Positions 1 to 64,000 of a stretch of 64,000 nt of DNA are shown here, piece after piece. The DNA is taken from positions 38,068,001-38,132,000 of the forward strand of contig CM060731.1 in assembly GCA_030704615.1 (NCBI GenBank), in the 5' to 3' direction. This DNA is from Takakia lepidozioides. Lineage: Eukaryota > Plantae > Bryophyta. The first letter of the stretch is position 1; each line of letters opens with the position of its first letter. Position numbers and translations under genes: made by a program. Under the pieces are notes generated by a model. That model did not search any database. It had not been told where the DNA came from and saw only the letters and a list, made by a program, of their open reading frames with translations.

Positions 1-3000
1 CCTCTGCGTCCTTGTTCAGCAATCCTGCTAGTCTCCTCTGCTGTCTCAGTTTCTCACCTCCGGTGTGGAGTGAAAGCTGGAAAAATGATTGAACGCCTCA
101 CACGCTATGGTTCACCCGTCTATAATATTGGTTGCCAGATGAAAACAAAATGACGAGAGCAGGTTCCCTCTTCCGGAAAGCCAGCTGTGAGCTCACCACT
201 GCTACTCCTCATATCAGCTCATCATGTGAGGCATTGATTCTGAGTACAAGGCTGAGGATCTAATGGCAGAAAATTCAGAGGAGTCCCAGACTTGCTTAGA
301 GCCAATGTGGAGATCAGCCCCGAGGATGCGGGCGAAGATTGTTCAGCGCCCTGAGCTGCCAACCCACCAGGGACGACAACCACCTTCCTGGTTATGGCAC
401 ACATAAGCATCGGTACTTCAACTCCTGGCCACCTTACTTCTTTTGCTCATCGATCCCTCATTTTCGTCCCTATATCTGTATGTGTATTTCACCCTGCTCT
501 CCCTTTGCCTGCTTGCTCAGTCTTGCTAGTCGAGATCCTCTCCTCTTCTGTATCATACAGTCTTCCGCAAGTAATTTTAATCTCCCCATCCTCCCTCATA
601 TATCACCAAGTCATGGCTATGGCAGTGAGACCAAGAATGAAGACGTACCCCATCGATTATGAAACTCCGATCCCCATCTTATAACCTCTTTTGCTCATCG
701 ATCCCTCGTTTCTTTCCTGGATCTGTATGTGTATGTCAACCTGCTCCCCCTCTGTCTGCTTGCTTAATCTTGCTAGTCTTGTCTTCCATATCAGTGTCTT
801 CCATAAATCTCCCCAGCCTCACTCTAATTTTTCTTATCGTGTCTTCTGGATCATGTCCATCAGTAATAAAACTCTGATCATCCTCAACGGATCATCCTCC
901 CTTTTTGGGTCATTTGATCCCACTTTTTGTCCCTACATCTCTGTCTATGTGAGTCTCCCTCCAGATGCTTCATTGTTCAATATAGTACTTAACTTTACTT
1001 TTCTCCCTCCTATTTCTGTTTGGAGCAAAAAAGATTGGACATCTCAATGTATAGTTCACTTGTCTACAATGGTGGCAAAACGAAGACAAAGATGAAGAAT
1101 CTTGATAGGAGCCTGCAGGTTCCTATCAACGCAGTGTGTATTCCATCACTGTCAAATCCAATTTATCATGAAGAAAACTCACCAAATGTTCAATGCATCC
1201 ATACAAATGCACCTTTGGTCGTACCATACTCCAAAGATATTTGATTTTTTAGGATTACGGTTTAGAATTTCTAGGCTCTCTAGGTGCTTGGCCACCCAAG
1301 GTACCAAAATATATGCCTGAGGATCAACAACAAGTACATTTTCAGTCACCCTAAACTCTAAATTCTCTATTGGTAGTTACAGGGCTCACTAAGGTAGACA
1401 TCCCAAGATGCCCACTAAATTTGTGACTATCAAACAAAATGGAGAGAGAAATGTTGGCCCACTCTGGCAGCCACCACCAGAATTTGCCAGATTGAAGTAA
1501 TAAAATGGAACAGAAGTGAGATCTACCTTTGGCACCCCAAGGTGGCCATTCTGTTTGGCATTTAAAAATATGATAGAAAATGGTAGGGCCATTTCAAGTG
1601 ATACTTCCAATAAAGTGTGCGCACTGGTGCAAGCTGTGGCCAGGGAGATGTTAAGATGACAGTTTTCATGAAAGAAGAAAGTATCTCTACCACACACTGT
1701 CATTGTCCCTGCCCCTCCAATCTAGAATGAATGCGCCTCAAATATATAAAGGAAGTGTTTAACAATACCCTAACAAAAAGTTGTGTCATGGAGCCTGTTC
1801 TGGGTCTGCAATCTGTACATATATGCCAAATGTCCCTAAAGAAGCTCAATTTGAGTACAACCTAACAGCCCAGAGTACTTTGCGGTCATAACCTACTAAC
1901 CTTCAACCTATGTGCAAAAAGTGACAATCTGCCTGAAACTCAGGTTTGGAGAGATGATTGACAATGTGCCAAAAGGCAATCGGCCAACCTTATCTGTGTG
2001 CTCAACCAAAATGTCACCGCAAAGAAAGAAACTTTTGCAGGGAATCCAGAAGACTCGGAGGCCAATTGTGTCCTTTACCCATGATACGTCAGTGTAGCGT
2101 GAGTCGTGATAGCATTAGAAAGAACCAGTCCCAGATCACACTATGCTAGGGAGTTGCAACCAAGCTGTTATCAGCACTACTCGATCACTGAATATTTCAG
2201 CTCAAGCAACACGTGATAACATTAGAAAAAAGAGCCAGTCCAGATCACACTATGCTAGGATGTGTCCACAAAATCATCCAGTTCATGGTTTATACAGAGA
2301 AAAAGTAGTGAGAGGGACCACAAGGGAAAACCATTCAAATTCCATTGATGTATTGAGCACATTTTCGGGGTGGAAGGCCTGCCTCACAGCCCATACATTT
2401 GGACAACGCAGCAACTCTGGACTAAGGGATAGGACTTGATATGAAAGACTCTCACTCATGAGTAGCAAATTTTGATGAATGGGATGGGCTGCAAATCTTC
2501 TTTTCTGCAATGTTTCTACCAGAAATGCTGCCATATGTAAAACCAGAAAGAAAGAGAGAACTAGGTAGCAAGCTTACCAGGGTAACCTTTTAAACTAACT
2601 GATATGTCCTCCATCTCCAGAATGGCCTCACCTCGATCCCCAACCTCGTAGAGTGACACGGCCCGCCCTACTCTTGCATACTCGGCCAATGCTAAATCAC
2701 CAGCATCCTGTGTTACCTGTACACACCCCCATATTTACTTGTGGCATAGGAAGTAGCTGCATTGAATATCATGAGATTCTATGGATGTCTATGATCTCAG
2801 AGGAAATTTCTCTGATAGAGTAAGCACTGGTTCATGCTTCAATCATGTTTCATGCGGACCTCCTTCAGGTATTCATAGTCTGTATTACAACAAAGAGGAA
2901 GGATGTCAATTCCAAATGAGACAAAAAGGGGCAACGGGGGACCTGACTGAAGCAGCGCAAAGCTTCGGGGAAGTTACCACGGGCCTATGCCTGCTTGCCC

Positions 3001-6000
3001 GTGTCCAATAGCTCCAGTGCCTCTGACACCCTTCTGGAGAATGCATCACTTGCCTCTCTCTCTTCTTGGAATATGGGGTCATAGCCCTGCGACCGCACCG
3101 CAGCAATAGCCCCACGAATGTCCCCAGTAAACATCTCCATTGCGTGCGACGTTGGAGAGCCCAGAATGAGACAAGCCAAGGCCAAGGACGCCCCTATTAG
3201 CCATCTGCTTCTAGACAATTTGAGGTGGCAGCTGCTCTCTTCTTGGGGTGGCATTTGCCCACGCATTGGTACTGGAAAATGTAGGGGCGAGAAGGGTGTA
3301 GATTGGAAATCACAACTGAACGATTGTTCGGGCCATTGCCCATGGTGTATATGCCCACTCCACTGACGACTGATTTTCGGTCTAGGGACCAGAGATTCGG
3401 CCTTGAAGAGAGAGAGAATCGTACAGGTCACATACCAAGATTTTGACAAGGTTTTCTGGAATGGGTGGAGCTTGAATGGCATGATTTTGTGCAAATTGCT
3501 ACTCGCTAAACTCAGAAAATTTGAAGCAGGAATAGGGTGCCATAGTACCACGTCACGTCGCCAAGTAATTGTCACCATGCCATTTTCGCCACGTCATTGT
3601 TCCCATGTCACACATCATCGTCGCCAGGTCATCGTCCCCACGTCATTGTCGCCACGTCATCCTCGCCACGTTTCGATGGTGTTTCGGGGCTTCTTCACCA
3701 TCCATGCTCGCCTGGCCCAGCCTCCCAATCTCGATACTGTATGTTGTTATGCCCGTTCTGTGTAGCTGTGAAAAGCATCACACAGAAAACGCTGTTGTCA
3801 GCAATGGTTGAGTGGAGTAGTTCGGAGGAGAGTAATGGGTGGCCTCCTCATCGCATCCCAAGCACTGAGACTAGTCTCCGACCTTCGGTCGTCGCTACAA
3901 TAAAAATAAAACAGTTTCTCTTAACGTACATAAATGTCTTACAATTAACTTATGAGTTGATGAAAACCTCTTTCAATCTGGATGGATCCAGCATGTCTTG
4001 ATTGCAGTGCTCCAGTGCTAAATCAGTCAGCTACTCAATCCTTTAATCAGACAGTGTGGTAGTGACGTTGGTGATGGTTGCAATCAGCACTTCTTGCCAA
4101 TCTACATGCGCGGTGTGGTCAGGCCATGAAGGCAGAGCCAAATGGGAGTCATAATTAGTGATCATCAGTCTATTTCTGTGTTATGAGTAGACAAGGGAAA
4201 AGTAAATGGGTGTATCACATCAACAATAGCACACACTCAAGTAGGCCTGAACTACATCAGCAGGACATTCAGCACTGGCAAGAGCATTGCAACATTAATA
4301 AGATAGTGGTAAGTTAACAACGAGAGCGCAATGATACTAAGTTAGCGCACTATAACGCCATTAATGTCAGTTATGAAGCATCCGTATCGACTGGTGGCTT
4401 ATTATACTTTTTTCTGTGTCAAATGAGTGAATAATTCCCGGCTTTGGTTAAACTATACTCATGCACCTTGTACAGAAATCTATATTGGATCTATATTGGA
4501 CGCATTCCCATGTAGAGATATGTTCTCTGGAGTAAACAAGTGAACTCCCTAGCACAAAGATCGTGCACCTCGTTGCAAGTTATAACTATGGGTAACTGCA
4601 ACGTGATCTCCATCCAGACCAAGCAAGTGAACCCCAGCTCATGTCGCCAAGGATTGTGCACCTCGTTGCAGGTATCTTATGGGTAAGGCAACATCATCTA
4701 GGGATGTACCCACATCAATAAGTAAGCTCCACCGTGAATATATCATGTTGTAGGTAGCAAAGGCTATGTGTACAAATCCTAGCAATTTCTTCCAATCTAT
4801 ACACTACTGGATACACTACTGGACATCTAGCTCACCTCAATCTGCACACAGTAATTACAATGGACATGTATCTGGAAAATATGGAAGGAAAATGCAACTT
4901 TTGGACCAAAATGGGAGACATCTACGTACCAGCTGAAACAGATTTTCAGAGTTTCTTCCAATCTACACACACTGGACATTTAGCTCACTTCTGTCTTTTT
5001 CAATATGTACACAAGTATAGACATACAGCTCACCATATTAAAATTAAATAAGTTGAACTGATCCGTGCTGACGCCGCTCCAGCGGCATGCATCTCATTGT
5101 ATCCAAGGAGACGTGCAAATACTGGTGTAGAGATGAAACACAGGCCGGAGATTCTTACAGTACTGTCATGTCGACCGCTGCTTTGAAAGCAGCTCTGTTG
5201 TAACCAGCTGCAAGTTGATCAAATCTATGATCCATTTTGGACATCTAGCTCACTTCTGTCTCATTCAACTGATCCGTGCATACCTCGCTGCAGCCGCATG
5301 CATCTCGTTGTAACCAAGGAGACGTGCAAATAGCGGTGGAGGGATGAGACACGTCGATGGGAGGGAGATGCTTAGAGTACTGTCATGTCCACCGCTGCTT
5401 TGACAGCTCTGTCGTAGCCTGCCGCAAGTTGCGTAGAGACACCGACCACGTTCGCCTTGCCGAGCCACGATCAGCAGCGCTGGTTTGTCGGTTGTAGGCT
5501 CAGTAGCTGCTCACCAGACGTTAGCCATCGAATCGGCATATGCGAAGTTTCTGCAGGTTCTGGTCAATGGGCTTGATGTGCTTGGATCAATCGAACCGTT
5601 TTGTTGTTGTTGTTGTTGTTGTTTTGTTTCTTTACCATGCAGTTCACTTACCAGTAGTGAAAGCAACTAATTACATATCCTTAAGAGAAAGTATTGAAAT
5701 GAGCTTAAGATATATACCGTACAGAGTTATATCACTGTAATTTTGTTCTCATTGTGCAGAAAAATAAGGATCCTTCCCAATATTCAATGGGGCTCGCATC
5801 CTGAGTCCCAATACAAAATCTATGATATAATTTACATTTACTTTAATATTTCCAAGCTGTTTTAGTTTGCTGAGCCATGATCATCAGCGCTGGTTTGTTG
5901 GTTGTATGATGTTTGTTACAACTGCATCCAAAGCACAGTTGTTTAACGTAAAGGATAGTGGAGCTTAGCCTCAACTTAGCACAATGCACGTGTGTTCCTT

Positions 6001-8934
6001 GCTCCTTGCCTTTTGTATCAGAAGCCAGGATCATCCGGCATTCCTTCTAGCTTGTTTATGGTAGAATTCAAGTTGTGTGGTGTAATGTAATCCATAAATT
6101 TATCCATGAGTGCAGATTGGCAGGCTAATTAGTGCTGATCACCGACTACCACACTACCAAGATTGTGAAACCCTTGGGACTAATTTAGCACAGGAAGATT
6201 GAAAGAGGTTCCACTACTCAGCAACTGCCTTCAGAAGTTGGACTTTACCTACAAGCAGCGTCATGCAGGGTTGACCATGAGGAAGTCATAAAAGCCTAAT
6301 TTTCTTTTCCTGTAGATTAACCTTAATTACCTCCCAAAAAGTGTGGACTTTTGCCAAGCAAGAGTAAATGTGTGGTGTCACTTGACCCCCAAGGGCTACT
6401 GCTTATGTTACTTGGAACTTAACCTCACATAAGTTAAGATGGAGATTAAGATCCACATGTGTCTTATTATAATTACATGGTTCCAAGGTTCTCTCACATA
6501 ATTTCTATATGGGTTTTGAGGCATGGTATACAACCAAATAGAAAAGATTTACCAAGTTGGTCACAAAATGGAGCAGAACAGGTAGGTTAGTAGACCCTAA
6601 AACCTGCGCTAGATTTCCCTTTTTAATCTTTAGGGCATTTTGAAGCAGAATTTACCCACTAGTGGATCGCAATAGGGGCAGGAGCATGGAACCCTTGTCC
6701 AGAATTGGCCAATTGGTGGAACTCGCTCTTGTCCCTTGGATGAGATATCATCTAGGGTAGAAATGGAGCCAGGTAATCAGGGGCGGATCCGGATGTTCCA
6801 CCGCATGACAGCCTAGTGGAACCATGATTTGATTTGAGCAGATTGAGCAGATGTTTATGCAGCGCGGATAGGAACTTCCAGAAACTTTCTGCCTGGAAAG
6901 TTTCTGTAGTCAGTGCCTTGTCTGCTCCTATCCAGGGACAGGGGGGATGGGTATAAGAGAGGGAGCGGAGAAGGGAGGAGGGGGGTTCCACCAGGTATCT
7001 TATGACTTCACCCACCATGACCAATTCTTCTCTCTATTTTATCTCAAGGAAGAACCTTGGGATAATGCTCCGTTAAACAGTGAGCGGCTGTTGATGCAGG
7101 GGCTCTCAGTATGTCTGATACAGAGGCAGCCTGTATGACTGGCTCTTGACTCGAGGAAGAATGGAGAAGGCTAAATGAGACAGTGAGGACTTATGTTTGC
7201 AGAGGCACGAAAAGGAGGGACATTAATTGCTCAGGTAATTAAGCCTCTTTAACTTAACTTATGGGAGAGGAAGTCGTATAGTTTGGAGGACCGTATGCTT
7301 GTCTTGTTGATCATTGCTGTACGGTTCAATCAATGATCAGACCTGAAAAAGCAACTTCCAAAGAAGTCCACAGATCAGATGAACCAAAAGTTGCAGTTGG
7401 AAGCAAAGAGCAGACGAAGCACACTCCTCCATGACCATAAATGCTTGCCTTGTTGATGGACCTTGCGTTCACCTGCAAACTTCCAACTGCAAACCGTGTT
7501 ATTTTCAATGGATCTCTTAGTTGCTGCTCAGTTGCAACTTGCTGCAAATCCATTGAGACCAACACAAAAATTGCTGTTGGCAGCAAAGAGATGAAGAGGT
7601 TGAATTTGAGCTATTGGATGCTTCTATGGTCAAGGAATGACCTCTATCCTAGTTGTACATGTAGCATGCTCATTCAATACAAAATGTCATGAACTATTTT
7701 GTTTTTGGAGTAAGATGGGTGGTGGGGTGACTGCAAGATCCTCAAAGTGCACCTGCCCTAGCACCAGAACAGATAGCTGCTGACAAAGCCCCATCTGGCC
7801 GTGCATCTGATGAGTTTCAGGGATCACGGATTGCACCGGACAGACCTAATGTGGTAAGTGTGTTGGGAACTTGTGTGGAGGTGATATCGATGGCCGTTGG
7901 TTTGAATTAACTAGCTCTACACTTGCTCAGATTCCCTCCTGTACCTAAAATCATGAATGGGATATGATTAAGGCCACATGGTTTAGGCAGCAACACTATT
8001 TTCTTCAAGATAACATCAGTGTCAGGCTATGCATTGTCATGACAAGGATATAGACTTCAGGAACATTAGAGGGGAATTCTATACTAACAAACATCCTCTG
8101 GCTTAGTTGGTTGTATCTTTCTGTTTACTGCTCGGAATCCATGGTAACCATATTGCTACCAGGTTCAATGAGCTTCATCTCATGTTTTTTTGTCCTTAGT
8201 CAGATGACCTGTGCAATTCTAGATGGTGAAGGGGGAAGTCTTCTAGTCATTTTTGCTTATATAGATGAGGACGCTCTTAAACGATCTTTCTATTTTGTGC
8301 GTGTTAATTTGTAGGATCTCCTCTGCACACCGACACAGCCAAGCCCTGAGATTTTGGGGAGCCCTTCAGGAGGTTTCCACCCCGACAGAACGACCTTCCT
8401 GGCTCTCGATCACACATATACGTACAGGGGAGGCTTTTTTTTGTAGCTCTCATAAGGATGCCCTACCCCTATACGAGAGTTCAAGGGCTGGGCATTCTTA
8501 TGAGAACACCAGAAAAATCCTCCCAGTCGTAAAGAATGGAGAAATGCTTTCCTTCCGGCTTAATATTTTTTCAGATTTATGGGACTCCCGATCGATTTCG
8601 ATTTACTGTTGATAGCAAGTTACACCAAAAATACCTACTGGGAGGGGTGTTTAGGGTTGTAAAGAATGGAGAAACGCTAAGCCCCAGGACGAAGCCTCTC
8701 TCCATCGGTAATTGAACTCACAGCACCTACCTCTTTTGCTCACGATCCCTCTTCATGTCCCCTGGATCTGTATGTGTATGGACATCAGTCTGTTCTCCTC
8801 TGCCTGCTTGCTCAATCCTGCAGCTAGTCTCTTCTTAATTTAAGTGCCTTTCCATGAATAATTAAACTGCCCATCCGACCTATTTTGCTAATCGATTCCT
8901 CTTTTTGGCCCTAGATCTGTAGGTGTATGTATGT
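1..8934. repeat. Copy 1 of an ~8.9-kb tandem segmental-duplication unit (block A, block B, TPR-like pseudogene, block C)
   Basis: 1-990 recurs directly at ~8935-10050. 1465-2100 recurs at ~49930-50620. 2010-3430 recurs at 41680-43099 and 50510-52080. 3870-8900 recurs inverted at ~44000-49404. Confidence 0.9.
2014..3526 (-). pseudogene. Pseudogene copy 1 of the TPR-like plastid protein gene
   Basis: Near-identical to 50524-52182. Exon 1 has a CAG>TAG nonsense change (ORF ends GKQA* at 2985). The 5' half of exon 3 and its acceptor are replaced by a duplicated ~45-bp motif (2106-2150, 2214-2260). The start-codon region is cut by an inversion at ~3527. Confidence 0.85.
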
Positions 8935-10398
8935 CTCGGCGTCCTTGTTCTGCAATTCTGCTAGTCTCCTCTACTGTCTCATTTTCTCACCTCCGGTCTG
9001 TGTGGAGTGAAAGCTGAAAAAATGATTGAACGTCTCACACGCTATGGTTCATCCGTCTATAATATTAGTTGCCAGATGAAGACAAATTGACGAGAGCAGG
9101 TTCCCTCTTCCAGAACGCCAGCTGTGAGCATCAGGTGTACACCACTGCTACTCATCATATCAGTCCCGCCACAATCCTTCAGGTATAACACGGCAGTGAT
9201 ATGTGTCTTTGCCAGGCACACCAGTGACAATTCCACTAGCAGCCCCGTGTCGTAGTAAATGAGGATCATACATGCTGATTTTGTCCTTCAACTTAAACTG
9301 CACACAGCACCCACCATAAAACCCACATTAATCAACCCATGAAGACTTACATGTACATTGAAAACTAGATAATGAGTGTGAGGGCATTCATTCATGATGA
9401 GTACAAGGCGGGGTACAAGGCTGAGGATGAAGATCTGCTGGCAGAAAATTCAGAGGAGGCCCAGACTTGCTTAATTAGAGCCACTGTGGAGATCAACCCT
9501 GAGGATGCATCGGTACTTCAACTCCTGGCCACCTTACTTCTTTTGCTCATCGATCCCTCATTTTTGTCCTTGGATATGTATGTATATTTCAGCCTACTCT
9601 CCCTCTGCCTGCTTGCTCAGTCCTGCTAGTCGAGATCCTCTTCTGTATCATACGGTCTTCCACAAGTACTTTTAAACTCCCCATCCTACGTAATATATCA
9701 CCAAGTCGTGGCTATGGCAGTGAGGCCAAGGATGAAGACGTACCCCATCGGTTATGAAACTCCCCATTTTATAACCTCTTTTGCTCATCGATCCCTTGTT
9801 TCTTTCCTGCATCTCTATGTGTATGTCAACCTGCTCCCCCTCTGTCTGCTTGCTTAATCTTGCTAGTCTTGTCTTCTATATCAGTGTCTTCCATAAATAT
9901 CCCCATTCTCACTCTAATTTTTCTCATAGTGTCTTCTGGATCATGTCCATCAGTAATAAAACTTCTCATCCTCCATTTTTGAGTTGTATGTCTATGTGAG
10001 TCTGCTCTTGCTCCCTCCAGATGCCTCATTGTTGAATATAGTACAAGTAGCTGCCACCAGATTTTTGGCAATTTAAAGTAATAAAATGGAACTCAATTTA
10101 GGCCTACCTTTGGCACCTGAAGGTGGCCATTTGCACGGGAGGCCCAGGCAGCTTGTAGTAGTACAACAACAGAGAGAAAGGTTGGTTATTGTGCACCTAT
10201 GTTTGTCATTTTAAAAAATGATATAAAATGGTATGGCCATTTCAAGTGATACTTCCAATAAACTGTCTGTTAAATGAAATTGTCATCCTAAGCTCTCCCT
10301 GGCCACAGCTTGCAACATTACGGCAGTCAATTGCTTTGCAAAAAGCAGGTACCTATACTCTAATTGATAAGAAGTGAACAGGCTTTGAAAAAAGAAGT
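8935..10398. repeat. Start of the next tandem unit (blocks A+B), truncated by the mobile-element nest
   Basis: Direct match to 1-990 and to 49850-50215. Homology stops abruptly after GGCTTTGAAAAAAGAAG (~10397). Confidence 0.85.
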
Positions 10399-10876
10399 CC
10401 CTGCGCCCCTACTGTCTTTGCAATTTCTCTGAAAAACAGGTTTGCGAAGCGCCCTCGCCAGGACTGCACGTAGTTCTCCATTGTCTCCGGTTTCGTCCAG
10501 TCCATCTGTAACTTGAAAGTGGTGGTGTTGCAATCCAATTGCTCATGGGCGTGGGTCAGTCTCTGCAACAGTGCAGGTTTCCAAAACATTCATGAATTTG
10601 AAATTGCGATGATGTCCAACACACGCAGCGTATACATCGAAGAGCAGGAGGGTGCCGACAAAGCGGCAATGCGTATTTTGTTCAGGTAATCTGCTGCCAA
10701 TGCATCCCCCTATTTGCAGTTTTGAGGATTTAGCTAAGCAACAGTGGGTATTGCGGCGCCGAAATATACCTCTGCAAGATGTGAGTGTTGGGTAATTGGG
10801 GCACGGTCCACTGCGTATTTCGGTGCCGAAATACCTTATGCATTGAGAACTTCCTCTTGCATGATGCATCAGTAGA

Positions 10877-11824
10877 ATGATTTTTGTTGAACTGCCTCGT
10901 GATTGCAGGTACATAAACTTTGCACTCATTCCGTCCGGAGCCATTCAAAAGGTTCCACCATTCTTCCTGGCGTGGATGACACCTGGAGGTTGTGGTACGA
11001 TGTACACAGAAGTAATGGCAAAGGAGTGGCATGCCGAGCAATTGGTAGACTGTCCCTGGTATGTGGATCTCCCAAGTGGGACCGTTGACCTCTCAGAGGT
11101 TAACTTGAAGAAGGAAGCGAATGCCTGGGCTATGAAGGCGCAATCGGATTCCCAACCAGAGGACGCGAAAAGACTGAAAGCAGAGGAGGCAGCAAAGCAG
11201 AAAGCACTGAGAAAGTCAGCCAAGGCGGTAGCGTTGGCGAAGGAGCAGATGGAGAAGCAGGCAGCTGAGCAGCCAAAGGACAGGAAGAAAAGAACGCGCA
11301 AACAGGGGCAAGAGACGAAGACCCCCACACCCAAGAAGAAGAAACAGCAACATAGTCAGCCAGATGATGAGGATTCTAACGACGATTTCCAGCAGGATAA
11401 CACCCAGGGGGCCACACCTCGTCCGAAAATTCACAAGGGCCAGCGCTCCGGGGGTTCGACTGCAAAGAGATCACTATACGAGGATGCACCTGGCAGACCC
11501 TACCGTGCGGTGCACATTACGGGCTGGGAAGTCCTCAAAACACCCACAATTGTGGAGTGTGTTAATGAAAATTTCCTAACTGCTCTGACAAGAAGGCTGG
11601 AGAAAATGAGATTGAGGAAGGCGATCGAGGCCCACCAGAGGAAGGGGAAGAGGAAGAGGAAAGCCACTGGCAATGATATTGAGGACACTCTCGGCTACAA
11701 AAAGATGATGGAGTATTTTGTGGCGATGAGCCACGGCAAAAAGAGCACAGTCGGGGGCAGGGCGGTGAAAGCCCAATCTAGATATGAATTGTTAGAATTG
11801 AGCAAGAACATGAACAAGAACTAA
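10877..11824 (+). other. Unidentified 315-codon K/E/Q-rich ORF (probably a TE-associated or orphan gene fragment), truncated by a Copia LTR
   Basis: Long ORF with a coiled-coil-like segment (KRLKAEEAAKQKALRKSAKAVALAKEQMEKQ) and NLS-like runs (KKKK, RKGKRKRK). The last ~11 codons come from the LTR starting at 11790. No recognisable domain. Confidence 0.4.
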
Positions 11825-12096
11825 AGTCTTAGACTAAAGCTAAAACTAAAGCTCTCATCCCAACCATAGAAGCCACCATCATACTCTTACACTTAGACTA
11901 GTGGCTTCACCCCCGAGCTTGTACAAGAAGGTCTCTAGAAAGTCCTACTTGGTCACTTCCACTTCCACTATGGTGACCATCCACCTTCTAGCCATTCACC
12001 TTCCAAAGGTGAGTTAAACAAGATAGTCTCTTAGACTTCTAAGCCTTTGGCCTTCAAGACTCTTAGTCTTCTAGATATGTTTAATTACTTCCAACA
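11790..12096 (-). repeat. 3' LTR of Ty1/Copia element (307 bp)
   Basis: Bounded by TGTTAGAA (11790) and TTCCAACA (12096). On the minus strand it is immediately preceded by a polypurine tract TTGAGTGGGAG (12097-12107), downstream of RNase H. Confidence 0.85.
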
Positions 12097-14591
12097 CTCC
12101 CACTCAATTAAACCATATCATTGAGCTACTTCGTTTGTCTTTGGAGAAGAGACACCAAGTAAGGCTGAACACTTCATGTGTTTTGTTTGTTCGTCAAAAC
12201 ATCCACAACCATATCTCTTGTAGCACAATAGATCATCTTGATCTCTCCCTTGCATACAACTTCCCGTATGTAGTGATGTTGCACTTCAATATGCTTCGTC
12301 CTTGAATGATACTTCGGATTCGGACTTAATGCAATCGCACTTTGATTGTCACAATAGAGAGTCATAGGTAGTGATTAGAGATGATCCAAATCTCCAAGCA
12401 ACTTCCGTAACCAAATAGTCTCCTTTGTTGCTTGTGTAATGGACATGTACTCAGCTTCTGTTGATGATAACGCTGTTGCAACTTGTCGTTTGCTAGACCA
12501 AGATACAGCTCCACCTGCTAGGAGAAAACAATGGCCTGAAGTTGATTTTCTACTATCAACGTCTCCTGCCCAGTCAGCATCAGCAAACCCCAACAAACTT
12601 AGATCTTCCACTCTCTTGTAGAGTAGACCAGAGGTTGATGTTCCTCTTAGATATCGAAATATCCTCTTCACTGCTTTCCAATGGGTTTGTCCGGGATTTG
12701 AAAGAAATTGTCAGACCACTCCCACTGAATGTGCAATGTCTGGCCTAGTACAAACCATGCAATACATCAAACTGCCGACTGCGCTTTGATAAGGAGTTTT
12801 CCTCATATCTTCTTGCTCTTCTTGAGTCTTAGGTGCCATATCCTTCGTAAGTTTCAAACCAACTTCGAGAGGAGTTGATGTTGGCTTACTCATCTCCAAT
12901 TTAAACCTTTGTAGAATTGTCTCAATGTATTGTCGTTGATGCATGAATACTGTATGGTTCACTCGATCTCTACTGATTTGAATACCAAGATAGAACCGAA
13001 TCTCACCCATGTCAGTCATGGCAAACTCAGCACTCAACAGTGTTTTGGTTTTTGGCAACAACCTTTGATGATCGTTGGTGACAATGATTGTGTCATCCAC
13101 ATATAGAGCTATGATCACAAATTGCTCTCCCATCTTTTTCACATAGATGTTTGTGTCAACAATGCTTCGCTCAAATCTTGCCTTTAAGAGGTAAGCATCG
13201 ATCCTAGCATACCAAGCTCGAGGACTTTGTTTGAGTCCATACAAACTCTTTTGCAGCTTACACACAATATCACTTCCTCATTGTACAAACCCTTCAGGTT
13301 GTCTCATGTAGATCTCTTCTTGTAGTTCTCCATTCAGAAATGCGGTCTTAACATCCATTTGATGAACTTCGTGATCATGTTGAGCTGCAAGAGTTAACAA
13401 CACTCTGATAGAATAAATCTTCACCACTGGTGAGAAGGTTTCATTGTAATCCACTCCTTGAATTTGTGCATAGCCTTTAGCTACAAGACGAGCTTTGTAC
13501 CGGTAAATAGATCCATCAGCTTTGTACTTCAACTTGAAGATCCACTTGCAACCACTGGCTCTTCATCCTGCAGGCAACCTAGTGAGTGTCCATGCTTTGT
13601 TTTGCATCAATGAATCCAACTCTGAGTTGATTGCTTCTTCCCATTGTAGTTTGTCTGGAGAGCGCATCGCTTCCTCATATGTAGCAGGCTCAACCACTTG
13701 TGATGCTTCTTCCATAGCTTCAATGGCACTCATAGATATAATCAGCCTACTAGAAGCTTCATTTCCCGCTGAGATCTCCTTAGAATTGGCACATCTTCAA
13801 CTTCATCTCTAGAGTCCATATCAACAAGTGGTTCACCAACTTCGACTCCTTGATCAACTCCATCAAGTTGAACACCTCCATCATTTGCTTCAGCCATCTC
13901 TTGTATTGGCTCCTCATAAGACTCCTCTTGGAAATGGTGTAATGGCTCTAAGCTCATTCCCATGTCATCTTCTCCCACTACCAAAGAGGGTATGAAGCCT
14001 TCATCAAACACTACGTCCCTACTGTGTTTGACAGCCTTAGTTGTCTTATTGAACAATTTATATCCCTTCACACCTTCTGTGTAGCCAATGAAGATGCATC
14101 CTTCTGATTTGGAATCAAGTTTCCTTCTTCTGAGTAGGGATATGGACATATGCACGACATCCAAAAATCCTACAATGAGCCACACTAGGCTTCTGACCAC
14201 TCCATACCTCTTCCGGTGTTTTTCCCAACACTGATTTGGTAGGTATTCTGTTGTGAAGATATGTTGCAGTGCCAACAGCTTCTGCCCAAAAATGATTTGA
14301 AAGATTCACTTCTTTCAACATACTCCTTGCAGATTCTTGTAGTGATCTATTCATCCGCTCAACTACACCATTCTGCTCAGGTATATATGGAACAGTAAGC
14401 TGTCGAGCTATTCCATTCTCTTGACAAAACTGATTGAAAGTCTTTGAGATGTACTCACCACCATTGTCAGATCTCAAAATCTTAAGAGGCTTTCCAATTT
14501 GTTTTTCTGCAAGTACTTTGAACTCCTTGAATTTCTCTAGCACTTTTCTGCCTTAGGAAATTCACCACAACCTTCCTTGACAAATCACCTA
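11790..14591 (-). mobile_element. 5'-truncated, decayed Ty1/Copia LTR retrotransposon (integrase-RT-RNase H)
   Basis: Integrase motifs (LRSDNGGEY, PEQNGVVERMNRSL, KLDSKS), RT motifs ([38 protein letters not shown]) and RNase H motifs (ADADWAGD, STEAEY, CDNQSAI, RTKHIEV) in Copia order. Broken by stops and frameshifts, and cut inside the integrase at 14591. Confidence 0.95.
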
Positions 14592-17500
14592 GGGGGTGCA
14601 CTCCAGCCAATACGTACCAGCCACGTGCGTGCACAGGAGGGGGTATTTTAAACCCATCCATGTACAACATTATACATATAGAGGGGGGTTTATATCACCT
14701 TAAATATAATCTTACAGGAGGGGGTTATAGAATTTTAGGAGTAGTCTAGTGGTAAGGGCGTAGAATGTGTCGTGACGCACCGCGGGATCAAATCGCGATG
14801 CAATGTTGTTTTGCTTTTCTTTTTTTTCTTTGCTCCCAGCGATCTGTCTCCCGCGGGCTCTCTTTTCCCTCCTCCCCCGCACCCCTTCCGTGTCAGCATA
14901 GTCTTAGCAGGCCGAGAGAGAGAGATTATAATGTTCATAGGGATACTGAATTATGTTCTTTGAAGAGTCTTCAGGTAGAGGTAGCACTTACACAAGGCTT
15001 AAGGCTGCTTGAGAAGTGGGAGCATGCTACGCTGCACTTGACACAGTGGACCTGGCCCATGTTTGAGCTTCATACTTGGGTAGGGAAGCCCTTCAAGGAT
15101 GACATGTTGTTGATGTTTCATACTTGACTTGATGACATCCTCAAAATATGAGAGGTTAGTACTGTGTTACACTAGCATCTAGGAGTTAACCGAAGTCGGG
15201 GTTGACTCTCTGTTCAGTCAGATATCATTATGCACACAATAGGTGAGAACTCATTCATGCAGACCTGTTCTTGCTGACTAGAGCTAGGTTTTGCATCAGA
15301 AGAGTACATGGTGACATCTGACATGCCCTCATCTTAGTTAGATTGCAGCGGCTTACGTAGCATGTCCTTCCTTCAGTGCTTGAGCCTTGTTGCTACAAAG
15401 GGTGGAAAATCAAAATGAACAATCTGTTACAAACAATGTTAGCGCAGGTACATGAAAGGCTGCTGATGCTAGTCTCTGCAAATGAGATGCGCTCATTGGC
15501 TGAGCGTGTGTTCCAACCTTTCTCTACTGTGAGACCTTTTGAATGCACGTCGACTGCTGAGAGTCTGTGGAAGGTTGCTTTCTCCCACCTGTTCACTCTA
15601 AGGGCTCATAGTCTTGTTTCAGTGGTAATAAGTGGTATTGACTGAAAAGACTTTCTCATTCTAGTCGATTTAACAAAATATGTAGATCTTTATCTGCTTT
15701 CTCAACGAGGTATAGGTGAAACCCTAAAAGCACATACATGTGCTGAAAGATGCATGCAAAGGGTTCGATAATTTTGGTTTGGCATCAGAGCAGCATTCTA
15801 GGACGCCCAATATTTACAGATAGATTCATGTTGTATGTCTGATGTAGGCTGCTTTGGTGGAGTATGAGGAAAAGATGCTTCCAATAGAGGGGAAGATAGC
15901 CTTAAAACTACGGGAACTCTTTTGCTCTTCTCTCCTACCTTCCTTTGCAGCATCTGTCAGAGAAAATGCAAACAACTCTGTTTCAGCTATGGCTCGGCCT
16001 CATCAGGTGGCAAACTTCTTTCTTCTGGTTATAATGCGTTCCTTAGACCATCTGGTGTTTGCAAATTTCTCTTTAGCTTTCAGGAATGTCCCAATTGCAC
16101 TGACTTTATATGCAAAGTTTCCCTCTGTTGGGGAACCTTAGTAAATGAAGGCTAGTAAGAAGATAAAGAGGTCGATGTATCCTTGCACAACCACATCTTT
16201 TTAAATGGTATGTGTTTTGTTGTGTTGATAGTTGTGTGTGTACTGCGCAGGTTTAAAGAGCTCTTTGGAAAACCTCTTGTGGTGCAGTGTCTGGCAAGTG
16301 AAGGACATAGGCTCATCTCACTAATTCAAAGGTGATTGGCAGAGAGTCACAATTTTTTGTTGTTGTTTGATGCCCTTTGTTGTTCTTTGTCCGTCTCCTG
16401 TAGAGGAAATCAAAGTCGCAAGCTCCTCAATCAAAAGCATTCCTACTTTGTGTTGTGTGAAGGAGGAACCATGGAATCATTGATATGCACCAGTGTCAGC
16501 ATGCAGGCATGTTGAGGCTCTGAGGAGTACATTTGAAGAGAAGTGTGTTGTGTTCAGCACCCATAATAGAAAGAATGAATTTGATGTGGCCTTGCCCCAC
16601 TGCCATGCGGGGATAGTTGTTGGAAGTAGTAGAGTCGTCCCTATTTTTTCATGTTGAATTCTGCAAGTTAGATCGTTGGTGGATCTATGGTGGTTTTGGA
16701 GTGATTTTGTGCTCCCTGTACCTTCTTCTTCAACCTATTTCAGTCTGTTTTGCCCTCTCATCATTAGGGTTTAGGGTGTTTGCTGGAAGAACTTCATGCC
16801 ATCAGTGTCAGCTGCTAGTAGCAAGGCTGAGGATGTATTCATGATTTGTCCACAGGCAGGGATAGCTAAGGACCAGGGATAGAGGTCCAGATTCATCCAA
16901 GAGGGCCGGATTTCAAACACAAGTTTCTTTCTGCTTCTCTGTGGATCAATAGCTACAAGCAATCGCGCGGGTAGATGGTCAATTGGAAACATCAGCGGCA
17001 ACAGTGCAATTGATAGAACAAGGCAATGCTAATGAAGGTACATTCTTCAACACATTTCAGCCTGTTTTTCCCTGTTATCAGAGTTTTTCCATGTTTTTGC
17101 CTGAAGGAGCAGGGATAGAGTGTGGGTCTAGATTCATCCACGAGGGTTGGACTTCAAGCTCCAGATTACCTTGATTCCATGTGGGTCAGTAGCTACAAGA
17201 AACCTACATGGGTAGATGGTAAACTAAAGGCAGCTATTGCAGCGGCACAGATGATAAGTTCAGGCACCTCAACCATGACCACAGCTTTTGAAAGAGGATC
17301 AAGAGATGGAGTCCACAATGCCTCTTCTGACATTTCTGGGCATGTGAAGATACTTTGTGCGGCAGACAGCCTGACAGAGGCTCTACAGATTCTAAACCAA
17401 TGAGGCATTTTAGCAGATTCAGATATGTATGTTTGTCTCTTGCTTAAGTGCATCACTGTCACCAACCAGGGCAAAGGTGGGGCCACTCCTTGGATTAAAA

Positions 17501-17682
17501 CGTATAAATATGTTGGCTTCCTTTAGCATGCAAAGGAAAGAAGGAAAAGACATAAACAGTTCGGTTTTCCTTCAGACCTATGTTTGATCCAATCTCAGAT
17601 CTTTACCTTTGCAATCCTTACCTTTGGAGATGTACTTCAATGATATGTGGGCAGAGGGAGGATGGTTTCCAGTGGGAAGCTA
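14592..17682 (+). repeat. Left inverted arm (~3.09 kb)
   Basis: Colinear reverse-complement match to 33055-36159 with only scattered substitutions and small indels. Paired ORFs in the track confirm it (15376+/35106-, 16617+/33895-, 17193-/33251+). Confidence 0.95.
14975..16331 (+). pseudogene. DYNC2H1: Captured genomic fragment (at least 4 exons with introns) of cytoplasmic dynein-2 heavy chain (retrograde IFT motor), N-terminal tail region
   Basis: AG/GT-bounded exons 14975-15154, 15448-15573, 15848-16006 and 16251-16331 read VEVALTQGLRLLEKWE..LTQWTWP..HTWVGKPF..(R)LDDILKI(R)E / VHERLL..RVFQPFSTVRPF..ESLWK / AALVEYEEKMLPIEGKIALKLRELF..PHQ / FKELFGKPLV..LASE. This is colinear with the DYNC2H1/DHC1b tail as I recall it (QW..LTGQVW..RLEEVLAIRTIHEK..RVFEPF..PLWKAAVSQYEK..EQKIAGKL..YKELVKRP). 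Two in-frame TGA stops. Confidence 0.8.
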
Positions 17683-18519
17683 CACTAGAAGCATTCGTGT
17701 CTTTTTCGAATCGACTGCACGTCCAAAACCACTGAGGGAACAACTTTGAGATGTTTGTTACTACTGCACAATCGTAACGGATAAATTCACATTTCTAATG
17801 GCGGATAGAAGTTGCATCAATGACTCCGCAGTCGGCACAATATTCGCGGCGATTTAATTCAATTACGTAAATTGTTTTTTTTTTTAAACAGCAATTACAA
17901 GTGGTTTTAAGCACTAGAGAACGTCTCTTAACAACTAGGCATTCATTGCACACCCTATTCAAAAATGGAATTTTTATAAGTGCTCCACATGGCTCATGAC
18001 GTGGAATATTTTAATGTATTTTAGGGCTTGTGTGGCTCGTAGAGATTGTTCTAATCGTCGGATGTAAAATGATCTAAGGGTGGAAGAGTAACTTTGTCCT
18101 TTGCCTGAATTTGTCTAAGTGTTGGGAGAGGGATGGAGGCTTGAGAGAGAGACGAACAAGTGATGCGAGAAGGACGAAGACCAAATCGAGGCCCATGTCC
18201 TGTTGTTGCAAGCGTTTATGGCGTCAAGGGCGCATTATGTGCAAATGTGGGCTCTTGGCTCCCCTTTGTACCATGATTTGGTATTCTTCCTGATGATCAC
18301 AAGGTTCTTGGGGGAATCAGCTTGGTCTTAGCAACCCATATTTTAATCTCTGCCCGCTCAGCTGCACCGTGGTGGTTCTTATGAACCAATCCCACATTAC
18401 CTGACTAGAGATACAAGCAGCACGCACAAGAGGTCTTCTTGGGTTCATGGTCAGTCTAATCCGCAATGGGTCATGACACAAGGTAGAGGACAATGTGGTG
18501 AGGGCACCTTCTTCTTCGA

Positions 18520-19349
18520 GCTATTTCAGCCTGTTTTGCCGAGATGTAGTGTCGTGGAGTGCGATGCTTGCAGGGTATGCACAGCAGGGACGTGGGATGG
18601 AGGCTTTGGAGACCTATGAAGTTGCGAAGGGAGAGTTTGATAACATGGCTGAACAAGATGTTGTCTCAAGGAACACGCTGAATCTCGCAAGATATGGCCA
18701 GCATGTGTGCGGGATGAGGGCATTGGAGACATATGAGCAAATGTTGAGAAGAGGTGCAGCCTGACCGGGTCACGTTCATTTGTGTTTGCAATGCATGTGC
18801 AAACCTGGCAGCCCTGGAGACTTGGTAAAGGGCAAAGAGGTCCATCGTGACATTGTCAAAGCTGGAACTGTACCAGATGTAACAATACCTTGTCGACATG
18901 TATGCCAAACGTGGGAGCATTCCCTTGTGAACAAGGAGTGTTTAACAATATGGCTGAGCGAAATGTGGTGTGGTGGAACGTGATGATCGCAGGACATGCA
19001 CAACATGGGCGGGGATTGCGGGTTTTGGAGACCTATGAGCAAATGATGTGGGTCTAGGGGGTGAAGCCCGAGCACATTACGTTTGTTTGTGTTTGTAGTG
19101 CATGTGCGAGCCTGTTGGAGAAGGGCAAAGAGGTCCATGGTTGCATCGTCAAAGCTGGAATTGTGGTAGATGTCATTCTGAACATGAATACCCTTCTAGA
19201 TAGGGAGTGTTCAACAATATGGCTGAGCGAAATGTGGTGTCGTGGAAAGTGATGATCACAGGACATGCACAACATGGGCGGGGATTGCAGGTTTTGGAGA
19301 CCTATGAGCAGTTGATGTGGGAGGGGGTGAAGTCCGACCACATTACGTT
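18520..19349 (+). pseudogene. Degenerate, tandemly duplicated PLS-class pentatricopeptide-repeat (PPR) gene fragments
   Basis: DVVSWSAMLAGYAQQGRGMEALETYE, NMAERNVVSWKVMITGHAQHGRGLQVLETYEQLMWEGVKSDHITF and KPEHITFVCVCSACASLLEKGKEVHGCIVKAG. Many frameshifts. Confidence 0.85.
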
Positions 19350-21956
19350 CAGAGAGTTCAAATGCCTCTCCACCATGACCTTGCTTAGCTAACCATGCCT
19401 TGCTGATGTTGTTGTCTTGCACTTGAGTTGTTTTTGGACACTGGCTGGAACATCCACAAGGCGGCTCTGCTCGAGAGAGAAATCAGCTTGAATGCAGGGG
19501 CAGATTTTGAGATCACAATCGCCACTCAGAACGTTGTTCTTTGCACCGGCATGGCATGTCAGCATGCATATCAGCCCAAACTCATTACTCCGTGAGCCTT
19601 CCACTGCCGGAGTGTGCCCATTCAAGCTAGATCTTCGAAACGCAGGGATGGAACGGGGTTTTGAAACCAGCATTGCCTAACTGGATACCCAATTCAACTC
19701 CGCATCTTGGTCCATTAATCTGCTGCACATTGTGAAGTTTTTTGCCCGTTCACCGCAAGTTGAATAAGGAGTATTCTTAAAACACGGGTACTCATAATCT
19801 GAAAATGGCTCCAGCTTATGTTGCTTGAGTGCGAATATGAGTGTTGGTTGGCTTGGCAGCTTTACATCTGGTCCATCCCACTCGATATGATGAACAGGTT
19901 CAGCTTGACTTCTCTCACACAAAAGACGCTGCCAAGATGGGGTTCGCCGCCCTAGATGACTTCCCGTCGTTGTTTTGGGCTGCAACATACAATTAATCTG
20001 GCCCATGGCGAGGGGCCTTGCCTTCCACCAATCATCTATAAGTCCTATGAAACTGTTTTTGTGGCAGTTTGTAAGCAGTGGGCAGCGATGGTGGGCTGTT
20101 GTAGGATTTGATGAACTCAATGTCGTGTACTGACAACAACCCCTCATCTCTTATGCAAGCATTCAACAAGCCAAGTTGACTGCAGAGCATATTGAGCCCC
20201 CCACGTTTCTAGTTGCCTAATGTTCTTCATCTCCTGGGCAGAGCATTTTCCAAGGTCTCCATCTGTGATGACACACTATCTTCTCATGTGGTTCAGCTTC
20301 TGGTCTTGCGCTTGTTTGCACCACCCCAATGAAGGGCAGTTCCCACCTGCTTGATTCTCTCTATATGGTTGTCTTGGGTCTTGGCAGGGTTTCCCACAAC
20401 CGCCTTTCCTTTTCAGACTGCCAGTCATCAGCCTCGTTCTCCAATGCTTCACTTTCTTCCCAAGTGAAGTGCTCTCCTCTTTTATGCTTCAACGTCCCTG
20501 CAGGTGTCTTTTCCTTCATCTCCCGTGGTGCTTTCGAATGAATGAGCACTGATTTACATCTGTTGGCAACACTTACGGTGTCCCTTTCCTTGCATGCCAC
20601 TGCAGGCCCGCATTGACTTTCTTGGCAGGGAAGTCTCCTCCTTCTCCCTCATTTTCTGGCTCTGTTGGTGCCCCACTCACCATGCTATCAGGGAGTCTTC
20701 TTGGCAAAGTCTCCCACGAGCTCCCATCAATTTCAGGCATCAGGTTTTCTACCCTGCCCTTCCACTTTTCATAAGCGAGGTGCATGTCTTCCTCCCTTTC
20801 ACTCTTCAGCGTCTCAGGCAGATTTTTCTTCATGCGATTGCTGCTCCCATACTTCCAGTCCTTGTTTAATTTTCTCCAGCCATCACCCTCAGATTTGACA
20901 AGGTATTGTTGCCCTTCCTTGTGTCTTTCCTCACTCCCAGCTGCTGGTTTTATCCGAGATTCACCTCTCATCCTTGCCTGGGGTTTTGCTTGCCAAACAG
21001 CCCTTGTGTGGGGAACTTCAACGAAAGGCAACATCTCATTCTCAGCTCCTGTCTTTGTACCTCTTTGCAGCAGTCCAGCCTCGGGTGCCTCACTTTCTGA
21101 TTGTTGGGTTGCATTCTTCGCCGCCAACCTTTGACAAGAAAGTGTGCTCCATCTTCCTCATCTCCTACTGGTTCCCTTGATGCTTCACCTCATATGTCTT
21201 CCTCCTCATGTTTTAGCAGCAGTTCCCATGCTTGAATTGCTACTTTTCCTCGTAGTTGATCTTGTGCTTTCCTTTTTCTCCGTAGCCTAATCAACAGTTT
21301 TGTCTTGGCAGCTCCCTTGCCATGAGTGCCTTGTCTCACTGCATCTCCCTTGGCTGCCCACCATCCTTGGAGTCTTTCTTGCACTATTCTGACCCTCGTT
21401 GGCATGCACTTTGCTGTGATGCCCCACATGTATTTGCTGCTCCCTTTAATCATCAACATAGTGCTCTAGAGCCAGTTCCTCATTGTTGACCAATTGACCT
21501 TCTCAGCCCTTGGACCCCATTTTCCCTTCTCCCATGTTGCCTCGTCTTTCTGCTTCATCGTTTGCTTTACTAGCACGATGTTGCTTCTTCCCTACAGCTC
21601 ATCATGTGTTGTGGCTCTTTCCCATGTTGCACTCACTCCCATCATACGTTGTGCAGTTGATAAGACGGAGATGAGTTGATGCAGGATAGGGGGAGGGCTT
21701 GCTGGTGTATGTTGTCTGATAGGCCCTATGCACAGAGTCAAAGCTGGAAGTCAGCCTTGCAAGGACCCAAGTGAGAGAAGTCTGGTGGGGTAGCATCTTG
21801 GGGGATGGCAGTTAGGGCAATGTGTGTCTAGGGCAATATATGTCATAGCAGCGGGTGATGTGCTGCCAATTTTGAGGATAGAGACAGCCTGTAAGCTGTA
21901 GATTTGTATAAGTGGTTTCTTCTGACACATATTGCTCCCAGTTTGCCACAACCAGT
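19350..21956 (-). mobile_element. 2.6-kb insertion with a decayed, unidentified long reading frame (possibly retroelement gag-like)
   Basis: Splits a PPR motif exactly (CATTACGTT at 19341-19349, TGTTTGCATTTGTAGTGC resuming at 21957). Carries a chain of minus-strand ORFs (21190-21459, 20573-21127, 20361-20600, 19677-20147, 19389-19673). Confidence 0.45.
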
Positions 21957-22102
21957 TGTTTGCATTTGTAGTGCATGTGCAAGCCTGCTGGGGAAGGGCA
22001 AAGAGGTCCATGGTTGCATCGTCAAAGCTGGAATTGTGGCAAATGTCATTCTGAACAATACCCTTGTGGACAGGGAGTGTTCAACAATATGGCTGAGCGA
22101 AG
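21957..22102 (+). pseudogene. Continuation of the interrupted PPR fragment
   Basis: VCICSACASLLGKGKEVHGCIVKAGIVANVILNNTLVD, nearly identical to 19085-19230. Confidence 0.8.
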
Positions 22103-22109
22103 GATAGAG

Positions 22110-23200
22110 TGTAATGACTGCTAATGAAGGCACCTTCTTCAATTTCACCTTGTTTTCCCCTCTTATCAGAATCGCTTCTAATTATTCATGTCTGAATTCT
22201 GCAAGTTAGCTGGTTGAGTGAAGCTTTGATAGTTTGGAGTGACTTTGACATGATTCTGCCAATGTGACAACAGGAAAATATCATAAACAGGTAACACAGA
22301 CGAGGAGAAGTTGTGGAATGAATATTTTTCTGACCCCAGTCAATGGTGGGACAATCGAGGCAAGAAGGTGAATGTTTGTTGGATTATAGAGAGTAGCAGA
22401 TGCAATTGAGCGTAGGAACTAGTGTGATAAGTTGAGTTGGGTGCTTCCTAGAACAAGTCTAGGCTGTCATCGTCAACTGCTAGCAACAAGGCAAGGTTGT
22501 ATGCATGATTTGTGCGAGGCATGGATAGTTGAAGGAGCAAGGATAGAGTGTGGGTGCAGATTCACCCAAGAGGGCCAGACTTCAAGCTCCAGATTAACTA
22601 TGAAGCTACAAGAAACCTGCATGGGTAGATGGTCAACTGGCAGCAACAGCACAATTGATAAAATCAGACATTGTTAATGAAGGCATCTTCTTCAGCACAT
22701 TTCACCCTGTTTTTCCCTCTTATTAGAATCGGTCCAAAATTTCCATGTTGAATTATGCAAGTTAACTGGTTGAGTGAATCTAGTTTGGAGTGACTTTGAC
22801 ATGATACTGCTATGTGACAACAGGAAAGTATCAAAAAACAAGTAACAGACATGAGGAGAAGCTGTGGAATGAATACTTTTCTACCCCCAGTCAATGATGG
22901 GACAACCGAGGCAAAAAGGTGAATGCCTGCTACATTTCAGAGAGTAGCAGACGCAATTGAGCATATGAACTAGTGTGATAAGCTGAGTTGGGTGTTTCCT
23001 AGAACAAATGTAGGTTGTCATTGTCAGCTACTAGCAGCAAGGCAAGGATGAATGCATGATTTGTGCAGGGGCATGGATAGTTGAAGGAGCAGGGATAGAG
23101 TGTGGTCCAGATTCATCCTAGAGGCCAAATTTCAAGCACAAGATTTACCTATGATTCCCTGTGGATCAATAACTACAAGAAACCTCCATGGGTAGATGGT
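22110..23200 (+). repeat. Diverged tandem copies of an ~550-bp repeat family (R) also present in both arms and, inverted, at 30440-31170
   Basis: Shared motifs GCTAATGAAGG..CTTCTTCAA..CATTTCA..CTGTTTTTCCC, GGAGCAGGGATAGAGTGTGG, CTACAAGAAACCT.CATGGGTAGATGGTC and TTTTCTGACCCCAGTCAATG.TGGGACAA. Confidence 0.8.
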
Positions 23201-23422
23201 CTATTCCGTGGAACTCACTGAAGTCTTGCATTATGAGGATCAGAACTGCTTGACTTGCACGAGGCCTTGACCCTTAGGCAATCCCCAGAGCAGCAGTAGC
23301 TTTTGGGCTGCTTTTTTACTTTGTGTTTTTCATTTTGTCCTATAAGCTCTTTGAGCTTTCCGCAGATGTAATAAAGTACCATTTTGTTTCATTTCATTCA
23401 TTTTCATTTCATTTTGTTTCAT
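23200..23422 (+). mobile_element. 5'-truncated 3' end of LINE family A
   Basis: Encodes the decayed C-terminus (..LHYEDQNC..HEALTLRQS), then the TAAGCTCtttGAGCTT stem-loop and a (CATTT)n tail, matching 36810-37010 (-). Confidence 0.8.
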
Positions 23423-23429
23423 GGCAACT

Positions 23430-24774
23430 CTTTCATCGTTTGTGCATTTCTAATGCATGATTAGTTGGTAAGCCATCTGTCAAGCCTGAGGAAATAGTCT
23501 TTCCTGGATACATTAGAAGAGTTCTTTGAGGACGATTATTCAGAGGAAGCCAAGATACAGACAGCTGCTCTGCACCTCCGTGATGCCGCCAAGCTATGGT
23601 GGTCGCGCCAGAAACAGGAATGCCGTGAACACAAGAAACCACCTGTGGTAGTTGGGCTATGTTTAAGACACTATTCTTAGCCCACTACCTACCTGACGAC
23701 TATGCACACAAGATGAAAATGGAACTGTTCAGGTTGAAACATGAAACCTTGAGTGTTGGTGAATTCAAAACTAGATTTGAAACCCACGCAAGCTACTTTC
23801 CTTCCCTGAGTGAAGAAGACAGGGTTGATTTCTTTGTGGATGGCCTGAATGATTCCCTTACAGAGGATTGTGACTCAGGCTCGTGAATTTAAGCCAGTTG
23901 CAACGCCATCTTGGCAATCAACTAAGAAAAAGGGGAACTGGAAAAGGTTCAAGCCCTATAACAAGAGGCAAGATGGCTCGAATAATCGAAGCCATCGCAG
24001 GTAGAAGCCCCTGCACGGCTCAGTGCCAAGGAACGGGAAGAGCATAGGCGCAAAGGATTGTGTTTCATCTGCCATGAGTGGGGTCACAGGGCTAGAGAAT
24101 AGACAACCTGAACCTGGCTCAAGAAGATGTGCAGCCTTCCCACATTCTGCTACCCAACGGCGGTGTGGAGTCTATGCACAGACATCTGTCAGACGTGCCA
24201 ATGATCCTGCAAGGTGTATACACGACAACAAATTTTGAGGTTTGGGATGGAGCTCGGTACGACTGCATCCTCGGTATGCAATGGCTGGATCCAGTGGATG
24301 CGGTGGTAGCCTGCAAGCTCGAAACGGTCAGTGGGACTTTGCCAAATGGAGAGGCATTTAATCTTAAAGGTACCAGAGCCCTTCCTAATGTCCCAGTCTT
24401 GTCAGCCTTGCAGATAAAGAGGATTAAGTGGTTGGGTAAAAGAGAATGAACTAACATTGAATTACCCCTCATTTTCTGTCATTGAGGACAATGACCTGCC
24501 TTTGGGAGGGGGAGCTTGTTAGGTGCCTATGGAGCCCGGACTGGAACAGCGGACCAGCCCATCAGAGAAGAACGTAACCGCTAAACCTTGGGGGGCTGAT
24601 CTTTACGGACACCTGCAGGTGACAAGAACTGGGCAAGCTGGTGGTTTCAAGAAGCTAGGGATTGGTGAAGAAGATGTGGTAGAGTGCGACAAGAAAAAGG
24701 ATGGTTGTAGCGCGGCCTTATGGAACCTGAATTGAGGAGAAGGACAGATGATTTGAAGAGAGGGCCTGAGATCT
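23430..24774 (+). mobile_element. Internally deleted Ty3/Gypsy remnant: gag, zinc knuckle, protease, PPT and start of 3' LTR
   Basis: Gag (SWAMFKTLFLAHYLPDD..LFRLKH..SVGEFKTRF..FVDGL), zinc knuckle (RRKGLCFICHEWGH) and protease (YDCILGMQWL). PPT GGGAGGGGGAG at 24504-24514 is followed by TGTTAGG at 24517. Confidence 0.85.
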
Positions 24775-25441
24775 GAATAGGATGTGTGATATATGCATAG
24801 AGGAGATGAGAACATAGCATGGTGTGGCGGTTGGGTGAACCGGAGGAGTAATCCGGTACTGTGCTGTCAGGAATAGATAAGGTAGAGATGAGCGGTAGGG
24901 TTTCTTGCTGACTGAAATCAGAACGTGATGCCTTCTCTACCTAAAGTGTACAAGCTGTGAATAGAGTTCTAGTCAGGTTTATACTAAGCTTGAACTGACT
25001 AGAATCCCTATGATAGTGAACAGAGGAGTGCGTTGATTTTTCCCCGTTGAATATAATCAAGGGGACCGCTCCTTCTTTTGAGCTTTTGGAATGAGATCAA
25101 CTGCATGTGGCTTCATGTTATAGAATTGAGAACTAGTTGGATGGAAGTGGTGCTATTGTTGAGAACTGGGCAGAATGTGTAGAAGTACTCCTTTGCTCAC
25201 TATCATAGGGATTCTAGTCAGTTCAAGCTTAGTATAAACCTGACTAGAACTCTATTCATAGCTTGTACACTTTAGGTAGAGAAGGCATCACGTTCTGATT
25301 TCAGTCAGCAAGAAACCCTACTGCTCATCTCTACCTTATCTATTCATGACAGCACAGTACCGGATTACTCCTCCGGTCCACCCAACCGCCACACCATGCT
25401 ATGTTCTCATCTCCTCTATGCATATATCACACATCCTATTC
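24775..25441. repeat. Near-perfect hairpin: 255-bp arms (24775-25029 / 25187-25441), 157-bp loop
   Basis: Direct reverse-complement comparison shows about 6 mismatches and no indels by eye. Confidence 0.95.
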
Positions 25442-25601
25442 TGTAAATATACAAAAATTTACAATTTTTAAAAAGTACCCTATGTATATTCTCATTTTCC
25501 ATCATTAAAAATAACCCTCCAATATGTATATGTATGTTTTTATATTATATCGAATTTATTCATTTAAAACATAATAAAATCTAACAAATTAATTAAAAAA
25601 A

Positions 25602-28600
25602 TTATTTGCCTTTGATAAAGTTGTCAAAGACTTTTCGGTCATTTGCATCAAGTACATATATGTTTGACTTGACATTGTACTTTAAACATGCTAACGTGAT
25701 AATGGAATCCAAATCAACCATCATGTTATCCGTCAAATCGTACGTATAGACCCCTCCTCGAGTTTTTTGGTACCATGCTAACCCAATCTCCATATGAGAA
25801 GGATGCTCCAATAAATCAACAGAATCCCTACATTCTACAAACCGCTTATTGATTTTCTTCCGCATTCTTTGAACCCTGCCCAAATACCAAGTGCCTTTGG
25901 TTGCTCCTCTGCAGGTTTTCCCTGGTCTGCCTTTCCTGTTTGTAGTTTGGATCGCAGTCTCCTCATCAACAAAAAATACAGCACAATCCGAACCCAATCC
26001 CAAGCTCGTGGCTTTGTTGCTGGTAGTTGGTTTGTTTTCTCGGCAAAACAACATCGATGCACTTCTTACTCGTGTCAATCTATCCTTGGATAGAGTAGGG
26101 TTGCCATTGAGTTGGTTAACCAAAGTGCTTTTGAATATGGTCTTTCCGTCTACTTTGACAAATGGAACCACCACCTTCGATCCATCTTTCTCTTGTTCAA
26201 ACTCATCAATGACAGCATCCAGAGTATGTCTCAATTCACTTTGAATAAGTACATCTTCCGCATGATCATCCAAAGGTTGGCTCAAAACATCCTCCATTGA
26301 ATTCGAAGGCCCGCACACCAATTCATCTTCCACGACCTCATTTTGAATATGTGTGTCTGCATTAAGAGGACAAATATAATCTATGGCATCGACATCATCA
26401 CCCTCCTCTTCCATGCTTTTGAATAGCTCGGCCTCCATTTGTCTCTCAATTGTCCATGGCTCATTCCACCAATCCAAGTTTGTCGCTTTGTTTGGTTTCA
26501 TCCCAAGTTTATGGCATAAAAGTTGCGCTTCTAGAAATCCAGTTTTCAAAGCCTCCACAATGCAATCATCCGATTGGACAGTAGAAAAGTCGGACAAATC
26601 AGCAAGGGGGATACCTGGCTTCTTCTCCAAAGAAAACCAAATGTGTTCTTGTTTCTTGTGAGCTCTTGAGAACTTGGGTCCTTTTGGATTCACCTCGAAC
26701 TCGGATATGCGTGTTAATGCTCCCGCACTCTCAATCAAATCACACCCGTCATATGTCCTCTCATTCCGTAACATACCTCCCACTTTGCTGAAGAATATTT
26801 CACACACATCTGAACCAACAAGGCTCAAAGGAACTTGCACATGATTAAACTTATCCTTGAACAATTTGATAAGTAGAACCACGTAGTGGCATGAAATTTG
26901 TAAATCCAAGTATGCTTCCCTGCTAATGAAGAAGGATTTCAGATTATACACCTCGTGGTGGAATAACCACAACTTCCACAATCTGAAAAAAAACGATACC
27001 TTCGCAGCAGATTGCACCCTCTCACACAATGACATGTGAGGAGACAAAAAAATGTCGATGTAGCATGAAATGATGTATAGGTAAAATTCAGTACATTTGG
27101 TCCTCTCCCTTCGATGATTCACAGTTGATTGTAACTCCCTCAAACAAGCTTGCACCTTCCGAGATGCCAGTCGTTGAGCTGCTGCCCAATTCTGTCGATC
27201 TTCTCTTTTGATATCACATTCCCGAAGTCCATGCTTGTCCACTGAAAATGAATGGTAGACCAATAACACATGATTCAATGTAGCAACCTCATCACCCAAC
27301 ACCAAAGTCCGTGATGCACTGTCCAAGGGATTTACCAATTTTTTCCCATTGTGGATGAAGTCCTGATCATGGAGTCCGTTGCACACTGGACCTGTAAACA
27401 ACCATCCTTCCCAAGGGATGCAAAATCTACTTCCAGCCCCATTGGCATAATCTTCTAACATCACTTTTCTCCTCCTACTATCTCCGTCTGAAGCATGCCC
27501 AATTATAGGCCCAACCACGTCCCTCACATATTTGTCCCACAACTGTCTCACCACTTCCCATTGTGATCTCACAAAATTGTTGTCAAATCTATTGCAAGTG
27601 AGCTGGATTACCAATACCAATCGAGGTAATTGTACATGTAGAGGATTTGCTATCAACACTCTGGCGTAATGGGCAACCACATTGTTTTTGAATGCCTCCA
27701 CAATATGTTCGTACCCTGATTCCCCTTCTCCCACTTGCACCACAAAATTTGAAATACATACATGGTTGTCTTGAAGCCCACAGAACCCGAGAAGGGTGTC
27801 ATCCCTAGCAATCCAACGTACCAATCGCTTCACAACAGTTTCATCTTCGGCCACCATCACTGGGATGCTTCCCATTGGAATATTTGCATCTTCCATCACA
27901 TCTCTGTAAATTCCAGCCACATGCTGAAATATATCATCCATTTCTCCCGCTCTATACTTCAAACCTTTCCTCAAAGACCGTCTTGTAGTATCAATAGAAG
28001 GACCCCCCACATTTGAAGCCAAAAAATGATGCAATCTCGAACCCCCCCAAAGCTGCACAGTCTCAAACATTGTTTTTGTGCTAGTACCATACCTCTTCCC
28101 TTGTGGAGACCTGTCAATATTCTTGCCCATATCAACAATAAAATCCCACAAACTTTCTTTTCCTTCAAAATCCCCCTCCTATGTGCATCAACAATATCAC
28201 GACAAAATTTGAGAACATCTCCTCTTTCAATTGCCTCAATCCCAGACTCCTTCAAACTCCTACATCGCACAGACAAGGATGCCACTTTGGTCCTGGCCTC
28301 CCACAATTTGAACCTCAACTGCCTCAACTCCTGTCTGTTTTTGTAAACTTGTTTGACAATCTCGACATTTCCAAGATATGACAACCTTCTTCCCTTGCCA
28401 GTATCTCTCTCCCCTCTATATTCCATGGCACCTCTCTCTCTATATACCCTCATTCTGAAGTCATTTTCCAAGGGAATGGAAGAACATGCTGAACACCTCA
28501 AGTTTGGAAATGGCTCCCCATCCAATGACACTCTAAAACAATCCGCGTGCCGAAACGTACCAACAACCTTATGCTCTTGATTGTTTAGAGTGATGGTTGC

Positions 28601-29995
28601 ATGTGTCAACGGCTCGACATACCACTTCTTTCCTCCCTTGCTATCTTGAAGGAATGGTTTCAGACTTATTCTCTTGTGGTTGTACTCCCACCATTCATCC
28701 CATAGGCCCCAACACAAACTGTTCTTCCTTTGTTGCATTGGGACCTTCGCTGTAATTGTCAATCCTCAATCAGATCTGCCGTTGGGCAGCGTCAACACAA
28801 GTGTATGGAGTTTGTGACGAGGATGCTCCCATTGTTGATGCCACAATTGGATTGTCAAGTGGTGGGGACGGCAACACAGGTTGACTGACCAAGAAAGAGC
28901 TTAGATCCCGTTGCTTTACATCTTTGGCAATCATAGGCTTTGGAGGCCTTCCTCTCTTTTTGCACAGTCCTTCACTACTTCCAACCTTCTGGCAAATCTC
29001 TGCATCGACATGAGTTTTTCCCTTCACATGCTCTGTCAAAGAAGATTGCAAAGAACCTGTCCTTGGAAACAAGAGTAGCCACTTCGAATCAAGTGCGCAC
29101 TTAATCCTTATGGAACCCAACTGCGAATAGTCTCCAATTGTGGCTTCCACAATCTCAAATCTGTTTCCAGGATTGTCCTCACAAAACCGAGCGACTTCCT
29201 CTAATGCCTCCTTCACCCTGTTCTTCTTTGCATCTAATGCTTCATCTGCATTTACAGGGCTGATGACACATTGTGATGAACCCTTCCCATGACGCCTCTC
29301 ATAGGCTATGCGATGCCCCTCACTCCTCAAATGAGATCTCATAAAGTTTGCACATGCATCATATGGTTTGTTTTTCCCAGACCGTGCATAAACATCCTCA
29401 CACTCAACACACCATATGTGGAACATTGTTTGTCCTTGTTGATCCTTTGTCATGAGCTCAAACTTGTCACATCGTCCTTCTGCAGAGATTTTCCTTTCAA
29501 CGGCTCTAATCTCTTTCTGCCATTTTTGAATATCGCTGGATGTAGCCAATGTGCTGCACAATCTACCATATCTCTGTTGAAGTGCATGCTCATGTGCATG
29601 GTCTTCATTTCCACCATCGCCAGCAAAGGGTGTATCAGGGTCCATCCTCATCTTTTTAGACACTGGTGCCGGGTCCTCGCCTGGTCTGTCCTCATGCAAG
29701 ATCGTAGAACCACTGGAAGATAGAGGTCTTTTCAATCCTTGGTCCCCATCATTTTGGTCTGAAATCTTAATGTGTACAGTATCCCCTTTCAGAACCATCC
29801 TCTCTTCCTGCTTGGCTGAAAGGACACTACCCCCCATGGAAAGGAAATGAAATTTTCCTGAGACAAGCTCATCACTAGAATTTCTGCTCGGATGCATTTG
29901 TATGTGACACCTTGCATAGTGAACACAGAACCAAGCCTGTTTGGTGATGCATCTCCTCCAACGAGCAGGACTTTTACTTCCAACTCTTCTTCCAT
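25602..29995 (-). mobile_element. P-element/THAP9/Galileo-superfamily DDE transposase gene, mildly decayed (~1,460 codons in 4 ORF pieces; catalytic 849-aa part uninterrupted)
   Basis: Motifs in P-type order: AEDETVVK (D1), GHASDGD (D2), QDFIHNGKKLVNPL (DxxH), EDRQNWAAAQRL and GSDVCEIFFSKV (E). Upstream pieces are joined by apparent frameshifts at ~28150, ~28770 and ~29875. ATG at 29995 is preceded by a TTTTGCAG acceptor. Confidence 0.75.
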
Positions 29996-30439
29996 GATGA
30001 GTTCACCTGCAAAATGCAATGAAAACATTTCAAATCAGACCTTGATAGACCAATAACAAAGCACCCGGGTTGGAAGGTTCCAAAGTCCTGTTTTATACAG
30101 CCCTATAGGCTGTCCAAGCAGGGACTACGTTGATAAGAGGATGAAATGTGTACAGAAGCAAGTACCTGATTGATGAGTTTGATGCTGCTAATTCTTGCTG
30201 CTGCTATTGACCAAGTGCTGCTACTTCCACTGCTGGTAGCCCTCTTGGGTGATCCTGAACCCACAGTCCATCCTTGCATCAGCGGCTAGCCCTCCCTCCA
30301 CACTAACATATTTAAATACAAAGTTATGTCAAACTCCCTACGATGTTGCATGAAGAAAGCTCACCTTGTTGACAATATTGTCCCACCGCTGTGGATCATA
30401 TTTATAGAACTCCTGCCAGCGCTGTTCCTTGCTCCAAAT

Positions 30440-31170
30440 CTGGCCCTCTTGGATGATTTTGCACCCACGATCCTCTCCCTGCATCAACAGCTACCCCTCC
30501 CTCCACACTAACAATGCGTACATCATGCCTCTGCAGCTGCTACAGTGGCTTCCAGTTGACCATCTACCCATGCAGGTTTCTTGTAGCTATCCTTCCACAT
30601 GGAATCATAGGTAATCTGGAGCTTGGAATCCGGCCATCTGGAAATTTAGGGACGACTCTGATAACAGGGAAAAACAGGCTGAAATGTGTTGAAGAAGGTA
30701 CCTTCATTAGCAGTCCCTTGTTCTATCAATTGCGCTGCTGCCGCCGCTATTTCCAGTTGACCATCTCCTACATTGTCCCACCACTGACTGGGGTCAGAAA
30801 AGTATTCATTCCTTGAAAGCTTCTCTCCATCTCTGTTATCTTTTTTTAGGTACTGTCATGCTGCCACCTCGGCAGTAACTTGCAAAGTCACTCCAAAGCA
30901 CCGCAGATCCACCCAACGAGCTAACTTACAGAATTCAATACATATGCTTCAGGGCTGAGTCTGATGAGAGGGAAAAACAGGCTGAAACAGGTCAAACCAG
31001 AAGGTGCCCTCAGGCTGAAATGTGTTGAAGAAGGTACCTTCATCAGCAGTGCCTTGCTCTATCAATTGCGCTGCTGCCGCTGCTGTTTCCAGTTGACCAT
31101 CCACCCACATTGTCCCACCATTGACTGGGGTCAGAAAAGTGTCTCATTCCAAAGCTTCTCTTCATCTCTG
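30440..31170 (-). repeat. Repeat family R copies, inverted relative to 22110-23200
   Basis: CTGATAACAGGGAAAAACAGGCTGAAATGTGTTGAAGAAGGTACCTTCATTAGC and TTGTCCCACCA.TGACTGGGGTCAGAAAAGT each occur twice. They match 33655-33770 directly. Confidence 0.8.
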
Positions 31171-33051
31171 TGGTGCTATTGCAGGGTGACTTCAATGCCC
31201 AAGTGGGCAAAGGGCTCCATCAGGACGATATCATTGGGTCTTCTGGTGAGGACGAGCTGAATTCTAATGGCAGACGGTTAATTAACTGTCTGGAAGAGCT
31301 TCAGCTTTTGACCTTGAATAACAAGACAAGAGGTGACCAAGTGCAGTGGACTCGTGAGAAATCCCAAACTGGGGAACGTTCCATTGTGGACTATATCATA
31401 ATGGACAAAAATTTGTTCCCCCAGTGTGCCAATGTGTTGATCGACAGAACTGATATTGGTACCTCTGACCACTTCCTGGTTTGGACTGAGATCAAAAGGT
31501 GTTTTCCCAACACCAGAGTAGAAGAGATTCTCAAGGACCTGGACCTGGATCCGCAAGTCTTGACCCTGCTGGATAAATCCGACTTAGAGGCTGTAGTGTC
31601 CAAAGCCATGTCTGTTGCCATGAGATTGTCTGATGAAAATGAAGTTAGGCAGAAAACTTCCCTGAACTTGTTTCTAGTCAGTGACATGGGGGAGGACATC
31701 TTGGATGACCTCAAGGGTCCACCCACTCTCGGCACTAGACTGAAATTTAAACTCAGGGAAGGAAGCCTACCTTTGAACAGCAAACAGAAGCAGAGAGGAA
31801 AGGGGGAGTGCACTTCCCATTGTGTGGGCAATCTGAAGACAATATTCATTTTCTGATACACTGTCCGGGGTTCTCTCACCAAAGAGACGCTCTCTTCAAA
31901 TCTATCAAGGGAATTGTGCATGAATTGTCCTCCAATTGTAATTGGGATGCACATATCCAGAAAGTTGTTCAAACTGGCAAGGGCAAAGCTCTGGGGCTCA
32001 CTAAATTTTTCCACTGCAGAGGGGTCAACTCTGAGGTTAAGAAAACCATGCTTTCTCGCGTTATTAGACCTGCCTTGGAGTACGGATCTGCTATATGGGT
32101 TGATAACTCCAACCAGGCTAAGTCTCTAGAATCCATTCAAGTGGGGGTGCTTAAGGAGTGTATGTCAGCATGCTCCAAAACAAATGTGGCTGTTCGGGGT
32201 GAGTTTGGCATTCCATCCTTAAGCTCCCGACGAGATGAATTCAAGGTCAGATGGTGGGGTCAGCTGCAACATATGCCCAACACCAGATATCCTAAGTTAA
32301 TCGACTCTATATCTTGGAAACAGGACCGCCCTGTCAAACAGGCGAAGCCCTGGCAAAAGAGAGTAGAAAAGATTCTCAAGGACCTGGACCTGGATCCGCA
32401 AGTCTTGACCCTGCTGGATAAATCTGACTTAGAGGCTGTAGTGTCTGAAACCATGTCTGTTGCCATGAGATTGTCTGATGAAAATGAAGTTAGGCAGAGA
32501 ACTTCCCTGAACTTGTTCCAGTCAGTGACATGGGGGTGGACATCTTGGATGACCTCAAGGGTCTACCCACTCTCGGCACTAGACTGAAATTTAAACTCAG
32601 GGCAGGAAGCCTACCTTTGAACAACAAACAGAAGCAGAGAGGAAAGGGAGAGTGCAATTGTCCGTTGTGTGGGCAACCTGAAGACAATATTCATTTTCTG
32701 ATACACTGTCCGGGGTTCTCTCACCAAAGAGACGCTCTCTTCAATTCTATCAAGGGAATTGTGCCTGTACCCATGTTTACCAACTTTGAAAGTCTTGAGG
32801 CTGAGCCAAAAGCCCAGGCCCTCCTGAGGCCTAGTTTTTGGGCAAATCACACACAGCAGATTGATGCTTGTGTGAAGGGATTTCTAGAGGATATCTGGAA
32901 AACCCGGATTAATTCTATATATGAAGGTAAGTCTTACTACCAACGTCAGCCCCTGACAGAGGTAGGTTTTGTCCCTTTTGTTCCCGCTCAAACTGGGCGC
33001 GGGGTCAAAGTCCACAAGGCTACGGCAAACAACGTCTTATGAGTACAATCT
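31170..33051 (+). mobile_element. Rearranged copy of LINE family B (endonuclease fragment, duplicated C-terminus, RT core deleted)
   Basis: APE motifs GDFNA, IVDYI and SDHFLV (31170-31500). 31513-31918 matches 60123-60528, then 31928-33051 matches 59689-60814. Confidence 0.9.
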
Positions 33052-33054
33052 AAC

Positions 33055-36000
33055 TAGCTTCCCACTGGAAACCATCCTCCCTCTGCCCACATATCATTGA
33101 AGTACATCTCCAAAGGTAAGGATTGCAAAGGTAAGGATCTGAGATTGGATCAAACATAGGTCTGAAGGAAAACCGAACTGTTTATGTCTTTTCCTTCTCT
33201 CCTTTGCATGCTAAAGGAAGCCAACATATTTATACGTTTTAATCCAAGGAGTGGCCCCACCTTTGCCCTGGTTGGTGACAGTGATGCACTTAAGCAAGAG
33301 ACAAACATACATATCTGAATCTGCTAAAATGCCTCATTGGTTTAGAATCTGTAGAGCCTCTGTCAGGCTGTCTGCCGCACAAAGTATCTTCACATGCCCA
33401 GAAATGTCAGAAGAGGCATTGTGGACTCCCTCTCTTGATCCTCTTTCAGAAGCTGTGGTCATGGTTGAGGTGCCTGATTTTATCATCTGTGCCGCTGCAA
33501 TAGCTCCTTTAGTTTACCATCTACCCATGTAGGTTTCTTGTAGCTACTGACCCACATGGAATCAAGGTAATCTGGAGCTTGAAGTCCAACCCTCGTGGAT
33601 GAATCTGGACCCACACTCTATCCTTGCTCCTTGTGAGGGCAAAAACATGGAAAAACTCTGATAACAGGGAAAAACAGGCTGAAATGTGTTGAAGAATGTA
33701 CCTTCATTAGCATCGCCTTGTTCTATCAATTGCACTGCTGCCGCTGATGTTTCCAGTTGACCATCTACCCGCACGATTGCTTGTAGCTATTGATCCACAG
33801 GGAAGCAGAAAGAAACTTGTGTTTGAAATCCGGCCCTCTTGGATGAATCTGGACCTCTATCCCTGGTCCTCAGCTATCCCTGCCTCTGGACAAATCATGA
33901 ATACATCCTCAGCCTTGCTACTAGCAGCTGACACTGGTGGCATGAAGTTCTTCCAGCAAACACCCTAAACCCTAATGATGAGAGGGCAAACCAGACTGAA
34001 ATAGGTTGAAGAAGAAGGTACAGGGAGCACAAAATCACTCCAAAACCACCATAGATCCACCAACGAGCTAACTTGCAGAATTCAACATGAAAAAATAGGG
34101 ACGACTCTACTACTTCCAACAACTATCCCCGCATGGCAGTGGGGCAAGGCCACATCAAATTCATTCTTTCTATTATGGGTGCTGAACACAACACACTTCT
34201 CTTCAAATGTACTCCTCAGAGCCTCAACATGCCTGCATGCTGACACTGGTGCATATCAATGATTCCATGGTTCCTCCTTCACACAACACAAAGTAGGAAT
34301 GCTTCTGATTGAGGAGCTTGCGACTTTGATTTCCTCTACAGGAGACGGACAAAGAACAACAAAGGGCATCAAACAACAACAAAAAATTGTGACTCTCTGC
34401 CAATCACCTTTGAATTAGTGAGAGGAGCCTATGTCCTTCACTTGCCAGACACTGCACCACAAGAGGTTTTCCAAAGAGCTCTTTAAACCTGCGCAGTTCT
34501 CCCATCACCTGCACACAGCTGTCAGCACAACAAAACACATACCATTTAAAAAGATGTGGTTGTGCAAGGATACACCGACCTCTTTATCTTCTTACTAGCC
34601 TTCATTTACCAAGGTTCCCCAACAGAGGGAAACTTTGCATATAAAGTCAGTGCAATTGGGACATTCCTGAAAGCTAAAGAGAAATTTGCAAACACCAGAT
34701 GGTCTAAGGAACGCATTATAACCAGAAGAAAAGAAGTTTGCCACCTGATGAGGCCGAGCCATAGCTGAAACAAAGTTGTTTGCATTTTCTCTGACAGATG
34801 TTGCAAAGGAAGGTAGGAGAGAAGAGCAAAAGAGTTCCCGCAGTTTTAAGGCTATCTTCCCCTCTATTGGAAGCATCTTTTCCTCATACTCCACCAAAGC
34901 AGCCTACATCAGACATACAACATGAATCTATCTGTAAATATTGGGCGTCCTAGAATGCTGCTCTGATGCCAAACCAAAATTATCGAACCCTTTGCATGCA
35001 TCTTTCAGCACATGTATCTGCTTTTAGGGTTTCACCTATACCTCGTTGAGAAAGCAGATAAAGATCTACATATTTTGTTAAATCGACTAGAATGAGAAAG
35101 TCTTTTCAGTCAATACCACTTGTTACCACTGAAACAAGACTATGAGCCCTTAGAGTGAACAGGTGGGAGAAAGCAACCTTCCACAGACTCTCAGCAGTCG
35201 ACGTGCATTCAAAAGGTCTCACAGTAGAGAAAGGTTGGAACACACGCTCAGCCAGTGAGCGCATCTCATTTGCAGAGACCAGCATCAGCAGCCTTTCATG
35301 TACCTGCACTAACATTGTTCGTAACAGATTGTTCATTTTGATTTTCCACCCTTTGTAGCAACAAGGCTCAAGCACTGAAGGAAGGACATGCTACGTAAGC
35401 CACTGCAATCTAACTAAGATGAGGGCATGTCAGATGTCACCATGTACTCTTCTGATGCAAAACCTAGCTCTAGTCAGCAAGAACAGGTCTGCATGAATGA
35501 GTTCTCATCTATTGTGTGCATAATGATATCTGACTGAACAGAGAGTCAACCCCGACTTCGGTTTACTCCTAGATGCTAGTGTAACACAGTACTAACCTCT
35601 CGTATTTTGAGGATGTCATCAAGTCGAGTATGAAACATCAACAACATGTCATCCTTGAAGGGCTTCCCTACCCAAGTATGAAGCTCAAACATGGGCCAGG
35701 TCAACTATGTCAAGTGCAGCGTAGCATGCTCCCACTTCTCAAGCAGCCTTAAGCCTTGTGTAAGTGCTACCTCTACCTGAAGACTCTTCAAAGAACAGAA
35801 TTCAGTATCCCTATGAACATTATAATCTCTCTCTCTCGGCCTGCTAAGACCATGCTGACACGGAAGGGGTGCGGGGGAGGAGGGAAAAGAGAGCCCGCGG
35901 GAGACAGATCGCGGGGAGAAAAGAAAAAAAATAAAAGCAAAACAAAATTGCATCGCGATTTGATCGCGCGGTGCGTCACGACACATTCTACACCCTTACC

Positions 36001-36159
36001 ACTAGACTACTCCTAAAATTCTATAACCCCCTCCTGTAAGATTATATTTAAGGTGATATAAACCCCCCTCTATATGTATAATGTTGTACATGGAGGGGTT
36101 TAAAATACCCCCTCCTGTGCACGCACGTGGCTGGTACATATTGGCTGGAGTGCACCCCC
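33055..36159 (-). repeat. Right inverted arm (~3.1 kb)
   Basis: Reverse complement of 14592-17682. Confidence 0.95.
34408..35776 (-). pseudogene. DYNC2H1: Second captured dynein-2 heavy-chain fragment (right arm)
   Basis: Mirror of 14975-16331. It retains the two CGA (Arg) codons that are TGA in the left arm, but has its own CAG>TAG at 35705. Confidence 0.8.
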
Positions 36160-36460
36160 CAGGGTCTCCTCCTAGATGCATTTTGTTTGTAAGATGGAGA
36201 TTTGGTCCCGAAGCGTTTGAACATCAGCACTCCTTGTGGAATAGTGACGCAAATGAGAGGCTTGTTGAGAGACCGGGGCAGGAAGAAGAAGCAGAGGGGA
36301 ATTAGGTCAACGTGAGGAGACGGGTAGTCTACCTCGTCGGCAGCCGTCCTTTGGCGTTTGGATGTCATGGTGTGGCGGAGGTGGCGCTAGAGCGCCAACG
36401 CCTGTGAGCGCAGCGCCGACGCGCGAGCGCAAACATGCTGCCGCACACGTGAGAGAGAGA

Positions 36461-36535
<75 letters not shown>
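36160..36535 (-). mobile_element. 5' end (ORF1 start and (TC)n leader) of a second LINE family A copy, truncated at the arm terminus
   Basis: Matches 41223-41552; both encode MTSKRQRTAADEVDY and are preceded by a long (GA)n/(TC)n. Confidence 0.9.
36451..36535. repeat. (GA)n microsatellite
   Basis: Directly visible. Confidence 0.95.
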
Positions 36536-36539
<4 letters not shown>

Positions 36540-36809
36540 AAGAAGAAAGATGGAGAAAGAAGAAATTTCCCTGAATTGTTCCAATGCCCTAACAAGAGAA
36601 GAAGAAAGAGGCCCAAACAACTAGTTGGGCATTAAGATGTTGTTCTCGCTGAGGGTAAGAAAGGCCGATACAAAAAAGGATACTAGTGTATTATGTCCAC
36701 GAGAGCCCAAAGGGCCCAAGGGACAGACGAAGAATCACACCAGAGAATGTACTCATGTTTGCAAGGAAGGATTTTATAACGTACACAGGGGCCCTGGGGA
36801 GAAGGCAGA

Positions 36810-39800
36810 GAAATGAAATGAAATGGTGCTTTATAACGTCCGCGGAAAGCTCGTAGAGCTTATGGGACAAAATGGAAGAAAACAAGAGAGAGGAACAATC
36901 CAGAAACCACAATTAATGTTCTAGCGATTGTCTAAGGGTGAAGGCCTCGTGTAGGTAGGCTGCCACACATTTTTGATCCTCATAGTGAAAGACATCAGTG
37001 AGAGTTTGGGTTCCACTAAATAAACAGTGAAATCTCCCACGGATCTCGTAGTATAGAGGGCAGTAGAAGAAGAAGTGTTCTTCAGTTTCAATTTCCTTGT
37101 TGCGCCCTATGCAAGCTGGACATAGGCGGTCCTCTCGTTGCAGGTTTTCCGATCTGCCAGTCTCTATCCGTAGGTTGTGGGAACCCACCCTGAACCGCCC
37201 CAATGCCCTCAAGAGGGAAGGAGATAAGGGTGCTGAAAGGTAATTTGGTCTCAAGATTCTATCATCGCGGAGCACCAAGAATGTCTCTCGATAGAAGTGG
37301 AGCTTTGTCGTGAGATTGGGTAGCATCCAAGTTCTCTTGACATGTAATTCCATAAGCTCTCTCCGAATGAGTCCGTTGCGGTCATGTCTGGATATGATGT
37401 CCACCTCATCTGGGTTCATTGGTAATAGGAAAGCAGTAGAAAGTCCGTTACGTTGAAATAAACTGTCCACTCGAGCATACCAGGAGTTCCTGAAACCTGC
37501 AACTTTGAGCCTCATAGATGTTGTGAGGGCCCTTGCCACTAGCCTTTTGGGTGGAAGGGCCTGCAATCTATGGAGAAAGATTGTAAGCCTGAAGAGGGCC
37601 TCAGATTGCAATGGTACACAAGCAAACTCTGCACCTAGGATTTGAGATGGAGTTGTGCTCCTGGCGCCAAGCATTGCTTGGAGAAAAGATGACTGTAATG
37701 GTTCCAAATTCTTTTCCCACCAGGAGACAGGGACACCAGGTGCCCAGAACTCACAACCATAGATGGTAGCAGGGCTGACGACGGTGTCAAACAGCCACTT
37801 TTTGGTCGGGGGGATGCCGCAGATGTATTTGCTTGCATTTGGCCTGAAGGCGGACGGAGGCCGCCTTACCTTTAGTCAATCTGTCCAAGGCAGTGGCTGC
37901 AAAGTGAAACTTGGGGGAGTGGATAACCAGACCTAGGTACCGGTATGATTTCACAATCTCAATTTCCTACTGGTTGAAGATGAATCTACGATCAGCCTGG
38001 CCATTGAAGACCATGATCTTGGTCTTGCTAAGATTGACTTGCATCCCGTAGTCTTTGCAGAACTGTTCCAAAATTTTGAGATGGCGTTGCAGAAAGACCG
38101 GGGATTGTGCCAAAAGGGCAACATCATCAGCGTAGAGGAGATCTGATTGGGTTGGTCCCCCATCCAATGGGACCCCAACCCCATGGTTTTTTGATATGTA
38201 ATTCTCCAAGGCGTCAATGTAGATCCCGAACAGGGTAGGTGAAAGGGGGCAGCCCTGTTTGACTCCAATGTTGCTGTGGATCTCGGCTGAGAATTCACCA
38301 GCGACGTTGACCATGCCAGTGACAATCTCATACATAGAAGAGATGGCACAAAGGATGTCTGGAGGGACTTCCACTCTATGGAGCCGTTGGAAGAGAAGGT
38401 CCCGAGGAACTGAATCAAAGGCTTTGTGAAAGTCCACGAAGCAAACATAGACCATTCTTTTGTCATAGCGTGCACTTTCCACCATAACTTGAAGAGTGAA
38501 GATGTGGTCAATAGTGGATCGGTTTCGACGGAAACCAGCTTGTCCCTCAGCACGAATGCGAGAGTACTCAGCCCAATCATCCAGTTCCATGGCCACTACT
38601 GCCCCAAACAATTTAGCAAGTAATGAGGGCACCATGATAGTACGATAGTTTGTCGGTGATAGCCTGTCACCGCACTTAAAAAGTGGGTGGATGATGCTCT
38701 TTGTCCACTCTGTTGGAAAGCCCCGTTGCACCACCTCATTGAAGAGGTTAGCTATAAAAGGGGCTAAAGTAGGTGTAGCATGCTTGATGAATTCACTCTG
38801 AAGTCCTGAAATGTCCACCGCTCTGCCATTTTGCAGCTTCTTGATTGCCTTACTGACATTGGCTGTAGTAAAGAGAGAGAAGTGAAGGGGTTTAGAGGTT
38901 ATAGGAGAAGGAGTTTGGGTTGGGGAATGGTACAAAGACTGTGCATACTCATGCCAGACATGAATGTCAGTGATTGGGGGGGGATCTCTATGAGGTTTAA
39001 GGAGGGACCAAAAAGATCGAGGAGAAAATCTGATTTTAGCAAGGAAAGAAGATTGCAACTTGATAGTGTAGGCTTGCTTTTTGGATCTAATGAGGGACTT
39101 ATAGTGCTTAAGAGCAAGATTAGTGGACTCTGGAGAAGAATTGGTATCAAGTAGTAAAAATTTGATGCGACGTCTAGCAGTCTTGCATTCCTCATCATAA
39201 AATGGCGCGTAACGACGAGTGGAGAAGGGTGAGGAGGTAGATGGAAGGGTGACGGGAAAGGATCGCAGGGCTGAGTCCCAAAGGGCTTGAGTAAGATGTG
39301 TAGCCTTGTCGTTAGGAGATGATAGATGTAGAATGGAAGGGAGGGTTGACGCTAGGTATGTTTCATACTCGGCATCGTGTAAGTGAGAGAAAGGGGTATT
39401 AAAGTGGATACGTGGATGTAAGGGAAGAGACGCAGAGGGGATCCTCACAGGGAGGGAGATGGAAGGAAATGCAAAGGAAAGGCAAGAGTGATCAGAATCC
39501 GGGTACCTCGTGATGTAAAAGGAGCTTATTCTATTAGGCTTGTTGGGGCTCCCCAAGATAGTCAACCACGCTTTGGCCCTTGTACGTGTGGCAAGTGAAC
39601 TGGCTAGAGGATTTGAAGTTGGTTGTTCCATCGTAAATGGATAGCCCCTGAGTTTCACAAATTTTGAGTAGATGGTGACCGTAACTTGTGATTTCGCAAG
39701 AGGAATCTGCATTTTGCCTCTCCAATTCCGTATGCGAGCGTTGGATGTGTAGAGGATCTGTGTGGTCGAAGGTGGGGGCCTGTAGTGATCCTGTACGGGC

Positions 39801-41484
39801 GTTGAAATCTCCAACCAAGAAAATGTCCGTTTGTGGGGTACGGAGACGGGCCATATCGTCTTCCAATGGAACATATGGTGAATCTGTTCGAATATGTAGG
39901 CCGCTGTGCGGAGATGCCGCCGGAGCAAAATAACATCCCGCCAGCAGGATGTTGTAGCCTTTGATGTGACACCAAATGTACCTTGCCAATGGGTCTTTGT
40001 ATGGGAAAGAGATAAGTGGGAGAAGCCAGTCAGCAAAGTAACAAGCCACACCTCCAGATCCTTTGAGACCTGTACGTGGACGAATCACTGACTGAAAGCT
40101 ATACCCGAGAATAAAAGGGGGGTCCTTTCCTTCATACGCATGAGTTTCCAAAAGAAAAAGAATATCACACTTGGAAAGAATATCTAGAAGCCCTTGAGGG
40201 TGGCTCCACAACGAGCCATTACAGTTCCATGAGCCAATGTGTAGATGTGAGCGTGCGTTGGTCTCATGGTGCCCCAACCCCTATTTAGAGCTAGAGGGGC
40301 GACGTTCGTGCTCCCGGACAATTACCCTCCCATCTCGGTACACGACATAGTGCCCTTGAGCTCGAGCTTGCTTAACCTGCAAGAGTTGCGCCCGCATGGC
40401 GTTGTATTGCAAAGGGGTGAAGTCATCGTTGAGGTACATACCCTGACCTCTGAATTGAGGCCTCTGCCTGAGGACTCTATCCCGAGCACCCTTGTCCTTG
40501 AATTTAATGAAGAGGACTTTGTGCTCTGAAGATCCTGCACGCCAAGCCCTTTCAATGCCACTCGCGCCCCGTGGGAGAGCAAGGTTTTGCTAAATAAAGC
40601 TGGTGGCAGCGTCAAGAGGGTCCCCCTCAGCAAGGCCCCCTAGGTTCCCAGTGACCCTGATGTTAAGGGCTTTGAAAGCCCGTTGTTGTTCCTCTCGCAA
40701 GGTTGCCGAGACTGTCTCCTCCAGAGAGTGAGGACTGTTGTTGGATGTGCTCCCCTTAACTATATTAGCCCAGGATGAGGCCTCTGCCTTGTGAGCTTGG
40801 AGCTCCCGAGCAATTGTAGATGTCGCAGTTTTGTGTGTTTCCAGCTCTTTGCTAAGGGATTCCACCTGCAGGTGGATGCTTGCTGTGAGGGGATCTGGGA
40901 GGCTCTTCTCTGTGAAGGTCTTCACTTCGCCTTCAAGTTTTGAAAGACGCGTATGTGTGGATTTGTCATTGAGATGTTTCGCCAGACCTTGAAGTTTGCT
41001 AGTGCACTCCTGAAGAGAGGCCCGCAAAACGTTATCCTAAACTCGCATATTCTTCTCCAAGTCTGTGTATCTGTCTGTCATGCGCTTCTGCCAATCTTTG
41101 TCCAAGGAATCCATGCGCTTTTCCCAATTTTTGTTAAGGGAAGCCATCCGCGTCTCCCAGTCTTTGTCTAGAGAAGCCAACCGCTCCTCCGAGTCATTGT
41201 CACGGGCAGCGCGCACTTGCTGCAGAATCTCCTCCGAGATGCATTTCGTTTGGAAGATGGAGATGTGGTCCCGAAGCGTTTGAACATCACCACTCCTTGT
41301 GGAGTACTGACGCAAATGAGAGGCTTGATGAGAGACAGGGGCAGGAAGAAGAAGCAGAGGGGAATCAGGTCGACGTGAGGGAGACGAGTAGTCTACCTCG
41401 TCGGCAGCCGTCCTTTGGCGTTTGGACGTCATGGAGTGGTGGGGATGGCGCTAGCGCGCCAACGCGCGAGCGCCGACGTGCTAC

Positions 41485-41552
<68 letters not shown>
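36810..41552 (-). mobile_element. Full-length, decayed non-LTR retrotransposon (LINE family A, RTE-X-like)
   Basis: ORF1 41432-40281 has a coiled coil and an L1-type C-terminus (YLNDDFTPLQ..ARAQG). ORF2 ~40277-36913 has APE motifs (SWNCNG, LLETH, GDFNARTG, VVDY, DSDH), RT motifs (QAGFR, FVDFHKAFDSV, GVKQGCPLSPTLF, LYADD) and a C-terminal RFRVGSHNLRIETGR..CPAC..ETEEHFFFYCPLY. (CATTT)n tail at 36810-36825; several frameshifts and stops. Confidence 0.92.
41489..41552. repeat. (GA)n microsatellite at LINE 5' end
   Basis: Directly visible. Confidence 0.95.
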
Positions 41553-41556
<4 letters not shown>

Positions 41557-41679
41557 AATGAGAAAGGAGCAAAGAGAGAAATGACATGAAATGACATAGA
41601 AAGAAAGAAGGAAACTATGTCCTTGGGGGAAAGGAAAGGAAAAAAAACAAACCAAAACAAAAAACGTTTTTATAGCAAA

Positions 41680-43099
41680 GAAAGAAACTTTTGCAAGGAA
41701 TCCAGAAGGCTCAGAGGGTAATGCTTCGTGTCCTTTACCCATCATACGTCAGTGTAGCGTGAGTCATGATAGCATTAGAAAGAACCAGTCCCAGATCACA
41801 TTATGCTAGGGAGTTGCAACCAAGCTGTTTTCAGCACTACTCGATCACTGAATATTTCAGCTCAAGCAACACGTGATAACATTAGAAAAAAAGAGCCAGT
41901 CCAGATCACACTATGCTAGGATGTGTCCACAAAATCATCCAGTTCATGGTTTATACAGAGAAAAAGTAGTGAGAGGGACCACAAGGGAAAACCATTCAAA
42001 TTTCATTGATGTATTGAGCACATTTCCGGGAGGAAGGCCTGCCTCACAGCCCATACATTTGGAGAACGCAACAACTCTGGACTATGGGATAGGACTTGAT
42101 ATGAAAGAGTCTTGATTTGATGCAAGTTGAGCAAGTTTTGATGAATGGGATGGGTTGCAAATCTTCTTTTCTGCAATGTTTCTACCAGAAATGCTGCCAT
42201 ATGTAAAACCAGAAAGAAAGAGAGAACTAGGTAGCAAGCTTACCAGGGTAACCTTTTAAACTAACTGATATGTCCTCCATCTCCAGAATGGCCTCACCTC
42301 GATCCCCAACCTCGTAGAGTGACACGGCCCGCCCTACTCATGCATACTCGGCCAATGCTCAATCACCAGCATCCTGTGTTGCCTTTACACACCCCCATAT
42401 TTACAGACTTGTGGCATAGGAAGTAGCTGCATTGAATATCATGAGATTCTATGGATGTCTATGATCTGAGAGGAAATTTCTCTGATAGAGTAAGCACTGG
42501 TTCATGCTTCAATCATATTTCATGCGAACCTCCTTCAGGTATTCATAGTCTGTATTACAACAAAGAGGAAGGATGTCAATTCCAAATGAGACAAAAAGGG
42601 GCAACGGGGGACCTGACTGAAGCTGCGCAAAGCTTCGGGGAAGTTACCACGGGCCTGTGCCTGCTTGCCCGTGTCCAATAGCTCCAGTGCCTCTGACACC
42701 CTTCTGGAGAGTGCATCACTTGCCTCTCTCTCTTCTTGGGATATGGGGTCATAGCCGTGCGACCGCACCGCAGCAATAGCCCCACGAATGTCCCCAGTAA
42801 ACATTTCCATTGCGTGCGACGTTGGAGTTCCCAGAATGAGACAAACCAAGGCCAAGGACGCCCCTACTAGCCATCTGCTTCTAGACAATTTGAGGTGGCA
42901 GCTGCTCTCTGCTTGGGGTGGCATTTTCCCACGCATTGGTACTGGAAAATGTAGGGGCGAGAAGGGTGTAGATTGGAAATCACAAGTGAACGACGTTCCG
43001 GCCATTGCCCGTGGTGTATATGCCCACTACACTGACGACTGATTTTCGGTCTAGGGACCAGAAATTCGGCCTTAAAGAGAGAGAGAATCGTACAGGTCA
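41680..43099 (-). pseudogene. Pseudogene copy 2 of the TPR-like gene
   Basis: Direct repeat of 2020-3430 with the same exon-3 lesion. Exon 1 is cut at 43099 by the inversion; its 5' part lies inverted at ~49470-49846. Confidence 0.85.
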
Positions 43100-46000
43100 A
43101 ATGACCCAAAAAGGGAGGATGATCCATTGAGGATGATCAGAGTTTTATACTGATGGACATGATCCAGAAGAGAAAAATTAGAGTGAGGACTGGGGAGATT
43201 TATGGAAGACACTGATATAGAAGACAAGACTAGCAAGATTAAGCAAGCAGATAGAGAGGGAGCAGGTTGACATACACATACAGATCCAGGAAAGAAAGGA
43301 GGGATCGATGAGCAAAAGAGGTTATAAGATAGGGATCGGAGTTTCATAACCGATGGAGTACGTCTTCATCCTTGGTCTCACTGCCATAGCCATGACTTGG
43401 TGATATATGAGGGAGGATGGGTAGTTTAAAATTACTTGTGGTAGACAGTATGATACAGAAGAGGATCTCGAGTAGCAGGACTGAGCAAGAGGGAGAGCAG
43501 GCTGAAATACAGAGACAGATCCAGGGACCAAAATGAGGGATGGATGAGCAAAAGAAGTAAGGTGGCCAGGAGTTGAAGTACCGATGCTTATGTGTGCCAT
43601 TACCAGGAAGGTGGTTCTCGTCCCTGGTGGGTTGGCAGCCTGAGGGCGCTGAACAATCTTCATCCGCATCCTCAGGGCTGATCTCCACAGTGGCTCTAAT
43701 TAAGCAAGTCTGGGCTTCCTCTGAATTTTCTGCCAGCAGATCTTCATCCTCAGCCTTGTACCCTGCCTTGTACTCATCATGAATGAATGCCCTCACATGA
43801 TGAACTGATATGATGAGTAGCAGTGGTGTACACCCGATGCTCACAGCTGGCGTTCTGGAAGAGGGAACCTGCTCTCGTCATTTTGTCTTCATCTGCCGAC
43901 TGATATTATAGACGGGTGAACCATAGCGTGTGAGACCCGTTCAATCATTTTTTCATCTTTCACTCTATACAGACCGGAGGCGAGAAACTGAGACAGCAGA
44001 GGAGACTAGCAGGATTGCAGAGCAAAAGTTTAATTCCTCATGGAGAGACACTAAAATTAAGAAGAGGAGAATAGCTGTGGGATTGAGCAAGCAGGCAGAG
44101 GAGAACAGACTGTGTCCATACACGTACAGATCCAGGGGACATGAAGAGGGATCGTGTGCAAAAGAGGTAGGGCTGTGAGTTCAAATTTTACCGATGGAGT
44201 GAGGCTTCGTCCTGGGGCTTAGCATTTCTCCATTCTTTACAACCCTAAACACCCCTCCCAGCAGGTATTTTTGGTGTAACCTGCTATCAACAGTAAATCG
44301 AAATCGATCGGGAGTCCCATGAATCTGAAAAAATATGAAGCCTGAAGGAAAGCATTTCTCCATTCTTTACGACTGGGAGGATTTTTCTGGTGTTCTCATA
44401 AGAATGCCCAGCCCTTGAACTCTCGTATAGGGGTAGGGCATCCTTATGAGAGCTACAAGAAAAAGCCTCCCCTGTACGTATATGTGCGATCGAGAGCCAG
44501 GAAGGTCGTTCTGTCCGGGTGGAAACCTCCTGAAGGGCTCCCCAAAATCTCAGGGCTTGGCTGCGTCGGTGTGCAGAGGAGATCCTACAAATTAACATGC
44601 ACAAAATAGAAAGATCGCTTAAGAGCGTCCTCATCTAAGCAAGCAAAAATGACTAGACCCTTCACCATCTAGAATTGCACAGGTCATCTGACTAAGGACA
44701 AAAAAACATGAGATGAACCTCATTAAACCTGGTAGCAATATGGTTACCATGGACTCCTAGCATTAAACAGAAAGATACAGCCAACTAAGCCAGAGGATGT
44801 TTGTTAGTATAGAATGTCCCTCTAATCTTCCTGAAGTCTATTCATGAAAATGAATAGTCCTGACACTGATGTTATCTTGAAGAATATAGTGTTGCTCGCC
44901 TAATCCATGTGGCCTTAATCACGTCCCCGGTCATTATTTTAGGTACAGGAGGGAATCTGAGCAAGTGTAGAGCTAGTTAATTCAAACCATTATCACCTCC
45001 GCACAAGTTCCCACCACACTTACCACATCAGGTCTGTCCGGTGCAATCCATGATCCCTGAAACTCATTAGCCACATGGGGCTTTGTCAGCAGCTATCTGT
45101 TCTGGTGCTGGGGCAGGTGCACTTTGAGGATCTTGCAGTCACCCCACCACCCATCTTACTCCAAAAACAAAACAGTTCATGACATTTTGTATCAAATGAG
45201 CATGCTACATGTACAGTGAGGATAGAGGTCATTCCTTGAAAACCGGACTGTAGAAGCATCCAATAGCTCAAATTCAACCTCTTCCATTCTGTCCCATAAG
45301 CTCTATGAGCTTTTTCCGCGGACGTTATAAAGCACCATTTTATTTCATTTCATCTCTTTGCTTCCAACAGCAATTTTAGTGTTGACCAGTCTCAATGGAT
45401 TTCTTTGCAGCAAGTTACAACTGAGCAGCAACTAAGAGATCCATTGAAAATAACGCAAAATTTGCAGTTGGAAGTTTGCAGGTCTGATCATTCATTGAAC
45501 GCAAGGTCCATCAACAAGGCAAGCATTTACGGTCATGGAGGAGTGTGCTTCGTCTGCTCTTTGCTTCCAAAACTGCAAATTTTGGTTTCATCTGATCTGT
45601 GGACCTTTTTGGAAGTTGCTTTTGCAGGTCTGATCATTGACTGAACCGTACAGCCATGATCAACAAGGCAAGCATACGGTCCTCAAAACTATACGACCAG
45701 CTCCTCTCCCATAAGCCAAGCTAAAGAGGCTTAATTACCTGAGCAATTAATGTCCCCCCTTTTCGTGCCTCTGCATCGTAGTCCTCACTGTCTCATTTAG
45801 CCTTCTCCCTTCTTCCTCGAGTCAAGAGCCAGAGGAGCTCGTCATACAGGCTGCCCCTGTATCAGAGATGTATCACTGACTGAGCGCCCCTGCATCAACA
45901 GCCGCTCACTGCGTAACGGAGCATTATCCCAAGGTTCTTCCTTGAGATCAAATAGCGAAAAGAGCTGGTCATGGTGACTGAAGTCATGAGACACCTGGTG

Positions 46001-49000
46001 GAACCCTGCTCCTCCCTTCTCCGCTCCCTCTCTTATACCCCTCCCCCCTGTCCCTGGATGGGAGCAGACAAGGCACTGACTACAGAAACTTTCCAGGCAG
46101 AAAGTTTCTGGAAGTTCCTATCCGCGCTGGATAAACATCTGCTCAATCTGCTCAAATCAAATCATGGTTCCACTAGGCTGTCATGTGGTGGAACATCCCT
46201 GCCTACCTGGCCCCATTTCAACCCTAGATGATATCTCATCGAAGGGACAAGAACGTGTTCCACAAATCGGCCTATGGCAAAATTCTGGACAAGGGTTCCA
46301 TGCTCCTGCCCCTAGTGCGATCCACTAGTGGGTAAATTCTGCTTCAAAATGCCCTAAAGATTAAACCATAAATTTATCCATGAGTGCAGATTGGCAGGCT
46401 AATTAGTGCTGATCACCGACTACCACACTGCCAAGATTGTGAAACCCTTCGGACTAATTTAGCACAGGACGTTAGTGCAATCAAAACATATTGAGATTGA
46501 AAGAGGTTCCACTACTCAGCAACTGCCTTCAGAAGTTGGACTTTACCTACAAGCAGCGTCATGCAGGGTTGACCATGAGGAAGTCATAAAAGCCTAATTT
46601 TCTTTTCCTGTAGATTAACCTTAGTTACCTCCCAAAAAGTGTGGACTTTTGCCAAGCAAGAGTAAATGTGTGGTGTCACTTGACCCCCAAGGGCTACTGC
46701 TTATGTTACTTGGAACTTAACCTCACATAAGTTAAGATGGAGATTAAGATCCACATGTGTCTTATTATAATTACATGGTTCCAAGGTTCTCTCACATAAT
46801 TTCTATATGGGTTTTGAGGCATGGTATACAACCAAATAGAAAAGATTTACCAAGTTGGTCACAAAATGGAGCAGAACAGGTAGGTTAGTAGACCCTAAAA
46901 CCTGCGCTAGATTTCCCTTGGAGTACACTACACCACACAACTTGAATTCTACCATAAACAAGCTAGAACGAATGCCGGATGATCCTGGCTTCTGAAACGA
47001 AAGGCAAGGAGCAAGGAACACATGTGCATTGTGCTAAGTTGAGGCTAAGCTCCACTATCCTTTACGTTAAACAACTGTGCTTTGGATGCAGATGTAACAA
47101 ACATCATACAACCAACAAACCAGCGCTGATGATCATGGCTCAGCAAACTAAAACAGCTTGGAAATATTAAAGTAAATGTAAATTATATCATAGATTTTGT
47201 ATTGGGACTCAGGATGCGAGCCCCATTGAATATTGGGAAGGATCCTTATTTTTCTGCACAATGAGAACAAAATTACAGTGATATAACTCTGTACGGTATA
47301 TATCTTAAGCTCATTTCAATACTTTCTCTTAAGGATATGTAATTAGTTGCTTTCACTACTGGTAAGTGAACTGCATGGTAAAGAAACAAAAACAACAACA
47401 ACAACAAAACGGTTCGATTGATCCAAGCACATCAAGCCCATTGACCAGAACCTGCAGAAACTTCGCATATGCCGATTCGATGGCTAACGTCTGGTGAGCA
47501 GCTACTGAGCCTACAACCGACAAACCAGCGCTGCTGATCGTGGCTCGGCAAAGCGAACGTCGCCATCTTGGTCGGTGTGTCTACGGAACTTGCGGCAGCT
47601 ACGACAGAGCTGTCAAAGCAGCGGTGGACACGACAGTACTCTCATCTCCCTCCCATCGACGTGTCTCATTCCTCCACCACTATTTGCACGTCTCCTTGGT
47701 TACAACACATGCATGCGGCTGCAGCGACGTATGCACGGATCAGTTAATCAACTTATTTAAAGTCAGTATGGTGAGCTGGATGTGCACAATTGTGTGCAAG
47801 TTGAAAGAGACAGAAGTGAGGTAGATGCCCAGATTGATCATGGATTTGATCGACTTGCAGCTGGTTACAACAGAACTGCTTTCAAAGCAGCGGTGGACAT
47901 GACAGTACTCTAAGCATCTCCCTCCCATCGACGTGTCTCATCCCTCCACCGCTATTTGCACGTCTCCTTGGTTACAACGAGATGCATGCGGCTGCAGCGA
48001 GGTATGCACGGATCAGTTGAATGAGACAGAAGTGAGCTAGATGTCCAAAATGGATCATAGATTTGATCAACTTGCAGCTGGTTACAACAGAGCTGCTTTC
48101 AAAGCAGCGGTCGACATGACAGTACTGTAAGAATCTCCGGCCTGTGTTTCATCTCTACACCAGTATTTGCACGTCGCCTTGGATACAACGAGATGCATGC
48201 CGCTGGAGCGACGTCAGCACAGATCAGTTCAACTTGTTTAATTTTAATATGGTGAGCTGTTACTTGTGTACATATTGAAAGAGACAGAAGTGAACTAAAT
48301 GTCTAGTGTGTGTAGATTGGAAGAAACTCTGAAAGTCTGTTTCTGGTACGTAGATGTCTCCCATTTTGGTCCAAAAGTTGCATTTTCCTTCCATATTTTC
48401 CAGATACATGTCCATTGTAATTACTGTGTGCAGATTGCGGTGAGCTAGATGTCCAGTAGTGTATCCAGTAGTGTATAGATTGGAAGGAATTGCTACGATT
48501 TGTACACATAGCCTTTGCTACCTACAACATGATATATTCACGGTGGAGCTTACTTATTGATGTGGGTACATCCCTAGATGATGTTGCCTTACCCATAAGA
48601 TACCTGCAACGAGGTGCACAATCCTTGGCGACATGAGCTGGGGTTCACTTGCTTGGTCTGGATGGAGATCACGTTGCAGTTACCCATAGTTATAACTTGC
48701 AACGAGGTGCACGATCTTTGTGCTAGGGAGTTCACTTGTTTACTCCAGAGAACATATCTCTACATGGGAATGCGTCCAATATAGATCCAATATAGATTCC
48801 TGTACAAGATGCATGAGTATAGTTTAACCAAAGCCGGGAATTATTCACTCATTTGACACAGGAAAAAGTATAATAAGCCACCAGTCGATACGGATGCTTC
48901 ATAACTGACGTTAATGGCGTTATAGTGCGCTAACTTAGTATCATTGCGCTCTCGTTGTTAACTTACCACTATCTTATTAATGTTGCAATGCTCTTGCCAG

Positions 49001-49846
49001 TGCTGAATGTCCTGCTGATGTAGTTCAGGCCTACTTGAGTGTGTGCTATTGTTGATGTGATACACCCATTCACTTTCCCCTTGTCTACTCATAACACAGA
49101 ACATAGACTGATGATCACTAATTATGACTCCCATTTGGCTCTGCCTTCATGGCCTGACCACACCGCGCATGTAGATTGGCAAGAAGTGCTGATTGCAACC
49201 ATCACCAACGTCACTACCACACTGTCTGATTAAAGGATTGAGTAGCTGACTGATTTAGCACTGGAGCACTGCAATCAAGACATGCTGGATCCATCCAGAT
49301 TGAGAGGTTTTCATCAACTCATAAGTTAATTGTAAGACATTTATGTACGTTAAGAGAAACTGTTTTATTTTTATTGTAGCGACGACCGAAGGTCGGAGAC
49401 TAGTTTAGCGGTAGAGCAGGAATAGGGTGCCATAAACGTCACGTCGCCAGGTCATCGTCGCCACGTTTCGATGGTGTTTCGGGGCTTCTTCACCATCCAT
49501 GCTCGCCTGGCCCAGCCTCCCAATCTCGATACTGTATGTTGTTATGCCCGTTCTGTGTAGCTGTTGGTGGCAGTGAAAAGCATCACACAGAAAACGCTGT
49601 TGTCAGCAATGGTTGAGTGGAGTAGTTCGAAGGAGAGTAATGGGTCATCCCAGGCACTGAGATACTACGACCTCAAGAAAAGTGGCCTTTCCATACAAAT
49701 AGACGGTGAGTCCTTCATCAGACATTCTCCCCCTCGAGACTTTACAAGAATGCCTTCAAATTTTCTGAGTTTAGCGAGTAGCAATTTGCACAAAATCATG
49801 CCATTCAAGCTCCACCCATTCCAGAAAACCTTGTCAAAATCTTGGT
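43100..49846 (-). repeat. 6.75-kb inverted segment of the tandem unit
   Basis: Reverse complement of the TPR 5' region + block C + block A. Breakpoints rejoin as GTACAGGTCA|cat|ACCAAGATTTT (cf. 3421-3444) and GGGTCATTT|gatccca|CTTTTTGTCCCTAC (cf. 907-936). Confidence 0.9.
45285..45350 (+). mobile_element. ~66-bp extreme 5'-truncated LINE family A insertion
   Basis: GTCCCATAAGCTCTATGAGCTTTTTCCGCGGACGTTATAAAGCACCATTT..CATTT is the LINE 3' end. It is absent from the paralogous site at ~7590. Confidence 0.85.
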
Positions 49847-50523
49847 CTTTTTGTCCCTACATCTGTATGTCTATGTGAGTCTGCTCTAGCTCCCTCCAGA
49901 TGTCTCATTGTTCAATATAGTATAAGTAGCCACCACCAGAATTTGGCAGTTTAAACTTTGTAAGTAATAAAATGGAACGCAATTTAGGCCTACCTTTGGC
50001 ACCCGAAGGTGGCCATTAAATTTGTCATTTAAAAATATGATCCAAAATGGTAGGGCCATTTCAAGTGATACTTCCAATAAACTGTCCGTCAAATGAAATT
50101 GTCATCCTAAGGTCTCCCTGGCCACAGCTTGCAACATTGCGGCAGTCGATTGCTTTGCAAAAAGCAGGCACCTATACTCTAATTGATAAGAAGTGAACAG
50201 GCTTTGAAAAAAGAAAGTATCTCATACCACACACTGTCATTGTCCCTGCACCCCTACAATCTAGATATGAATGTCAAATGTAGGAGCCTCAAATATGTAA
50301 AGAAAGTGTTTGACAACCCTAACAAAATGTTTTGTCATGGAGCCTGTTCTGGGTCTGCAATCTGTACATATATGCCAAATGTCCCACAACTCTAACAGCC
50401 TAGAGTACTTTGCGGTCATAACCTAGTAACCTTCAACCTATATACAATAAGTGACAGGCTGCCTGATTGACAATGTGCCAAAAGACAAATCGGCCAACCT
50501 TATCTGTGTGCTCACCCAAAATG

Positions 50524-52182
50524 TCACCGCAAAGAAATAAACTTTTGCAAGGAATCCAGAAGGCTCGGAGGCCAATGCTTAGTGTCCTTTACCCATGATA
50601 CATCAGTGTAGCGTGAGTCAAGCAGTGTGGCTATAGTGAACTGCTGCTCTGCCGGTACTGTTGCATGCTTATCCACATACAGTGCTGCTGCCAATGCTGC
50701 ATGCACCTCTGCAATCCCCCCAAAGCCAGTGCAACTAAGCAAAACCATGATGCAGTTCTCAAGTAAATCTGACATGCTACAATTTGTGCACCTCATGCGA
50801 AACCAAGCAGCATTCAATGCGACTCGAGGAAGAATTCAACTTAAGCAACTATTTAGTATGTATCCACAAAATCATCCAGCTTAGGGAATATACAGAGAAG
50901 TAGTGAGAGGGACCACAAGGGAAAACCATTCAAATTCCACTGATGGATTGAGCGCATTTCCGGTAGGAAAGCCTGCCTCACAGCCCATAGCACACAAAGT
51001 ACAAACAAGCCGGAGTACTTGTCACTACTATTGAAGTTTTGTTGCTCTTGTCATGATATCACATTTGGACAATGCAGCAACTCTGGACTAAGGGATAGGA
51101 CTTGATATGAAAGACTCTCACTCCTGAGTAGCAAAATTTGATGAATGCTGGGTTGCACATCTTCTTTTCTGCAATGTTTCCACCAGAATTGCTGCCATCT
51201 GTAAAACCAGAAAGAAAGAGAGAACTAGGTAGCAAGCTTACCAGGGTAACCTTTTAAACTAACTGATATGTCCTCCATCTCCAGAATGGCCTCACCTCGA
51301 TCCCCAACCTCGTAGAGTGACACGGCCCGCCCTACTCTTGCATACTCGGCCAATGCTAAGTCACCAGCATCCTGTGTTACCTGTACACACCCCCATACTC
51401 ACAGACTTGTGGCATATGAAGTAGCTGCATTGAATATCATGAGATGCAATTTCTCTGATCACCTAAGCACTGGTTCATGCTTCAATTTTGTTTTATGCGC
51501 ACCTCCTTCAGGTATTCATCGTCTGTATTACAACAAAGAGGAAGGACATCAATTCCAAATGAGGCAAAAGGAGGCAACGGGGGACCTGACTGAAGCAGCG
51601 CAAGGCTTCGGGGAAGTTGCCACGGGCCTGTGCCCGCTTGCCCGTGTTCAATAGCTCCAGTGCCTCTGACACCCTTCTGGAGAATGCATCACTTGCCTCT
51701 CTCTCTTCTTGCGATATGGGGTCATAGCCCTGCGACCGCACGGCAGCAATAGCCCCACGAATGTCCCCAGTAAACATCTCCATTGCGTGCGACGTTGGAG
51801 TTCCCAGAATGAGACAAGCCAAGGCCAAGGACGCCCCTATTAACCACCTGCTTCTAGACAATTTGAGGTGGCAGCTGCTCTGTTCTTGGGGTGGCATTTG
51901 CCCACGCATTGGTACTGGAAAATGTAGGGGCGAGAAGGGTGTAGATTGGAAATCACAACTGAATGATTGTTCGGGGCATTGCACATCGTGTTGGTGGTGT
52001 ATATGCCCACTCCACTGACGACTGATTTTCGGTCTAGGGAACAGAGATTCGGCCTTGAAGAGAGAGAGAATCGTACAGGTCACATACCAAGATTTTGACA
52101 AGGTTTGCTGGAATGGGTGGAGCTCGTATGGCATAAAATTGTGCAGATTGCTGCTCGCTAAACTCAGAAATTTTGAAGGCAT
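50524..52182 (-). CDS. TPR-like conserved plant protein, predicted chloroplast/thylakoid-lumen targeted (3 exons, ~306 aa)
   Basis: Exons 52182-51586, 51380-51242 and 50708-50524 have GT/AG sites and total 921 nt in frame. Motifs EALELL..G.F.EAL..FSQ / EYARVGRAVSLYEVGDRGEAILEMEDISVSLKGYP / EVHAALAAALYVDKHA..QFTIATLLD..HWPPSL. A Ser-rich N-terminus and SRSRWLIGASLALACLILGTPTSHA resemble a bipartite transit peptide. Start codon uncertain (frame open to 52383). Confidence 0.8.
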
Positions 52183-54346
52183 TCTTGTAAAGTCGTGAGG
52201 GGGAAAATGTCTGATGAAGGACTCACCGTCTATTTGTATGGAAAGGCCAATTTTCTTGAGGTCGTAGTACCTCAGTGCTTCGGACGCGATGAGGCGGCCA
52301 CCCATTAGTCTCCTCCGAACTACTCTACTGAACCATTGCTGACAACAGCGTTTCCTACGTGATGCTTTTTTCACTGCCACCAACAGCTACACAGAACGGG
52401 CATAACAACATACAGTGTCTCACCACAGCTGAGCTCATGTCGAAACCATAGATTGGGGAGGCTGGGCCAGGCGAGCATGGATGGTGAAGACGCCACGAAA
52501 ACAACCCCTCACCATCGGATGCGGTTCCTGGTGATGAGCTGTGTAGGTAGGTAGATGGCAACTGCCTTTAATGGTGCCCTACAGTCTTAAGGAGTACCTT
52601 ATCTACTGTCTTTGCTGCACCAGGGTTCCGTCAGAAGCAACATCTGTTCAAATCTTGCGTAATATGTCCTCAAGGCGTGCAACTTCCAAGTTGAATTGTT
52701 TTTTCTGCAGGCGGCAACAAACATGGGGCCCAAGGTTCTACAAGCAGCATCGTACAATGGATTTCGTGCTACACTGAAAGGAATAAGTCAATAGCAGTGA
52801 GCGAGCCTGCATGAAGGTAGAAGAAGATCTTTGAGAAGAGCAATCGCTGAAAGTTTCAAGCTGTTGCTTATGTTTCAAACTGATCGTTGAACACCTGAAC
52901 TTCTTAGCAAATCGCTAAAGATCTTTGAAAGATCGCTTGGAGAAAGAAACTTAGCCACTTGTCCTGTGTGGATACAGTAGAGATGGATGCCTGGTTCTAA
53001 GAGAAAGGTCAGATGCATGTTCCATAGTTAGCCTTTTTAGTTATAGCCCTGCTTTAAAATCTTGACTGCAACCATCAAGTCATGTGGTACAAGCCCAAAC
53101 TCAAGCTCTGCCTACAATTGAATCCTTCCAAGACATCCAGAGATCAATTAAAGCACAGTACATGGTGCTGAATGCCTCTCTTCTGAAGGCTTGACCAAGT
53201 TCCCTTGACCTCGCTTGACCAAGTTCTAGCAATTCTCGTGATCTAAGGCCTCATACAAAGTCAAACTTGGGCAAGTTTTGCAAGTCCACAGTGAGCCACT
53301 TGTCCATGCTTTCCATCTCATTAGTTATATCTCTGCAAGCCCTGCAGTATGCCCCATGGTAGTCCCCAACCTGTAGTATCTCATCACGGCTGTTTCAAAA
53401 AACGCTCAAGTCTTTTGTGTTGTTCTATCATCTCCCATGCTGCAAGTATTCTAGAAAGAGGTCATTGGACTACTAATGCTGTCACTGTTGGCAAGAAGGG
53501 GACGGATTGGAGGGGAGAGCCCAAAGGAGCTGACTACCATTACTGAAGGATTGCTCCAGTAGTGGGAGTTTCCTAGGTGTGGATGGATTTTAGCCTCCCA
53601 GAATACCTCCAGAAAGTTTTGGACAAAGCATGACCTGGATGAGCTAAATGCCAGAATCCAATAGATTTTCCACAAAACAAAACCTAAAGTAAATGGAGAA
53701 AGAGTCATACACTCACCGAGAACACTGTCACACCAAGGTCATAGATTGTGTCCACATCTATGATGAGATCAAGGTGAGACATGATGGACACGAAATTATG
53801 GAAATAACAGAGCTATGTTCTGTATTACGGCCATTTATATTTATTTCAGTGTACAAGTCCAAGGATAACACTAGTCTATGTAACTCTGCACAAAACCACC
53901 TCCCCTGAGGTGAGCAATCTGGATCCTCCACTCTATTTCCCTGGCCGATGTGTCCATGTGTCACATCATCATCATATGTTGACGGAAACCTATCCTTGCC
54001 TATCTCTTACAGGGTAATGAGCTTTCTACAGGGCCTTCGACACCTTAACCTAGAGTTTGTCAGTCTCAGATACCAAAATAAAGTTTCTTATGCAGAGCAA
54101 TAATGAATGCATACAAGGAATAATCCCATTACGCCAGATGGTCAATCCCCACCATCATCTCAGAGCCATAGACCTTTGGCTGTGGCAGTGTCCAGCATTT
54201 AAATTTCCATGTGGCAAAGATTTGCACCCCAGTGCTTCTCACTGTTAAAGACAGTCTCCTGTGATTGTGTTAAACATCAGGAAGGCACATTAGAAGGGAA
54301 GCAATCACGCGCATGGCAGCTAGGAAAAGCAAGTTGGAGACGTGTG

Positions 54347-57300
54347 TTACCACGTATACTTGGCAGCTAGGAGCACTTCCTCATATTGTTGAGCTGCATT
54401 ATCCCAGCTCAGGTCCTGGGACATGCCACGCTTCTGGATACCTGCCCAGCTGCTCTTGTAGTCACGATATGTCCACATTGCGTTTCCAACAGCATGGATT
54501 AGACCTGAAACCTCTGCCCCCTCAAATGTCCAGCCCAGTCCAGATTCTGTGAAGGGATTAAATGGTTGCACGGTATCTTTCAGGCCACCTACAGAATGCA
54601 CCACAGGGACTGTCCCATAGCGCATGGCATACAGCTGATTCAGCCCACATGGCTCAAATCGCGATGGCATTAACAGGATGTCTGCGCCTGCAGTAATACG
54701 GTGAGCAGTCTTGACAGAGAACCCTACCCATCCACGCACTTTATCACGATGCGCGCCTTCAAAATGACGCAACATATTTTCAAGATCTGGGCGGCCTGTA
54801 CCAAGCATGACCAACTGCAGATCTTGGTCCATCATCCATGGCATTGCTGCACCTAACAAGTCCACCCCTTTTTGGTGATCGAGGCGCCCAATGAATCCAA
54901 GCAATGGCACATCACTGCGCACTGGCAACCCCAGCTCCCTCTGCAGTGCAGCTTTGCACATGGCTTTTCCAGTTTCTAGAGTCTCTATGGTGTAGTTGCT
55001 GTAGCCATCCGACTTGAGACAACCATCTAGCTCAGGATTCCACTCCTTGTCATCAATACCATTGACAACGCCCCTCAGCTTCCAGTTGTGATCGCGAACG
55101 ACACCATCTAACCCCCACCCTCCACCTGGAGTCTGACATTCCCACGCATAACCATGACTCACAGTCACAATACGGTGTGCGGTGATGAGGCCTGCCATAA
55201 AGATATTATTGTGCTCCCCTCCAACAGGGTCAAACAAGCGGAACTTGTTTACATAATGGTTTGGTAGCCCCAGCTTTGCATAGTCGGACATTGGGCCACG
55301 TCCCTGCAAGAAACGATCTCCACTGCAGAAATTTAGCTCACACTCTAGGTGCTACTCCAGCTGCAATCAAAAAATCGCCACCTAGTATTAATCCGTCCTC
55401 CTCCCTCCCAGCATCTCTCATACCCCTCTAGGAGGCTTGCAGAGTTACTCTGCAAATTTTCATGAGAGGGGAGGGGTGGTGAGGTAGGCACCTGATGCGC
55501 CAAGTTATGAATGACAAGGACTGAACGAGTGAACTCCATGATTCCATGGTCGCGATAATACGCCTGTAAATACACCGGCAGCAGTGCTGTGTGCCAATCA
55601 TTGGCGATGAACACCAGATTACCATCTCCATAGCACACACCGCCACATGGTACATGCCATGGCACCTGTGCTCACCAGAGCATCCCACCCCGCATTATCC
55701 TGTTGTATCAGATACATATTTGAGACAGGATCTGAATCATTGAAGCTAAATCTTGCCTCTAGCAGTTAACTAATTCAGCTCAGATTACTCTCTACAAAAT
55801 CCACGGTTTTGGCTACTTCGCAAGATGAAGCAACGAAGAAATAGAAAGAAGACACAAAAAGGAAGTTAATAATGGCCACAGGAAGCCCACAATGCTTATG
55901 GGACAATAACATGAGAAATCAATAGAGAAAGAGAATTGGTGAAATGTACCCATGAGGCTTCGTTCTCAGTTTACACCTTCGCAGTTAAACCTATGCCCAA
56001 TTTGGCAAACAGAAGGGGGAGTGGGAGGAGAGGAGAGGAGAATGGGCCCACTGTTGCTGCTGAAGCTCACTCCCTAGTTACAAAGGGAATTTGAATTATG
56101 GATTAGCATTGACATTATACTAGAGAAGGGTGAGGTTATTACCAGCACCACCCTGCAAACACGTGACAAATGTGGCTGTAGTTGAGAAAAGCAGACAGAG
56201 CAAAAGAGAAACAGAATATACACATTATACCTGGCTTCCTGTATCATTGGGGCCATAGAACCCATGAAGAGAAAGGAAAGAAATGAAAAGAAATGAAATG
56301 AAATAATACTTCACAACGTTAGCAGAAGGCTCAAAGAGCTCATCGGACAAGAGAAAGCGTGAAACAAGAAAGAGAGTGTGGCCTCAACAAGCAGCCCAAA
56401 ACAAGCTAATGATCCAGGGATTGTCTACGATGTAACACCTCATGCACATATGCTGCCAGGTATTTCTGATCCTCATAGTGGAACACCTCTGTGAGGGATT
56501 GGCTATCTCAGAATAGACATTAGTATCTCCCCTGGATCTCATAGTTGAAAGGAACTGTTTTTCAGCTTCAATTTCCATCTAGCACAAGCGGTCAGTGCAC
56601 TGCAGGCTACCATCATTGTGCTGTAAGATCCTATCATCATGACGGACCGAGAATCTCTAAGCATAGAACTGCTGCTTTTTTGTAAGATTGACTGTCCAGG
56701 TCCCCCTAACATGAAATCCGGGGAAAGCTCAAAGTGCTTATGGGACTAAAGAAAGCAGGATACAAGAAGGATGTGGGGGTCTCAACAGGCAGCCCAAACA
56801 TAACTATCATCAAGAGATCTCGAAGGTCAATAGCCTCTTGTAGATATGTTACCCAAAAGAGAGAATATACTCATGAGATGTTGTTTGCCATAGCCTTGTG
56901 GCGATAGACCCCGCGCCCAGTTTGGGCTGAACAAGAGGGAACAGACACTACCTTTGAGAGGGGCTCACTCCAGTACTGGAATTTCCCTTGGTATAAACAA
57001 TTCGTTCAGGGTTTCAAGATAGAAAGCCCTTCACACTAGTATCAATCTGCTGCGTGTGAGCTGCCCAGAAATTAGACCCCAACAGGGCCAGGGCTTTGAG
57101 CTCAGCCGAAAGTGAGAGAGAGAGAGAGAGAGAGAGATTTCCTGAAACTTTAAGAGCTGTGGATTGCAGTGACCAGATAACATATAGACCTCACATTACA
57201 CAATAGCCATTCTCTTGCCCACAAAGTAAGTGAATGTTGCTCCGAAAGGGGGCCACATCATGGAACAGCTAGCAAAGGAACGGACCCACCTCAACAGCAG

Positions 57301-60300
57301 CCTTGCAGAGCAGAATCATGCGCGTCAGTACATCCTGAAGGCACGCCAAGAGTAGTTTTTGTGAGTCCTTGAATCGAGAATGTTTTAACCTCTTAGACGT
57401 GTTTGAGTGTACTCTAATTCATGTCGTATAAACCTTTAAGTAGGTTTCATGGTAATTGCACCTGCACAAACTTCATTATCAAGTAAAACAACTATGCTAC
57501 ATAGTGATGACCATCTCATTTGCTACTTTCTATGGCTCTTGATCCAACTTCGGCAACTTTCATATTATTGCCTCTTGCAGTGTGATGGGCATACACCTGG
57601 AATGGAGCAAGACATCAGGTTACCTCATGTGAACCGCCGTAAATGTTGGAGGCAAATGCATGGAACATTGGTGAATCAATAAACACAAAGTCAACTCCAT
57701 CAATGTAACTATGAAAGTAGCCCACCTCCATATCCTGGCACATAAAGCCAAAGGAGGTGATGATGGCAAACAATGTGCTGTGGTAAGATAAGAAAGATAA
57801 TGTCAGTGAAACACCAGCGTTGGATTCTGGCAATTGGTCACTGAGTGCAGATAAAGATGTGCATTTCCTTCAAGATTGCAATAAAGAGATCATGAGGACT
57901 CTGTCCATGCTAAACAGAATATTTTATTATCAATTCCATCTACACATAGATTTTGTTCGAGAACATGGAAAGTAACAGGCGATTATGTTCATTCATTAGT
58001 CATCTTGTTTTGACAATCTTCTTACAAATGTTGGTTTTTCTTAAATCAATTTGAACATTCATATTGTCCACCAAATGCAAACATCCCAATGTCCCGTCTC
58101 ATCTATTCCTACTCATTATCTTGGCAATGACATGTTCATACTCAAGAAGAATAATTCAGATTCATGCAAATTCCAGTTATATTGAGTTGAAGGTAGTCTC
58201 TTGATGCCCAGCAAGATGCAAATGCGCTTCATCCACGCTGTCTTCATCTCTCTAGAAGTTAGAAGAACCCGCCAACGTCCACAATTTGATTCCTATTCGT
58301 GCCTACGGACTACATGTACAAATTAATCATATTGTAGATTTTTCTAAGAAATGTCTATATATCATAACAACTTAAAATAATGGCTAGACAAAGCAAGCCT
58401 AGACCCATCCAAGACAGTGAAGGCAACAGAGAGCAATGGAATGACAACCTGTCCGGAAACATTGTAATGCCTGCGTACTCCGGTTTCCCAAGCCTCTACA
58501 TAAATGCTGTAGCGAGGAGCCACAACCTGCAGTAAGCAACACCCACAAGAACACTTCAGGATAAAACAAGGAAAGGTCATAGCATCCGTATCCAGATCGA
58601 AGATCAAAGCTCAGCCCATCAAGGCAATGGTTGGTTGTGCAAGTGCTGAAATGCAGGGAAAAACAATCCAACCTTATTTCTCTCTTAGTTTCTTTGATTC
58701 TTTAATGTGCCAGCTCAAGGTCTGTAACAGAAGGGCTGAAATAGACCCTGTTACTTTCTAGCATGAAGTCAACATTAATGCGTACATCTTGAACTGTAGT
58801 CACTTGTTTGTAACCAGATTATCGTCAGCTGTGTGCTGGAAAATTTTAGTTCAGTCCAATATATCATGGAGGGCTACAACCACACCTTGGGGAGGGCATC
58901 TTGCTGGGACTATGACCTCCGAGGTAGGTCAATAGCTCATGTTCATTGTCAACAATGAATGAGTACATCTCTCTCTCAATGCTGTTGGCAAGACATTCTG
59001 CAGAGTTATAAGTACTCGTCTCGAGGTTGATCTGGAGTCTAGAGGTTGTTTCCACGAAGGCCAAGCTGGCTTTCTTCGAAACAGGGGCTGTGTGGATCAT
59101 ATCTTCACTCTAAGCCAGATTATCCAGCGAAGGAAAAAAGAAGGGAAACCCACTTATGTCTTTTTCCTGGATGTCAAAAAGGCTTATGACACAGTGTGGA
59201 GAGATGGCCTATGGTTCCGCCTCTGGTCTTGTGGGATCAAGGGAAAGATTTGGAGAGTTGTCCACAACTTGTATGCTCACACCAAAAGCTGTGTCACTGT
59301 TAACGGACAGAAGTCCAACTTCTTTGACATAGACCAAGGTGTAGCTCAAGGATGTACTCTCTCCCCTCTGCTCTTCAATGTTTTCATCAATCAACTCCTC
59401 GAGGATGTGGAAAGTGAGGGATTTGGGTTAAGGGTGGGTGATACCACCATACCAGCCCTTATGTTTGCGGATGACTTCGCAGGCATAGGGGAGACTCCAA
59501 CCAATCTCCAGGAGTTGATTGATTGCGCGAAGAGATACTTTGATCTTTGGGGGCTAGAGGCTAATGTCAGCAAATGTGCAGTGGTAGCATTCAACGACAG
59601 AGGAGAGGGAGGAAGTGATCTTAAGTGGCAGTGGGGTAGCCAAGAGATCCCGGTCCTCCCTTCCTACACTTACCTGGGCGTTGAGTTCTCCTCCAATTGT
59701 AATTGGGATGCACATATCCGGAAAGTTGTTCAAACTGGCAAGGGCAAAGCTCTGGGGCTCACGAAATTTTTCCACTGCAGAGGGGTCAACTCTGAGGTCA
59801 AGAAAACCATGCTTTGTCACGTTATTAGACCTGCCTTGGAGTACGGATCTGCTATATGGGTTGATAACTCCAACCAGGCTAAGTCTCTAGAATCCATTCA
59901 AGTGGGGGTGCTTAAGGAGTGTATGTCAGCATGCTCCAAAACAGCCAATGTGGCTGTTCGGGGTGAGTTTGGCATTCCGTCCTTAAGCTCCCAACGAGAT
60001 GAATTCAAGGTCAGATGGTGGGGTCAGCTGCAACATATGCCCAACACCAGATATCCTAAGTTAATCGACTCTATATCTTGGAAACAGGACCGCCCTGTCA
60101 AACAGGCTAAGTCCTGGCAGAAGAGAGTAGAAGAGATCCTCAAGGACCTGGACCTGGATCCGCAAGTCTTGACCCTGCTAGATAAATCTGACTTAGAGGC
60201 TGTAGTGTCCTCAGCCATGTCTGTTGCCATGAGATTGCCTGATGAAAATGAAGTTAGGCAGAAAACTTCCCTGAACTTGTTTCCAGTCTGTGACGTGGGG

Positions 60301-63300
60301 GAGGACATCTTGGATGACCTCAAGGGTCTACCCACTCTCGGCACTAGACTGAAATTTAAACTCAGGGCAGGAAGCCTACCTTTGAACAGCAAACAGAAGC
60401 AGAGAGGAAAGGGAGAGTGCAATTGCCCGTTGTGTGGGCAATCTGAAGACAGTATTCATTTTCTGATACACTGTCCGGGGTTCTCTCACCAAAGAGACGC
60501 TCTCTTCAAATCTATTAAGGGAATTGTGCCTGTACCCCTGTTTACCAACTTTGAAAGTCTCGAGGCTGAGCCAAAAGCCCAGGCCCTCCTGAGGCCTAGT
60601 TTTTGGGCAAATCACACACAGCAGATTGATGCTTGTGTGAAGGGATTTCTAGAGGATATCTGGAAAACCCGGATTAATTCTTTATATGGAGGTAAGTCTT
60701 ACTACCAACGTCAGCCCCTGACAGTGGTAGGTTCTGTCCCTTTTGTTCCCGCTCAAACTGGGCGCGGGGTCAATGGCCACAAGGCTACGGCAAACAACGT
60801 CTTATGAGTACAATCTCTCTCAATAGTACTTCAAATTGACTGAGCCAAAAACTTAAGATGGATGAAATCATAAAAATTCCTGTAAAATTCATGCGCTCCA
60901 CCAGCAGAAGCAGCTGAGTTTGATAGGTACCATAACACGGTGCCCTCGGTTCGCCAATGCCTTGGGTAAAGCTCCCACAACATCACCCAGCCCCCCTTCA
61001 GTTACAACCCAACCATGAGGTTAATACAATGCCCTTTTCCGTTTGAGGAACTTGAGCAAACTTATTTAACAATTTAGGAATAGCACATATAAACAAAATA
61101 AAACCATTAAGCCAGTATGCTCCGAAATGTGGATTTACTGCCACTAAGAAACAAAACTTCTTTCACCTTCCTTTCACCAGCAAGAGCCCAAGACCTAGTG
61201 CCAACCATGGAGTTACCAAAATTGACCCACATAAACACCTTGCTGCATCTCCTGGAAAACCTGATTTAGAGTGGGGTGGGGGTTTGCCTACCAGTCTTAG
61301 ACCATGGGGCACACTCAGCTGCCACCAGAATGATGTTCATCACATTAGGCCCTGCCAATGGAGGGGGCTTCTCAGACTGTTTATTGGATTCATCACTTGT
61401 GTTCACCTCGCCCTGCTTCTCAGCCTGCTTTCTGGATGAATCATTCATGCCCATATCATGACCCGACTCTTCAGTACTTACTACAGCAGATTTGAGGCCA
61501 TGGTCCACATGGAATGATCGCTTAAATTCATCTGGGATTGGGGCTGGTGCAATGATTGGAGATACGGATGGTGCAACAGAGGGAGATGTAGATGGGGAAG
61601 GGAAAGGTTGGCGAGCTGACACATTCGAGGATGGAGTTGATAGTTTTGGGGATGTGGGACTGGGCCGAGCTGTTGCTTGTGGCCTTCTATATGGTTGCAG
61701 GGAGCTATATGTGTCCCGGGGGGTTTCTCCCACTGGCTGAGGAACAATTTCTCCTGCTCCACTTGACTCAGGAGGTCCAGAACTAGGTGTCTCGGTCATA
61801 TCAGTCGACAAAGCAGAATTAAACTTTCGGCGCTCCTCTATCTGCAAAATTGTTTGCCACATGAAGTGAACATATAGAATAGTAAATACAAGGTACATTT
61901 GATATTCTATCCTTGGCCACCCTGACATTGCTCTACTGCTACACAACCCTCTGTATACTTGTCAGCAAAGGGGGGAAAATCCACATGTACACTGGCACCA
62001 ATGTTATGAGTTGCAAGTTATTGGAAGTGTGAGCCTACATTTCTTGGTGACATTATCTATCAGATGCACCATTCATCTTAGAAAATTCACCTCCCCACCA
62101 ATAATGTTCTGGCGTTCCATGGTGTATCAACAGGGAAAACAATCACAACATGTATGTGTGGTTGTGAATAATGCAAACAGACAAACAGACAGGGAGGGAA
62201 AGAGGTGTCAAGACGAATTCCACATCTGTCTATCAAAAACACTGACAATATTGATGGCACCAGCATCATACTTTTAATACTATGGCAATACGTTCCACTA
62301 GCACTCCCAAATAGCAACAACTTCTCCAGTTCTTCCCCAAAAAGTTCCTTATCGAGTTTAAGGAACACATGAAACCCGTATTGCTGCCAAAAGTGCTCGG
62401 CAAGATGCATGCTAGCTATAAAACATAGTGCAAACCGCAGACAGGCCTTCAGTTCTATAGAAAGCATGTTTCAAGATTGCCGCAAAGGATCTTCCTGGGT
62501 GCATATTGTTTGGGCACCTGACTGTTGCTTGCAAGGTAACCCAAGGAGAACAAGCCAATCCCCGATACAGACATTGGAATAATACTGCAAACGGTTCCGA
62601 TGTTTCAATGCATTGACCGCCATTGTGAGCCCAATGCAAGTAACTGCCAGGTTGTCATGGACATTCGGGTGACTCAGCCAGGTGCCGGTTTAAGAATTAC
62701 AGCAAAGAACTTGAGCACTGAAGTCCGTGACAGCAGCCTCTCTATCCTCCATTCAATACTCATTCCTGTGATAACAACATTCTCAGCAAATCTCGTGTGC
62801 AGCAACATAGCCTCTTCCACAGTGCCCCATAGTCTCTGTTGGGGGGTGGTTAAAAACCAGTCTTTCACTACCAGCTCAGTCCTCCATTGCATGATAGTGG
62901 ACAAATTGGCCGCATCCAACTCATCATGTCTTGAAGACTTCCCAAGGATACCTACAGCTGTGGTTCTGCTTGTCATAATATAAGATCCTCAGTGCACATA
63001 CTGCTGGTGATTAAAGAGGAAATTTACTTCAATCTGGATTGATAATTCGAGATTGCACTTAAACAGGGACACTGACCCTAGATGTTACGAACAAATTGGC
63101 CTCGAAGAAGCTGAGTTGTTTACATAACAGCATTTCCAAGGCATAACTCCCATCTCATGTGTTGATACACAACACTTTGGGAACATTTTAGCTTCCCCGT
63201 TGTTCAAAGCTCGAGTGGCGAATTGTATATAAACGTTATTCACAAACCCAGACATGGAAGAAATAGAGAAGAACGTACCTGGGTGAGAAGCTCTCTCTGC

Positions 63301-63716
63301 ATTTCCAACAGCCGCTTAGTCTTCTCCAGCACGGGGGGCCTATCCCCACTGCTGCTTGCAGACCCCTGCTCACTCTCCGCGCGCAACCGCACACAACGAT
63401 CCTCCGGCAGAGGCCCCCGCACATGAACTCTCCTGGCGAAGGTCGCACCTCCCCCATCACACTCAAAACAGCCCGAAGATTGCAGGAGCGGGATTCCCGC
63501 CCGTCTACTGCGAGAGCGAACTCTGAATCTTTCTGACAAACCATGCGAATCAAAGAAAGCCGAAGACGGGAATGGCCAAGACAGAGAACCAGGGGAGGGG
63601 CTGCAGTGGAGAGGGGATGTGAGGCAAGTAGCGGAAGAGGATGAAAGAGGGTTCTCTGTGACAGCAGAGGCGGACACGATGGATCCAGTTCTAGGCGCTG
63701 CCACGCACTGCGCCAT
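54347..63716 (-). CDS. SS2: Soluble starch synthase II (GT5 family), chloroplastic; 8 exons, 805 aa
   Basis: Exons 63716-63279, 61841-61292, 60995-60931 (65), 58526-58449 (78), 57734-57624 (111), 57334-57290 (45), 55665-55492 (174) and 55303-54347, all GT-AG, total 2418 nt in frame. SSII signature [31 protein letters not shown], plus [40 protein letters not shown] and a C-terminal AAKYTW. Confidence 0.96.
56270..56600 (-). mobile_element. Old 3' fragment of LINE family A in SS2 intron 6
   Basis: Minus strand reads [14 protein letters not shown], followed by the AGCTCtttGAGC stem-loop and a (CATTT)n-like tail (56270-56305). Confidence 0.7.
56859..57137 (-). mobile_element. Diverged 5'-truncated LINE family B fragment abutting (GA)n in SS2 intron 6
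   Basis: Reverse complement of ~60560-60820 (GGCGCGGGGTC..CCACAAGGCTA.GGCAAACAAC..ATGAGTA). (GA)n at 57115-57137. Confidence 0.8.
58981..60813 (+). mobile_element. Young 5'-truncated LINE family B insertion in SS2 intron 3, antisense to the gene
   Basis: Uninterrupted RT/C-terminal ORF to 60807 ([43 protein letters not shown]). 11-bp TSD TCTCTCTCAAT at 58970-58980 and 60814-60824. Confidence 0.93.
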
Positions 63717-64000
63717 TTCTGAAATGGGTTGTGCTCTAGGCTAACATTTCTCTCTACAGCAGCATTTCCCTACTGCTCCTGGATCAGCTCCACCGCCATT
63801 GGGGTAGACAAATCACCATGAGAGAGAGAGAGAAACTGTCAACGCAACCAAGATTGGGACTTCAAAAGAGAAAAGTGAAAGGGAGGAACGGAAGAACGAT
63901 AAAGTGTCATTACTTTGAGGGTGCGAGATCAAAGGAAAAGCAAAGCTTCCGATGGCCGGGAGTGGCGGAGGCTGTATGTATGGACTGGGGCTGGCTTTAT

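Follow-up and report, generated by a model that had tools for sequence, protein, structure and literature searches.

Galileo, a foldback-like element of the P superfamily in Drosophila, has inverted ends of 18–1,250 bp, extended via internal tandem repeats and recruited inner sequence, and some of its copies are chimeric with non-matching flanks (PMC3573991). It also generates inversions by ectopic recombination, during which target duplications are exchanged (PMC3573991, PMC10990002). BuT5, a miniature element descended from a divergent P element, is likewise linked to inversions (PMC3698922), and the inverted-end repeats of Tetris/Foldback elements serve as satellite seeds (PMC4079207). For P-type elements in bryophytes, we found nothing specific in the literature.

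The stretch of DNA analysed here (64 kb, hereafter the window) contains a structure of 21.6 kb from arm tip to arm tip, in which two inverted arms 15,372 nt apart enclose a P-like transposase pseudogene (Table 1). Like Galileo, it combines a P-type transposase with long, internally repetitive inverted ends. Unlike Galileo, its arms measure 3.1 kb as opposed to at most about 1.25 kb, target duplications in its relatives are 8 bp instead of 7 bp, searches detected neither a THAP domain nor a Pfam match, the tips are G-rich, the host is a bryophyte-type plant, and the layout was seen in only one copy. To our knowledge, inverted ends of 3.1 kb would be the longest in the P superfamily. We tentatively favor, with confidence a little short of even, a dead chimeric long-armed copy of a P-like family as the best explanation of the locus as a whole.

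Table 1 Features of the 21.6-kb structure and its flanks, in window coordinates
Feature	Position	Strand	Remarks
Copia integrase and reverse transcriptase	12375..14587	-	Cut by left tip
Left inverted arm	14588..17682	+	3095 nt
Left transposon end	14588..14660	+	15-nt G-rich tip, conserved CCACGTGCG box, G-run/TATTT box
High-copy outer arm part	14588..14877	+	Three G-run subterminal motifs; from contig depth
Low-copy arm core	15032..16571	+	No Pfam or Rfam match
Very-high-copy tandem X units, then PPR pseudogene 5' fragment	16627..17480	+	Within arm
PPR repeat fragments	18495..19350	+	Another piece at 21904-22107
Inner X tandem array	22116..23205	+	Downstream of transposase
Gypsy gag and aspartic protease remnant	23659..24449	+	
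Hairpin	24768..25443		255-nt arms, 98% complementary, 157-nt loop
P-like transposase pseudogene	25602..29897	-	Homology to 1423-aa relative
Inner X array	30239..31171	-	Upstream of transposase
Internally deleted LINE	31170..33051	+	Endonuclease and ORF2 tail, 845-nt internal duplication
Right inverted arm	33055..36163	-	3109 nt, 97.7% identical to left arm
Right transposon end	36091..36163	-	15-nt tip, CCACGTGCG box, G-run/TATTT module
LINE ORF1 start	36164..36368	-	Cut by right tip

Alignment of the arms over 3110 columns bore out the pair of near-identical inverted arms proposed in the first-pass annotation. The differences between them amounted to 2.3%, including one 11-nt and one 3-nt indel. 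The same annotation had both outer ends stopping at one nucleotide, which proved right, though the true ends (14588 and 36163) lie 4 nt outside the positions it gave (14592 and 36159). The arms also coincide to the nucleotide at their inner ends. This common inner stop lies beside two different repeats and is not explained by an extended inverted repeat alone.

Each arm was a patchwork in which a low-copy core separated a high-copy tip from a very-high-copy tandem part. Summed depth in public contigs was 54k and then 6k in the outer arm part and 313 in the core, making the tip ~170 times deeper than the core, a figure that reflects family abundance. Pfam returned no match to the ORFs of the arm, and ARAGORN and Rfam found nothing in the arm, including at a candidate tRNA-like stretch (14742-14810). 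Inspection by eye led us to reject Helitron and solo-LTR readings of the arms, as neither TC...CTRR nor TG...CA ends were consistent in both copies.

The contigs of four public runs lacked the private variants of either arm and contained only a third, ancestor-like version of the arm core, indicating either more copies or assembly errors there; this observation also weighs against the favored reading. Among the contigs listed, none spanned an arm junction. Such a pattern would be expected if the assembler had switched among family copies within the arms and thereby joined different loci, an explanation we regard as quite improbable. Rare variants are dropped from contigs by design, which makes their absence weak evidence, and short contigs matched the flanks exactly. 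The level of difference between the arms, with its two indels, is also unlike a collapsed or duplicated artefact.

Between 29561 and 25605, the transposase pseudogene was homologous to its 1423-aa relative, with the homology spread over three frames and broken near 28780-28884 and 28004-28175. An AlphaFold model of the transposase (pLDDT 80) matched the Drosophila P element transposase (6pe2/6p5a) with Z 25.2 and rmsd 4.3 across 401-404 residues (Foldseek E 6e-11), and the next-best structural match was Transib (Z 11.3). In this model the P-type RNase H-like core with its large insertion is present, and the similarity to the P element protein and to THAP9 spans the catalytic core fold, including the insertion-domain region, over about 400 residues. 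Unlike the P element, the protein had no sequence-level match: Pfam, including PF21787, PF21788, PF21789, and PF12017, gave none even at E 10, and PDB sequences gave none, whether queried with one sequence or with a 32-sequence profile. The tips also bear no resemblance to the 31-bp P ends, and the C-terminal domain is predicted to be beta-rich and to resemble BAH. Language-model neighbours of the transposase did carry these P-element Pfam families. A 375-aa N-terminal ORF had no THAP match and showed finger-like Cys/His spacing with a weak zinc-finger match (E 0.11). Related transposase proteins were present in ferns and a coral.

Relatives from a liverwort and other assemblies encoded transposases 41-48% identical to that of the window in elements 6.8-9.2 kb long. 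Every relative whose ends could be read had G-rich inverted ends of 13-18 nt, so long arms do not characterize the family. This weighs against the favored reading as well, and so does the fact that no second copy with the long-arm layout was seen. Three relatives (L003, L067, and L066 from Riccia sorocarpa) were flanked by exact 8-bp target duplications, a length shared with the P element. A fourth was present as two inverted copies (L001 and L002) 49.7 kb apart on one contig with their 8-bp duplications exchanged between them, which shows that ectopic recombination occurs in the family. This is the Galileo-like exchange of duplications, seen in the relative and not at the window locus. In one relative family, the same tips broke from three left flanks and two right flanks, all different. 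Closer relatives (L064 and L065, 57-64% identity) and L059 were found on coding-only contigs lacking ends. Based on the modelled protein fold and the 8-bp target duplications of the relatives, the family is of the P-element kind.

Alignments identified an end module of ~65 nt common to the ends of the relatives and the arm tips of the window. We built an end profile from three other elements, six ends in all, leaving out the window's own ends, and scanned the window with it. Only two matches were significant, the right tip (E 1e-6) and the left tip (E 2e-5), with the next best at about 1, and position 1 of the profile fell exactly on the outermost nucleotide of each arm. The profile also detected paired ends at two further loci. 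The tip 17-mer occurred twice in the window against a chance expectation of 0.15; a metagenome scan for it returned 51 matches, none longer than the 17-mer itself, as expected by chance. Sequence comparison thus shows the arm tips to be genuine family ends, correctly inverted around the family's own transposase gene. The first-pass annotation had cautioned that G-rich ends look more like MULE or PIF/Harbinger and had allowed for the transposase being a passenger. Five relatives carry the same G-rich ends together with this transposase, and since a profile made only from relatives picked exactly the two arm tips, the transposase is not a passenger.

The identical extents of the two arms would also fit two insertions of an independent 3.1-kb non-autonomous element, with solo copies expected genome-wide. 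We give this almost no credence. The inner arm ends had neither a family tip nor the end module, and their match to the end model was not significant; neither arm was flanked by a duplication, and the arm core is low-copy while the tip is high-copy. The data thus do not bear out genome-wide solo copies, which the first-pass annotation had named as a refutation of its own reading.

The outer ends do slice two unrelated retroelements, as claimed from the first reading of the sequence. On the left, a minus-strand Copia integrase is broken within its core domain and followed by RVT_2. On the right are the first ~68 codons of a minus-strand LINE ORF1, which match the beginning of ORF1 in a LINE at 36.9-41.6 kb that seems intact. 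No arm edge carried the remainder of the Copia element or of the LINE ORF1, whether the history assumed was one simple insertion, a pair of solo insertions, or inversion between the arms. The target-site check suggested at the outset found no target duplication at the locus in any of five flank pairings, offsets included, and the 8-mers adjoining 14588 and 36163 were no more similar than by chance. These results bear directly on the proposal that a foldback transposon of 21.6 kb, intact and carrying cargo, inserted as a unit. The structure does have genuine family ends that are correctly oriented around the right transposase, and the parallel with Galileo was apt. A single unit inserted here is nevertheless very improbable: the duplication is missing although those of the relatives are clean and divergence between the arms is only about 2%, each flank is half of a different, unrelated retroelement whose other half is missing from every arm edge, and the transposase reading frame is broken. 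The 21.6-kb copy is dead and bloated, may well have been re-partnered, is unable to move itself, and as it stands is not the product of a one-step insertion here; it has no evident function.

The interior contained everything the first-pass annotation had listed, namely PPR pieces (Pfam repeat match, E 6.5e-7), Gypsy and LINE remnants, the hairpin, and the transposase. The hairpin follows the transposase stop codon at a distance of ~160 nt. The internally deleted LINE has its 3' end 3 nt away from where the right arm stops internally, and no target duplication was found for this LINE. The two inner X arrays, one on each side of the transposase, are mutually inverted and 75-87% identical. This inverted symmetry beyond the arms speaks for the favored reading, though the presence of X on both sides of the gene may be a coincidence given how abundant this tandem sequence is.

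Under the favored reading of a dead chimeric copy, the 3.1-kb arms would be an extended terminal inverted repeat, formed when one end region, with its internal tandem array and PPR gene fragment, came to occupy both ends, as in Galileo. The copy would be chimeric, with ends from two integration events, one in the Copia integrase and the other in the LINE ORF1, probably joined by recombination between family copies; such recombination would explain why the flanks do not match. Retroelement and PPR debris would later have filled the interior while the transposase gene decayed.

Two integration events are required in any case, and they could instead have been those of two short-ended copies placed close together in head-to-head orientation, the Copia element being the target of one and the LINE that of the other. 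A single deletion would then have removed the inner ends and one transposase gene and left the outward-facing, equivalent end region of each copy, so that the element was never long-armed. A single breakpoint would then account for the inner nucleotide common to both arms. The relatives are short-ended, and the window holds only one transposase gene and only two family ends. We consider this origin a real possibility, though an unlikely one. It requires that nothing survived of the remaining Copia 5' half or LINE body, and the inverted X arrays around the transposase suggest inverted subterminal regions that already existed. Extension of inverted ends is also common in Galileo (PMC3573991).

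More broadly, the copy could belong to a land-plant P-superfamily lineage that has given rise to a Galileo-like foldback form with 3.1-kb arms that carry PPR fragments and seed an abundant tandem repeat, such long-armed copies being mobile now or formerly and driving inversions in bryophyte genomes. We think this broader scenario distinctly doubtful. A transposase family missed by curated libraries is now linked to its DNA ends by G-rich tips, the 65-nt module, and 8-bp duplications, and the module lets annotators find family elements and their miniature derivatives directly. Within one superfamily, the plant lineage appears to share with Drosophila Galileo the extension of inverted ends, the formation of chimeric copies, and inversions accompanied by an exchange of duplications, which bears on how transposons reshape plant chromosomes.

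The locus resembles other described systems in single features. As in BuT5, a short end segment is far commoner than the coding element, with the difference that miniature copies are suggested here by contig depth alone. Like Pack-MULEs, which belong to a different superfamily, the structure has PPR host gene fragments enclosed by transposon ends, and each arm contains one of them; these fragments could alternatively be older neighbours or nested debris instead of captured cargo. With their tandem X units, the arms recall Tetris/Foldback elements in that the X sequence is also extremely abundant elsewhere, and its other copies in public contigs show a 449-nt tandem joint.

DNA around five relatives encoding related transposases (L001/L002, L003, L067, L066, and L060-L063) was compared for element ends, and all ends shared a module of a 15-nt tip, ~20 nt, a CCACGTGCG box, ~10 nt, and a G-run followed by TATTT. 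The L060-L063 copies had three distinct left flanks and two distinct right flanks, and all of these broke at the same tips. The outer tips of the window arms carried this module as well (end alignments A2, A3, and A4). We built an end profile from six ends of three relatives only, which kept the test of the window tips from being circular, and scored it at every window position on both strands. Only two window matches were significant, 36100-36160 (-) at E 1e-6 and 14592-14652 (+) at E 2e-5, with the next best at E near 1. Profile position 1 fell on 14588 and 36163, the exact outer limits of the inverted arms, and the paired ends of L066 and L067 were also recovered. These matches at both tips indicate that the arm tips are ends of the transposase's own family, and the caution in the first-pass annotation that MULE- or PIF/Harbinger-like G-rich ends might make the transposase a passenger has been dropped.

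Features of the window (window positions), summed contig depth in run X1, and relatives compared for element ends
Feature	Position or source	Strand	Size	Remarks
Transposase ORF	25602-28151	-	849 aa	interior
Left inverted arm	14588-17682		3095 nt
Right inverted arm	33055-36163		3109 nt
PPR fragments	18495-19350 and 21904-22107			interior
Gypsy gag/protease remnant	23659-24449			interior
Hairpin	24768-25443			interior
LINE fragment	31170-33051			interior, abuts right arm
First arm bin	14570-14723			depth 54,000
Second arm bin	14724-14877			depth 6,000
Third arm bin	14878-15031			depth 1,300
Arm core	15032-16571			depth 313, single contig
Tandem X in arm	16572-17495			depth 150,000-630,000
End of arm	last ~190 nt			depth 924
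Inner flank				depth ~25,000
L001/L002	one ENA contig, two copies		7.74-kb block, 99.86% identical	protein 41%; ends ~13 nt, G-rich; two 8-mers, exchanged
L003	JGI metagenome		6,827 bp	protein 48%; inverted ends 15 nt; exact 8 bp duplication
L067	ENA contig		6,752 bp	protein 45%; one tip with 12 nt identical to window tip; exact 8 bp duplication
L066	Riccia sorocarpa chromosome		9,178 bp	protein 41%; inverted ends 15 nt; exact 8 bp duplication
L060-L063	several assemblies		8.07 kb	protein ~43%; same tips

The 849-aa ORF matched no Pfam family at a threshold as loose as E 10 and no PDB sequence, whether searched as a single sequence or as a 32-sequence profile. Its 137 homologues came from ferns (Adiantum), liverworts (Riccia and Calypogeia), a coral, and many other assemblies, and none (0/137) contained a Pfam domain. 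An AlphaFold model on the homologue alignment (pLDDT 80, pTM 0.79) was closest to the strand-transfer complex of the Drosophila P element transposase, with a Foldseek E of 6e-11 and a VIA-align Z of 25.2 (rmsd 4.3, 401-404 residues aligned), bearing out the original P-type assignment, and other structures scored far lower (Transib Z 11.3, RAG1 <10, Hermes <9). Language-model neighbours of the transposase bore P-element Pfam families. Invariant alignment columns included a DG-D motif, a D-x-x-H-N-G-K-K motif, and the glutamate within S-D-x-C-E-x-F-F-S, a pattern that we take to resemble the P/hAT type. The predicted fold, together with the 8-bp duplication read in relatives, places the family with the P superfamily, and having no sequence-level match or detectable THAP domain separates it from canonical P, THAP9, and Galileo. 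The gene was searched as its separate ORFs and by reference. Its alignment to a 1423-aa intronless relative covered 29561-25605 and switched among three frames, with breaks near 28780-28884 and 28004-28175, and these frame changes make the gene a pseudogene if the assembly is right at the breaks. The C-terminal beta-rich domain of the ORF model (residues ~712-839) resembled BAH chromatin-reader domains at middling scores (EBS Z 7.1, DNMT1 BAH1 Z 6.7) and had no Pfam match.

The two arms shared 97.7% identity over 3110 aligned columns (57 substitutions and a few indels, one of 11 nt), were spaced 15,372 nt apart, and stopped at the same nucleotide in both copies at their outer and inner boundaries. 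The first-pass annotation had described these inverted arms, both cut retroelements, and the interior contents accurately; the outer ends lay 4 nt beyond its coordinates. The hairpin lay a short distance downstream of the stop codon of the transposase and consisted of ~670 nt with 255-nt arms that were 98% complementary and no obvious target duplication. The LINE fragment beside the right arm contained an 845-nt internal tandem duplication (31515-31922 and 32360-32767, 95-96% identity), and a second copy of this LINE tail was at 59682-60816. By eye, a stretch at 14742-14810, mirrored in the right arm, resembled a tRNA and had an A-box-like motif; neither ARAGORN nor Rfam gave a match.

On the left, the flank was a Copia integrase (-) interrupted within its core domain and then a Copia reverse transcriptase; on the right, it was the first ~68 codons only of a LINE ORF1 (-), matching the ORF1 start of the neighbouring LINE at 36.9-41.6 kb. 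This LINE (36913-41600, -), of the same family as the stub, was seemingly complete, with ORF1, endonuclease, and reverse transcriptase. The 8-mers adjoining the tips differed (left ACAAATCA, right GTCTCCTC), and no target duplication was found at the locus in any outer/inner flank pairing with offsets allowed, an absence that stands beside ~2% arm divergence and the exact 8-bp duplications of relatives. The missing halves of the Copia and LINE ORF1 were absent at every other arm edge, and the 64-kb window held no third family end. Unmatched 8-mers and halves of two unrelated retroelements point to two integration events or to ends re-partnered later. With these flanks, no 8-bp duplication, and only short inverted ends in relatives, the first proposal of a single 21.6-kb unit inserted here finds no support, and an intact mobile giant element is highly improbable. 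We consider it very probable that true family ends surround a dead family gene in a copy that is not pristine. In the main alternative, two ordinary copies would have inserted head to head before a single internal deletion fused them; one breakpoint then accounts for the arms' common inner end, and no long-armed ancestor is required. We judge this alternative unlikely, though the strongest of the competing explanations.

Logan contigs from four public runs (three from one sample, one from another study) were placed on 13800-18400. Their uneven depth makes the arm a four-part mosaic in which a high-copy transposon end is followed by a low-copy core, then by a tandem sequence of very high abundance (X), and finally by the start of a PPR pseudogene. 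In public contigs, X (16572-17495, 22116-23205, and 30239-31171) exceeded the arm core in depth by a factor of 500-2000, and other copies of X had a 449-nt tandem joint. Within the arm it leads into the PPR pseudogene start, and it is possibly a satellite akin to a PPR leader. The X arrays flanking the transposase (22116-23205 and 30239-31171) were mutually inverted and 75-87% identical, so inverted symmetry continues beyond the arms at lower identity. A core at 313 against a tip at 54,000 argues against solo ~3-kb elements genome-wide, which the first reading had named as its possible undoing, and is consistent with a family whose many short derivatives retain the tips alone; a pair of solo 3-kb elements at this locus is scarcely credible. 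An ORF at 54347-55309 (-) with starch-synthase-type glycosyltransferase domains is probably a host-gene exon that could be used as a single-copy standard for depth.

Across 15013-16635, the one core version in public contigs was a third one, ancestor-like and the same as neither arm. It shared 16 sites and the indels with the right arm, shared 7 sites with the left, and had one change of its own. It carried the G or C state at 18/19 transition sites, so that in both arms most private changes are of the C-to-T type. Either the genome holds extra ancestor-like core copies or this methylated repeat contains assembly errors; a misjoin through the repeated arms is improbable.

We tentatively favor the window copy as a plant counterpart of Galileo, with extended inverted ends and in a chimeric state. 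In Drosophila mojavensis, Galileo inverted ends range from 18 to 1,250 bp and lengthen both through tandem repeats inside them and by taking up neighbouring inner sequence as an inverted duplicate, and chimeric copies have non-matching short sequences at their borders, ascribed to ectopic recombination (PMC3573991). The window ends would have lengthened in a comparable way, and ectopic recombination would have produced a chimeric copy with unmatched flanks. Relatives have short inverted ends, so arms of 3.1 kb are a peculiarity of this copy or of its subfamily. Long arms, internal tandem repeats, and chimerism are already known for Galileo; here they occur in a bryophyte-type plant, with arms more than twice as long. 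Galileo inversions by ectopic recombination leave exchanged duplications, as summarized in PMC10990002 (citing Delprat et al. 2009). The same pattern occurred in a relative: L001 (9147-16887) and L002 (9148-16886) on ENA ERZ25073694 ctg132431 were inverted copies 49.7 kb apart with their two 8-bp target duplications swapped, the signature of inversion by ectopic recombination between transposon copies, which shows that the family recombines.

What the first reader, a model, noticed from the sequence alone, without database searches (positions are those of the whole stretch)
25602..29995. P-element/THAP9-like transposase in a land plant
Seen: DET..SDGD..DxxH..DRQN..SxxCExFF motif order over an uninterrupted 849 codons, with only about 3 lesions in ~4.4 kb, so it was probably active recently. 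Known: this is the catalytic signature of P/THAP9/Galileo transposases, best described in animals and some protists and algae. I am not aware of well-characterised land-plant families but cannot verify that here. It could reflect vertical retention in seed-free plants or horizontal transfer.
Basis: partly seen in the sequence, partly recalled or inferred. Interest (0 to 1): 0.78.

Follow-up and report, generated by a model that had tools for sequence, protein, structure and literature searches.

The report
P-element-like transposon in seed-free plants
This is a broken copy of a jumping gene, from what is likely a seed-free land plant, whose cutting enzyme is predicted to fold like the fruit-fly P-element transposase; near-identical sequences from the same species lack its frameshifts, so the family likely jumped recently, although the plant transposon reviews read here list no P elements for land plants.

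Summary
An 858-codon stop-free frame (25602-28178, minus strand) carries the motifs as described and is the C-terminal part of one gene of about 1470 codons starting at 29995. Pfam and PDB sequence searches miss it. Its AlphaFold model (pLDDT 84) matches Drosophila P transposase far better than anything else: Z 24.9 against 10.6 for Transib; Foldseek E 2e-11. Named relatives come from a fern and two liverworts and share one clade with it. Related elements end in a conserved C[CT]CGGGG..CACT motif; 2 of 3 with both ends have 8-bp target duplications. This copy is dead: four 1-bp deletions, a 15-bp deletion, a stop, and no 3' terminus. Contigs of two other runs differ by about 1% and lack those deletions, so the family looks young. 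It departs from canonical P: no THAP domain found, a conserved CxxxxxHxC..C site, a C-terminal BAH/chromo-like barrel (weak match), and only partial conservation of GTP-binding residues. The reviews read place green-lineage P elements in Chlamydomonas only. Repbase and Dfam could not be checked, and this scan noted the lineage in two other windows. Verdict: a new variant of a known superfamily; interest 0.58.

The parts
25602..29995 (-). Transposase gene of about 1470 codons, now broken (four 1-bp deletions, one 15-bp in-frame deletion, one in-frame stop)
   Evidence: ORFs, tblastn with 1307-1479 aa homologues, indels against same-species contigs, frame test with N
25602..28178 (-). Uninterrupted 858-codon frame (P0001): HTH, split RNase H, helical insertion domain, acidic linker, C-terminal barrel
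26694..28151 (-). Core that superposes on Drosophila P transposase (model residues 10-495 against 6p5a 137-566)
   Evidence: Z 24.9, rmsd 4.3, 404 residues aligned
27843..27845 (-). First catalytic Asp (D112), inferred counterpart of P transposase D230
   Evidence: 106 of 106 rows; on strand 107-115
27486..27488 (-). Second catalytic Asp (D231), inferred counterpart of D303
   Evidence: 104 of 106 rows
27351..27362 (-). DxxH motif (D273-H276) at the start of the insertion domain
   Evidence: D 102 of 106, H 106 of 106
26799..26810 (-). D457-x-x-E460: catalytic Glu with an Asp three residues before it, spaced like P transposase D528/E531
   Evidence: E 106 of 106, D 93 of 106; P residues from PMC7776569
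27594..27782 (-). Clade-wide C133/H139/C141/C195 cluster, likely a zinc site (inferred)
   Evidence: 101-102 of 106 rows each
25635..26018 (-). C-terminal SH3-like beta-barrel, closest to BAH and chromo-barrel histone readers (weak)
   Evidence: Z 6.0-7.3; the top 19 of 50 listed rows are chromo-barrel, BAH or Tudor domains or proteins known (recalled) to hold them; no Foldseek match at E<=0.001
29010..29414 (-). Two C2H2/BED-like zinc-finger candidates in the N-terminal region, in the position where P has THAP
   Evidence: Read from sequence. Only sub-threshold support: zf-C17orf113 E 0.13; Atlas zf-BED 0.82
30007..30030 (-). Splice-acceptor-like site 12 nt before the ATG; suggests a 5' UTR intron
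   Evidence: Sequence. One contig of run X7 (RNA status guessed) leaves the window at 30004 with 46 unaligned letters; weak
25441..25601 (-). AT-rich 3' end, cut off at 25441 against a gypsy-like fragment; true 3' terminus absent
   Evidence: Depth peak 25500-25669 in X2 and X5; one X5 contig continues with other letters before 25441; no terminus match nearby
33052..36163 (-). Likely 5' end of the element, with the clade's terminal motif at 36163 and subterminal repeats at 36025-36130; link to this gene inferred
   Evidence: Profile built only from relatives' termini: best window hit, E 2e-4; motif 2 matches against 0.06 expected; shared subterminal words
14588..17682 (+). Second, inverted copy of the same 3.1-kb end (97.7% identical), without a transposase
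   Evidence: (E 0.007)
31125..33051 (+). LINE fragment lying between the gene and the likely 5' end (later insertion, inferred)
   Evidence: Exo_endo_phos_2; 96% identical to 59682-60816

Best explanation
This is a broken copy of a multi-copy DNA transposon whose transposase is predicted to belong to the P superfamily, from a distinct THAP-less lineage that likely has long resided in seed-free land plants and likely jumped recently in this host. How an intact element most likely works: (1) one long gene is transcribed from the left end, probably across a 5' UTR intron (inferred); (2) N-terminal zinc fingers and the HTH bind the short G-rich TIRs and subterminal repeats (TIRs and repeats shown; binding inferred); (3) the RNase H triad D112/D231/E460 with two metal ions cuts the element out and joins it to a target with an 8-bp stagger (triad conservation shown; fold predicted; 8-bp TSDs shown in 2 of 3 relatives with both ends; chemistry inferred from Drosophila P); (4) the helical insertion domain holds the transposon end, with or without GTP (open, about even odds); (5) the C-terminal BAH/chromo-like barrel likely tethers the complex to nucleosomes and biases target choice (inferred, about 40%). 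The window's copy cannot make the full protein.
For: Fold: Foldseek 6p5a E 2.0e-11, TM 0.67 over the target; VIA Z 24.9 and 24.8 against 10.6 Transib, 9.7 RAG1, 7.8 ISCth4, 7.6 Hermes; model pLDDT 83.9. Atlas: first hit 0.96, 13% of whose members carry TNP-like_RNaseH_N; 10 of the ten best hits with a family share that family or clan. Pfam P-type domains appear weakly in relatives: PF21787 in 3 of 49; PF12017 above cut-off in 1 of 42. Element anatomy: L008 is 6096 bp with a 49-nt TIR at 84% and a perfect 8-bp TSD; L031 has an 8-bp TSD allowing two extra C; L005, L006 and L007 end at the same base against three different flanks. The terminal motif lies downstream of the gene, facing inward, in 11 of 22 loci tested and facing outward in 0 of 22. 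Host range: the 12 of 80 hits that name an organism are Adiantum (3), Riccia (8) and Calypogeia (1). All 7 named plant rows in the tree fall with the query in one 27-row clade, SH-aLRT 99. Young family: X2 contigs of 303-631 bp differ from the window at 36 of 3345 letters, at depth about 1000-1400.
Against: No sequence-level hit of P0001 in Pfam or PDB. Identity to 6p5a is only 14-15%, so membership rests on a predicted fold. No THAP domain was found. The residue mapping to P is by spacing, as no residue-level superposition was printed. L010 has both ends but no TSD, and 11 of 22 loci show no terminal motif (several have short flanks). No TSD can be read for the window's copy. Depth in contigs is not a copy number (tool warning), and no single contig spans the gene, so an intact copy is not shown; X5 has its own extra base at 26985. 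Whether other copies lack the TGA at 28761 is unknown, because the table was cut (35 rows not shown). The link between the 36163 terminus and this gene is not bridged by any read. The barrel match is within the range that common folds give (Z under 8). The host species is not established.
Confidence: 0.85

Rival explanations
1. It is a separate, unnamed superfamily that is sister to P rather than a member of it.
For: No THAP, own G-rich termini, a clade-wide Cys/His cluster and a C-terminal barrel conserved across plant and non-plant rows. 1029 representatives at E<=1e-30; of 42 of these scanned, 1 reached a P-type Pfam cut-off. No hit to the Drosophila sequence even with two family profiles.
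Against: 404 of 442 residues of P transposase superpose; the TSD is 8 bp as in P; D-x-x-E spacing is kept; the Atlas's neighbours grade into TNP-like clusters. THAP is restricted to animals (PMC7776569), so non-animal P elements are expected to lack it.
Confidence: 0.08
2. It is a domesticated host gene (as THAP9 is), and the breaks are assembly errors.
For: All contigs listed at these places in X2 and X5 (X2 partly at 28171 and 28778) carry the longer form; one break lies in a C5 run; two RNA-guess runs hold parts of the gene.
Against: The window also differs by about 1% substitutions (24 non-synonymous, 13 synonymous among 37 codons from the 40 rows shown) and by a 15-nt deletion, which fits a decayed copy. 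Depth is several times that of the flank. Relatives have TIRs and variable flanks. The gene sits among retroelement fragments.
Confidence: 0.03
3. It is a P-like element that entered this plant lineage by recent horizontal transfer from animals, fungi or algae.
For: The Atlas's nearest clusters are commonest in Arthropoda and Basidiomycota; non-plant-clade relatives reach up to about 40% identity over the core and share the terminal motif (L031, L035).
Against: The plant clade is deep (members 37-50% identical over most of the protein), holds liverwort and fern rows in several sub-lineages, and is separated from all other rows by a supported branch. This fits an origin at or before early land plants. 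An ancient transfer is not excluded.
Confidence: 0.04

Closest known systems
Drosophila melanogaster P element transposase (PDB 6P5A, 6PE2)
   Same: HTH, split RNase H with D..D..E and an all-helical insertion domain superpose (Z 24.9); Asp three residues before the catalytic Glu; short TIRs, subterminal repeats and 8-bp TSD in relatives.
   Different: 14-15% identity; about 1470 aa against an 87 kDa protein; no THAP; coding region apparently intron-free in relatives (single frames of 1520 and 1517 codons in L008 and L010); extra Cys/His cluster and C-terminal barrel; elements 6-9 kb against 2.9 kb; termini begin C[CT]CGGGG (P begins CAT, recalled).
THAP9 (vertebrates), 1360/Hoppel, Galileo
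   Same: Same superfamily fold by inference; TSDs of 7-8 bp (PMC3698922, passages).
   Different: No THAP domain found. Not domesticated. The 3.1-kb inverted arms in the window lack a TSD, so they are not shown to be Galileo-type long TIRs.
P elements of Chlamydomonas and fungi (Allomyces, Pucciniales)
   Same: Non-animal P-superfamily members exist (PMC9641971, PMC3964958, PMC5751038; passages).
   Different: A Mycena vulgaris protein with a PF02902 domain is a distant relative (25% over 299 aa).
GingerRoot and Replitrons
   Same: Distribution pattern only: transposon groups found late, in seed-free plants and other eukaryotes but not seed plants (PMC6839031 abstract and Introduction; PMC10288648 passages).
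   Different: Unrelated enzymes: an integrase-like DDE and an HUH endonuclease.
Transib/RAG1, hAT (Hermes), MULE/IS256
   Same: RNase H core with an insertion domain; hAT also makes 8-bp TSDs (recalled).
   Different: Z 10.6, 9.7, 7.6 and 7.8, with larger rmsd.

Membership tests
P superfamily | RNase H DDE core whose closest solved relative is P transposase | tested here: met
   triad conserved in 104-106 of 106 rows
P superfamily | Helical insertion domain between the second D and the E, opened by DxxH | tested here: met
   Helices 274-443 lie within the superposed range 10-495; H276 in 106 of 106
P superfamily | HTH domain before the RNase H domain | tested here: met
   Helices 7-97 lie in the superposed range; PF12017 above cut-off in relative P0100, 1 of 42 scanned
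P superfamily | 7-8 bp target site duplication | tested here: met
   In relatives: L008 perfect 8 bp, L031 8 bp with two extra C, L010 none (2 of 3). Not readable at the window's copy.
P superfamily | Short terminal inverted repeats with subterminal sites | tested here: met
   L008, L010 and L031 have both ends; the window holds only one end type
P superfamily | GTP-binding residues of the insertion domain (D528, K385, K400, V401, S409, F443, D444, N447; PMC7776569) | tested here: inconclusive
   By spacing only: D457 for D528 is kept (93 of 106); S339 for S409 in 42 of 106; D375 for D444 is D or E in 56 of 106; no Asn at the N447 position among the four commonest letters
P superfamily | Staggered end cleavage leaving 17-nt 3' extensions; GTP dependence | not testable with these tools
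   needs biochemistry
P element / THAP9 in the narrow sense | N-terminal THAP (C2CH) domain | tested here: not met
   No THAP hit in the three window frames at E<=1, in 49 aligned members or in 42 further relatives
Transib/RAG, hAT, MULE/IS256 | Best structural match of the core | tested here: not met
   All are listed, at Z 10.6 or lower against 24.9
Kolobok, Dada and other DxxH superfamilies | Closer profile or structure similarity than to P | tested here: inconclusive
   Not among the listed structures and no reference sequences were at hand. The 8-bp TSD argues against Kolobok's TTAA (recalled).
BAH / chromo-barrel histone readers (C-terminal domain) | Fold match above background and an aromatic cage | tested here: inconclusive
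   Z 6-7.3, rmsd about 3, 70-86 residues; conserved aromatics at 802, 803, 811, 813 and 841; cage geometry not examined
Catalogued Repbase/Dfam family | 80-80-80 match to an entry | not testable with these tools
   neither library is held

The most novel reading that the evidence does not exclude
Seed-free land plants harbour an overlooked, ancient and still mobile branch of P-type transposons, lost in seed plants. It replaced THAP with C2H2/BED-like fingers, uses its own G-rich termini, may work without the GTP cofactor, and carries a fused histone-reader barrel that steers insertion. It would add an eighth TIR superfamily to land-plant classification and give a native P-like tool for mosses, liverworts and ferns.
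Probability: 0.3. Interest if true: 0.8.

Novelty: new variant of a known kind. Interest (0 to 1): 0.58.

Why it matters
The land-plant classifications read here list six or seven TIR superfamilies and no P (PMC9033089 Table 1; PMC10741241; PMC6839031), and P-type MITEs were reported only in Chlamydomonas (PMC9641971). The family escapes Pfam, and Adiantum and Riccia members are annotated as hypothetical host genes, so it likely inflates gene counts and the unclassified repeat fraction in bryophyte and fern genomes. A THAP-less P enzyme at 15% identity to the fly protein is a natural test of whether GTP use and the odd staggered cut are ancestral to the superfamily. A fused reader barrel would make chromatin-guided targeting of a DNA transposon testable. 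It is an extension of a known superfamily rather than a new mechanism, and specialists' databases may already hold members.

Tried and rejected
Pfam and PDB sequence searches gave no meaningful hit. No whole genome is held, so copy number and intact copies could not be counted. Viral contigs: 75 pattern matches, 0 relatives. No run is on record as an RNA holder; X6 and X7 are RNA only by guess, so expression is not shown. A Galileo-like composite 14588-36163 was considered and rejected: the flanks share no 8-mer and both arms are the same end. No 3' terminus was found near 25441; the CCCGGG at 30069 is not an end, since contigs run through it at constant depth. A second gene in the 5' region, as two earlier notes report for other genomes, was sought: no frame over 123 codons in 14588-17700 or 33050-36163; these short frames were not scanned against Pfam, and small exons are not excluded. 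A loose terminal pattern gave 20 hits against 4-14 in 20 shuffles, too weak alone, so the orientation test and the profile replaced it. Atlas searches of the C-terminal part (best 0.75) and the N-terminal part (best 0.84) gave leads only. Host names for the non-plant clades were not obtained: none of the 30 clusters looked up named an organism. No seed-plant name occurs among 80, 112 and 20 hits, but most hits are unnamed, so absence from seed plants is not shown. Nine literature searches listed no paper on land-plant P elements by title or abstract start. Two key papers were not held. No supplements were read; the P-MITE supplementary table of superfamilies by species bears on the claim. No complex prediction was run.
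Full report
Observation. It is the longest of 16 frames of 200 codons or more in the window. Homologues of 1307-1479 aa align in order to this frame and to the two frames upstream, so 25602-29995 is one gene. It has no Pfam hit at E<=1 and no meaningful PDB sequence hit, alone or through family profiles.

What the protein is. An AlphaFold2 model from a 49-row alignment has mean pLDDT 83.9 and pTM 0.84. Foldseek ranks Drosophila P transposase first (E 2.0e-11 and 5.4e-11) ahead of RAG1 (2.4e-4). VIA-align gives Z 24.9, rmsd 4.3, 404 of 442 residues, against 10.6 for Transib, 9.7 for RAG1, 7.8 for ISCth4 and 7.6 for Hermes. In 106 aligned rows (105 non-redundant of 136 that cover the core, out of 442 proteins held, plus one fungal outgroup), D112, H276 and E460 are invariant and D231 is present in 104. 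The ESM Atlas places it beside TNP-like clusters (first hit 0.96). Departures from fly P are: no THAP domain, with two C2H2/BED-like candidates instead (sub-threshold); a Cys/His cluster kept in 101-102 of 106 rows; and a C-terminal beta-barrel. Folded alone (pLDDT 82), the barrel matches chromo-barrel and BAH domains at Z 6-7.3 with no significant Foldseek hit. That is a lead, not an assignment. Of the GTP-binding residues named in PMC7776569 (passages), spacing suggests D528 is kept and the others only partly.

Relatives. The near-length search gave 80 hits up to 48% identical over the whole query; the 12 that name an organism are Adiantum nelumboides (3), Riccia sorocarpa (8) and Calypogeia fissa (1). 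The shorter-length search added 5 Riccia names among 112 hits. A search with divergent members gave 20 hits, one named Mycena vulgaris. The profile finds 1029 representatives at E<=1e-30, so the lineage is large. In a 50-row tree chosen by hand (IQ-TREE quick, LG+G4, no bootstrap), the query and all 7 named plant rows form one 27-row clade with SH-aLRT 99 and deep sub-lineages; the other rows form several outside clades with no host names (FastTree agrees). This fits long residence in seed-free plants. It does not exclude an ancient transfer. The host is a land plant by context: starch-synthase exons and PPR-like fragments.

Element anatomy. Of 80 metagenome loci, a direct TIR search on the 40 of at least 4.3 kb found a clear TIR only in L008: 6096 bp, 49 nt at 84%, perfect 8-bp TSD. 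Its first bases define a motif, C[CT]CGGGG..CACT, usually followed by CACGTGCGT about 35 nt inward. L005, L006 and L007 end at this motif against three different flanks. L010 and L031 have it at both ends; L031 has an 8-bp TSD allowing two extra C, L010 has none. The motif faces inward downstream of the gene in 11 of 22 loci with a nearly complete match, and outward in none. A profile built only from eight such ends finds, as its two best window hits, 36163 (E 2e-4) and 14592 (E 0.007). These begin two inverted 3.1-kb copies, 97.7% identical. The 36163 end faces the gene and shares subterminal words with the letters that one X5 contig shows beyond the cut 3' end. An acceptor-like site lies 12 nt before the ATG. 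I infer that the element ran from 36163 through a long 5' UTR intron, later hit by a LINE (31125-33051), to beyond 25441, about 8.8 kb without the LINE. No read bridges this, so the link is inferred.

Age and state. Contigs from run X2 (same coded species) and X5 (plant metagenome) cover the gene and differ from the window by about 1% (36 of 3345 letters in seven listed X2 pieces). Both carry one more base at four places and 15 more at a fifth. With N at these places one frame of 1483 codons remains, with one TGA at 28761. Of 37 codons affected by the 40 substitutions shown, 24 are non-synonymous, as expected of a decaying copy. Long identical pieces at depth about 1000-1400, several times the flank's, point to many near-identical copies, but contig depth is no copy number and no contig spans the gene. 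So this copy is dead and the family is probably young.

Mechanism. By homology to P (PMC7776569), the intact protein would bind both ends, pair them, cut the element out with the two-metal DDE site and insert it with an 8-bp stagger. Shown here: the conserved triad, TIRs, variable flanks and TSDs in relatives. Predicted: the fold. Inferred: DNA binding by the fingers and HTH, the role of the insertion domain, and chromatin tethering by the barrel. Open: GTP dependence.

Comparison with what is known. PMC9033089 (passages, Table 1) lists six TIR superfamilies for land plants and PMC10741241 (passages) seven; PMC6839031 (abstract, Introduction) lists seven DNA superfamilies; none includes P. PMC3964958 (passages) reports P-type MITEs in 'lower plants', and PMC9641971 (passage) narrows this to C. 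reinhardtii. PMC5751038 (passages) reports rare fungal P. PMC3698922 (passages) gives TSDs of 7-8 bp for the superfamily. PMC11735767, PMC12477816 (passages) and PMC12730594 (abstract) added nothing on this family; PMC10288648 (passages) is a parallel case. Nine searches listed no paper on land-plant P elements. Repbase and Dfam were not available and no supplements were read. Two earlier notes of this scan describe the same kind of lineage in other windows; they are unchecked AI notes and not independent support.

Verdict. It works like a P element and passes the testable superfamily criteria (fold, triad, insertion domain, TIR, 8-bp TSD). It fails the THAP criterion for P/THAP9 in the narrow sense. 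It is a new variant of a known kind, with an apparently unreported host range. Confidence 0.85; interest 0.58.

Noticed in passing
window 14588-17682 and 33055-36163: The two inverted 3.1-kb copies of the element end both stop matching at the same base: one meets a LINE 3' end, the other a sequence beginning CACTAG. The coincidence is unexplained (local hop, gene conversion or one-ended event).
   Followed up: partly
window 24775-25029 and 25187-25441: A 255-nt, 98% inverted repeat in or beside a gypsy-like fragment (protease at 24096-24449) ends exactly where the transposon's 3' end is cut; possibly a hairpin-repair scar.
   Followed up: partly
window 30230-31170, 33480-34110, 16650-17255, 22100-23200: A degenerate repeat of about 330 nt with contig depth about 100 times that of the transposase; identity unknown.
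   Followed up: no
window 54347-55351 and 61266-61961 (-): Exon of a starch synthase gene (Glyco_transf_5 and Glycos_transf_1) and a likely upstream exon without a Pfam hit, with a LINE RT frame (58963-60807) between them.
   Followed up: partly
window 18550-19350 and 21950-22110 (+): Frameshifted PPR-like repeats (judged by eye from translation), apparently pseudogene fragments.
   Followed up: partly
window 2395-3526, 42055-43102, 51061-52178: Three 89-95% similar copies of a gene-like fragment without a Pfam hit, embedded in larger repeats; possibly captured by another transposon.
   Followed up: no
window 36913-40280 (-): A second LINE family, with endonuclease and RT frames nearly intact.
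   Followed up: no
P0065, P0107, P0112, P0424: Distant relatives carry other accessory domains: Tudor (PF21743), C1, SAP and PF02902, suggesting frequent domain capture in this lineage.
   Followed up: no
L031:965-8467, L035:5389, L028:3016: The G-rich terminal motif also occurs outside the plant clade (L031 and L035 placed there by the tree; L028 by best protein match only), so the termini are conserved over a deep split.
   Followed up: partly
L017, L054, L072: AT-rich (31% GC) loci with broken relatives and long flanks show no terminal motif; L017 holds a second transposase-like stretch near 8.2-9.4 kb.
   Followed up: no
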